64,000 bases of DNA from assembly GCF_018977255.1 (NCBI RefSeq), contig NW_024704742.1, forward strand, positions 120,220,001 through 120,284,000, given 5' to 3'. The position numbers and the translations under genes were made by a program. Positions within the stretch are counted from its first letter, which is position 1, and every line of letters starts with the position of its first letter. Positions 1 to 64,000 of this stretch are shown piece by piece. The notes under the pieces were generated by a model that saw only the letters and a program-made list of their open reading frames with translations, made no database searches and had not been told where the DNA came from. This DNA is from Callorhinchus milii. Taxonomy: Eukaryota.

Positions 1-773
1 AGTCACTTTGGGTTTAGGAAGCCAGTTATGGGTCCATAGGGACCCATAACTGGCTTCCTGTTATAACAAAGCTCTACTTTAGTTTGCACTGAATCAATGT
101 CAGTCACACTGAAATAACACACGCTCATCATGGTAACAAGCACCAAACTGTTCGAGGAGATAGTCGCTCGTTGCTTTCCATTGGCATTGTCTATAGTATA
201 ACCACATCTGGTGCAAAGGCAATTTTATTTTTTAAAAAATCAAATTACATGTTTAATAGGTTCCTGGGTAATCCCTTAAATTGAGTCAGCTTTTCAATAA
301 TATTTAAGTCGCTTGAACAGATGCCTGCAAATTTAAGCAAACTGTTACACTGAAAATGAATTCTGAATGTGAGCATATACCTGTTCTGAGAATGCACAAT
401 ATTAACAGTAATTTACATTTATAAATTTGCTTTTACATGAGAGAAATGCCTCAAAGAGCTTTACAGAATGTAATTAATTAGGAATAAAGTAAATGTTATG
501 GAGGCAGACACAGCAGCTAATTTAACAGCATCATCAACAATAAAACGAGAAGGCATTTGAGGGTTGAATTGATGTGTCAAAAAGAGAATATAAGACAAGT
601 TAACAGAGGCAAACGCCACCATTTTTTGCAATAGTGACAGGAATCCTTTCATATCCATCTGATTTACAAGACGTCCATTGGAAAAATGGAAATGGTTCTA
701 TACCACTTCACTGATACTTTCTCACCTTGATCAGAATAAAGCAAACTATTTTTCTCTTAAAAAATCTACTTAC

Positions 774-1221
774 TGTAAGGGATTCATCGAAGATCCTCAT
801 GAGCTTTCCCGTCAAAAACCTGAAAATTCTGACTTTGCGATCAGATCCAATGGTGGCCATTTTCTTTCCATCAGGAGAGAATGCAACGCTTATTGGGTAC
901 GATTTACACTTCGCAAATTCATACAGGTCTGTATCCGTCTTGTATACCCATGCCACATTTCTGGGAAATTTGTAATCATTGGGTGGCCCAGTCCAATATT
1001 CCAGCATTCCTGATTTATCAGTGGATACGACAACCTTGTACACGGGATTTAACTTGATCTGACTGAGGGGGGAGCTATGCAGTTTCTCAATCACATGGAG
1101 CGGTTTGTTATTTCCTCGAGCGTCATACACAAAGATCTTTCCACTGTTCTTTTCAGAACATGCTACAGCAAATATAGCATCTCCTGGTGAGTAAATCCAT
1201 CCACACTTCCCAGGGTGGAAG
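774..1221 (-). CDS. PPWD1: PPWD1 coding exon 5 (gene continues beyond window start)
   Basis: TTACAG acceptor and GTAAGT donor; [16 protein letters not shown]...[35 protein letters not shown], inside ORF 708..1232. Confidence 0.97.
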
Positions 1222-1464
1222 CTGTAAAACAAAATTGTGAACCCTTAATTTTAAATTCATTATACAACAATGTGAGCAATGCGAGTTTCTCATCTAGATG
1301 CTAGTTACAATGGGAACTCACTAAAATCAATTAACTTCACAGTATATTCTGTGAAGCACTTTTACACGTCTCAACGACGCAATAAGGCACTATATCAAAT
1401 GCAAGGATTATTTTTAATCAAATAGACTTGACTGTCTAGACCACCTAGATACTCATCTAGGTTT

Positions 1465-1781
1465 GTGGAGTCCTGTAGCTCAGTGGTTAGAACACTCGCA
1501 TTGCAAGCGAGAGACCTGAGTTCAATTCCAGGCAGGGAGAAACCTTGGGCAAGTTTCCTTACTCCACACACAGCCTAATAATAATCCCTCCAAAACCAAA
1601 GACAATAATAAATTGGTCCTTTTCAATCTACGACTGTTTGTGGGACATTGCTGTGCGCAATTGGCTGCCGCGTTCGCCCACAAATATACAGTCAATTCAC
1701 TTTACAGTGTGTTCTGTGAAGCGCTTTGGGACGTCCTCCCGACGTGAAAAGCGCTATATCAAATGCAAGGATTATTATTAT
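1465..1781 (+). mobile_element. tRNA-derived SINE (Deu-type body, L2-like tail), full length
   Basis: A box TAGCTCAGTGG and B box GAGTTCAATTCC; body GACATTGCTGTGCGCAATTGGCTGCCGCG; tail GGGACGTCCTCCCGACGTGAAAAGCGCT followed by (ATT)n. Confidence 0.9.
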
Positions 1782-1890
1782 CTCCAAATTTAAAAAAGTT
1801 TAAGAAAAGAAATCTCAATATTACAAATGTTCAGTTAAAGCATTTATAGAAAAAATATGAAAGTAAAATTACTATCTGACTGATACCTAC

Positions 1891-2011
1891 CCCAGTTTGA
1901 CCATATTGATCATATCGAAGTTCACAACATCAAAAATCTTCATTGCTTGGTCATCACCAACTGAACAGTACAGAGCCCCTTCTGAACTAATGTCAGCAGA
2001 TTCAATAACAC
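1891..2011 (-). CDS. PPWD1: PPWD1 coding exon 4
   Basis: TTGCAG acceptor and GTAGGT donor; translates (G)[39 protein letters not shown](G). Confidence 0.97.
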
Positions 2012-3168
2012 CTGCAATTAAAAAAAATTGTTGAGTCTCAAGTAATAGTAATTTCATCCATAAATATACAGTTAATTCACGTTACAGCATATTGTGAGGC
2101 GCTTTGAGAAGTCTAGAAGACGTGAAAAGCGCTATATCAAATGCAAGGATTAATACTGTTATTATTAAAATATATTCCCCAGTTCATTAACTGGTGTATC
2201 TTGTTGCTTTCCATTTACCCACTGTGACTGTTCATAGTAAAACCATGATCAGAACACTTAATAATCTTTTTTGAAGTACTGTGTTAGCTTCCCTTTTTAC
2301 TTAGATCAGCAACACATTTATTGTCGACATCCTTGTTCAGTATTGCCCAACCTGTGAACGTACCAGATGTAACTCCTTTGATGACCCATCAAGGTAGGCT
2401 CTTACCAACACAAATACAGCATTCACCTGGTGAAAGATGCCATAACAAGAAAGCAAAGTACAAATACCAGCTGACATTTTACACACTAATCCCCTTGCAA
2501 TATAGGCATTTTTCCCTGACTCAATGAAAAGGAAGACACCCAGCTAGTATCTAGATCCTAGGACCAGTTCAATTATTTCCATTCCATCTATAGCACAGAT
2601 ATTTTTCAGACTGGGTTTTCACTTACTTGGCAGCAGCCATTAATTGCTTATGAGACTGTTAGGAGCCTTTAAGTTAGGAATGCTTTCTACTGCTGACTGA
2701 AATAAATACATGGAACACTACAAAAATTAATGTGGGAAGGTTGGGTTTTCTTTTTTGCACAATTTCAAGAGAATTTGTTTTCCCTGCGTTAAAAGGCATA
2801 AATATTGAATCGAGGCGAGTGGCAGGAACTGAAATCGACTCCAGTAGCTGCTGAGAACACAAAATAAAATCTGAAAATATTGTGTTGCTGTGTCAATGAG
2901 CTGCAGAGAGACTTCCAGGGCCTAATGGGGATTCTAAACTCTACTGAAATAAGCAGAATACTAAAATTATAAAAAGACACAAACACTGTTCAATTCAGCC
3001 TGGTTATTCAGTGCCCCTGGTGATGTTTCACTCATTTCCTCTGGATGAAAAGCAGCCACAGGCTATCAGACATGACAGTGAGCAGACGTGAGCTACAGGA
3101 TTGAAGGGATAATTGAACTATCCCACTCCATGCCCTATTAACAATTAATATACACTGATGGCATAGAA

Positions 3169-3489
3169 GTGTAGTCCTGTGGCTCAGTGGTTAGAGCACT
3201 TGCTTTGCAAGCAAGACACCTGGGTTCAATTCCAGGCAGGGCGAAACCTTGGGCAAGTTTCCTTACTCCACACGCCTAATAATAATCCCTCCAAAAACCC
3301 CAAACAATAATAAATTGGTCATTTTCAATCTACGACTGTTTGTGGGACATTGCTGTGCGCAATTGGCTGCCGCGTTCGCCCACAAATATACAGTCAATTC
3401 ACTTTACAGTATATTCTGTGAAGCGCTTTGGGACGTCCTCCCGACGTGAAAAGCGCTATATCAAATGCAAGGATTATTATTATTATTAT
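3169..3489 (+). mobile_element. tRNA-derived SINE, full length
   Basis: Near-identical to the 1465-1781 copy. Confidence 0.9.
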
Positions 3490-4186
3490 AAGTGGATACA
3501 AGGTGTCAACTTTTCTCAGTTGGTTTGTCTCAAGAGTCAGAAGCTTGTGGGTTCAAACCCCACATCAGGACTTTGAGCTCAAGGCTTCAATGCAGTTCTG
3601 GGAACAGCTAAATTATATATATACACACACACACATACACACAAACAGTCTCACTCCTTTATTACTTGTGACAATCATACTCCACATTACTTGTGGATCA
3701 CACAATCAGGACTCCAAGCAGTTAGTCTGTCCTATCAAACAGTTGATAGACAGTAATTGCAATAACAACAAAATTGATGGTTTAGATATTCCATAAACGT
3801 CAGTTGAGAAGAGCTCATACCAAGTGAATGGTTTATAGCTCCTTTGATCTCAATAGCACCACGTACTTATTTTCTATTAGATTTGAAAGGCTAAAATCTA
3901 GCAATAAGAAGACTACGTAAGTTCCACTAAAAGCATATTGTACGGTGGGCATTGAACATTGAACATGTCAACTTGTTAACTGTAAAAACAGACCAAAACA
4001 TCACAATTTGCCTATCACTAAACAGCAACATGAAATGATCATTTTGTTTGCTATCATTTTCATGTATAATGCTTTCTCTGTAATAATGTTTAGCATAAAA
4101 TCATAGTTTTCCAACTGAAATTGTTATATTTGACTTTCACTTTAATATATAACACAACATTTTTTGAAAAAAAAGGTAATTTTTAC

Positions 4187-4287
4187 CTAGATGACTGCGA
4201 AAATGTTTAACAAATTCTATCCCTTCATCTTTCTTCTTCCAGAACTTGATGTGTCCGTCCTGACTGGCAGTTATTATGAAGTCTGTC
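4187..4287 (-). CDS. PPWD1: PPWD1 coding exon 3
   Basis: CATAG acceptor and GTAAA donor; translates [33 protein letters not shown] (WD40 repeat). Confidence 0.97.
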
Positions 4288-4609
4288 CTATGCATTCACA
4301 AATCAAGGAACAGTGGTTTAGCAAGCTTTCAAATATTAAACTGTCCAAAAAATCATGTTCTGAGAAGCCTCAAACAAAAAACGGGAAAAAAAATTAATGC
4401 AGTTAATTTTAATTGTACTTAATGATCAAACAATTCATGCATCAGATATTTCCACAGACGAATGTCAGCTGGTAAATGCCATTAATGTCGATGAACTAGT
4501 GTTTAGAATTTATTCAATAGTTTATTTAGAATCAGGAATGATTATCTTCAATACTAGTACCCTCATATGATCTGTGTCACTATGTAATGATCAAACATAC
4601 ATGCACCAA

Positions 4610-5615
4610 GAACAACAAATTTACACTTGTATAGCACGTTTCATGTCAGGAGGACATCCCAAGGCGCTGGACAGTCAGTGCATCAGACGACCCGAGCTGG
4701 GGGTCGGGATTGGGGAGATTGGAGGGCGGGTGGAGGAAGCAAGGTGATCAAAAACAAGGTCGAAGAGGAGGGTCTTGAGATGGGTCTTGAAGGAGGCAAG
4801 GGAGGGGGCGAGGTGGAGGGACTGCGAGACGGCGTTCCAGAAGGCGGGGCAGAGTGGCAGAAGACCCGCTCACCAATAGTGGGGTGCACGAGGCAGGGGA
4901 GGAGAAGCAAGCCGGAGCCCACTGAGCAGAGGGAGTGGGCAGGATGGTAGGGGGTTAGGAGGTCACAGAGGTAGGGGGGAGCAAGTCCATGGAGGGCTTT
5001 GAAGGTGAGCACCAGGATTTTGTGATGGGAAGCCAGTGGAGTCGGCCGAGGATGGGGGTGATAGGGTCACGGAGCCTGGTGCAGGAGAGGACACGGGCTG
5101 CAGAGTTCTGGATGATCTGCAGCCTGTGGAAGGCGGTGTTGGGAAGGCCGACAAGCAAAGAGTTTGCATAGTCAAGACTCGATGTTATGAAAGCATGTAT
5201 GAGGGTTTCGGTGGGCTGCGATGTGAGACAGTGGAGGAGCCGGGCGATGTTGCTGAGGTGGGGGAAGGCAGAGCAGGTCTTGGCGCAGATGTGGGGTAGA
5301 AAGGATAGTTGAGGGTCAAACAGGGCCCCAAGGTTCCAGACTGGCTTAGTAAGGTGGAGTGTGCAACCATGGATGGTAATGCTGTCAGCGCCTGAGGTAT
5401 GGAGGCGCTGATGGGAGCCAATCAGGAGAGCTTCGGTCTTGTTGACGTTCAGCTGAAGAAAGTTAGCTCTCATCCAGGACTTGATGTCTGACAGACATTC
5501 TGTCAGGAAAGCAGTGGTCCTGGAGTCAAGGGTAGAGGCAGAGAGGCACAGTTGGGTGTCATCTGCATACATGTGGAAGTTGTCTGCAGATGCTGTCACC
5601 AAGAGGGAGCATATA
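4610..5615 (-). mobile_element. L2-clade LINE, 5'-truncated, degraded
   Basis: ORF 4955..5620: [10 protein letters not shown]...[14 protein letters not shown]...SSLDYANSLL...QNSAARVL...LHWLPI (RT C-terminus); (TTG)n tail. Confidence 0.9.
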
Positions 5616-6245
5616 GACATAAATGTTTGGGTTCTATAATAGCAAATTTTGCTTAATCGGTGTGATTTATAGATAAATATACATTTATTGTTGAGTCATA
5701 AATGCACACAAAATTAAATATCACAGTCAAAACACACAAGATTTATAGTGGATAGTTTCAAAAATCGAATGCATCGTGCTGGGGAGTGGAAAACAACAAC
5801 TTGTATTTTATATTATTTAATGCTTTCACACAGGTAGTGTCTGGGAGAACACGCTTAACTGCAGTATGGCTCGACAGCAAGCCGAAACAGGACGGGAGGT
5901 GACTGATGGCACGGTCAAAGAGAAAAGTGCTCAGGTGTCACTTGAGGATGGGCAAAGGGGGCAAGACAGAAGATTGAGGCCAGGAGATCAAGAGATTCAG
6001 GGCATAGTGGCTGAAGGCATGACCGCCGATTGTGGTGCAGAGGGAACAAGGGCTACAAACATGAGAGAGAAAATGTTTACTTTAAAAATAAAGGCAATTC
6101 CTCCCCTTCAAAACTCCAAATACAATATGAACATTACATTAGAATTGTACATGAATCGAAATGTATTCATTGAACCACCACAAAGATTTCATTTGTAGTC
6201 TTATATTTCAATGGAGTAAATAAGGTAAACAAAAGCAGGTCTTAC

Positions 6246-6348
6246 CGAGTACACACTAAGTGTGTAATAACATCTCTGTGCATGTAGCTCCGCTCGTACA
6301 TAGATGCACAAGGAAGGTTGTTCAGATACACATGTTCAAAGTCAAGAA
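6246..6348 (-). CDS. PPWD1: PPWD1 coding exon 2
   Basis: TTCCAG acceptor and GTAAG donor; translates (V)[33 protein letters not shown](R); phases fit exons 1 and 3. Confidence 0.97.
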
Positions 6349-6744
6349 CTGGAACCAAAATAAAACAATTCAGAATTACACAGGAAAACAGAACAAATAA
6401 TCTAATTTATGGTACACCTAGATATACAATTAGAAAAATACTTAATTTCTCATTCCTTCATAATTCACCATCACCAGGTAAGAACTCTGGGGAACTGTAG
6501 AAATGGACTCAACTTAAGTGTTTAAGAATTGAGCATTTTAAATAAAATGTCTACAACGGTTCCAGCACACCAAGCCGCTAACTCGCACACAGGGCACAAT
6601 ATAAATGCAAGTTGCTGTGGCAGAAGATGATCTAATGTGCTCCACTAACAGGTGAGGTCCCCATGTTCCCTCCAGCATCCAGCAAAACCCCAAGCCTTTG
6701 CTGAGTACCTTCCTGCACAGTTAAGTATTTCGGCAAAATTCATT

Positions 6745-6985
6745 ACTCTGGGGTCCCCCAAGCCTTGGCTCCTGCCAACCTGCGCCTAATAGTTTGCGGA
6801 ATTAGGTAAGCAAGATAACTCCCTCCATCCAGGGAGCGAGCGCGGATTCCATTCCAACAATCTACCGCCGGGATTTCCACGGGATTTCCAATCTCAGTTT
6901 GGTTTGGACGCCTTTGCGCGGGTGATGGGCTTCCGCACGCGTCGGACACACCGCGGCTCCGACGAAAACAACAAGACGTAACGGA
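6745..6985 (+). repeat. Unclassified about 250-bp interspersed repeat (second copy at about 41243-41490)
   Basis: Shared blocks CTTGGCTC.TGCCAACCTGCGCCTAATA, GGAATTA.GTAAGCA, ATTCCATTCCAACAATCTA and GTCGGACAC. Confidence 0.75.
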
Positions 6986-7174
6986 GCCGCCACCTCGGCC
7001 TGGAGCCGCGTGTGGAAGACGGACGGCGTGATTAGCCGCTGTGTCAAATGCAAGGATTATTAATTGCTCTGATGATCTCCCGCGCGGCCGTGCCTTACTG
7101 TGACTGTGATTATAATTCTCTGACCGCCTCGGGCTCGCGCTGGCGGCTCTGGGCCTTCAACCCCACCCCTCGAC

Positions 7175-8000
7175 TCCCTACCCCCTCCTCCCCTCCCCTC
7201 CCCCTGACCATTCTCCTCCCCTCCCCTCCCCGACCACTCCCCCTCCTCCCCCCCGACCATTCCCCCCTCCTCACCCCTCCCCCTCCCCTAACCATTCCCC
7301 CCTTCCCTCCCCCTGACCATTCCCCCTCCTCGCCCCCCCCCTCCCCTCCCCTGACCACCCCCCTCCTCGCCCCCTCCCCTCCCTCCCCTGACCACTCCCC
7401 CTCCTCGCCCCTCCTCCCCTCCCCTCCCCCTGACCACTCCCCCCTCCTCGCCCCCTCCTCCCCTCCCCTCCCCTGACCACTCCCCCTCCTCGCCCCTCCT
7501 CCCCTCCCCTGACATCCCCCTCCTCGCCCCTCCTCCCCTCCCCTCCCCTGACCACTCCCCCTCCTCGCCCCTCCTCCCCTCCCCTCCCCCTGACCACTCC
7601 CCCCTCCTCGCCCCTCTCCCTCCCCTCCCCCTGACCACTCCCCCTCCTCGCCCCTCCTCCCTCCCCTCCCCTGACCATCCCCCTCCTCGCCCCCTCCTCC
7701 CCTCCCCTCCCCTGACCATTCCCCCCTCCTCGCCCCCTCCTCCCCTCCCCTCCCCCTGACCACTCCCCCCTCCTCGCCCCTCCTCCCTCCCTCCCCCTGA
7801 CCCTCCCCCTCCTCGCCCCCTCCTCCCCTCCCCTCCCCTGACCAGTCCCCCCTCCTCGCCCCCTCCTCCCCTCCCCTCCCCCTGACCAGTCCCCCCCCCC
7901 AAGGCTCGGTTCCCGACCCAACTGTCCAGCGCCTCGGGACGTCCTCCCGACGTGAGAGGCGCTGTATCAATGCAATGCCGTTGTTGTTGTTGTTGTTGTT
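7175..8000 (+). repeat. C-rich about 40-bp minisatellite derived from the L2 3'UTR, followed by an L2 tail
   Basis: Unit like CCCCTGACCACTCCCCCCTCCTCGCCCCTCCTCCCCTCCCCT repeated over about 7175-7900, then CTCGGTTCCCGACCCAACTGTCCAGCGCCTCGGGACGTCC and (TTG)n. Confidence 0.9.
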
Positions 8001-8086
8001 GGGCGCGTGAAGCCAAGTGCACGGTTTGACTGAGGCCCCCGAGTCTCGGGCTCCGGATCGACCCCCGGGGGAGCGGCGGCTGTTAC

Positions 8087-8222
8087 CTTTCCTCCTCTTG
8101 GTGCTCACGGCCTCGGAGGGAAGGGGTCCCACCCACCCGTCATCCTCCGCTTCGCCGCCGGTCTCCTCCTCCCGCCCGCGCTCGCCGCTCCTCTTCCTCT
8201 CCGTCTCCCTCTCCGCCGCCAT
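8087..8222 (-). CDS. PPWD1: PPWD1 coding exon 1 (peptidylprolyl isomerase domain and WD repeat-containing protein 1)
   Basis: ATG at 8222 (minus) gives MAAERETERKRS...DGWVGPLPSEAVSTKRRK, matching the PPWD1 motif WVGPLP.EA...KKRK. It ends at a G|GTAACA donor (phase 1) and lies in a CpG island. Confidence 0.95.
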
Positions 8223-8360
8223 GTTGGGCCTCAGCTCCCGCCCCGACCTTCGACCCCTGACTCCGGGGCGGGGGGGCGGGGTCTTCAGGGTGATTGGCAG
8301 TCCAGGCGGCCAATCAGAGGTCAGGGGCGGGGCCCCAGTGTTGGGCGGGGCTTCGGCAGC
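8215..8360. promoter_or_regulatory. PPWD1 TATA-less CpG-island promoter with GC boxes, CCAAT boxes and a YY1 motif
   Basis: CCGCCATGTT (YY1-type) overlaps the ATG. GGGGCGGG GC boxes at about 8237, 8265-8280, 8324 and 8343. Oppositely oriented CCAAT boxes: ATTGG at 8293 and CCAAT at 8310. Confidence 0.75.
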
Positions 8361-8935
8361 TCCAGGGACCCGACCTGAGCAGCAATGTCCTTCCCCAACA
8401 CTTTGGTGGCAGCGCAACGAGGGCTCAGAGAGTCGCATTGGCGGTGACTTACACTGAAGTGCAATTGCATTTTTGCAGTGTTTTGAGGATAAGGTCCATC
8501 GCCACCGCAACCCGGGGGACGGGCAATACGTGCTGCTCCTGCCAGCGTCACGCACATCTGGAAAAAATGTATTGGATAGGGAATGCTTGATCATGAATCT
8601 GTTTAAATGATGAAATAATAATAATAATAATAATAATCCTTACATTTGCATTTGATATAGCGCCTTACCACTTCCTTCAAGGAGGCACAAAGAGCTTCAC
8701 TGGGTACATGTAACGTGTACACGGTAAAGTGGTGTGACTGTATTTTGTGAGTACACATGTGTAAGACCTTCAAAATACACAGTCATTACACTCTAACGTA
8801 AATCCTATCAAACTCATGGAGGCAATATCAAGTACAAGGATTATATAATATTGTTTTATAAATATCTGTCTACTTGTGTAGCTTGAATTGCATTATATAC
8901 TCCGATACACTGCCTGTGTGAAGGGTTGTTGTATA

Positions 8936-9260
8936 TAATAATAATAATAATAATCCTTGCATTTGATATAGCGCTTTTCACGTCGGGAGGACGTCCCAAA
9001 GCGCTTCACAGAACACACTGTAAAGTGAATTGACTGTATATTTGTGGGCGAACGCGGCAGCAATTGCGCACAGCAATGTCCCACAAACAGTCGTAGATTG
9101 AAAATGACCAATTTATTATTGTTTTTGGTTTTGGAGGGATTATTATTAGGCGTGTGGAGTAAGGAAACTTGCCCAAGGTTTCGCCCTGACCTGCCTGGAA
9201 TTGAACCCAGGTGTCTCGCTTGCAAAGCGAGTGCTCTAACCACTGAGCTACAGGACTCCA
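8936..9260 (-). mobile_element. tRNA-derived SINE, full length
   Basis: Reverse complement of the same family with (AAT)n tail. Confidence 0.9.
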
Positions 9261-9439
9261 CAAACTTGCATTGTCTCTCAAATCTGAAAATGTATAATAA
9301 TAATCATTGCATTTGACATAGTATCTATTACATCAGGCTTTAGCAAAATTTACTTTCTTCCAAGCATGCATAACACACCCAGTAATTCATCCTCATACAC
9401 CAGAAGTTACTTGCATACTGCTCAGTGATGCTCAGCCAT

Positions 9440-10420
9440 TATAGCTCTATACTCCACCCTCAATTCCAGGAGCACTGCTGTCCTGGCAGAATGTCTGCCA
9501 GACATCAAATCTTGATGAGAGCTAACTTTCTACATTGAACGTTAACCAGACTGAGACCTGCCTGATTGGCTCCCTCAGAGTCTCCACGCCTGAGGCACTG
9601 ATAGCATCACCATCCATGGATGCCAGTCCAGAACCTTGGCATCTTGTTTGACCCTCAACTGTCTTTTCTACCCCACATCTATGCCATGATGTGGGGTAGA
9701 TAGGACCATAAGGGCTCTGAGACGTGGAGGACGCAAGCTGTTGTTGTTATGATACGTTCTGGCTTCCCCGACCTCCGCAACATCGCCCAGCTCCACCACT
9801 GCCTCACCCCTGAGGCTGCCAAAACCCTCATCCACGCATTCATCATATCGAGGCTCGACTAAGCCAACTCCCTGTTGTCAGTCTTCCCATCTCTTCCCTC
9901 CACAAGATGCAGATTATCCAGAACTCTGCAGCTCATGTTCTCTCCACACCGGGCTCCATGAACCTTTCACTCCCACCCTCGCCTGGCTCCACTGGCTCCC
10001 CATCCCCCAGAGGATATGGTTCAAAATGCTCACCTTCAAAGCCCTCCACAGCCTTGCTCCTTCCTACCCCTGTTACCTACTAACCTCATATCAACCTGTG
10101 CGCTCCCTCCACTCAGCAGGCTGCTCCACATCTCCCATTTGGCTTGCCCCACCATCGGCGGTTGGGCCTTCACCCTCTCTGCCCAACTCTTTGGAACTCC
10201 ATCCCACATTCCCTTTGCTTCGCTACCTCCCTTGTTTCCTTCAAGGCACATCTCAAGACCCTCCTCTTCGACCATGTCTTCGGCCACCCTCCTACCCTCT
10301 CAGCCCTCCACCCTCCCTGATCCCAGACCCCCTGCTCGGGTCCAAATCCCTGACTGTCCAGCACCTTCCAATGTCCTCTCAACGTGAAAGGCGCTGTACA
10401 AATGTAATTTTGTATTGTGT
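9440..10420 (+). mobile_element. L2-clade LINE, degraded
   Basis: Same RT C-terminal motifs (LTFKALHSLAPSY) and 3' tail CAACGTGAAAGGCGCTG. Confidence 0.85.
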
Positions 10421-10705
10421 TGAAAATAGAATCATACAATCTTACAGCACAGAAGGAGATTCTCAGTTTAATGTTGTAAGAATAACAAAATGAACTGTGC
10501 TGAAAATCTTCCAGCTGGTGTAGTTTCCAGTGTTCGTTGTGGATTGATGAGTCTGCCGTTGAGAAAGTAAATCCAGATCATTACTTTAGGGGGTGTTATG
10601 ACAGCAGAACAAGTGAACATAGGTTTAATAATAATAATAATCCTTTCATTTGAAATAGCACCTTATCACTTCTTTGAGGCATCTCAAAGCACTTCACAGA
10701 ATATA

Positions 10706-11335
10706 CAACAACAACAACAACTTGGATTATATAGCGCCTTCCACGCCGGACGGTGTCTGAGAGCATTTCATAGTAACGGATCCCGGGGCCGAGCCAGGAG
10801 GAGGGGGAGGAAGGTGACCAAAGGCGCGGTCAAAAAGAAAAGTCTTCAGCAGACCTGAAAATAGGAAGGGAGGGAACGAGGTGAAGGGAGTGAGGAAGGG
10901 AGTTCCAAAGCCTCCGGGCACAGTGGCTGAAGGCACGGCTGCCGAGGGTGGAGCAGAGGACTTGAGGCACGAGGAGGAGGCCAAACCCAGAGGAATGAAG
11001 GTAACAGGTACTGTTTTGGGGAGAGAGGAGGTCAGAGAGGTAGGGGGGTGCAGAGGAGTGCAGGGACTTGAATACAACGGTGAGGAACTTGAAGTCGATC
11101 CTCTCTGGGACAGGCAGCCAGTGCAGGCTGGCAAGGACTGGGATGATCGGGGAGCGGAGTTTCGTGCGGGTGAGAATGCGGGCGGCAGAGTTTTGGATGA
11201 TTTGGATTTTATGGATGGTAGTGGATGGGAGACCGGTGAGGAGGGCGTTAAAGTAGTCCAGCCTGAGGTGACAAAGGCATGGACCAGGGTTTCAGTGGCT
11301 TTTGGAGTGAGGTATTGGCGGAGTGAGGTACTGTA
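10706..11335 (-). mobile_element. L2-clade LINE 3' fragment (different subfamily)
   Basis: [10 protein letters not shown]...KTFLFDRAF; (TTG)n tail. Confidence 0.85.
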
Positions 11336-11379
11336 AATTGAATTGAGTGTTTTGTGAGCAAAACTGTTTAGAATTGTAA

Positions 11380-11595
11380 AGGGCAATTTCAGGACAGATA
11401 CCAGGAAGTTTTCTTTACATAGAGGGTGATTAATGAATGGAACAGGCTGCTAGGAAAGGTGATAGAGACCGGGGCACAAGACTCATTTAAAAAGCAGCTT
11501 GATGCAGTAATGGGGCAACAGTAGGGTGGGTGTTCTGAAGGAATGAGATCGGATGGGCCGAATCTTTATCCAGACTAATCTTGTGATCTTGTGAG
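11380..11595 (+). mobile_element. CR1 3' fragment
   Basis: TTCTTTACATAGAGGGTGATTAATGAATGGAAC...GATGGGCCGAA. Similar fragments at about 17770-18100, 21605-21790 and 49870-50010. Confidence 0.65.
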
Positions 11596-12006
11596 ATATA
11601 TCTGAGGAAATATTTATATGAGTAAACATCATTTCTAATCAATTACATTTTGCAAAGTGCTTTGAAACTGTATAAATTCAAGTCATTACTATTAAATTAA
11701 AGCATTTTTTTACAGAATAAAAATTGGCAAGTTCAAGCTTGTGGGCAACATTTTTGTTAAAATAAATGACGTTCATACATGTTCATTTGTTGATAAAAGT
11801 ATTTCCCTCTTGAAAGCTACAATGGACTCTGGTTCCACTACCCTACTCACCAGGGCATTGCACACCCCACCTACTCGCTTGGCGAAAAACTTCCTCTTAA
11901 ATTCCCCTTTATATAAATATTAATAGTTGTCAACTATCATTGAAAGTTCTTAACTGTAGTAATATTGGGTTATGGAAAACACAGGTTATGTAATTAATGG
12001 CTTTAT

Positions 12007-13873
12007 AACAACAACAACAACAAGATTCCATTTATAAAGCGCCTTTCACGTCAGGAGGACGTCCCAAGGCGCTGCACAGTTGGGTCAGGACCCGAGCAGG
12101 GGGGGAAATGGTCAGGGTGAGGGGAGGGAAGGGAGGGAGCGAGGAGGGGGAAATGGTCAGGGTGAGGGGAGGGAAGGGAGGGAGCGAGGAGGGGGAAGAG
12201 AGTCGAGAGGGGAGCTGAAGGCTCGGTCAAAGAGAAAGGTTTTGAGACCGGCCTTGAAGGAGGAAAGGGAGGAAGCAAGGCGAAGGCACTGGGGGATAGA
12301 CTTCCAGAGCCTGGGGGCTGAGAGGCTGAAGGGCCGACCACCGATGGTAGGGCGGTTGGGGCGGGGGACGTGGAGCAGACCGGAGCCAGAGGAACGGAGG
12401 GTACGGGCAGGTAGGTAGGGGGATAGTAGGTTGGAGAGGTAGGAGGGAGCAAGGCCGTGAATGGCCTTGTAGGTGAGGATGAGGATCTTGAAATCAATCC
12501 TCTGGGGGATGGGGAGCCAGTGGAGGCGAGCGAGGGTGGGAGTGATGTGGTCCCGAAGCCTGGTGCGGGACAGTACACGAGCTGCAGAGTTCTGAATGAC
12601 CTGCAGCTTGTGGAGGGAGGTGGCGGGAAGGCCGGCGAGGAGAGAGTTCCCATAGTCCAGCCTTGAGGTGACAAAGGCGTGGACCAGGGTTTCAGCAGCG
12701 TGAGGGGTGAGGTAGTGCCGTAGTCTGGCGATGTTCCGGAGGTGATGGAAGGCAGTGCCAGTTGTGGTGCGGATGTGAGGGAGAAAGGACAGCTCAGGGT
12801 CGAACAAAACGCCGAGGTTCCTGACTGGCTTTGAGAGGTGGAGAGTGCAGCCTTGGATGCTGATGGTGTCGGCGCCTGAGGTGCGGAGGCGCTGACGTGA
12901 GCCAATCAGGAGGGCCTCGGTTTTTCGCACGTTGAGCTGAAGAAAGTTGTCTCTCGTCCAGGACTCGATGTCGGACAGGCAGCTGTCAGGACATCGGTGG
13001 TCGTGGAGTTGAGAGTAGAGGAGGAAAGGTAGAGTTGGGTGTCATCCGCATACATGTGGAAGTTAACCCCATGTCTGCGGATGATGTCACCAAGGGGAGC
13101 ATATAGAGGGTGAAGAGGAGGGGACCGAGGACAGAGCCCTGAGGGACACCACATGAGACAGTGCGGGGGGTGGAGGAGAAGCCATTTGTCGAGACAAAGT
13201 GAAGACGGTGAGAAAGGTACGACCTAAACCACTCAAGGACAGTGCCTTGAAGGTTGAGGTGGGAGGACAAGCGGTGGAGTAGGATAGCGTGGTCGACCGT
13301 ATCGAATGCTGCCGATAGGTCGAGGAGGACGAGGAGGCAGAGGGAGCCCTGGTCACAGATGGTCAGGATATCATTGGTGACCTTGACCAGGGCAGTTTCT
13401 GTGCTATGGGCAGCACGGAAACCTGACTGAAGGGGTTCGAAAAGTGAATGGGTGGAAAGGAAAGAGCGCAGTTGGGAGGCGACAACTCTTTCCAAGACCT
13501 TGGAGAGAAAGGGGAGGTTGGAGATGGGCCGGTAGCTTGATAGCTGCGACGCATCAAGGGAGGGTTTTTTCAGGGTGGGCGTGATGGTGGCAGTTTTTAA
13601 GGGAATGGGGACAGAGCCAGAGGAGAGGGACAGGTTGACGATGTCGGTGATATGTGGGGCAAGAAAGTGGAGCTGGGAGATAAGGAGTGGAGTGGGGATG
13701 GGGTCAAAGGAGCAGGTGGTTGGTTTCACGGATAGGATGAGTTTGGTGACAGAGGGTGGGGAAATGGGTACAAAAGTGAGTAGGGGAGGATGGGTAACAG
13801 TCGGAGTGTGGGAGTGAGGGGGTGGGGGGGGGGTTGGTGGATGTTGGAGGGGAAGTGACCGCAGAGCGAATTC
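12007..13873 (-). mobile_element. Young L2-clade LINE, 5'-truncated, nearly intact RT
   Basis: ORFs 12986..13729 ([47 protein letters not shown]), 12906..13154 (YADDTQLY) and 12157..12930, broken only by frameshifts; (TTG)n tail. Confidence 0.95.
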
Positions 13874-14917
13874 CTATAAGCTCCAAAAGTTTTGTTATAA
13901 GCAGAGTCAAGGTGTTGCTAGTTTATCCACTTATCCTATTATCAATCCAGAATGTTATGCTGTAATATATGCCTTGTTTCACAAATGGTTGAAGGCTGAT
14001 TCCAAGAGCGTGCTTTGTTACAACATTCACTAAACATATCTTTGTCACTCATTAGATTACAGACAACCTCAGTGAGTTAATGCGAAGGTGCTCAAATTTC
14101 GCTTTCGAAACGCGAGGATGTATTTTACTGGTGAGATTTATATTTAATATCTAAGTAAAAAGCAGAGAGGCTCCATTTGGAGACGTGGTGAATATGAATG
14201 AATTCAGTTCATTTTGTGATCCTGAAAATAATGAAAATAATGATTCAGAAAGGTAGTATCATTACTTTTCATTTCATTTCAGTTCAAGCAGGCCAGTAGG
14301 TGGCAGACCTGACTGTGTTTGCAGAGCCACTCCAGGGATCTATACACATAATAATGTTAATCCTTGCACATGCACAAAATAGCTCAATTGTGAGAGTCTG
14401 AGTAGCGTAGGAGATGCACCATTCACTCCAAGGCCCGAGGAAAGATCTTCTGAGCAGAGCCCTCACACTGCCTGCATTTTAATTATTTTCCTATGAAAAA
14501 TGTATTGATAATGTATGTGAATCACTCATTACCTCCTTGTTAAATATGTCTTTAGTGACTTATAAATTATCTATCATATAAGTAACATCATACAATCATA
14601 CATTTAACGCTGATATCCTTTGTGAACCTCTTCAATTCAAATTCAGTATTAGGCATTTTATCTACATCCAGCTGATGAGTCACTTAAGCTAGATTTAGCT
14701 CTGCATCCAAGCAAACTACCTTGAGTGTTTTAAAACAAATAACAATAGTGATTTCAACTGTTTATACATGGTTGCCTAAGGAGTAGATATATAGAGAAAT
14801 GACTGAAAGCAACACAAGCAATCCATGGCCCATAGTCTGACTATAAATTCTTATTGAAGATGTTTCACTCTCGTCCTGAAACATTTCCTCTATTGTATTT
14901 CACAAATTGTCTAATAC

Positions 14918-15291
14918 AATAATAAAAATACTTGAATTTGACATAGCGCCTTATCACATCGTTGAGATGTCTCAAAGAGCTTCTCAGGAAACTCTGTAAA
15001 GTAGATTGACTGTATTTTGCCAGCAAAACACGGTAGCCAGTTGCGCACAGCAATGTCCCACACACAGCTATGAACTGACCAATTGTATTTGGTGGTTTAT
15101 TGGCCAGGACACCAGGAGAAACTCCCTTTTATTTTTGAATCGACTAACAATCGGGTCTCTATCTACTGCTAGGTAAACAGAGGTGTGTGGAGTAAGGAAA
15201 CTTGCCCAATGTTTCGCCCTGCTGGGAATCAAATCCACGTCCTCTCGCTTGCGAGGCAAGTGCTCTAACCACTGAGCTACAGGACTCCACA
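14918..15291 (-). mobile_element. Diverged SINE, same head with longer central body
   Basis: Head GTGGAGTCCTGTAGCTCAG; extra body CCTCTGTTTACCTAGCAGTA; Deu-type tail. Confidence 0.8.
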
Positions 15292-16009
15292 TGATGATAA
15301 AATAGCTATTCTTCTGAATTTTAAGGATGATTTTTCAATTGAAGAATTGTGGTATGCATTTTCAATTAACAATAAGAGTCAAATGGTCAAATGCTTCACT
15401 GACACTTGCTTTTGGGTTGCCTCCTGGCTTCATCGTAATTGTGTGAGTGACCTCAATCTGACCCTGGTATGGAGGCCTCCACACCTGTATTTGTGCAATT
15501 AATTTCTCAAATTCTTTGCAGACTTTAGTTATTGTTTTGCTGTATGTCTGCTTTTCTCCCACTGATATTCATGCAATGTTTGCTATATGTAAAATCGGTG
15601 TTAACAACCAAACCTTGAAACTCTTTCAATACTCTTTCAGGACCAATGCCACTCTGACTGGAAGGTGTTTATAGCAACTTTAATGTATGATTAATGAACC
15701 TTCAGTTTAATCTGTCTGTCAGTCTGGCTCAGTTGGTAGCACCCTCACCTCTGAATCAGTGGATTCACATCCCACGTTGGGACCTAAACTTACATAGTCT
15801 CTAAAATAATACCCAATAATGTGCTGGGATTATGTTTCCTTGTCAGAGGTGCTGTCCTTTGGATGAGGCATTAAACCTGCCATTGTTTTGTCTCTGCAAG
15901 TCGTTTGACCTCCCGCCCCCACAGGGTCAACAACAACAACTTACATTTATATTAGCGCCCTTCACACCAGACGACTTCTGGGAGCCCTGTAGTATACCCA
16001 AGGCTCTAT

Positions 16010-16800
16010 CCTCAGCCTCCTCCTTTTTCTCATTTACATCTCCCACTTAGTGATACTATCCACAGACATGTATGTATATGTACCCAAATTTATTTTTTGT
16101 CCTCTAGCCAATACCCCAGGTTCATTGATGTTCTGTCTTTCTGCTTGTCAGACAAGACCAAACTTTATGTGTCTGAAAATTGACAAGACGGAAACCATAC
16201 TTCTTCACTCACATCAATGTCTTCTCACCTGTGGATCCAACCCCCTTAACCTTCAAGGCCTATCCCTCAGATTTACCGAACATGTGTGCAACCTAGGCAT
16301 CAGGTTTGATCCTCATATGTCCTTCTGATACCTAATCTGGTCTCTGACCATAACTGCTTTCCTCCATGTCTGCCACATTGCCCTCCTTTAACCATATCTC
16401 TCACTCAATGAACCTGAAACCCTTATCCATGCTTCGTTAGCTCCCGGCTTGACTTTTCCAGTGTCCTCCTCACCAGTCTCCCCAGATCCACCATTCATAA
16501 AATCCAATTAATTCAAAACTCCACTGCCCATATCCTCACACATCCTCACCTCTGCACCCCTTGTCACCACAGTCCTTTCCAGGCTCCACAGTACAAATCA
16601 CTTCATGCTCTGGCCCCTTCCAAACTCTCCAATCCGCTTACACCCTTCACTCGGTTGGCTCCGGCTACTGCACATTCCTTGTCCCCATCTGCTCAACCAT
16701 CAGCGCCCGTGATTTCAGTTACTATGCCCCGAAACTCTGGAACTCTGCCTCAATTCCCCCACCTTGCCCATCTTCAGATCACACCTGGACACCTTCGTAT
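16010..16800 (+). mobile_element. Old L2 fragment
   Basis: Degenerate LKIDKTETILL...NLGIRFDP and FSYYAPKLWN motifs. Confidence 0.7.
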
Positions 16801-16937
16801 TCTATTGTGATATTATTCAATTTAATGAGAAGGTTGTGTTTAAGCCACTAGTGTCTATAATGCTGAAACTAATAGCTACCTTTTCATTATCTCTACAATG
16901 TGATTTTCCATTATAATTATGCAACAGACCATCAGTG

Positions 16938-17709
16938 TTAGCAGGCAGATGTTGAATATTCCTCCATGCGCTGAGACACAGTAACAGCAATCACCATAAT
17001 ATGAGAGGAAGACGGCTCATTATCTCCGCTAGCAATGTTGACACTAGTGGAGTTCCGCTGGCTGAGCACTATGGCAAGTGTAGAAAATCCATTGGCAATG
17101 CAGGGTTGCACATTTTTAGAGACGGTGTCAAATTGTATCGGTGTCCTGACGGCCAACTGATCCTCCATGTCAGGAGTAGAAGCATCTTTAAAAGAGGCAG
17201 ACCCATTCTCATTTGACATTGATAATATTTTCTCATGGACCTCTGAAATGTATTGTTTGCTACAAAGATTGGAGTTGCCATCATTTCCTTATCTTCATAG
17301 CCCGTGACAGAATGTGGAGGTCTTGGCAAATGGGCTTTAGGCTACTTAAAGAGCTATGCATCTGCAGATAACATGATAGCATTTACAAACACTTGCATGC
17401 AATTTGAAGCAGTCTGTAGACTATTTTAGCATAAGTTTAAGAATGAAACTTAGCATTCCTCTACTGATCACGACATTTCCTCCTGACCTCCTCTACAGAC
17501 CTCGTAGCCTTGTACAATGAGTTCACCATCCCTGTATCTTTGTCCCAGGCTTTCTTTCTCCCCCGCATAGTGGAAATTTTGACTGTGACCTTGAACACAT
17601 CTTCTTTATTCACTAGTGTATTACTCCATCTACCATTGCCTGCTTTGCTGCCACTGGAAATCTTCCTATGCAATTCTGGAGGTTTGCAATGCAATAGATC
17701 ATACCTCAA
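16938..17709 (-). mobile_element. Degraded Myb/SANT-like ORF, probably a PIF/Harbinger-type transposon relic
   Basis: ...KKAWDKDTGMVNSLYKATRSVEEVRRKCRDQ*RNAK resembles the trihelix Myb/SANT motif AW..I...VN......R..EEVRRKW.DLKR.AK; downstream PRPPHSVTGYEDKEM fits the usual linker. Confidence 0.5.
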
Positions 17710-18109
17710 AACATGTCTGTACCTACTGGTATTCTTTGAAAATGTATCTGAACTAATGGACGTAAACTGTTGTATTTATTTGCATTTGACAAAGTTTCAA
17801 ATGCGAGACTCCTAAAGAAACTTAAAACTCACAAGATGAATGGCAAATTAGGTAGTTGGATTGAAAACCATCTTCGTCATAGGAAGTAGAAGATGATGAT
17901 AAATGTTAAAACTATGTCTGGGGGCGGTAAATGGCATTGTTCTGGAGGAGGTGTTCTGGGTCTCCCTGCTGTTTACACTGTCATAAACGAAATGATAGTA
18001 GAAAAAATTGCTTTACACAGAGGGTTGTGAAAATGTGGAATGCACTGCCTCAGGAGGCTTCAGGGGCAGAATCAATTGGGATGTTTCAAAGTGAGATAGG
18101 TGACTTACA

Positions 18110-19680
18110 TTACAATACAAATTTACATTTATATAGCACCTTTTACATTGGGAGGTTGTCCCAAGGCATTTAACAATAATGGCTTGGCACCCGAGCTGGG
18201 GGTGGGAGCCAAAGGGGATCGTGAACGGGAAACATGACCAAAAGCGCAGTCAAAGCGGTAAGTCCAGGGAGCAGAGCATTATCTAGTCAAGTCTGAACAT
18301 GATAAATTAATGATGAGGGTCTCAGCAGCCTGAGCGAGGCAAGTAATGGCAGAGGCTGGCAATATTTTGGAGGTGGGGAAAACTGAGAGGGTCCAGGCAG
18401 GGATGTGAGATTTAAAAGACAGTTGGGAGTCAAACAAGTCTGCACCGGCTGCACGATGGAGTGTGCATCCATGTAGTCGATGCTGTCAGCGACTGAAAGT
18501 TAGGAGTTCATCCAGACTTGATTTCTGACAGGCAATTGGTCAGAACAGCAGTGCTTCTGGATTCGAGCTTGGAGGCAGAGAGATAGAGTTAGGTGTCATC
18601 TGTGCACATGTGAAAGTTAACCCCATGCCTGCTGATGGCATTACCGAGCAGAAGCATCTAGATAGTGAAGAGGAGAGGACCAAAGATAGAACCCTGAGGA
18701 ATGCCACATGTGATTTTGGGTGACAGGAGGAGAAACCATTAGAAGAGAAGTAGGGAAGCTTGGAAAGTAAGGGTATAAGAGGTATGGAGTTACGGACCCG
18801 AGCTGGGGGTCGGGGTGGGGGAGGGTGGAGGGCAGGTGGGGAAGCAAGGAGATCGAAAGCACGGTCAAAGAGGAGGGTCTTGAGATGGATTTTGAAGGAG
18901 GCAAAGGAGGGAGCAAGGCAGGTTGGAGTTTCAGATGGTGGGGGGAGAGTGCCTATCAATAGTGGGGCGAGCAAGGCGGGGATGTTAAGCAGGCCAGAGC
19001 TCGCTGAGCGGAGGGAGCGAGGAGGATGATAGGGGGTCAGAAGGTCGCAGAGGTAGGAGGGAGCAAGACCATGGAGGGCTTTGAAGGTGAGGACCAGGAT
19101 CTTGAACTGTATCCTCTGTGTGATGGGAAGTCAGTGGAGTTGAGCAAGGATGGGGGTGATAGAGTCGCGGAGGATACGGGCTGCAGAGTTCTGGATGATC
19201 TGCAGCCTGTGGAGGGAGGAGTTGGGGAGGCCAACAAGCAATAGGTTTGCATAGTCAAGCCTCAATATAATGAAAGCATGTATGAGGGTTTTGGCGGCCT
19301 GAGGTGTGAGACAATGTCGGAGCCGGGTAACTTTGAGGAAGTGGGGGAAGGCAGAGCGGGTCATGGTGCAGATGTGGGGTAGAAAGAATAGTTGAGGGTC
19401 AAGCAAAACCCCAAGGTTTACATCTGTATTTACATCTACATGCTCCCTCTCAGCGATGTTATCCTCAGACATGGAGTCAACTTCCACATGTATGCAGATG
19501 ACAGATAAATTTACTCCTCCTAGATCTGCAACTCCAGGTCCGCTGATATTCTGTCAGCTTGTTTGTCAGACATCAAGGCCTGGATGAGTGCAAATCCTGC
19601 AGTTGAATGTCAACAAGATGGAAGCCATACTACTTGGCTCCTGTCAATGTTAGCCACGGTTCTGACTCCAGATCACAATC
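18110..19680. mobile_element. Cluster of L2 fragments (mostly minus; plus-strand piece at about 19425-19670)
   Basis: RLDYANLLL...QNSAARIL and KTLLFDRAF on minus; FHMYADD on plus. Confidence 0.8.
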
Positions 19681-22099
19681 CAACAGCCCTTGTTGGAAAG
19701 CAAGTGTCAAATCAGGAGTGAATTGGTCTCAGTTATGAATCCCACAACTGTTGAACAGCCTGCCAACATTCACTGCCCAGGCTGACAGATGAAGAATACT
19801 CTCTTGAGTGAGATAGTAGTGAAGAGCTGGTACCGATGCAGCACTGCTTCAGCATAAATCTGTGGCTTCAGAAGAGGAGATGAAAAATGCCTAAATATAT
19901 ATATTTCTAATTTCATGGATACTTCCAAATCAATGACTACACCATCTACAGCTTTTGAGCTCCATAGAGGAATGATATGAAACAAAATCAATTTATGACA
20001 GTCCGCTAAAATATGTACAAACTGGTATTTGCAAAAGATGCTTCCAAATGTTAAGTTGTTTATTTCTGAAGAGACAACCAAAGGATTTGGAGTTCTTCAG
20101 TACAGTAGCGGGTTGTGAAATTCGGAGATCGTGTTTTGCAGAATAGAAGTAACCTGTGATTACAATTTTGTGTGTAAGTGCCTGTAAGATGCATTATGAT
20201 ACAATAACAGAGCTTTGCAGGAAATGTCTCTGTCTGTACCAAAAATAACACATGGGAGATAATTCAAACTATTGTAGGAGACTCTTAATGGCTTTTCCTA
20301 ATGTATTGGGAACAGTCATTTTATTGGGCGGCAACATTAGGGAAAAAGAACACTTCTAAGTATAAATCATATCAGTAACCTTGTAAGGAGAAACCTAATG
20401 ATTTATTCTATACAAAGCAAAAATCTATTATTAATTGCAGTGAAAAAAGCTGGGGAGTTATTACCTCAGTAACTTCTGAAATGCCATTGAATGCCAGGGA
20501 ATGTGATCGTAAACATTATAGTATGCATGAAAGATTCGATTTCTAACCCCTGACAGTCACTGCTGTCCATAAGTAATGTGAACCAAAGGAATTGATAGCA
20601 ATTCACTTGATGAGCTTTAATTCACTTGATGAGCAATAATTGGGGTAAACAGTTATGCCGGAAACAAGATTATTAATTTTCCATATTATATCACATTGTA
20701 AAAATTCCACACGTTTGAGTGACTGATAAAGTGCATTTTACAAAACAATCAGAAAAGCTGATCAAAATTAGAGGGAACCCTTGAATGAATTGAAAACTTC
20801 CAACTGGGTGCTTTTTGTTAATAGGTTCTGTTATTGTGGAAAGTGTTGAAGAAAAATCTTCATAGTTAATGGTGTTTGTCTCAAGCCAGGAATGATGTCA
20901 ACAGAGAGGGTGGAAAAGGACATTTTTCTACTGTGAATCCAAGAGGAAGGAGAGGTGGGGGGGGGGGGGGGGGGGAAGAGAGAGGACAGTGAGTATTAAA
21001 TAACCATCAAAAATGAAAAATTCTTCCTCCCACCTCCCTCTCTCAAAGGGATACTCTGCTCCCCCTCATTTTCACGAATGACACAGAGAAAAACAGAGAA
21101 CGTGCTGGCATGGTTGGGATTTCCGAACCTTCTTAGTGTAAGACTACTAATCTCACCCACTTAGAGGTCAGCAGCAGATGGTAACAGCTGGCAGGGATGG
21201 GAAGTCCCAATAGAGAAGTGACAGAAGGATTAACAACCTGACAAAAAAATGGTGGTTAATAAGTACATTTGTTTACGTAAAACCAAAAAGACAGGCTGTG
21301 TGAACCCCTATGGTCCTGGATTTGGGGAATAAGAGGAACAAAATAAGTTGATTTTTATGCAATTTCAGGGGTTGTTTATGAAATGGATGTACAAATATGT
21401 CGTTCTTTTCAGGAAATGGAATGATGTCCTGAAGTGCAGTGGTTAGTGCTGCGCTCGCCTTGCAAGCGAGAGATCTGGGTTTGATTCCTGGGCAGCGCGA
21501 AACTTTAGGCAAGTTTCCTTATCTCACACTTCTCTGATTACCTAGCAGTAAGTAGGAACCCAGTGAGACCCGATAAACCTGTGGAACAGGGGCCCTAGGG
21601 AGACGAGCGAAGCAGGAAGTGTTGATTCCTTCAAACACAGATTAGATAGTTTTCTTTTAGGAAATAGTATTATGGGATAAAGTACATCGGTAGTTTGGAA
21701 CGCATGTGCATGCGACCATCAGGAAGGTGAACTAGATGGATCTTGGTCTATTTTTCATCTAGCATTTCTTATGTTCTTACGTTCTTATTGTTCACCCTGT
21801 TCCTCCCCGAATCCAAGTTATCTCCTTGGTTGGGGTGGAATTATCTAGCCAGCAGCTATTTACACAAATAGTCTCAATGGTGTTCCTTTGTCGATCTGCT
21901 AAAGACCCACAGGGTGATACACAGAGATACCTCCCTCCCGAACTTGTTTCCTTTGTTTTGCTGCAGACAAGTTGGCTCAGCCTAAAGAAACTCACCCTCC
22001 AGGAGAAGAAGACTGACCTCAAATAATAATCCTCACATTTGACATTACACCCTATCACATCGTCAACACGTCTCAAATGCTATAACAGCATATACCATA

Positions 22100-25000
22100 A
22101 GACCATAAGACGTAGGAGCAGGAGTAGGCCATTCGGCCCCTCAAGCCTGTCCCGCCATTTAATAATAATAATAATAATAATAATCCTTGCATCTGATACA
22201 GTGCTTTTCACGTCGGGAGGACGTCCCAAAGCGCTTCACAGAACACACTGTAAAGTGAATTGACTGTATATTTGTGGGCGAACGCGGCAGCCAATTGCGC
22301 ACAGCAATGTCCCACAAACAGTCGTAGATTGAAAATGACCAATTTTATTATTGTTTTTGGTTTTGGAGGGATTATTATTAGGCGTGTGGAGTGAGGAAAC
22401 TTGCCCAAGGTTTTGCCCTGCCTGGAATTGAACTCAGGTCTCTCACTTGCAAAGCAAGTGCTCTAACCACTGAGCTACAGGACTCCACTCATGGCTGATC
22501 TTCTAACCTAATTCCATTTACCCGCCCTATTCCCATATCCGTTAATCCCTCTATCCTTTAGAAATCTATCAACCTCAGTCTTGAATATGTTCAAGGACTG
22601 AGCATCCACAGCCTTCTGGGGTAGAGAATTCTACAAATTCACTACCTTCTGAGTGAAGAAATGTTTCCTCAACTCAGTTTGGAAAGGTTGACCCTTAATC
22701 TTGAGATTATGAACCCTAGTTTTAGAACATAACATAAGAACATAAGAATTAGGAGCAGAAGTAGGCCACTTGGCCCCTCGGGCCTGCCCCGCCATTCAAT
22801 AAGATCATAGCTGATATATTCTAACTCCACCTACCCGCCTTATCCCCATATCTCTTAATCCCTTTATCCACAAGAAATCTATAAATCTCAGTCTTGAATA
22901 TGTTCAAGGACTGAGCATCTATAGCCCTTTGGGGTAAAGAATTCCATAAATTTACTACCCTCCGAGTGAAGACGTTTTTTCTCAACTCAGTGCGAAAGGG
23001 CCTACCCTAATTTTAAGACTGTGACCCCTGGTTATAGTTTCTCCAACCAGGGTAAAAAGTCTCCCACTATCTATTCTGTTGTGCCCCTTTATAATCTTAT
23101 AGGTTTCTATAAGATCACCTCTCATTTTTCTATACTCTAGAGAATATAGGCCTAAATTGCTCAACCTATCCTCATAACTCATCCCCCTCATCCCAGGTAC
23201 CAACCTAGTGAATCTTCGTTGTACCCCCTCCAAGGCGAGTACATCCTTTCTTAAATAAGGAGACCAAAACTGCACACAGTACTCCAGGTACGGTATCACC
23301 AGGGCCCTATACAGTTGCAGCAAGACTTCTCTACTCTTATATTCTAACCCTTTTGTAACAAATGCCAACATACCATTAGCCTTCCTAATTGCTTACTGTA
23401 CCTGCAAACTAACTTTTTGTGACTTGTGTACAAGGACACCCAAGTCCATCTGAACGCTAACACTATCTAGTCTCTCCCCTTCTAAAAAATAATCTGCTCT
23501 ACTGTTTTTGCCACCTAGGTGGATGACTTCACACTTCCCTACATTATACTTCATCTGCCACCTATTTGCCCACTCACCGAGCCTATCTATATCTCGTTCC
23601 ATTTTTTAAATGTCATCCTCGGTGTTTACTCTCCCTCCTAGTTTAGTGTCATCCGCGAATTTGAATATATTAAGTTTGATGTGCTCATCTAGATCGTTGA
23701 TGTAGATCGTAAATAGTTGAGGCCCAAGCACTGATCCTTGTAACACTCCACTAGTCTCATCCCGCCAATCTGAGAAGGACCCGTTTATCCTTACTCTTTG
23801 TTTTCTTCCCGTTAGCCATTCTTCAATCCATGCTAATATATTCCCCTTAATTCCATGGGCCCTAATTTGTGAATCAACCTTTTATGCGGCACCTTATCGA
23901 ATGCCTTTTGGAAATCTAAATACACTACATCCACTGATTCCCCCCTACCTAATCTACTTGATATGTCCTCAACAAAATCTAAAATATTTGTTAAGCATGA
24001 CTTCCCTTTTGTAAAGCCATGTTGACTCTGTCTAATCATATTGTGATACTCTAAGTATCCCACTACGACATCTTTAATTAAGGATTCTAGAATTTTCCCT
24101 ACCACCGATGTCAGACTAACTGGTCTATAGATCCCCATCTTTTCTCTCCCACCCTTCTTAAATAGTGGTGTGACGTTTTGCGATCTTTCAATCGATGGGA
24201 ACCGTTCCAGAATCCAAAGAATTTTGGTAGATCAGACACAAGGCCTCCACTATCTCATGAGCTACCTAGATTCTCCAACCAGGGGAAAACAGTCTCACGG
24301 CATCTACCCTGTCAAGACTCTTAAGAATCTTATAGATTTCCATAAGATCACCTCTAATTCTTCTATATTCTAGAGAATATAGGCCTAGTTTACTCAACCT
24401 ATTCTCATAGGTCAAGCTCCTCATCCCAGGAACCAACCTAGTGAACCTAAGCTGCACCCCCGCTAAGGCAAGTGTGTCCTTTCTTAAATAAGGAGACCAA
24501 AACTGCACACAATATTCTAGGTGCGGTCTCACCAAGGCTTTATACAACTGTAGTAAGACTTCCCTACTCTTGTACTCCAACCCTTTTGCAATGAATGCCA
24601 ACATGGCATTAGCCTTCCTAGTTGCTTGCTGTACCTGGATACTAACTTTCTTTGACCGGTGTACAAGGACACCCAAATCCCCAAATGAACACTAACACTA
24701 CCTGTCTCTCCCCCTCTAGAAAATAATCTGCTTTTCTATTTTTACTACCTCGGTGAATAACTTCACACTTTCCCACGTTATATTCCATCTACCACCTTCT
24801 TGCCCACTCACCTAGCCTGTCTATTTTCCTTTGCATTCTTCTTGTGTCATCCTCACAACTTACTCTCCCACCTAGCTTTGTATCGTCCACAAATTTAGAT
24901 ATGTTAAGTTATATTTCCTCATCTAAATCATTGATATAGTCCGTAAATAATTGATGCCCAACACTGATCCTTGTGGCACTCCACTAGTCACATCCTGCCA

Positions 25001-26470
25001 ATCTGAGAAGGACCCGTTTATCCCTACTCTCTGTTTTCGTCCTGTTTGTCACTCTCCAATCCATGCTAATATATCACCTTTAATTCCATGGGCTCTAATC
25101 TTATGCAACAGCCTTTTATGTGGCACCTTGTCAAATGCCATATGGAAATCCAAATACACAACATCTACTGGTTCCTCCCCTTTTGAGGATGTAATCTGCT
25201 AGATACATCCTCAAAAAATGCTAAAAGATTTGTTAAACATGATTTCCCTTTTGTAAAGCCATGTTGACTCTGTCTAATCATGTTATGATTTTCTAAGTAC
25301 CCCACAACGACGCCGTTAAGGACTGTAGAATTTTCCCTACCACCGATATCAGACTAACTGGTCTATAGTTCTCCATTATTTGTCTCTCACCCTTCTTAAA
25401 TATCAGCGTTATGTTTGCGACCTTCTAATCACTGGGAACCATTCCAGAATCCAGGGAATTTTGGAAGATTAAAAACACAGCATCCACTATCTCTGCAGCC
25501 ACGTCTTTTAAAACCTTAGGATGCAGACCATCAGGTCTGGCAGGTTTATCGTTTTTTAATCCTATAAATTTCTCTAGTACTATTGCTTTACTGATGTTCA
25601 TTTCTTTTAACTTCCTCACCAACATTAGCCTCCAGGTTCCCCTTTATTTTCGGTAAGTTTTCAGTGCCCTCTAATGTGAAGACTGAAGCAAAATATTTGT
25701 TTAATGACTCTGCCATTTCTTTATTCCCCATTATAATTTCTCCTGTCTCTGCCTGCAATGGACTCACATTCACTTTTGATAGTCTCGTCCTCTTTATGTA
25801 CTTGTAAAAACTCTTACAATCTGTCTTTATGTTCCTAGCTAGTTTACCCTCATATTCCATTTTGTCCCTCTTAATCAGTTTCTTGGTTTTCCTTTGCTGT
25901 TCTCTAAAGCCCTCCCAATCCTCAGGTTTACTGCTCTTTTCTGGCAGTATTATAGGCCTCTTCTTTTAATTTTATACTTTCTCTAACTTCTCTAGTTAGC
26001 CAGGGTTGAACCACATTTCCCGTGGTATTTTTCTTTTTCAAGGGAATATGTGATCGCTGGGAATTATGTATTATATCTTTAAACATTTGCCATTGCTGGT
26101 CTATGGTCATATTTTTTAATCTAATTTCCCAGTCTATTTTAGCCAAATCTTCTCTCATACCTGCAAAGTTGGTTTTATTCAAATTTAAGACCCTTGCTTC
26201 GGATTCAACTATATCACTCTCAAACTTGAATGTTAAATTCCATCATGTTATGGTCACTCTGCCCTAGAGGAGCCTTAACTTCCAGATTGCTGATTAGCCC
26301 TATTTCATTACACTAAACAAGATCTAGGATCGCCTGTTCCCTGGTTGGTTCCTCAGCATATTGTTCTGGAAAACTATCTCTAATGCATTCTATAAACTCA
26401 TCCTCTAGTTTACTTTTGCCAATTTGGTTTTCCCAGTCTATATGGAGATTGAAATCACCCACTATTAATG
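22100..26470 (-). mobile_element. Stack of CR1-clade LINE copies (3' end about 22100-22725; copy about 22726-24262; copy about 24266-26470)
   Basis: [61 protein letters not shown], and endonuclease-end motif GDFNLHIDW; the same RT segments occur twice; (CTTATGTT)-type tails. Confidence 0.92.
22161..22488 (-). mobile_element. tRNA-derived SINE inserted in a CR1 3' end
   Basis: Full copy; the CR1 sequence CCGCCATT...CATGGCTGATC resumes on both sides. Confidence 0.9.
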
Positions 26471-26734
26471 TATTATTGTATATACTGTAAAGTGTAGTGA
26501 CTGTATTTTGTAGGTGAACACAGCAGCTAATTTGCACGTAACAATGTCTTATAAACAGTCATGAAGTGAATGACAAATTTTATTGGGGGGGGATTGGTGG
26601 CCAGGAGAATCTCCCTTCTCTTTCTCAATAGTGCCCTGGCATTTTTAATGTCCCCCTGAACAGCCAGATCGGATCTTGGGTTAATGTCTCATCTGAAGGA
26701 AGGCACCTCCAACACTAGAGTGCTGTGAGGTCAA

Positions 26735-27615
26735 AGGCAACAACAACTTGCATTTATATAGCTCTCTCCATGCCTGGCAGTGTCCCAGAGTGCTTAACAG
26801 TGGTGGAGCCCATTGCTGAGCCGGGTGGGGGGGTGGAGGGAAAGTTGACCATAGGCACGGTCAAAGAGAAAGGTCTTCAAGCTCAACCTGAACATGGGGA
26901 AATAGGGGGCATGGATTGCGGGAGGGAATTCCATAGCTTTGGGGAGTAGTGGCTGAAGGCATGGCCGCTGATGGTGGAGCAAAGAATTCGAGGGGGAGGC
27001 CAGAGCCAGTAGAAAGGAGGCAGCAGGTAGTGCTATGAGGAGAGAGGAGGTTGGAGAGATAGGTGGGGAGGGTGGGGGGAGCAAGGCTTGGAGGGATTTA
27101 AACACTAGAGTGAGGATCTTGAAGTCGATCCACTCTGTGACAGGGAACCAGTAGACTGGCAAGGACTGGAGTAATCGGTGTATGAAGTTTGGTGCGGGTG
27201 CGAATGTAGGCTTGGGGAGTTTTGGATGAGTTGAATTTTGTGAATAATGGAGGAGGGGAAACCGGCGATGAGTAGTCCAGCCGAGAGGTGAAGAAGGTGG
27301 GTTAAGGGTTTTGGCAGCTTTTGGGGTGAGGTATTGTTGGAGACGGGCAACATGGCGGAGGTGGAGGAAAACGGTGCTGGTCAGGAACCGGATGTGGCAG
27401 ATAACTGGGCATTGAACCTGATGTCTTAAATTGCGCACAGGTTCACAGAGTTTTAAGGACGGATCGGGTAGGTTGAGGAGGTCGGAACCGTGGGACGGAA
27501 GACGTCGATGGGAGCCAAGGAGTATAGCTCCCCTCTTGTTGACATTTAACTGCAAGAAGTTTGCACTCATCCATGCCTTGATGTCTGTCAGACAAGACGA
27601 CAAAACATCAGAGGA
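26735..27615 (-). mobile_element. L2 fragment inserted in an older SINE
   Basis: ORF 26794..27648 DIKAWMSANFLQLNVNK...IDFKILTLVFK...[13 protein letters not shown] halves on either side. Confidence 0.85.
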
Positions 27616-30600
27616 CTGGGGGTCCCGACATGGGGCTTGAACACACAACCTTCTTACTCAGAGGCTAGAATGCTACCAACTGAGCCAAGCTGACACAGAT
27701 CAGACTGATCAGAAAAGGCTGCCCCAAAGCCACTATTGTTTTAAACTGAATAAAACATTAGCAGAGTAGCTTTGAGCTACAATGTTTATCTGCACTATAC
27801 ATAAAGCAGCAATAATGAAAAACTGGCCTTGAGCTATAGGAGGACACAATGTGATTAGCTGCAGTAAAATCTGTCACGTTCACCTTAGCTAAAGTGCCAC
27901 CCACCATAGCTAACTATTTTGTTTAAGCAGAAATGGTTTTCTACAGTAATTTAATTCAACAGGAGCGACAGCTGGATTATGCAGCCACCTGTTCCCAAGA
28001 CCATAACTACTGGTAGAAAAACATGAGAGCCTAAAACACACCTGGATTAAGCATTCACCCTTAAACACGTGATTATTATTTAAAATGACCATTCTGTTTG
28101 GATTTGGGACAACAGCGAAACCTTAATATCTTTCACTGGGATTTAATAATTACTTGCCTTAAGCAACCTGTTTGGTTCAGTCTCAAAGGTGACTGTTGAA
28201 TACAAGTCCGGTCAAGCTTCACAGTAGCCTGTAGGCTACACAAATATTAGCTGGGCTAATACATTTCAAACATGAGAAGCCGGCTTGGCTGCTTGTTTTA
28301 CCATCTGGAGATCGTGACTATGATGGGAAATGCCCGCTGATTAAAAAATGGTTTGACAAGCCGCACAGTTGAAAATTATGGTGGAAATTAAGTAATTATG
28401 TAACATTAGGAAACTATTCCATTTGCCAAACATTTTGTGCAGATAAATTCTTATCAATTTAATTTTAGTGACTGCACAAATAAATTAAAATCAGACAATT
28501 GGTAAAAAATGCTGGTAAAAAGAACTCTGCCTCTGCTAAATCAACATAAGAGCAACAGAATAACCCCCTATGTTTACAGTTTGGAGAACAGACTGAATCT
28601 TCAGCCCACATAATTTTGGGAAAGATACACAGAAATTCCCCTTTCTCTCCCCCCCTGGATGTTTTGAAGCTAAGAAAAATGATTTGAAAATCCCACCAAC
28701 TCTCCGAGCTGCGTTTTTTGTCTGAATGTTTACCACCCCCCAAAAATAAATGTATCAACAGCAGGTTTTGGGATATATAAACGTGGTTGACCTTTTTCTT
28801 AATTCCCAAAGGTGGTGGTCAGACTCATACCATTGTTTTTATTTAGCATGCAGTTTGAATACAGATGTGGGCGCCTTTAACATTGCAAGAGATTGAAATT
28901 TTATTGAAAATCGTAGAAATAAAAAATTCCTCCTCTTGTTGGTGTGACCCTATTTCACGCTGGCATCAGTCTCTCTGGATCATGCCACTTTGTCTCACTG
29001 CTTTCTGCATTCATGACTTCCTAAACTCTCCCAACTCACATCTCTGTCTCCCAGTCTGCATCTTGGCCCATTTTGCCACGCATTCTCTTCAGTTGTCAGC
29101 ACCAAATGGAGGTCAGTTGTGGAGTGAGGTGCCTCTCAGCCACTTCCTCTGATATCAGGTACCTCCTCATCCTGTGCAACACATTTTACTGATGTAGTAA
29201 AATGTACTCACCTCCTCATTCATCAATGTCTCAATAAACTACCTCTTGATGTTCAGTGCTGCCCAGACTTGTAGATCATGAGGGATAAAGCTGCTTGCTG
29301 GCTTTACTGGTTGCGTCACCATAGCAACCAGACATCACGATGACCTTCGGTGAAGACACCTGTTAACTGTAGAACACTTGAAATCCTTTTAATGGACCTA
29401 CTTTTAATTGTTTTATTAGGTACATAAAACACTTAACTTTGTTTAGATAATGTATTTACAAGTGTGTTCCTGATGTGCTGTGTTTCTGTTTCTGTTACAC
29501 AGGTTATTTATTTTTCTCATAATTTTGGCCCACATTGAAACCACCCCTTTTGAACTATCTGGTTTTGTTACCTCTGTATACAAAAAGTTAAATACACCTT
29601 GAAAAAAACAGATACATTTTATCATAAAGTCATGTTAAGGTGGCTTCATTTGATAGTGCTTTGTGATAATTGCGTCATTCCCTGAAGCAGAAAATGAAAT
29701 GATAAATATTGTTACAATTTTCAGTGCTTTCTTTCCAGTTATTTTTCCAATCGATGGAGATTAAAGAAGAAAAGAGCAGACCACTGAGAATGACTCAGAT
29801 CGATGTAGAATTAGCTCTCAAATTCTCAAATCATACGTAATATCGAAACAATCCGTTCTCTAATATTGTTTAGTGTATTTTCATTCAAATTAATTTGCAA
29901 ATGAACGTTCGGTCTGCAGGGAGGTTTATTTTTGTCAATAATGCAGAACCTTTACATCTAAGTGTATTATGCAGGGTTGATCAGCTAAGCTGTAAATCAG
30001 ACAACTGCATTAACTTGCCTGACCTTTCACAGTCAGCAGGGCATTCTAAAACACATTCATTCCAACTTCCAGACACTGTTATAATAGTTATAAATCATTG
30101 TGTCACTCCCAACCAATCAGAAGCAACTTTTTCATTTGGGAAATGACACTATAAAATTCAGTGACTTTGCCGGCAGCCTACACTTCAAACTAGATGCGCT
30201 TCCAGCATTCCATTTCTGTCTACCGCCCCGTCAAACTCCTAGAAGTTCCTAAATTATTTAGGTTCTCTGGGGGATTTCTGTTTAAATCTATTAATGGGGT
30301 GAAATGTGTGGCGCTTCATTTGTGGTATCACATTGAATCTCTTATGAAATGTTCATAATTTCAACCCTGTGTTTCTTCTGAAATAAAAAAAAGGAAATTT
30401 TTTCCTTGCAATTAAAAATATGAAGTTTAGTTTCTCTCAGAGGTTCTGAGATACTTCTGATTGGATGCAGACAACAGCAACAGTCTAGTGCAATGGATAA
30501 TGTTCCAAAAATGTCAACTTTCAAACAGTTTAGCAAAGGTCAAAGTAAAATGTATCAAGCATTTTTCTTAATTTTTCTCCCGACTCAGACTGGGCTACAA

Positions 30601-30884
30601 TTACATGGGTGCAGGCACCTCACCTGCCGTCATTCATCACGTATGACCTGAGAGAACATTTCGGAAGGATATTCAACTATATGGAGATCACAGGCCAGGC
30701 CCATCCTGCTCTTAGCTAAGTGAACCTTCCAACGGGAAATGGACTGATTTCGCCCTTCCCGAGCCCAGAAGTGGTGAAGTGAAATACAGAACTCCCCACT
30801 GAGATCAATTACCTAAATATGGCTGGGGTTTGAATCTGCAATTTTATGGCTTATTGATACTTTGGTATTGTCTTTACCTGTATA

Positions 30885-31285
30885 ATAATTTACTTAGCAT
30901 TTGGGCTAGCACCTTATCATGTCAGCAAAAGTCTCTAAGCGTTTCACAGGATTTACTGTAAAGTGTAATGGCTGTATATTTGTGGATTGATTTGGCAGCC
31001 AATTTGCACATGGCAATTCTCCAGCAAAGTCCCACAAACAGCCACAAAGTGATTGACCTGTTGAATCCATAAGATTGTTAGTCGGGATATCGAATAGTCC
31101 ACTTAAATAGGAAGATGGCATTACGATTTAATGTCTCATCCACAGGATGGAACCTTTGACAAGATATGCTCGTCCAACGCTGCACTGGAGCATCAGCCTA
31201 GATGGTGAGCTCAACATTACGATATAAAGCTCGAACCCACAACCTTCTCAGAAGTGAGAGTACTACCAACTGAACCAAGCTGACT
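30885..31285 (-). mobile_element. Older Deu-domain tRNA SINE (SacSINE1/AmnSINE1-like)
   Basis: Reverse head CTACCAACTGAACCAAGCTGAC, body TGCACTGGAGCATCAGCCTAGAT, Deu-type tail. Similar relics at 15715-15880 (+), 26480-26725 plus 27615-27695 (-), 38610-39000 (-) and about 50680-50780 (-). Confidence 0.65.
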
Positions 31286-31593
31286 CCTATTGGGGGCGAC
31301 TATTCACTTAACAAGTCAACTGGAGGCAACTGTACTAATGATGAATTGTCTGGAACCAAGGCTTTTACTTTGATATATGACCTTGCATTCCGCTATTTGA
31401 GTAACTGTTAACAAAACTTCAAAGAAGATTGTATTCCCATTCCACAGAGTCAGAATCCATGCATAACCCTGCACATATGAAAAGATTATTTCTGTTCTGT
31501 AGCTAAAACAGAAAGGGTGTTGGGTGTTAATGACCTGGTTATGATCTGGTGAAAGATTTGACTTCTCATTTCCTTTTCTCTTCTACCTTGAAG

Positions 31594-31707
31594 GAAAACA
31601 GCCTTTTCTCAAAACAGTCAATGATAATAAGTAGGTTGAGAAGAGCTTTTCTACTCTCTGGAGGAGATGCCAGAGGCAATATTGTCATGGAAACATTCAG
31701 AAATGAT
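31594..31707 (+). pseudogene. Possible decayed internal CENPK exon
   Basis: Strong pyrimidine tract plus AG acceptor and a GTAAG donor. Broken frames give LKT...EKSFSTL or EELFYSLEEMPE, versus CENP-K LKTK...EKLLSTLGEFLE (recalled). Confidence 0.3.
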
Positions 31708-33160
31708 GTAAGCTCTATTGACAGATGAGGAAGGTGTAGGCATTTATTCACACATTTGGATCTTGGGCTGTAGGTTATAATCCAGAGCTCCCCAAGAAGA
31801 GAATACTAGTGTGTACTGAGTTTAGAATCATTTGGCTGCACTCAAATTTTTCAATTCAACAAATCTTTGGTGTTGAGGTTTTTCTTTTATTTTGGAGCAT
31901 AATGTTGCGTAAGCATAAACCTGAAGGGGGTGGAAAGCTGAAAAGAACTTCGTATTAGTTTAAAAGCTTTCCCTCCTTTGCTGTGAAGGCAAAAGATATA
32001 ACACGCTGAGTGCGATAGGCAGTGGAGCTTTGGGAAACAGGTTCTCACCTTGATATCCCTCCCCCAACCACACACACAAACACACCTCTGTGTTCCTGAT
32101 TTCACTAAATGCCCTTTAGGTATTTGCACATAATTAGAGAAAGAGATCGCATCACCTCTTAGTAGTTGGCTTTAGAGCAACAATATCAGCAGAGGCCAGA
32201 ATTGCTCCATTAGGTGAGGAGATTCAAGAAAGGTAATCCAAAACAATAGAAAAATAATACTTTTGCAGGTTGTCCCTGCTACAAAAGATGTAGGCTTTTC
32301 AACTGAATGCTAGATGCACAAGACTGGGTGTCAATATATTATGAGTTGGTTAAAATTTCATCCTGCAATTATTTGTCAAGAGGACATCTGAAATCATTAC
32401 ATAAAACATTGCATATATTACAGTATTGGAACACTGAATTTTGAACTTAGTACGAGAGAGCAGATGGAGGACTAAGCACTGTCTTTTTAATATAATGTTA
32501 TATTTTATATTACTTTTTATATTATTTTATATTTTCTGGGCTATAATCCTTGGAACAAAACATGGTTCCCATTGGTTTGACCACAATCCTCCGTACTGGA
32601 TATCCAGAATCACCATTTGAAACCCCATTACAACATCAACAACTTGAATTTATATGGTGCCCTTCACATTGGGTAGTATATCAGAGCACTGCATTAGGCT
32701 CCAATTTAGGTCATTTTGTGGATTTCTGGCTTTTTGTAACTCAGAGATGTACATCTGTTATTTGCACCCAATTGGAGTAGATAATGTGTTCTCTTTAATT
32801 GACCTGGCACGAATATTCCCACAAATGTTCTTTACAGTCTTTTGATCAGGAGTCAGCAGATGGCAAATAGGGGAGGTTAAGATACTCCTAAACAAGGATT
32901 AGCTAGCTGAGCACGCTGTGTTACTTTAAATGGGTGCACTTTATATTCTTGTCAGTCAAAACTCTAATGGCTGACCTGGAACATTTGAATTCGTGCCTGC
33001 ACATCCCCTCAAGGTCATTTCCCTTGCCTCTTGGTATGTTGAACATCTTTGTATCTGCTCTTTTTGGCTACATTACCAGATATTTCCATCTTGGGGGTTC
33101 TGTTTTTGGTTTTGGATTCCTGCAGCCTGTCCCAATCTTTGGACTTCCCTCTTTGTTCTA

Positions 33161-33645
33161 TAATAATAATAATCCTTACATTTGATATAGCACCTGATCA
33201 CATCTTCGAGACGTCCCAAAGCGCTTCACAGAATATACCGTAAAGTGAATTGATTGTATATTTGTGGGCGAACGCGGCAGCCAATTGAGCACAGCAATGT
33301 CCCACAAACAGTCATGGATTGGAAATGACCAATTTATTATTGTTTTGTTTTTTTGGAGGGATTATTATTAAGCGTGTGGAGTAAGAAAACTTGCCCAAGG
33401 TTTCGCCCTGCCTGGAATTGAACTCAGGTCTCTCACTTGCAAAGCGAGTGCACTAACCACTGAGCTACAGAACTCCAATTATTACCCCCAGAAAAGCGAT
33501 CCGCCAATCAACTAACAACTGGTTTCCTACTTACTGCTAGGTAAACAGAGGCGTGTGGAGTAAGGAAACTTGCCCAACGGTTCACCCTGCTGGGAATCGA
33601 ACCCAGGTGAGGCGAGTGCTCTAGCCATTAAGTTACAGAACTCCA
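33161..33645 (-). mobile_element. Full SINE (33161-33477) plus a second SINE head (about 33520-33645)
   Basis: Two tandem heads ending ...ACAGAACTCCA; the second carries the CCTCTGTTTACCTAGCAGTA body. Confidence 0.85.
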
Positions 33646-33812
33646 ATGACAGACCAGGGAGCCTGGCTCATTAGCAGAATATGGTGCACTTATATCTTAT
33701 CTATTCATAATTTTGGTAGAGGCCTCAGCCCACTCTTAGGATTCTTTCCTCTACCATCAACAAATGTAGTGTCAAAGTTTATAGATGATACAACCAAGTT
33801 TTTTTTGTAAGG

Positions 33813-33945
33813 ATTTTTAAAAATCTGAATAATTTTCATTCTGGAAGTCTCAAAAGAAATTCCTGGCCAAGAGAAGCCATTTTCTGGCCTCCATCCTCCT
33901 TGTTCTGTTAAAACATGGACTCTTATTAACCTAGACACCCCCAAT
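33813..33945 (+). pseudogene. CENPK: Decayed CENPK terminal exon (frameshifts and stops)
   Basis: TTC TGG CCT CCA (FWPP, 33882-33893), then 11 nt, CTG TTA AAA CAT GGA (LLKHG, 33905-33919), then 13 nt, AGA CAC CCC (RHP, 33933-33941). This matches CENP-K C-terminal FWPPYVELLLRNGIALRHP (recalled) with two indels. A T-tract/AG lies upstream at about 33800-33811, and position and strand are syntenic between PPWD1 and ADAMTS6. Confidence 0.6.
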
Positions 33946-34940
33946 AAATATTAAATAAATAAACCCATTCTCTGTGCTCCCAAGTCTCTGGATTGCTGTT
34001 AAATTGCATTGTGAGCAATGAAAGCATCCACCACCTTGCTCTTCATTGCTTCTTATTAGTTTTCTTAGTTTATCAGGCCTGTTTCAGTTGATTTTCATCT
34101 CTTTTTGGTAATTCATGAGTGCTCATGTTTACTTTTGTGTAGCTGACGTGAGTAGTTCTGCATTTACTTAGTTATTCAAATCGTTGTAGGAATATGATAA
34201 ACAGATTGGCAAAGATTTTCCACCCCAACAATATTAAGAGGACACATGATTCCTGAGACTCATTTGCAGCTACAGAGTCAAGTAGCGAGATCTGAAGAAA
34301 AAAAATTTTATATGCAAAAATGTTTTTACGCCGTATGGAAAAAATAATTGAAACCATGGAGTAAACAGCAAAAAAACACATTGTGACAGTATTGGGTAGA
34401 ATGGACCATGACATTCAACTTCTACCTTACGTTTGACACATCTACCTCCACATCTGATAACAGAATAATTTTAATTTCAAGCAAGCTGTCTAATTCCTTT
34501 TTGAATCTCTTCATAGCTCCTTGTTTGCTGGGAGTTTATTTCTTTTAAAAATATCTAGTTATATGAGCAGTAATAATAATAATTATAATAATCCTTGCAT
34601 TTGATATAGTGCCTTATCATGTCTTTAATACTTCTCAAAGCACTTCACAGAATATACTGTAAAGTGAATTGAATATAAGATCCTGAGCATTCTGCACTGA
34701 GTCCAGAAACTCAACAAAATCCTGTGTTAGTACCTGAGCAATAATGTCAAGTCATATAATTTTTGTATCATTTCAATATAAATTGGAGTCGTCTAAAATT
34801 GAATGGTAATGAATAATAATAATAATCTTTGCATTTGGTGTGGCACCTTTCATATCAGGACGACTTCCCAAAGCGCTTCACAAGTTATATATTGAGTTCC
34901 TGCTCTTGTTCATGTATTTGGAGAACTTTTCATGCAGAGA

Positions 34941-36475
34941 CAATAGAACAAATATATTGTTTACCGAAAAATATTCTGTGTTGAATCAAATTTGTAAACT
35001 TTTACAACATATGGCATTTGAATTATAAAGAATAAAGAATCACTAATAGATTTAGCCTGGGTTGGGTTAGGTTTAATTCAATAGTGTTATATTAGCGTTA
35101 TAAAAGCAATGTCCACATGAGACTATAGACATCTCCACCCGGAGAGAAAGGAATACCACATGGGTGAAGAAGTCACCACAAACCAATCGTAGATAGTTCC
35201 TCGCAGCCAGATTAAGAGGTAGCGTTCGCAAAACCTAGCAAACAGTTTGCTTAGCATATCTCTTAACATTCAAAATGATGTGCAATATGAGCAAAATTAA
35301 AGAGAGAGTATAAGTAGAGAATTTACTTTTACAAAAGATAAAAAGCAGCAAGAATGCAATAATGATGAATATACATGTGTTCAGTTGTTTGTTTTTGCTA
35401 CACTATGAAATCCAAGTATAGCGATTGACAAAAGTTGTGTTTACAGTGTAATGTATTAACTATTAAAATGAATGTCATTCTGCCATATCTCTGTTGGTGC
35501 ACATAGTGACACCCCCTAGGATTTGCAGACATATCCAGCGGTGTTCCAGTCATCAAGGGTCTCTGTTACCACTGTTAGAAATGCATTTGGTTTATTCTTT
35601 CTGTTATGCCAAAGGGTAGCTTTCCTTTGGGTCCCAATGCATGATGTCAAATGTCATGTAATGTAAACAGTGGTTAAGCTCCTGTGTAAACACACACACA
35701 GACACACACACACAAACTGGAAGCATTTAATTTGGCTCCATTTTAATTTATTGTGACTACTTTGCACACAAGGTGCTTCATCTCAAAACATGTAGCAAAT
35801 ACAATGCAAGACAATCCCTTAGGATACTTGAAAACTGATTTCAATGAAAAAGATGAATATTATACAATGTAGTCACTAATATTCTATCATCAATTCTGAA
35901 TTTTCTTTTAAATAATCACAGTGATTTTCAGCATGATCTAACTTGAGGGAATGTTGAAGTCATTTCTCTGTTTAATGTTAATCTGCCTCACTATGTTTCA
36001 GGTTGTTTATGTTATTCTTAAACCAGATTTAACTAACATATTAGCCTGCCTTTAAGAAAACCAGGGCTATGTCAATATGGGGACCATTACAGTTCATAAT
36101 GGATTGTAAATGTTGTGAATGAATTGCAGGTTCCGTTCTTACAGACAAAACACACAATATTTTGATTTCTGAAAAAATCTCCAGTACTAAATCGCAACAG
36201 CTGATTCAAATTTGGATATAAATATTTTATTTAAAAATAGCATAGATTTTTGACATTGAAGATAACAGAAACAATTCTGTTTGATTTGTGCCAATAGAAC
36301 AAATGTATTGTTTACCGAAAAATATTCTGTGTTGAATCAAATTTGTAAACTTTTACAACATATGGCATTTGAATTATAAAGAATCACTTTAGTTCTCACT
36401 ACAGATTTAGCCTGTGTTGGGTTAGGTTTAATTCAATAGTGTTATATTAGTGTTATAAAAGCAATGTCCACATGA
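34941..36475 (+). repeat. About 180-bp direct repeat pair (34941-35120 and 36292-36475)
   Basis: CAATAGAACAAAT.TATTGTTTACCGAAAAATATTCTGTGTTGAATC...TAAAAGCAATGTCCACATGA is present twice with few differences. Confidence 0.9.
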
Positions 36476-37744
36476 TGGCATCTCCTGCATATGTTTATTG
36501 AAATCAAAGTCAGAATTTCAGATAACTCAAAGCCTTACAGACATTAAGCTTCCATTGCTCTTTCAGGTACAACTACATTGTGTTTTCCTGTGTACCAATT
36601 TACCTTAAATATACCAGTTAGTTGCTTTTTCATTTTTTTAATTATGGTTCTATTTCTGAGAAAGTACAGTAATAGAATTTTTAAAATATTATAAGCATCA
36701 CCACATGTGTGTGGGTAGGTGTTACATTTCACAGACTATGGATATTTTGGAACAGTATGCATACCAGCATTATTTTACCCTCGTTCTCCATGGCATGTTT
36801 TTTACGCAGTGTGCAATGAAGGAAAGGTGGAATCCAAATTAATATAACACATAGATTTTGCTAAAACAGTTTAATTGCCGTGTTGTGCTCAGAGGTTCAT
36901 GCTGTATTTAGACTCACAGAAGCATAAACAGTTAGATATTGATGGGCCGTTTCTACTTGTCAGTGAGTCCAAAACAAGAGGGCATAAATATAAGATGCCC
37001 AAGAAATCTGAAAAATCTAAGATTCAGGTGCAAGACCTCGATTGTCCAGTGCCTTGTGACGTCCTTTCTACGTGAAAGGCGCTACAGTTTATAATTGCAA
37101 TTTGTTGTTGTTGTCTCAGATTTGATCACTGATATCAGGCTGCGGCACCACAATTGACCTCAGTGTCCCCATGTATGCAAAGGAATCAATAGCCAGGATC
37201 GCACTCCTGAATGCCATCAGTTCACTCCTGAAAGAAGTGAATCTATGGATGTGGTTTAAGCACAGAACCAGAGCTGGGTTCTCATGTATCCACAGTTAAA
37301 TCGCTTGCCAAGAATCACTGCTGAACTCATACATGAATAGCCACTTTGTGCGAATCGTACATGAGCACCATTTTCAAGATAGGAGCTGGGAAATAGGGTT
37401 ATTGTATGAAAAATCTAACAACCATAGTGGACGCATTACTGACTAGAGCTAGTAAAGAAAATAAACAGATTCAGAGAGATTTCCAATTGATATATACACA
37501 TATATAATATATATATTTCACTACAATATATTTTTAATGTGTAGCCATAAAAACTAATTTTGTATTTAACTAAACTGAAATGTGAAAATGTGAAATGTGA
37601 AACAAAAATGAAAATTTGCATTTCTAGCAACGTCTAAATTTGGACCTGTCTCGTTCGCTACTAAAAAGAGTTTCTCCACATAACCTAGCCATAACCCTCC
37701 AGGTAAAATTGATCATTCACTACAGGCTATTTGTGCATCACTTA

Positions 37745-38020
37745 ATAATATAATAATCCTTGCATTTGATCTAGCGCTTTTCATGTCTTCTAGACGTTTC
37801 AAAGCGCTTCACAGAATAGACTGTAAAGTGAATTGACTGTATATTTGTGGGCGAAATGCGGCAGCCAATTGCGCACAGCCAATTGCGCATGACAAATAGT
37901 CGTGGATTGAAGTGACCAATTTATTATTGTTTTTTTTTGAGGAATTATTATCAGGCGGGTGGAGGAAGGAAACTTGCCCAAGGTTTCGCCCTGTTGGGAA
38001 TCTAACCCAGGTCTCTCACA
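37745..38020 (-). mobile_element. tRNA-derived SINE, 5'-truncated
   Basis: Same body and tail as the other copies. Confidence 0.85.
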
Positions 38021-39621
38021 CTTCTGTGTGCAAATTGGTTGACACATTTGCCTACAACTACACATTACTACACATTACAGAAACTTTTTGATGTGCTTTG
38101 AGATGTTCTTGATGTTATAGACACAATATCAATGGAAGAATTATTATTACTACCTCTTCTCATTTTACCTGATTTGCCTTATAACATTCATGGCATCGCC
38201 TTAAATTTCGATTGCGTGTATTTCCATCTTTCATCTACAGTTCCTGAATGAATGAAATGCAAATTTCACCTCTTTCCAATTCTGCCTCTTTCCAATGCTG
38301 TTGTTATTCTTTTGACTCCAACTTCTGATCCAAAGGGTGGGTTAGTTTCTTTCATTCTGATAACCCTGCTACTTACCTTAGTTCCCTCAAATCATCTGAT
38401 TTTCAACCTTTTGTGGCTAAAAATATCTCTACTTCATCTCACTAAATTTATCTGCTGACACTATCATTCCCCACATCCCCATGTCTGGATAATTATACAC
38501 AATTTTTCAGCTTTCTGTCCTACAAAATCAACTATATCAATTCTAACTTCCCTCTCCTGGAATCATCAATCTTGATGACTTCAATTTTCAACATGAACAT
38601 TATTCTTTCAATAATAATCCTTGTCTTTGATACAATGCTTTTCACATCTGGATGATGTTTCAAAGCGCTTCACAGGATATACTGTACAGTATAGTGACTG
38701 TATTTTGTAGGCAAACAGCCAATTGTGAGAAATGTACCTCAAACAGCCATGAAGTGAATGACCAATTTTATTTGGAGGATTGTTGGCCAGGAAACCAGGA
38801 GAAACTTCTTCCTCTTTTCAAATAGTATCATGGAATCTTTAACTCGGTTTACCTTCTCAGCACCTCCAACTATGGCACAAATCCACAGCACTCATTGGAT
38901 GGTCAGCCTAGACTGCTTGAGTTCCAAGTCACGGCATTGGGGCCTGAGCCTACAACCTTCTGACTCAGAGAAGTCAATGCTACCAACTGAGACACACTGA
39001 CATTGTTTTACTGATATAGGAAGCCAAACAGGCACTAATGCACAACCCTTTGTTTCTCTGAACTGTCCTGTCTTATTCCACTCTGAGCACCAAGAAATGT
39101 TGTTATACATGCTCTTGCTCTTTCTTGTAGGCTCACTGCGTCAAAATCAAGATTTATCCCCCAGCGGGTCTAATTCAAGGTCCTCATTCTCACCTTTACT
39201 TCCCTTCACGCCTTGTCCCATCCTACTTCTGCAGCCTCTTACAACTCTCCTAACCTGGTCGCTCCCTTCACTCAGTAACTACTAGCCTGGTTCTGATCCC
39301 CTGCCTTGTCCACCCCACCATTGGCTCGCGAGCTTTCAGCTATTCTGCTCCCCACTCTCTGGAATTCCATCCTGGATTCCTTCCAACTCACCCCATCCTT
39401 CCCATATTCAAAGCCTGCCTCGAGACATACTATATTCTCAGTAATTTTTCTTCTGCCAATCCTCTTCAGCTCTCACCCTCTGGCTTGGGTGGCCAGCCAG
39501 CAGGGTGAAGCTCTTTCAGACATCCTTCTGATCTGGAAAATGCTATATAAATGTAAATTGTATTGGAATAACCTTTTTAGCTTACCTTAGCATGTTTTTC
39601 TCACCTACTCTTTCTGCTTTT

Positions 39622-41157
39622 CCTCCACCGCTTGTCCTCCCACCTTAACCTTCAAGGCCCTGTCCTTGAGTGGCTTAGGTCGTACCTCTCCCACCGTCTT
39701 CATTTTGTTTCCACAAACAGCTTTTCCTCCAGCCCCTGTACTGTCTCGTCCCTCAGGGCTCTGTCCTCGATCCCCTCCTCTTCACCCTCTATATGCTCCC
39801 CCTTGGTGACATCATCCGCAGACATGGGGTTAACTTCCACATGTATGCGGATGACACCCAACTCTACCTTTCCTCCGCTACCCTCAACTCCACGACCACC
39901 GATGTCCTGACAGCCTTCCTGTCCGACATTGAGTCCTGGACGAGAGACAACTTTCTTCAACTCAATGTGCGTAAAACTGAGGCCATCCTGATTGGCTCAC
40001 GTCAGCACCTCCGCACCTCAGGCGCTGACAGCATCAGCATCCAAGGCTGCACTCTCCACCTCTCAAAGTCAGTCAGGAACCTCAGTGTTCTGTTCGACCC
40101 TGAGCTGTCCTTTCTCCCTCATATCTGCGCCACAACTGGCACCGCCTTCCATCACCTCCGAAACATCGCCAGACTACGGCACTACCTCACCCCTCACGCT
40201 GCTGAAACTCTGGTCCACGCCTTTGTCACCTCAAGGCTGGACTATGGGAACTCTCTCCTCGTCGGCCTTCCCGGCACCTCCCTCCACAAGCTGCAGGTCA
40301 TTCAGAACTCTGCAACTCGTGTGCTGTCCCGCACCAGGCTTCGGGACCACATCACTCCCACCCTCGCTCGCCTCCACTGGCTCCCCATCCCCCAGAGGAT
40401 CGAATTCAAGATCCTCATCTACAAGGCCATTCACGGCCTTGCTCCCTCCTACCTCTCTGACCTACTATCCCCCTACCTACCTGCCCGTACCCTCCGTTCC
40501 TCTGGCTCCGGTCTGCTCCACATCCCCCGCCCCAACCGCCCTACCATCGGTGGCCGGGCCTTCAGCCTCTCAACCCCTAGGCTCTGGAACTCCATCCCCT
40601 GTGCCTTTGGCCTTGCTTCCTCCCTTTCCTCCTTCAAGGCCGGTCTCGAGACCTTTCTCTTTGACCGTGCCTTCACGGTCCGAGTCCTGTAGCTCAGTGG
40701 TTAGAGCACTCGCTTTGCAAGCGAGAGACCTGAGTTCAATTCCAGGCAGAGGGCGAAACCTTGGGCAAGTTTCCTTACTCCACACGCCTAATAATAATCC
40801 CTCCAAAAACAAAATCAATAATAAATTGGTCATTTTCAATCTACGACTGTTTGTGGGACATTGCTGTGCGCAATTGGCTGCCGCGTTTCGCCCACAAATA
40901 TACAGTCAATTCACTTTACAGTGTGTTCTGTAAAGCGCTTTGGGACGTCCTCCCGACGTGAAAAGCGCTATATCAAATGCAAGGATTATTATTCAGCTCC
41001 CCTCTCAACTCTCTACCCCCTCCTCGCCCCTCTCCCTTCCCTCCCCTCACCCTGACCATTTCCCCCCTGCTCGGGTCCTGACCCAACTGTCCAGCGCCTT
41101 GGGTCGTCGTCCCGACATGAAAAGCGCTCTATAAATGGAATCTTGTTGTTGTTGTTG
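39622..41157 (+). mobile_element. Young L2-clade LINE (interrupted by a SINE)
   Basis: ORF 39793..40692 (YADDTQLY...RLDYGNSLL...LHWLPI); highly similar to the 12007-13873 copy; (TTG)n tail. Confidence 0.95.
40682..40993 (+). mobile_element. tRNA-derived SINE inserted in a young L2
   Basis: Full copy splitting L2 GACCGTGCCTTCA|GCTCCCCTCTC; TTCA is present on both sides. Confidence 0.92.
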
Positions 41158-44100
41158 GATCTCAATGAAAAAAGAATCTGCAACACAGAGTACCACTGGC
41201 AGACCCCAGAAACAAACTATAAGCAACTGCAATCAATGCATGCTCCAGGGACCCTAAGTCTTGGCTCTTGCCAACCTGCGCCTAATACTTTCCGGAATTA
41301 TGTAAGCAGGATGCGTCCCTCCAGGGAGAGAACGCGCATTCCATTCCAACAATCTATCTCTGGAATTTCCATGTGGAGGTGGGAGGCCTGGAATTCTCAG
41401 TTCGATTTGGATATTGTTGAACATAGTGATGGATTTCTGCGTGTGTCGGACACCCAGCTGACCGCCCCCAAAAACGCTACACTTACATAATTGTTTTTCT
41501 GCTTATACGTATAGAAAGTATCACAAAATTGTTTTATGAACACATCTAGTGTTAATCTACCATTTATGAAATGCAATATTAATTTCCCTTTTTCTAGTGC
41601 AAAAGTCATAGTCCAAACATTTACATTTAAGGAAAACATAATAATAATAATAATAATAATCCTTGAATTTGATATAGTACTTTTCACGTCTTCTAGACGT
41701 CTCAAAGAGCTTCACAGAACAGACTGTAAAGTGAATTGATTGCATTTTTTGTGGGCGAAACATACCAACAAACTTGCCTTTGAATGTTCAAAATATCCCT
41801 CTGTTGTGTACATGGAATGATTCCTGTAAAACAAATACCTTGTTATCCCAGATGGTTAAAATTATTAACTTTGCCAGATCATTAATTGAAAACTGAACAA
41901 GAATTATAAAATTATGCAAAACATTACCTGAACTTGATTAAAAAGATGGAGGAAATGTACTAAGTGTCGAGGCATAAGGGCTCCAGGAATAATAATAACA
42001 CTAGCAAAAGTGATAATCGTATTCACAACACCAAACGACAAATCATTGTGGCGCCGAATATCTGTGTTTTTGTACAGTAGCAACAATTCTGTGAAAATCA
42101 TCAGTGCTTCATGACAGATTTATGGAACAGTGAAAACAGCTCTGTTTGAATACACCACTTCAGTCACAATCCTTTACGTTTATACAAAGTTATTACAGTT
42201 TCATATCCCCTGCGTGGAATTCGTCATTAACTCTCTCTGGTGGTCTGTCAGTTTTGAACATATATCTAATCAAAGACTTAATGGGTTACACTCCTACACC
42301 CCCCCCCCCCCCCCCGCCCCATCCCTCCCTGCCCTCTACCCCTCCTGATCCCAACCCCCAGCTCAGGTCCAAATCCCTGACTGTCCAGCGCCTTGGGGCA
42401 TCCTCCCAACTTGAAAGGCTCTATACAAATGTAATTTGTTGTTGTTGTTAATCGGGTTTCTCTCAGTTTCCTGATGTGAATTTGCAGTCACTTACTTTGT
42501 CTGTGGTTTGAGCCACAAGGTGGCGTTCTCTAAACAAACCCAGGGAATCAATCCTCAGTTTAGTCAAATGATTGTCTGGATATGAACTGTTCCAATTTTT
42601 TGCACACTCCCCTGGGAATGAGGGTGAGAGACATATTTTACCTGGTAGTTCCCAGGAATTGGTTATATAGTAAATGATTATCACAGAAGCAGATCAACAT
42701 ACTTTATGCAATCTGGAACTTTATCATACTGTGATGTCTGACTCATCATATGAGACCCAGACTGGAACATGCAAAACATTTGTTTTCTTTGAAAGAGCCT
42801 TTCTAGCAAAGACTATCATTAGATTTCTTGCATCTGTGTTCCTCTTGTAGGTTAATTATTTTGCCAGCAATAATGATTGGGATTCAATTTCACCAGCACC
42901 GAAATACAGACAACTGAGTGAATAAAGAAAAATGTGAAATTAATATTTGTGTTTATTTGCCTGGTACCCAGTGTTATTGTTGGGGCGAGAGCATACACAC
43001 ATTTTTACGTGTTGGGTGAGTGTTTGTTGAAAAGCTTCTTCCCTGTAATTACTTTTCTTGACATTAAAGATGTCAGGTCCGGATTCATAGTTCAGGGCGA
43101 ATATTTATTGCAAACAAACAAGCGTTTCACCGATTCGACATAACATATGGAGTGTGTTTATTTGAAATTGTCAATACCCACCACAGGATGTACTTATACC
43201 TTCTAGACTTGTTTGGCGTGGAGCCAAGTAATGAGAAGGTCACGTTGAGGACTAGCGGCTGTGGAGACTGATGCGTTTCCCTTTCACCCCCCAACCCCCC
43301 TAAGAAAGCTGGACAACACGGGCTCACTCACGACCTTTAAATCATCGAGAAGGCCAGTTAAACCTTCCAGAGACCACCAAAGGACTTACACCTACTACCT
43401 CCGGCGTGGGTTGGGACAGGCTAATGGGAATAAAGCCTGATCCCCACCAATGCTCAGGAATGACACAGAATGCTCGGAAACTTTGCATCTTGTCTGTTTT
43501 TTTCAGATGTTGCGTGGCTCACCGAGTGGGGGCACGATTTTAAAAGAATTTCTCAAAGAACTTCTCCCCAGCTCAGAAGTTGGAAAGCAAATCTATCACT
43601 TGAAATCACTGGAAGTCCACGCAGCTTTACAGTGCATTTGTGCCTTAAATGTATGAAACGGATACATGCATATATTTTAACCCCCCACCCCCCCCACACC
43701 CCCACCCATAACACACATAGATTCAAATCAAACTGCATACCAGAACAGCTTACAATAACATGCCTTGCCTTCTGATCAGTTTAGTCTCCTTTGTTTATTG
43801 AAATAAAAATGCAAGTACACAAATAATCCGACGTGCCTTTGTTTCACAACTGTATTGGACACGTTTCACTAAAATGTGGTATCATTAACACAATTAGCAG
43901 TGTGACTGCAATGCAATGTAAAATATTTGCGAGCTACAAGGACTTGGTGCCCATCCGCACATCATTATAATTGTATTAAAGAGAATCAACCCAATGCATA
44001 CAGCAACTGCTGTATATGAGTAGTTACCGACGGTTTTACAAACGGTTGCAAAGCCAAGTTCCAAACCAGTAGTCCTTTCATATAAAAAATTCTCCTTTAT

Positions 44101-44389
44101 TCCTCCTCCCCCCCCACCCCACCCTGATTTAAAGCTTTGCTCCTGGTGGTACTAAAAGAAAATTCGCTTATTTATGGTTTGCATTACTCAATTCAGTTGT
44201 TTTTTTCAAATTCACAATAAAATCTAAAGCGTTATTATCGGTGGGACCCACATGCAGTGATTGCCCAATGTCATTTTAACCTCCAAACGGTGAACCAGTA
44301 ACTCCACCACATTTCGATTGAACTTGCTGCCAAGTTCTGGCAGCTTTTCATTGACTTGGGTTTTCTTTTGATATTGCACTCAGCTAAGC

Positions 44390-44422
<33 letters not shown>

Positions 44423-44900
44423 TATTGCAGACCCGCCTTACACTCGCCACGGGGATGCGCATCGTTTATCGATGCAATGCTTTATTTTTTTCCCCGCACG
44501 GCGATTTGGAAGCCGACGGAGGTTTGCAAATGCCATCACCCCCTGTGAACCCGCAAACCAGATCACCAGCAATGACCCCCCCCCAAAAAAAAGCACGAAA
44601 ATCCCTTCACGTTTTGCAGAGCCGCGATTTCAAACGGTTCATCCAAAAAAGCACTGCGCGCCGCTCCTCTCACTCAACGTGTGATCCGCTTAAGGTGCGT
44701 CTCGTTGGTCGGTGCTGTGCCTTTGCTGCACCGAGACCCCGGTGCAGATTCCACCCGAAGTATTTACCACCGGGGACAGACGGCTTTTGAATATTTTTTA
44801 AAAAAAAACACGTGCAGAATAATTTGCTGCTCCATTCGATGGGGCATTAATGTGCTTTCCCGGTGCCAAACGCCAAAGCGCCTCCCAGAGCGATGGGGAC

Positions 44901-45052
44901 GTGTGTGTGTGTGTGTGTGTGTGTGTCTGTCTGTGTGTGTGTGTGTGTGTCTGTGTGTGTGTGTGTGTGTCTGTGTGTGTGTCTGTGTGTGTGTGTCTGT
45001 GTGTGTGTGTGTCTGTGTGTGTGTGTGTGTGTGTCTGTGTGTGTGTGTGTGT
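44901..45052. repeat. (TG)n microsatellite with TC interruptions
   Basis: About 150 bp of alternating TG. Confidence 0.95.
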
Positions 45053-45849
45053 GGGGGGGGGGATTGGGGCGGCGGCTGGAATGCAAACGGTTAAAACGGG
45101 ACCTCCGCGCACACGGGAGTACCTCATTTACATCGTGTTTTGGGAGAGTAGAGAGAGAAAGAGAGAGAGAGTAGTAGTAGTAGTAGAGTAGTAGTAGAGC
45201 TTCGAGGACTAACGACCGCGGTTGAACTCTGCGCAAAGTTTTAACACCAAACCGCGAAGGAGACCCCCACCCCACCCACCCCACCCACAACCCCCCCACC
45301 CCCGGGGGCACCAGCGCTGGAAGGACAACACGAGAGCCCATCACAGCTGCCGTCTCACTGCAGACAACAGCAATCCGGGGGCAGAGTTCCCCTCCACCAC
45401 CACCACCACAACACCCCGACCCTCTCTCTCTCTCTCTCAGCTCAGGAGACTGAGGCGTATTGTTTTTAACGCTTTGAATTCAAACCCCCCCCCACCCCCA
45501 GCACCACCCCCCCCCAGCACCACCCCCCCCACCCCCAGCAACCCCCCCCCACAGCCCCAGCACCACCCCCCACCCCGGGGGGGGGGCAGCAGCGCACCTC
45601 CTCCCGATTGCAACCCCCCCCCTCCCCCGACCCCGCGGTGATGCGGCGGGAGCGCTCCGTCAGCTCCATCGGCTGCGGCGGCAGCGTAACGCTTTCTGCA
45701 AAGTCAGACTGCGCCCGGGGGTCCCCCTCTGTCAGCCTCACCCTAAGCGGACCCCTCGGTCTCCCCCCCCAACCCCCCCTTCACGTGATCCGCGAGACAT
45801 GCGCACAAGCCCCTGTCTGTGCAAAGGCACATCTGCATTTTCACTGACG

Positions 45850-46511
45850 TAAGTACGCTCTCCAACTCCAGCTCCAGCTCTCCAGCCCCAGCTCTGCAGC
45901 CCCAGCTCCAGCCCTCCAGCTCTGCAGCTCCCCTCCAGCCCTCCAGCTCTGCAGCTCCCCTCCAGCCCTCCAGCTCTGCAGCTCCCCTCCAGCCCTCCAG
46001 CTCTGCACAGCTCTCCACAGCTCTCCACAGTTGCCAGATTGCAAGTCTAAACTTGGCTGGGGGCCGGCACTCAGATCGGGGACTGTTTCATATACTTTTC
46101 CTTTGCATTGCCTTTGCTTTGCTTCTCCCACTGCTCGAGAGCTTTGTGCTGAGCTGTGAGCTGAGCTGAGCTGAGCTGCCTGGGAATACAGGAGGCAGTG
46201 AAGGGTGGTGGTGGGGGGGGAAAAAAACCCTATGTTGGTTGGTTGGTGGTGGCTGATGGCATCCCAGTTTCTGCCAAGTCAGTAACTCCAGTAAGCCCAC
46301 CCCCCCCCCCCCCCCCCCTTCCCGACCCCCCCTCTCTCCTCCCCTCTCTCTCCCCCTCTCCAAACTGCAGGATTCTGCTGTGGATGAAAATAACTCTTGT
46401 GGTTTCGAGAGAGTAGAATTGGTTGGTGCGGATCGCCTGTGTGAGTGAGTGAGTGTACGGTCTATTGTTTGAAAGCTGCAGTAAAACCTTCCCAGAATGA
46501 AGATGAAAACG
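45850..46511 (+). other. ADAMTS6: Probable non-coding ADAMTS6 exon 1 (start uncertain)
   Basis: Inside the CpG island with a candidate donor AACG|GTAAAG at 46511/46512. The ATG exon begins with a splice acceptor, so an upstream UTR exon is required. Start and donor are inferred. Confidence 0.45.
45857..46030. repeat. 27-bp tandem repeat
   Basis: CAGCTCTGCAGCTCCCCTCCAGCCCTC repeated about 3-4 times with degenerate flanks. Confidence 0.85.
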
Positions 46512-46571
46512 GTAAAGGCTAATAACATTCGTCTTCACCCTTTGTCTATTCCTAAATTATTGGTGTATTTC

Positions 46572-46605
<34 letters not shown>

Positions 46606-47241
46606 CAACAACTGCCGGTTGCATTGCAAGATAATAGCATTAGACACTGGAATAGTTTAAAGTATTACTGTCGTGATTTTTTTTGCTGCAAAAAGCGTTC
46701 AGGCTGCAGGAACTGTTTGGCTTTTAGGTGGACGTGCGTTTAAAATTCACGGCGTTGCATTTTTAAGTGTGGGGTTTCTCGCGTTGTAAGTAAGTAGTTT
46801 ACAATTCTCTACTCTTAAGCAGCAATAAACGATATGTAGCTGTGATTTACTGTGGACCTCGTGTGATTTGCAAGCTTTGGGGGATGCGTAGCTCCAATTA
46901 ACCGGAATGCGGGGAGTGTGACTGCAATGTATTTTTTTTTGTGTGTGTGTGTGTGTGTGTGTGCATAATTGAAGCAAGACTTTAAAGTGTGTGTGTGTGT
47001 GTAAAAAAAAAGGCGCAGCGCTTCCAATTATTTCATTGTTGTAGAGACTCTTGTTTGTATTTGAGCTGCCGGTGTAATGTATTTGGGCCAAATGCCAACT
47101 GTCTGGGTCACACGCGTTTTATCCAAATAGATTTAGAGCTGCTGTCTGGGAATGGGCTGCTGAATGTTACTTTATATCGGCGATCCGAACCCCATTGCTT
47201 TTCCCCCCTGTGCAGCGAAAAGTGCATTTTCTCCTCTCTCT

Positions 47242-47283
<42 letters not shown>

Positions 47284-48954
47284 GATGCACAAACCCTGCT
47301 TTTGAATGGTTAAGTTAACCGGAGGGCACCGTGTGTTTTTGCAGTGTCTCGCCTTTTTTTTTCGTAGCTCCTTCGCTGAGAATGTGGGGTTGTCCAGCAG
47401 AAGGCTGACAGCTCCTGGAAAGCTTACTCGGCACGACGTAAGGAAGCGAGAGCACAGGTTTAGAAGCCAAACCCGAACTCCTGGTGACGTCTTCAGAGTT
47501 TTGCTTTTAATTTCAGAGTATCAGTGCTCTGATTTTGCTTTCAAAAAAAAATAAGCCAAACGCACTTGATCCCCCAGTAAGATCAAACACCCCCCCCCCC
47601 CCGTGTCTTCTGCATTCATTATATTGGAGTTTTTTTGTGTGTGTGTGTGTGTGAAAAAAAGAAACTATATATTGTGGGGGGGAGGGGGGAAAAAAAACCC
47701 TATTGCTAGAAATATTTTTTTTCAGAATTCGTGCAAGAGAGGCGATTTCTGCTCTCGGATGCGAAACTATTTAAAGGGGGAGCAGTTTGCTCACAACATA
47801 TTTTCGAACATTAACTGCAGACAGGGTCTGCAAAGTTTAATTCAGTCACTGCGCCTCCTCCTGCAGTGTCCTAGCAACACACACATTGCCTGATCTTGCT
47901 TGCACAGTTTTTTTTTAAAAAAACTTTATGATTAGTGCTTATCTCAAATCTTCAATGGCTTCGTCACTGCTCCAGAGTTTGCACGTAACCACAGTCTTTT
48001 TGAATGCAATGTAAGTGTGTGTGTGTGTGTGTGGGGGGGTGGGTGTGTGTCCCCTGACTCTAATGGTCAGCACTTGTTCATCGTTGCATTGACTTTCTGG
48101 GCTGTTACTTTCTCTCTGTGAAATTGCAATCTGCTTATCAAAGGATCATTAAGGCAGAACGAAATATAACGTCGTTCATTTCACTCTTTTCAGTGACTGA
48201 CAGGAATTCATATCCCGTGTCGGCGTTTTAGAAACGTGTAATCATTTTTGACACCGACTTGGATGAAACCAGTTTCATATAAGCAAAGGAATGTTATATC
48301 GCAGTCTGTATATTTTTTACACACACACTCTTCCAAATCGTTTGAGGTGCGCCAAGGAAATGTCGTCAAGAGTGTATTGCACTCAGCAATGCTCACATCC
48401 CCCCCCCACCCCCCATTTTTTTTTGCAAAAAAAAAACCCAAAATACTTCAAAGATTTTTTTTTGCAGCCTTGGTGAGTGGGAGCCCTTTGCTCTGGCTCC
48501 TGTCTGCTCTGAGGCTCGCTCGCCTGCTGGCCCCTCTGCAGTGCCTGGAGCTTGCCAATCTGGCTGCTCCTCTGTTAACGCTCACTCTCAGGCTTTGCCT
48601 CAGACCCCAATTCAACCCACTCGCTGCAACCTTTTTTTCTAATTGCTTTAAGCTCCCTATCAGTCGCCCCCCCCACCTTTCATTGTGGTGGGTGGGGGTG
48701 GGGGGGGGGGGGCGACTGATAGACTGATACAGCGCCTTGGGACGTCCTCCTGACGTGAAAGGCGCGTTATAAATGGAATCTTGTTGTTGTTGTTGTTGGT
48801 CTGTGGTTTCTTTGCTCTGGTCCTATCTATGTCGCTGCTACTTGCTCTGATTCCTGTCCTGCTCCCAGCCCACTCCAGCTCTCCCTGTCTTGCAAGGTTC
48901 TGGCATCAACCTGGTGTCACCTGAGTCTGCTGTTTTGCTTTCCTGTTTGGCATA

Positions 48955-49440
48955 TATCTCCTGGGATTTACTCTGCTGTTACTCTGATTCTTTCCTTGTC
49001 AAGGGATTTAGTCTGGTGTCGGCCTTTTTCTCCCCTTAACTTCTGGGATTTACTCTTGTGTCACTCTGATTCTATAATAATAATCCTTGCATTTGATATA
49101 GCACTTTTCATGTCTTCTAGCCGTCTCAAAGCGCTTCACAGAATATGCTGTAAAGTGAATTGACTGTACATTTGTGGGTGAAACGTGGCAGCCAATTGCG
49201 CACAGCAGTGTCCCACAAACAGTTGTGGATTGAAATGACCAATTTATTATTGTTTTTTTTGGAGGAATTATTAGGCATGTGGAGTAAGGAAATTCTCTAT
49301 CTCTTGGGATTTGCTCTGGTGTCACTCTGAATTCTCTCTGTATCTCCTAGGATTTACTCTGCTGTCACTCTGATTCTCTGTATCTCCTGGGCTTTACTCT
49401 GGTGTCACTCTAGTTCTCCCCATGCCTCCTGATGTTTATT
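48955..49440. repeat. Degenerate about 40-bp minisatellite
   Basis: Unit like TCTCCTGGGATTTACTCTGCTGTCACTCTGATTCTCTGTA, interrupted by a SINE. Confidence 0.7.
49074..49292 (-). mobile_element. SINE 3' part inserted in a degenerate minisatellite
   Basis: Same family tail and body. Confidence 0.85.
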
Positions 49441-51864
49441 CTAGTGCCATTTTGATTCTCCCTGTATTTCATGGAGGTGGTCTAAGCTTCACCCTGATCT
49501 TGATAGGCCTGGTATTGATTACCTTTGCTCTGGCTGTCCATGCATTGTTCAATGCAAACTCTAGGCTTCCCCTCACTCGTTGACTTTAGACTCTTGCTCC
49601 TTCTTAAAGCTAAGTATTATCTAGGCCTGAGTTTCTCTGGCTCTGAGCTCACTCCACCTCTCATCTTGTCAGCCAATGCTCACTTTCACTCTCATTTATC
49701 AGAGCTTTTCATGCTGTTGCTTCAGTTTTTCTTTGGTTCTAGGATTTGCTATCACTGTATTGCTGAAGCTCACACCATGTTTCTCTGTATTACTAAGGGC
49801 TTGATCTTAAACTGGTTCAGGTTTGTACTTCCATATCCCTGGAGTGCACTCAACTCACATTTGTTCTCAAGAAGGATGTAGATAGGCATGTGAAAGAGAG
49901 AAGGTTGAAGGAGTGTGGGGATAAGGCAGGCAGTGGGATTGATGCAATATCCTTGCTGTGACCCAGTGCAGGCTTGTTGGGCAGAATGGCCTCCTTTGGT
50001 GCTGTCGATTTCTGTTATTTTATCCAGAAGTTATTTTCTGCATCCTTTCCCAGTGTTGGCAGGCTCATTCTGGTAAGATGACTATGATGGTTGGAACTTG
50101 TTCCAATTTTCTATGAGCCGCCCTGTGAGTTGAATCTCTGTGTGTTTCTGGAACTTGTTGCGCTCATTGTACTTGTGCTGTCCAGCCTCTCCTTGTGAGC
50201 CAACTTTCTGTGTGTCACTTGGGACCTGCTTTCATTCTATGTTGTCCAGGCTTGCCCTTGCAATGGAAGCTCATTTTAGTTTACATTTGTTCTGCTTAAG
50301 TTGCTGTCTAGGACTTGCTTTTGCTATCTCTCTGCGCTGCCTAGAGTTTGTTCTGAGCTCTGATTTTCTCTCTCCTTGTCTCTCTCTTCTTTGTCACGGT
50401 TATCTCCTGCTCCAAGGGAGGAATGGGAGGGTGGAGGCTTGTTGTTGGCCTCTTCTGTAGTGTTCAGTGGATGATAAGGACTTTCTGTAAACTTATCTGA
50501 ACAGCAACATCCCACAAGCAGAAATAAAATGTAGGACAAATTAACCTGTTTGGGCTAAATTTGGAAGAGGAAGGAAAATTGGCTAGGCCATTGGGAATCA
50601 GTTTCAAAACAGTGACTTGAGGACATCCATCTGAACTACCAGATGGGATTCAAATCCTCATCACAAGAACTGTACTTCGGGCAATGCAGCATTCCCGGAG
50701 TGTTGCACTGCAGTGTCAGCCTAGATTATGAGCTAAAATCTTGGTCAAAGGTGAGCGTGCTGCTACCTGGGGCAAACTGATATTTGTGTTTGCTGGCATT
50801 TTCCCTCACCCTAACTGATTGCATGTTCATTGGGTGGGGCATGCTTCCTAAGTTGTTTGGTGCATCTGGCAAGCTCCATTTCTCTGGTTGTTGCTGTCTG
50901 GGGTTGCTTTGTAGCTTTGACCTTGATTTGCAAGTTGCTGATTAGGGAATTGCTATCACTCTGTCTCTTGGTTTCCCTGTGCTACATAGAGGCTGACTCG
51001 AGCTCACTTTTACTCTCCTGGTGCTCTGGGCTCTCCGGCTTTAGCAACTTCTCATTTAATCCTTGCTGCCTGAAGCCTGCTCAATGCTGCTTATCCTGTG
51101 TGTTTTCCCATGGGCATTGCCTTTTCTATGTTCCAATAGTGCATGCTCTATGTTGCCATTTTCCCCATTCCACCCCTACCCTGTGTGAGATCTCCTGATG
51201 CTGGATTCAGCTCTTTCTTGCCAGTCTGTTGTTCCTAAGGGCTTGTACTAGGCTCCAATTCTCTTTTATCCTCCGCCTTGATGCTTCCTCAAATGATCTT
51301 AGCTCTGCTCCAATCTCCCAATCTTCTGACATTGGCTTCAGATTCCCAATTGTCCAGTGCTTGCTCTGTGCTTCCATTTGCAACAACAACATCAACAACC
51401 TTAGTTTATACAGCACCTTTCACTTAGGATAAAGTCTAGAAATGCTTCACAAACACGGTCAGAGGCTGCCCAAGGGAGGAATGGGAGGGTGGAGGGAGAC
51501 GGCCATAGACCCAGTTGAAGAAGTAGTTTTTTTGGCATGACTTATTCCAGGCTCCTACTCTTGGGGAGTCTCGCTCTATGCTCCTGGATGGATCTTAATC
51601 CAAACTACTGCTCTCCTGGGCTGAGCTTGTTTCAAGCCATGATTCACCCTAGTAGAATCTGCTCTGGGCTCCCATTCTCTTCAATGAAGCCTGCTGCAGG
51701 CCATTAAGAAATGCCTTGCTCTAGATGGCAATTCTCCTAGCAGTTATTATCCTGGGAAACACTTGCTAAAAGCTCCTATTCTCCTGGGTGAGGCTTCCAC
51801 TTGGCTTCCAATCTCCTGGGATAGGCTGCCATTCATCTCAGAGAGGCTTGGTCTGGCTCCCACT

Positions 51865-54800
51865 TCTCATTCCCCTGGGTTAGCCTTGCTCAGAGTCTCA
51901 TTCCCCTGGGTTAGCCTTTTTCAGAGCGCTCATTCCCCTCGGTTAGCCTTTCACAGAGCGCTCATTCTCCTGGGTTAGCCTTGCTCAGAGCGCTCATTCC
52001 CCTGGGTTAGCCTTGCTCAGAGCGTTCATTCCCCTGGGTTAGCCTTGCTCAGAGCGCTCATTCCCGTGGGTTAGCCTTGCTCAGAGCGCTCATTCCCCTG
52101 GGTTAGCCTTGCTCAGAGAGCTCATTCCTCTGGGTTAGCCTTTCTCAGAGCTCTCATTCCTCTGGGTTAGCCTTGCTCAGAGCTCTCATTCCCTTGGGCA
52201 AGCCTTGCTCAGAGCTCTCATTCCCCTGGGTTAGCCTTGCCCAGATCTCTCATTCCCCTGGGTTAGCCTTGCTCAGAGCTCTCATTCGACTGGGTTAGCC
52301 TTGCCCAGATCTCTCATTCCCCTGGGTTAGCCTTGCTCAGTCTCATTCCACCTGGGTTAGCCTTGCTCAGAGTCTCATTCCCCTGGGTTAGCCTTGCTCA
52401 GAGTGCTCATTCCCCTGGGTTAGCCTTGCTCAGAGCGCTCATTCCACTGGGTTAGCCTTGCTCAGAGCGCTCATTCCCCAGGGTTAGCCTTGCTCAGAGC
52501 GCTCATTCCCCTGGGTTAGCCTTGCTCAGAGTCTCATTCCCCTGGGTTAGCCTTGCTCAGAGTCTCATTCCCCTGGGTTAGCCTTGCTCAGAGTCTCATT
52601 CCCCTGGGTTAGCCTTGCTCAGAGCGCTCATTCCCCTGGGTTAGCCTTGCTCAGAGCGTTCATTCCCCTGGGTTAACCTTGCTCAGAGCGCTCATTCCCC
52701 TGGGTTAGCCTTGCTCAGAGTCTCATTCCCCTGGGTTAGCCTTGCTCAGAGCGCTCATTCCCCTGGGTTAGCCTTGCTCAGAGCACTCGTTCCCCTGGGT
52801 TAGCCTTGCTCAGTCTCATTCCCCTGGGTTAGCCTTGCTCAGAGCGCTCATTCCCCTGGGTTAGCCTTGCTCAGAGCGCTCATTCCCCTGGGTTAGCATT
52901 GCTCAGTCTCATTCCCCTGGGTTAGCCTTGCTCAGTCTCATTCCCCTGGGTTAGCCTTGCTCAGTCTCATTCCCCTGGGTTAGCCTTGCTCAGTCTCATT
53001 CCCCTGGGTTAGCCTTGCTCAGAGCGCTCATTCCCCTGGGTTAGCCTTGCTCAGAGCGCTCATTCCCCTGGGTTAGCCTTGCTTAGTCTCATTCCCCCGG
53101 GTTAGCCTTGCTTAGTCTCATTCCCCCTGGGTTAGCCTTGCTCAGTCTCATTCCCCTGGGTTAGCCTTGCTCAGAGCGCTCATTCCCCTGGGTTAGCCTT
53201 GCTCAGTCTCATTCCCCCTGGGTTAGCCTTGCTCAGAGTGCTCATTCCCCTGGGTTAGCCTTGCTCAGTCTCATTCCCCCTGGGTTAGCCTTGCTCAGAG
53301 CGCTCATTCCACGGGTTAGCCTTGCTCAGAGCGCTCATTCCCCTGGGTTAGCCTTGCTCAGAGCGCTCATTCCCCTGGGTTAGCCTTGCTCAGAGTCTCA
53401 TTCCCCTGGGTTAGGCTTGCTCAGAGCGCTCATTCCCCTGGGTTAGCCTTGCTCAGAGCGCTCATTCCCCTGGGTTAGCCTTGCTCAGAGCGCTCATTCC
53501 CCTGGGTTAGCCTTGCTCAGTCTCATTCCCCCTGGGTTAGCCAAGCTCAGTCTCATTCCCCTGGGTTAGCCTTGCTCAGTCTCATTCCCCCTGGGTTAGC
53601 CTTGTTAAGAGTCTCATTCCCCTGGCTTAGCCTTGCTCAGAGCGCTCATTCCCCTGGGTTAGCCTTGCTCAGAGCGCTCATTTCACTGGGTTAGCCTTGC
53701 TCAGAGCGCTCATTCCCCTGGGTTAGCCTTGCTCAGAGCGCTCATTCCCCTGGGTTAGCCTTGCTCAGAGTCTCATTCCCCTGGGTTAGCCTTGCTCAGA
53801 GTCTCATTCCCCTGGGTTAGCCTTGCTCAGAGCGCTCATTCCCCTGGGTTAGCCTTGCTCAGAGCGCTCATTCCCCTGGTTTAACCTTGCTCAGAGCGCT
53901 CATTCCCATGGGTTAGCCTTGCTCAGAGACTCATTCCCCTGGGTTAGCCAAGCTCAGTCTCATTCCCCCTGGGTTAGCCTTACTCAGAGCGCTCATTCTC
54001 CTGGGTTAGCCTTGCTCAGAGCGCTCATTCCCCTGGTTTAGCCTTGCTCAGAGCGCTCATTCCCCTGGGTTAGCCTTGCTCAGAGCGCTCATTCCCCTGG
54101 GTTAGCCTTGCTCAGTCTCATTCCCCTGGGTTAGCCTTGCTCAGAGTGCTCATTCCCCTGGGTTAGCCTTGCTCAGAGCGCTCATTCCCCTGGGTTAGCC
54201 TTGCTCAGTCTCATTCCCCTGGGTTAGCCTTGCTCAGAGTCTCATTCCCCTAGGTTAGCCTTGCTCAGAGCGCTCATTCCCCTGGGTTAGCCTTGCTCAG
54301 AGCGCTCATTCCCCTGGGTTAGCCTTGCTCAGTCTCATTCCCCCTGGGTTAGCCTTGCTCAGAGTCTCATTCCCCTGGGTTAGCCTTGCTCAGAGTGCTC
54401 ATTCCCCTGGGTTAGCCTTGCTCAGTCTCATTCCCCCTGGGTTAGCCTTGCTCAGAGTGCTCATTCCCCTGGGTTAGCCTTGCTCAGTCTCATTCCCCCT
54501 GGGTTAGCCTTGCTCAGAGTGCTCATTCCCCTGGGTTAGCCTTGCTCAGTCTCATTCCCACTGGGTTAACCTTGCTCAGAGCGCTCATTCCACTGGGTTA
54601 GCCTTGCTCAGAGCGCTCATTCCCCTGAGTTAGCCTTGCTCAGAGCGCTCATTCCCCTGGGTTAGCCTTGCTCAGAGTCTCATTCCCCTGGGTTAGCCTT
54701 GCTCAGAGTCTCATTCCCCTGGGTTAGCCTTGCTCAGAGCGCTCATTCCCCTGGGTTAGCCTTGCTCAGAGCGCTCATTCCCCTGGGTTAACCTTGCTCA

Positions 54801-57370
54801 GAGCGATCATTCCCCTGGGTTAGCCTTGCTCAGAGTCTCATTCCCCTGGGTTAGCCTTGCTCAGAGACTCATTCCCCTGGGTTAGCCAAGCTCAGTCTCA
54901 TTCCCCCTGGGTTAGCCTTGCTCAGAGCGCTCATTCCCCTGGTTTAGCCTTGCTCAGTGCGCTCATTGCCCTGGGTTAGCCTTGCTCAGAGCGCTCATTC
55001 CCCTGGTTTAGCCTTGCTCAGAGCGCTCATTCCCCTGGGTTAGCCTTGCTCAGAGCGCTCATTCCCCTGGGTTAGCCTTGCTCAGTCTCATTCCCCTGGG
55101 TTAGCCTTGCTCAGAGTGCTCATTCCCCTGGGTTAGCCTTGCTCAGAGCGCTCATTCCCCTGGGTTAGCCTTGCTCAGAGCGCTCAATCCCCTGGGTTAG
55201 CCTTGCTCAGAGCGCTCATTCCCCTGGGTTAGCCTTGCTCAGTCTCATTCCCCCTGGGTTAGCTTTGCTCAGTCTCATTCCCCTGGGTTAGCCTTGCTCA
55301 GAGTGCTCATTCCCCTGGGTTAGCCTTGCTAAGTCTCATTCCCCCTGGGTTAGCCTTGCTCAGAGCGCTCATTCCCCTGGGTTAGCCTTGCTCAGAGCGC
55401 TCATTCCCCTGGGTTAGCCTTGCTCAGTCTCATTCCCCCTGGGTTAGCCTTGCTCAGAGTGCTCATTCCCCTGGGTTAGCCTTGCTCAGTCTCATTCCCC
55501 TGGGTTAGCCTTGCTCAGAGCGCTCATTCCCCTGGGTTAGCCTTGCTCAGAGCGCTCATTCCCCTGGGTTAGCCTTGCTCAGTCTCATTCCCCCTGGGTT
55601 AGCCTTGCTCAGAGCGCTCATTCCCCTGGGTTAGCCTTGCTCAGTCTCATTCCCCCTGGGTTAGCCTTGCTCAGAGCGCTCATTCCCCTGGGTTAGCCTT
55701 GCTCAGAGCGCTCATTCCCCTGGGTTAGCCTTGCTCAGAGCGCTCATTTTCCTGGGTTAGCCTTGCTCAGAGTCTCATTCCCCTGGGTTAGCCTTGCTCA
55801 GAGTCTCATTCCCCTGGGTTAGCCTTGCTCAGAGCGCTCATTCCCCTGGGTTAGCCTTGCTCAGAGCTCTCATTCCCCTGGGTTAACCTTGCTCAGAGTG
55901 CTCATTCCCCTGGGTTAGCCTTGCTCAGGGTCTCATTCCCCTGGGTTAGCCTTGCTCAGAGCGCTCATTCCCCTGGGTTAGCCTTGCTCAGAGCACTCAT
56001 TCCCCTGGGTTAGCTTTGCTCAGAGCGCTCATTCCCCTGGGTTAGCCTTGCTCAGAGCGCTCATTCCCCTGGGTTAGCCTTGCTCAGTCTCATTCCCCCT
56101 GGGTTAGCCTTGCTCAGTCTCATTCCCCTGGGTTAGCCTTGCTCAGTCTCATTCCCCTGGGTTAGCCTTGCTCAGTCTCATTCCCCTGGGTTAGCCTTGC
56201 TCAGAGCGCTCATTCCCCTGGGTTAGCCTTGCTCAGTATCATTCCCCCTGGGTTAGCCTTGCTCAAAGCTCTCATTCCCCTGGGTTAGCCTTGCTAACCT
56301 CAGGCGCTGACACCATCAGCATCCAAGGCTGCACTCTCCACCTTTCAAAGCCAGTCAGGAACCTCGGCGTTTTGTTCGACCCTGAGCTGTCCTTTCTCCC
56401 TCACATCCGCACCACAACTGGCACCGCCTTCCATCACCTCCGGAATATCGCCAGATTACGGCACTACCTCACCCCTCACGCCGCTGAAACCCTGGTTCAC
56501 GCCTTTGTCACCTCAAGGCTGGACTATGGGAACTCTCTCCTCGCCGGCCTTCCCGCCACCTCCCTCCACAAGCTGCAGGTCATTCAGAACTCTGCAGCTC
56601 GTGTACTGTCCCGCACCAGGCTTCGCGACCACATCACTCCCACCCTCGCTCGCCTCCACTGGCTCCCCATCCCCCAGAGGATTGATTTCAAGATCCTCAT
56701 CCTCACCTACAAGGCCATTCACGGCCTTGCTCCCTCCTACCTCTCCGACCTACTATCCCCCTACCTACCTGCCCGTACCCTCCGTTCCTCTGGCTCCGGT
56801 CTGCTCCACGTCCCCCGCCCCAACCGCCCTACTATCGGTGGTCGGGCCTTCAGCCTCTCAGCCCCCAGGCTCTGGAACTCCATCCCCCAGTGCCTTCGCC
56901 TTGCTTCCTCCCTTTCCTCCTTCAAGGCCGGTCTCAAAACCTTTCTCTTTGACCGAGCCTTCAGCTCCCCTCTCGACTCTCTTCCTCCTCCTCGCTCCCT
57001 CCCTTCCCTCCCCTCACCCTGACCATTTCCCCCCTCCTCTCTCCCTCCCTTCCCTCCCCTCACCCTGACCATTTCCCCCCTGCTCGGGTCATGACCCAAC
57101 TGTGCAGCACCTTGGGACGTCCTCCTGACGTGAAAGGCGCTCTATAAATGGAATCTTGTTGTTGTTGTTGTTGTTGCTCAGTCTCATTCCCCTGGGTTAG
57201 CCTTGCTCAGAGCGCTCATTCCCCCGGGTTAGCCTTGCTCAGAGTCTCATTCCCCTGGGTTAGCCTTGCTCAGAGCGCTCATTCCCCTGGGTTAGCCTTG
57301 CTCAGTCTCATTCCCCCTGGGTTAGCCTTGCTCAGAGCGCTCATTCCCTTGGGAGAGGTTTGCTCAGTTC
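51865..57370. repeat. 29-32 bp satellite array (about 140 units before and about 6 after the L2 insertion)
   Basis: Unit CAGAGCGCTCATTCCCCTGGGTTAGCCTTGCT with variants CAGAGTCTC and CAGTCTC. Confidence 0.98.
56297..57176 (+). mobile_element. Young L2-clade LINE inserted in the satellite array
   Basis: ORF 56291..57022 is almost identical to ORF 12157..12930; tail (TTG)n; satellite units on both sides. Confidence 0.95.
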
Positions 57371-58293
57371 ACCCTCCCTTTGGGCGCCTAACTTTCAAGC
57401 TCCTCGTTATGTGTACGTGATTTTTTGAGGCCTGACTCTGTGATTGGTGAGAGGGATGTCCATCAGCCAGGAGAGGCTGTGATGGGCTGCAGGAGTCGGT
57501 GCCCACCGACCAACCAACCTTTGCCGCGAGCTCGGGTGTGGGAGGGACCGCGTTAGGTGACGATGGGGCAACATGAGGCATCCTCAGAGCAATCAATGTC
57601 AATGAACCATCCCAAACTCTTCACATTAAAGCATGTAGCATTGGTGGCTATTGACGTATGTTACCATGCTGCATTCTGAGTGCGGTGCAGCTAGACGTTG
57701 CCTCGGGGGTCGAGGGAGGAAAAGAAAGGGGCTGCAGAAAAATGCTGCACGAGCACTTTTTAACTTCATAATAAGCTTTGTTTTCACTAACACTGAAACG
57801 CATGAGTTCTCACAAGAGGGAGTTGTTTTGATTACCAATTGTTCTGCTGACTATTGGTTTAGTTTAGGAAGACACACAACGTTAATAAGTTTGCTCTGAT
57901 TTTTTAAAAATGTGTTGTGTTGGAGCAGTCAGCTGTATTTTCTTAATTGAGCTTGTTTACCTCTTCAAAGATCGGATGTTAAGAATCAACAATTTCACAT
58001 ATTTAAAAAAAAGATGGGTTGACTTCCCAAAGAAAGAGGATTCCCTTTCTGATGTACCACATATGTCTGTCTTAATCCTCTCTTATCGGTATTGCATTAG
58101 TTAAGATTACTAACAATATTGTGATAAGGCTGGCCCCTGTTTATTGCATTGCACCAAGACACAATAAAAACAAATGTGTAAAATAAAAAGAAAATGGTAA
58201 ATCTGATTTTATAGACCGTCAATCTGTACTGCTGCAAAAGAAACACGCAGAACAATGAATTATATTTCAATACGCAATGTTCCCTTTTTGCAG

Positions 58294-58569
58294 GCATACG
58301 GATGACTGATTCCAAATAAGCGGCCAATGCGTCTTGGTGTTTCCCTGGTCTGTGAGGGCTTCTCAACGTTGATGATGGCTTTGTGTGTGGAGAGAAGTGG
58401 GCACACGGGTTGGTGCAGGGGCTGCTGGCCCTGTCGGCGCTGAGAGCCACCGCCGCACGGAAACGTGCCGAGAACGCAGAGACCCATGGGCTTGTTATGG
58501 TGCTCTTCTGGAGTCGACAAAACTGTCTAGCGCAAAGGTAGCATCAAATAGTTTTACGTTCACTAAATT
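58294..58569 (+). other. ADAMTS6: ADAMTS6 5'UTR part of the ATG-containing exon, with several uORFs
   Basis: TCCCTTTTTGCAG acceptor ending 58293; upstream ATGs at 58302, 58327, 58486 and 58497, all closing before the main ATG. Confidence 0.7.
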
Positions 58570-58666
58570 ATGGAAATTTTGTGGAAGACGTTGACTTGGA
58601 TTTTGAGCCTGGTCATGGCTGCTTCGGAATTTTACAGTGACACACGGCTATCTTACAGTTCTCAAG
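58570..58666 (+). CDS. ADAMTS6: ADAMTS6 first coding exon (signal peptide)
   Basis: [32 protein letters not shown] is near-identical to the ADAMTS6 N-terminus; G|GTAGG donor. Confidence 0.96.
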
Positions 58667-59431
58667 GTAGGACCATCTAATCTTGAGAATTCAACTGTAG
58701 AATGACAGCACTGCATCATAATTACATTTAAAAATACATTTTCTGGACTGTGTGTGAATATGAATGTTGGCCATTATTGGCACAGTTTAGCTTTTATTTA
58801 GCTACATTTTCTCATGTTTTCGACTCAATTCTGGTTACAATAATAGCACAAGTAATTACTAGAATAATCGAGCTACATGTTTAGTGATTTGAATCGTGAT
58901 AATACAATATATTTAAATGTATGTAATGCAGCTCTGTTATAACCATCAGATCTGGAATTGAGCAAGACAGGGACAAAGCTGCTTAAAGCGTCATTTGCTA
59001 TAACCTGAATTAAGCCACGAACACAACTAAATGTTAATGGGTATTAACAATGAACTCTGATTCTTATGTAAAATCACATTTATATGACTGAATCTTAGCA
59101 GCAAATTTGTGGCAATGTCGTGGTATTAAAGAGTATTACCAGCCACATTTCAATGGGTAACTGATCTGTTGTACACAAGTCTGGCTCTTTGTCTTTGCCA
59201 CTTTAACAAGATTCCACTGTAAGTTGATTTGATTCCATATGATAACATTTAATGGTGTCACGGCATATGCTGTCATTATTTGGTATCGTTTACATTCTAA
59301 ACTTATATGAGAGCGATTTCTTTTTAGATTGTGGATTGAATGAATTTAACTCATGTTTTGTAGTACTTTGTCACGTCCTTTTTTTTCTTCCACGCCCACT
59401 TCCTGGACCTTTCCACCTTGTGATTTCAAAG

Positions 59432-59796
59432 AGGAATTCCTTTCTTACCTTGAACATTATCAGCTCACGGTTCCTGTCCGAGTGGACCACAACGGAGATT
59501 TCCTCAACTACAGTGGAAAAAGCCACAGACATTCAAGGCGAAGGAGAAGTTCAGATCCTGCCCCTCATGATCCAAATGAATCTAAATTATTTTACAGACT
59601 GTCCGCCTATGGAAAGCACTTTCAATTAAACTTGACTTTAAATACTAATTTAATCTCCAGACATTTTATTGTAGAGTATTGGGGGAAAGATGGTCCAGAA
59701 TGGAAACACGAATTTATTGATAACTGCCATTACGTTGGATATGTACAAAATGAGTACAGTACCACGAAAGTGGCTTTAAGCAACTGTAATGGTTTG
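59432..59796 (+). CDS. ADAMTS6: ADAMTS6 coding exon 2 (prodomain)
   Basis: (E)[23 protein letters not shown]...HSRRRRS...[15 protein letters not shown]...VEYWGKDGP...CHYVG...[14 protein letters not shown] acceptor, GTGAGT donor. Confidence 0.97.
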
Positions 59797-60851
59797 GTGA
59801 GTAGAATAGGAAACGTGGGATATTTCTTTGTTAATTTACTTAATGATGTATTGCATAGGCTGGTGATATTATGCAGTAACCATAAATATTATTCCTGGGA
59901 GATGTTAACAGCCCAATGGAATTGTTCTATGAGAACAAGCATAAACAGCTGTCCCTCTGCATGTTGCACATGGCTAATTTGCATATGATCCACCATAGTG
60001 GGAAGGATAGCCAGATCTTAAAGAGGCAGATCCCTTTTCCTGGCCTCTGCTGACTGAATGTTATTCATAAACCCAGGCACACAACTTCCAGTGTAACATA
60101 TTAAAGCACAGATTCACGGCAAATATTCTTACAGTTCGAATAACTTTATTTTAAAATAATGTTAGAAATGTAATAAACAATTACATTTGTAAGGAAATAT
60201 GACCCTTTTTTCTTCAGTAAAATCTAAAAGTGTGCATAAATTATTCGGCATCCTCACTCCAAGGAGATAAAATGTTTATGGCAAATTTACAAGGAGTGAT
60301 TTAAGCTTGGTGCATGCACTACTGGATTTGTTTAGTGTACAGCAGCTTTCAAACAAAGTTTTAGATTAAAACGTATTTCTTGTTTGACTGAAGATGAATT
60401 GCCATTACAAACTGTTAGTTGCTGTCTTGTATGAAGATAACAAAATACATTAAAACAACAATCAAGTTTATTTATTAAACTGTTTGAAAGAAAATAAAGA
60501 AATGTTTAACCTATGCTAGTATGCTTTTCCAAAAAAATCTAATCATATGCATGTCTCCTTGATAAAAAACAAGGTAAAAAAGTTAAAATGTAAGCTTTTA
60601 ATTGTCATTAAATTTAATATATACTAACTCTAGCAAAAATAAAATGTATTTTCTGCAAATCGTTTGGATGATTTCCCTACGTTCACATTTTAATTCACTT
60701 TTCTGAGATTTTTTAAAAGAAAGAAAGGATTAAACTTACAAAAATAGAGTGATTTTTGCTTGCAAAAAAAAACATATATACATATAAAATATAAATCCAT
60801 ATGTATCAGGAGCTGTAATGTGAATTAATAATATTCTGTTTTCTTCTCAAG

Positions 60852-61023
60852 CATGGTGTCATTGTAACAGAAGAAGATCAGTATTTTATTGAGCCACTAC
60901 AGAATATATCTGTGAAGAATGCCAGTGACTTCACTCTTGGTGAAGACCATCCTCATGTTGTTTACAAGCTATCTTCGATCCGGCAAAAGCATCACACCAA
61001 GGCTTCGAACTGTGGAGTTGCAG
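60852..61023 (+). CDS. ADAMTS6: ADAMTS6 coding exon 3 (prodomain; gene continues beyond window)
   Basis: HGVIVTEEDQYFIEPLQN...HPHVVYKLS...SNCGVA; TCAAG acceptor, GTAAT donor. Confidence 0.96.
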
Positions 61024-61419
61024 GTAATTTTATTATATTTATTATATTATTATTATTATACTGTAACTTGTTTTATGTTCCAAATATAAAACAGCATAAA
61101 TCTGGTGAAATACAACATTTTTTTCCCAACATGACTTTTCTGGTGGTAATAAGCTAGTAGCAAGGATCAGTAAAGAAATTCTGTAAACAGAGAAATATTG
61201 AAATAAGTAATTTCCATCTGTATGTATATATATTGTGTGTGACAGAAACTCTGTTCACTGTATTTAATGCCTTTACTGCTTTTTGGTATGATGTGATTTT
61301 AATTAGTACAGTAAAAGTTGCGAGATGAGATTCATTGTTGATGTAAAAAGATCCTTCCGTATGATTCAGCTGTAAAAATCTAAATTGAAATATTTACACT
61401 TAAATATAGATACAAGTAT

Positions 61420-61575
61420 AAACGACTGTTTGTGGAACACTGCTGTGCGTAATTGACTGCTGCATTTCATTCACAAAATATACAGTAAATTCACTTTACA
61501 ATATTCTGTGACACGCTTTGAGATATCTCAACAATGCGATAAGGCACTATATCAAATGCAAAGATTATTATTATA
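61420..61575 (+). mobile_element. SINE 3' fragment
   Basis: GACTGTTTGTGG...GCACTATATCAAATGCAAAGATTATTA. Similar fragments at about 1322-1413, 2062-2166, 8614-8700, 10625-10705, 34570-34670, 41638-41762 and 63130-63250. Confidence 0.75.
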
Positions 61576-64000
61576 ACTTTAAAGCCAGAAAATCCTCAAC
61601 ATATGGCAAAGAATTATTAGGTATTGGTTCCTATGGATTGTATTGATGAACTTGCCATATTCTTTATGCTCTGAATTGTTGCATAGATAAATTAAATTTA
61701 GACCAACCTGAATTGTATCCTATTAGTGAACAGAAAACAACCTAAAAGAAAATACCACTAAAATGTTGATTTTCTTTGATTATTACTAATGTTGGCTGGT
61801 GCAATAATGAGCGGTGAGATTTAGAAAGAGATTTTGAAGATAATATCTGCTTAATCTTAGGAACTTTTAATGTTATACTGATTTTCACCATATATACGCC
61901 CTTTTTTTTGCAAAGCCAATGTGTAAAAATATTTTACCCCCAAATTACTTAAGTTCTCACCATTTTCTGGCATCTTTTGGCTTCTGGAAGGAGCTTGCAT
62001 TGCAGTCCTGCTGATCCACAAATTGTGTGCCCACAGATGATTCAGTGCATGGGTGACCTTAGTGAAGCATTTTATGCAATGTGTTTCAGGATCTATTCTT
62101 GGTGCCCATTTAATGTTATTTGATGCCAGAATTGCTCATTTGTTGCTTGTGATCTGAGAGTAAAGGAGCTGTTTGGAATTGTGCTGTGAAGCGTATCGTG
62201 GTGTGCTTTGACTACCATTAAAATGGAGAGATAAACCCAAATTAATAGCATATTTTTACTCTTTTGTTGGCTAAATTACCGTTGCACTTTAGTTTCAATT
62301 TTTTCACCTCAATTTTCTCTTGTTTATGGACATAAAAAAAAACCTGAAAAAAATATCCAAGTGGTAAAAATAAAAAAATTGTGGAGAAATATAAAAATGT
62401 AAACTAAAATATACTTCATTGTTCCTTAGGGATATTCATGCCTAATTTGAAAACGGAAAAATAGATTAATTACTTACTTCAGTGAATAGTTTGTGTGGCG
62501 GGAAAGAGCTGTGACAAACCATGGATAACATTAATTTACTTTTTACCGTTGTGCATTTCATAGACTTACTCTGGTGAGTGAATGCAAAGCAGAATTTATA
62601 GAGCTGAGCTACTTATTTTGAAAGTATTTGTTTAGTTTAAAACCAACACAGCGGAGGGAGAAGATGCAACATCATGTGCATTCTTTGCCGCATGTCAGGT
62701 TTATAGACTTCACCATGCTGGTAGAAAAAGAAATTGAGGAGATGCCAGTTGCTCCTTACAGGGAGGGCAAATTAGAGGTCATGTCACCCAAGGCCACTTA
62801 CACACATCTGGTTATTGATTCAAGGATAGCATTGACATTCAGAATGGTCTTAGAGCAGGTCACCCACTCATTATCTCAGTCAAGGGTATTGTTGCTGACA
62901 CTGAACTTTCTCAAGATCCAGTGGCTCTGGATAGACTCCCAGTATTCCCTCCCATTAAATGAAATGGAGCACCTCTGGTCCTCGCAATGGGGAAAGTATG
63001 GTTGTAACACTGTTTTTTCCCTCTCTGTGGTTTTTGGGAATTCCGCCTACACTTTAATGCTTCTTCAAAACTGTGTTTATATAAATTATATAGATTGCTT
63101 TTAAGGAATATTTTTGACAACAGGATTGATGTAACCTACAAGTTTCGTCCACAAAAGTATACAGTCAATTACTTTACAGCATATTCTGTGAAGAGCTTTG
63201 AGACATCTCAAAGACGTGTTTGAGACGAATGCAAGGATTATTATTATTATAAGTTGCATTTTATTCAGTTATCTGCTCATCAATTTAAGAATCATTAAAG
63301 CTTTATTATTTTATACTTGGTGTCTTCCTGTTAGTTGTGCAGTGACCCCTGGTGGAAAGTACCTGTAGATGGATATCCTTTGAGACAACTGTGATATTCC
63401 CCTGCCTGGTAACAATCACTATCTGGACTTAGTGAAGAATGGTCACTTGAAAGAGGAATCAAAGGGCTACTGACACCTACACAAGAAAACAGAAGTCCCC
63501 TAAAGGGAATTAGCAACTTTATATACTTACATAAATACAGATCTGATAGAGATTAATACTAAGATTAATACATTTGGATAATAGTATTTCATACTTCTGT
63601 CAGTGTCTCCTTGCTTTTGGCTCTGACATCCTCAACCTTCACGGCCTCTCTCTCCAACTCAGTGAACCAAATATAACCAAGTATTTAGTTTGACTCTCTG
63701 CTCTCTTTCCTCTTTCACATTCGGTCCCTAATCAAAGGACATTCTAGCTTGTCTGCATCTTCACCACATTGCCTGCCTCTGTCCCTGTCTCACCTCTAAT
63801 GCTGCTGAAAGCCTCTCTCAACCCCTCCATCTCACCCCCTCTATCATCTATCTTAAAAACCTACTCTTTGACCGTGCATACTGTCACCTTCCTCCTCCGG
63901 CACTTTCTTTGATACTCTATGTGAAGGGTGCTATATAGATGCAAGTTGTTACTGTCATTTAGTTTAGCAGAGATACAGTATATCTCTGGCTGGGTTTATA

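Follow-up and report, generated by a model that had tools for sequence, protein, structure and literature searches.

CENP-K is intact and spliced in Callorhinchus milii, and its gene, missing from the assembly, has likely left the PPWD1-ADAMTS6 interval, where a 63-nt look-alike likely matches by chance

CENP-K belongs to the CENP-H/I/K/M subcomplex of the CCAN, and a sequence-only reading of a C. milii window (the whole stretch of 64,000 nucleotides analysed here) had described a heavily decayed exon of its gene between PPWD1 and ADAMTS6, taking this to mean either that the lineage lost CENP-K or that a functional copy lies elsewhere. We consider it highly probable, taking all parts together, that CENP-K is intact and spliced in C. 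milii, that the assembly lacks its gene, that this gene likely left the PPWD1-ADAMTS6 interval before the split of chimaeras and sharks, and that the 63-nt motif remaining in the window is likely a chance match. A supposed loss of CENP-K in a vertebrate is thereby struck off as false. Mining of the assembly finds broken copies only and would lead to the same wrong conclusion again; kinetochore biology is left unchanged by these results.

The live CENP-K of C. milii

An intact C. milii CENP-K of 273 aa is on record (P0001) and was found with a retrocopy fragment as query. It matches PF11802 over positions 10-259 of 263 (E 1e-63) and is thus a near full-length member of the vertebrate CENP-K family, with the conserved C-terminal motif. 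In all three presumed RNA runs, from two studies, there are contigs 80-90% like the near full-length retrocopy on contig C2, and one presumed-RNA contig of 1044 nt spans L009:1593-2299, in the locus of this retrocopy, with loose ends that read as P0001 on both sides. In a DNA run, a 192-nt contig has the same five listed substitutions and exits into a GT intron at L009:1658, which is the boundary of a 20-residue exon skipped in two shark isoforms (P0002 and P0012), and it is exactly across this point that the C2 retrocopy is continuous. Since this intron-bearing exon in DNA has the same substitutions, the spliced form derives from an intron-bearing gene. The CENPK intron start and the last-exon signature have zero matches each in the assembly, and the best assembly match to P0001 is 77% identical, from which it follows that the assembly does not contain the live CENPK. 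The coding DNA of this gene has roughly 52% GC, as estimated from the substitution table, compared with 40-43% in the PPWD1 and ADAMTS6 exons, and the live gene may therefore lie in GC-richer DNA that is hard to assemble, as would fit this contrast. The avian “missing genes” in GC-rich assembly gaps, as described in the available parts of PMC9516821 and PMC5470226, are alike in having transcripts and raw-read contigs while being absent from the assembly, and also in having coding DNA that is GC-richer than that of their syntenic neighbours, with the difference that CENPK has likely left its bony-vertebrate neighbourhood as well.

If CENP-K had disappeared from this lineage along with a remodelling of the inner kinetochore, each CENPK copy of the assembly would indeed be expected to be broken or 5'-truncated, as is the case here, but this first option of the sequence-only reading is refuted by the protein record, the spliced contigs and the intron-bearing genomic exon, and the alternative of a functional copy elsewhere holds. 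Only contaminated records would rescue the loss, and these records share their substitutions with the DNA contig of the same species. Furthermore, the assembly-wide check for the partner subunits found their loci, with a CENP-H last exon without stops and multi-exon CENP-I and CENP-M, and altogether we leave practically no probability to the loss. On the side, there are two multi-exon CENP-M-like loci, at C31:2.157-2.159 Mb and C1097:17-20 kb, of which the latter may represent either a paralogue or a haplotype left unmerged, and at C3:48.418 Mb there is an isolated CENP-I-like fragment that contains a stop.

The PPWD1-ADAMTS6 interval and its 63-nt motif

We take the gene order in human and chicken to be ADAMTS6-CENPK-PPWD1, with PPWD1 and CENPK head-to-head. 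In the window, the first five coding exons of PPWD1 are on the minus strand and span 771..8222 (8222-8088, 6349-6239, 4289-4185, 2033-1890 and 1220-771), one of them being identical to C. milii PPWD1 at 145/146 positions. On the plus strand, an open frame at 59350..59985 contains, at about 59.4-59.8 kb, the pro-domain exon (PF01562) of the gene that we presume from its motifs, with no named match, to be ADAMTS6, whose catalytic exons are past the window end. The intergenic interval between both genes, 8300..44400, is free of gaps, there being 0 N in the whole 64-kb window, and has abundant LINE and SINE remains. No intact CENPK exon was found in 8300-44400 by tblastn with four CENP-K proteins (best E 0.23 in the window), assembly searches for CENPK at the Pfam, DNA, protein and pattern level never gave a match in the window, and blastn of the retrocopy coding DNA against the window gave a best E of 2 among the matches listed. 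The tblastn result and the gap-free window bear out the earlier claim that no intact CENPK exists between PPWD1 and ADAMTS6, and the window itself codes for no CENP-K, having just a 20-codon look-alike with two frameshifts. As a separate observation, positions 51000-56200, in the first ADAMTS6 introns, are a stretch of about 5 kb with 49-57% GC, CpG-poor and with few long open frames, which is probably a tandem array.

The look-alike of the CENP-K C-terminus occupies 63 nt of the plus strand (33882..33944) and aligns with profile positions 251-270 through two frameshifts, with 11/20 residues equal to the consensus and with the invariant E and R absent. It begins with the FWPP codons (33882..33893), whose frame meets a stop at 33909-33911, continues in a second frame with the LLKHG codons (33905..33919) and ends with RHPQ and a stop (33933..33947, RHP being 33933-33941), the spacers having 11 nt (-1) between FWPP and LLKHG and 13 nt (+4) between LLKHG and RHP. 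These positions, shifts and the FWPP-frame stop are as the sequence-only reading gave them, and the human CENP-K motif that it cited agrees with the PDB chains. The raw-read check proved the lesions real, given that contigs in 2/2 DNA-sized runs span the site and have no indel in 33882-33945, so that the motif spacing is not an assembly error. The AATAAA motifs said to follow are also present, three of them (33943, 33954, 33958) in an AT-rich micro-repeat of the plus strand at 33943..33963, but they occupy the place of 12 further conserved C-terminal codons and therefore give no support to a terminal exon; we rejected them as poly(A) support because they are misplaced relative to the stop, and 3.8% of nearby positions have an AATAAA within 50 nt. 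A possible splice acceptor near 33811 was seen by eye only, and the aligner found no similarity upstream. In two presumed RNA runs there was no contig over 33854-33921, which is uninformative on expression either way, and a run search with 33620-35600 had no RNA run among its matches.

The significance of the motif was assessed with a profile made from 24/36 CENP-K proteins, leaving out short isoforms and partial bird records, and with a purpose-written frameshift-aware aligner. The site is the top peak on both window strands (128 kb), with 53.4 half-bits and the next peak at 47.3. Shuffles of the 36-kb interval reached 53.4 in 3/120 cases with the full profile and in 1/120 with the C-terminal profile, column-shuffled decoy profiles reached the site score in 4/300 and Markov sequences in 4/600, and the Gumbel p was 0.005-0.019, all of which amounts to an overall p of about 0.005-0.025 at frameshift penalty 12. 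In 1.2 Mb of real assembly background (both strands), peaks as high as the site numbered, with the full and C-terminal profiles respectively, 8 and 0 at penalty 8, 0 and 0 at penalty 12, 6 and 3 at penalty 16, and 321 and 78 at penalty 24, with 0.09-0.18 chance matches expected per 36 kb at penalty 16 and 2.3-9.7 at penalty 24. Two chance peaks, with scores of 64.0 and 53.5, came from a further 300 kb of strands, as did another look-alike of the C-terminus, near ADAMTS10, with 50.4. Since the outcome varies with the frameshift penalty, the protein-level signal of the motif is marginal and penalty-dependent, and in the control with shuffled sequence that was proposed along with the sequence-only reading the site beats most shuffles at penalty 12, but against the real background it is not significant at 16 or 24. 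No other exon remains were found in the window, the remaining peaks (at most 46) being within the null range and out of exon order, and the remaining two thirds of the putative last exon showed no similarity.

Given that a dead exon decays as DNA, a nucleotide profile was also scored under neutral decay, and with it the site was never the best of the interval (0/7 settings), with 0.4-6.4 equally good chance matches per 36 kb, and with 16-20 bits for the site against 82-98 bits for a true retrocopy. Its DNA score of 20.7 falls among those of chance peaks (11-26; 18 real and 19 Markov), and a DNA score as low was found in only 9/504 whole-exon and 13/1395 fragment-only simulated fossils of similar protein score, in simulations that drew synonymous codons uniformly and took proteins of the profile as their source. 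The mismatches of the site are concentrated in whole codons, like those of chance matches. Age does not exclude a remnant, because 18-51% of simulated exons still score at least 53.4 at 0.4-0.5 substitutions per site, and about 0.42-0.48 substitutions per site are assumed since the 421-My split according to the part of PMC5499810 available.

The 63 nt could, then, genuinely be what is left of the former CENPK last exon, within the same history of relocation, either decayed over more than 400 My or kept awhile as a second copy or as an ADAMTS6 regulatory element. This would explain why the best protein-level match of the window, at p 0.005-0.025, is the most conserved part of the protein, on the expected strand and in the expected interval, why no background peak in 1.2 Mb equals it at penalty 12, nor at penalty 8 with the C-terminal profile, and why RH is still followed in the motif by the ancestral P, in whose place the C. 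milii CENP-K has S; moreover, the motif has no SINE tail and hence is not of the retrocopy set described below. However, a remnant is at odds with the 0/7 result of the DNA model, with the clustering of mismatches in whole codons, with the lack of similarity to the rest of the CENPK last exon and to any other exon, and with a significance that is gone at penalties 16-24, and for these reasons we regard it as unlikely. Less likely still is that the remnant, more than 400 million years old, comes from a second CENPK copy, there having been two in early jawed vertebrates, of which bony vertebrates kept the one adjacent to PPWD1 and cartilaginous fishes the other; if this two-copy reading were true, the CENP-K proteins of sharks and humans would be hidden paralogues of each other. 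With the setting-dependent score, the chance-like DNA score and no other exon remains, the case for a heavily decayed pseudogene exon is weak, and the 63-nt motif is likely a chance match. Compared with a unitary pseudogene or exonic remnant at a vacated locus, as presented in the accessible portion of PMC9004415, it is alike in position, strand and protein-level resemblance, and unlike in that a live copy exists, that significant nucleotide similarity is lacking and that there is a single fragment here.

The place of CENPK in cartilaginous fishes

CENPK and PPWD1 are on contigs of differing size in 7/8 named sharks and rays, synteny being inferred here from contig sizes and not from gene order. 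The PPWD1 and CENPK contigs have, respectively, 288 and 16 Mb in Heterodontus, 181 and 71 Mb in Chiloscyllium punctatum, 386 and 114 Mb in Scyliorhinus torazame, 194 and 4.0 Mb in Stegostoma, 111 and 63 Mb in Hemitrygon, 202 and 0.23 Mb in Mustelus, and 250 and 0.036 Mb in Cetorhinus, with two shark CENPK records being on small contigs of 36 and 231 kb. The exception is Narcine, with both genes on a 376-Mb contig and accession numbers about 4,700 apart. To these we would presumably add, matched through their accession series, Heptranchias (199 and 3.9 Mb) and C. plagiosum (157 and 28 Mb), while Rhincodon, S. canicula, Mobula, Pristis, Hemiscyllium and Hypanus, represented by the CENPK contig only, stand outside the count. 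In the coelacanth, PPWD1 and CENPK are both on a 432-Mb contig. Differing contigs in 7/8 elasmobranchs and a shared one in the coelacanth make it likely that the move is older than the chimaera-shark split, and CENPK likely left, or never joined, the PPWD1-ADAMTS6 interval in all cartilaginous fishes. The comparison covers jawed vertebrates, the hagfish PPWD1 records being without contig data, and the move may have gone in either direction, which makes the interval a putative ancestral locus at most. The PPWD1-CENPK head-to-head pair, as we take it to be arranged in human, is thus likely broken across cartilaginous fishes, and a broken pair would mean that CENPK gained a new promoter. The literature search found no report that cartilaginous fishes have lost or relocated CENPK, within a coverage that most subscription journals fall outside of.

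It might instead be thought that the live CENPK belongs in the PPWD1-ADAMTS6 interval of C. milii and was dropped from it by mis-assembly, because the assembly lacks the gene and bony vertebrates carry it here, as in the coelacanth and in chicken, where ADAMTS6, CENPK and PPWD1 are all on Z in the available part of PMC11904536. Nevertheless, the window is without N, sharks too have CENPK off the PPWD1 contig, and the CENPK coding DNA is richer in GC than the local exons; the read check for a mis-join removing CENPK covered 33650-34650 only. We therefore find a dropped gene very improbable and keep to a relocated one.

As another candidate place, the 2R ohnolog slot beside ADAMTS10 was considered and rejected, since on C21 the ADAMTS10-like gene is preceded by 150 kb with neither CENPK nor a gap, the Ns there being three single ones. 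This gene is at C21:5.51-5.57 Mb, with an actin-related frame at 5.662 Mb and, about 30 kb upstream, an exon that we assume to be ZAP70-like.

CENPK retrocopies and their SINE tail

The assembly has six intronless CENPK retrocopies, all of them outside the window, at C2:56.161 Mb, C13:11.681 and 11.696 Mb (in tandem), C26:1.401 Mb, and C1:5.703 and 109.092 Mb. Five of the six are 5'-truncated, the matches to P0001 beginning at residues 1, 85, 85, 218, 233 and 239; stops or frameshifts occur in the four longer ones, and the two shortest lack their head. Past the stop codon, every one of the six continues with a CT-rich tract and then a SINE inserted at one and the same point, whose ATT-repeat tail is the end of the copy. 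The SINE is short and head-deleted in four retrocopies and longer in two, always at the same insertion point, which suggests that the UTR SINE of the parent changed over time. No target-site duplications were evident by eye in the retrocopy flanks. A tRNA-headed SINE of this same family is found in the window on the minus strand (33150..33480) and is unrelated to the 63-nt motif.

The SINEs of C. milii (CmiSINE/SacSINE1-CM) have a tail in common with L2-2_CM, and stringent LINEs need that tail, according to the parts available of PMC5499810 for the former and of PMC3747384 and PMC5470649 for the latter. A SINE in the 3' UTR of the parent gene could have supplied the tail recognised by the L2 reverse transcriptase, with the CENPK mRNA hitch-hiking on it, and this hitch-hiking through the 3' UTR SINE is the likely origin of the retrocopies. 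CENPK would thereby join the genes with an mRNA likely copied by L2 machinery via a SINE tail. In being intronless and mostly 5'-truncated, and in all ending at the SINE tail, the six copies resemble the SINE-tail processed pseudogenes treated in the same portions of PMC5499810, PMC3747384 and PMC5470649, and they differ from the 3' UTR Alu retrocopies covered in the accessible part of PMC5199112 in that L2-type rather than L1 machinery would have been at work, on a SINE that would have been in the parent UTR. The literature search, which most subscription journals fall outside of, found no report of SINE-tailed retrocopies in C. milii.

Several minor observations concern these copies. The C13:11.681 Mb (L011) and C26:1.401 Mb (L012) retrocopies are exactly identical over 238 nt, while L010, the tandem twin of L011, has at most 35 nt in common with L012; the identity is either a polishing chimera or ectopic gene conversion. 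A CENPH processed pseudogene at C4:26.374-26.376 Mb (L093) has its 3' UTR fused to a sense SINE tail and the parent CENPH (C1:119.004 Mb) is without a SINE tail at the fusion point, a template switch being possible. The near full-length C2 retrocopy is immediately preceded by a tandem array with a unit of about 20 nt (L009:1150-1445). Finally, a 225-nt contig of one presumed RNA run joins part of the C26 retrocopy, together with the 5' flank, to the apparent 3' flank, leaving out what lies between, and represents either a deletion allele or a spliced read-through.
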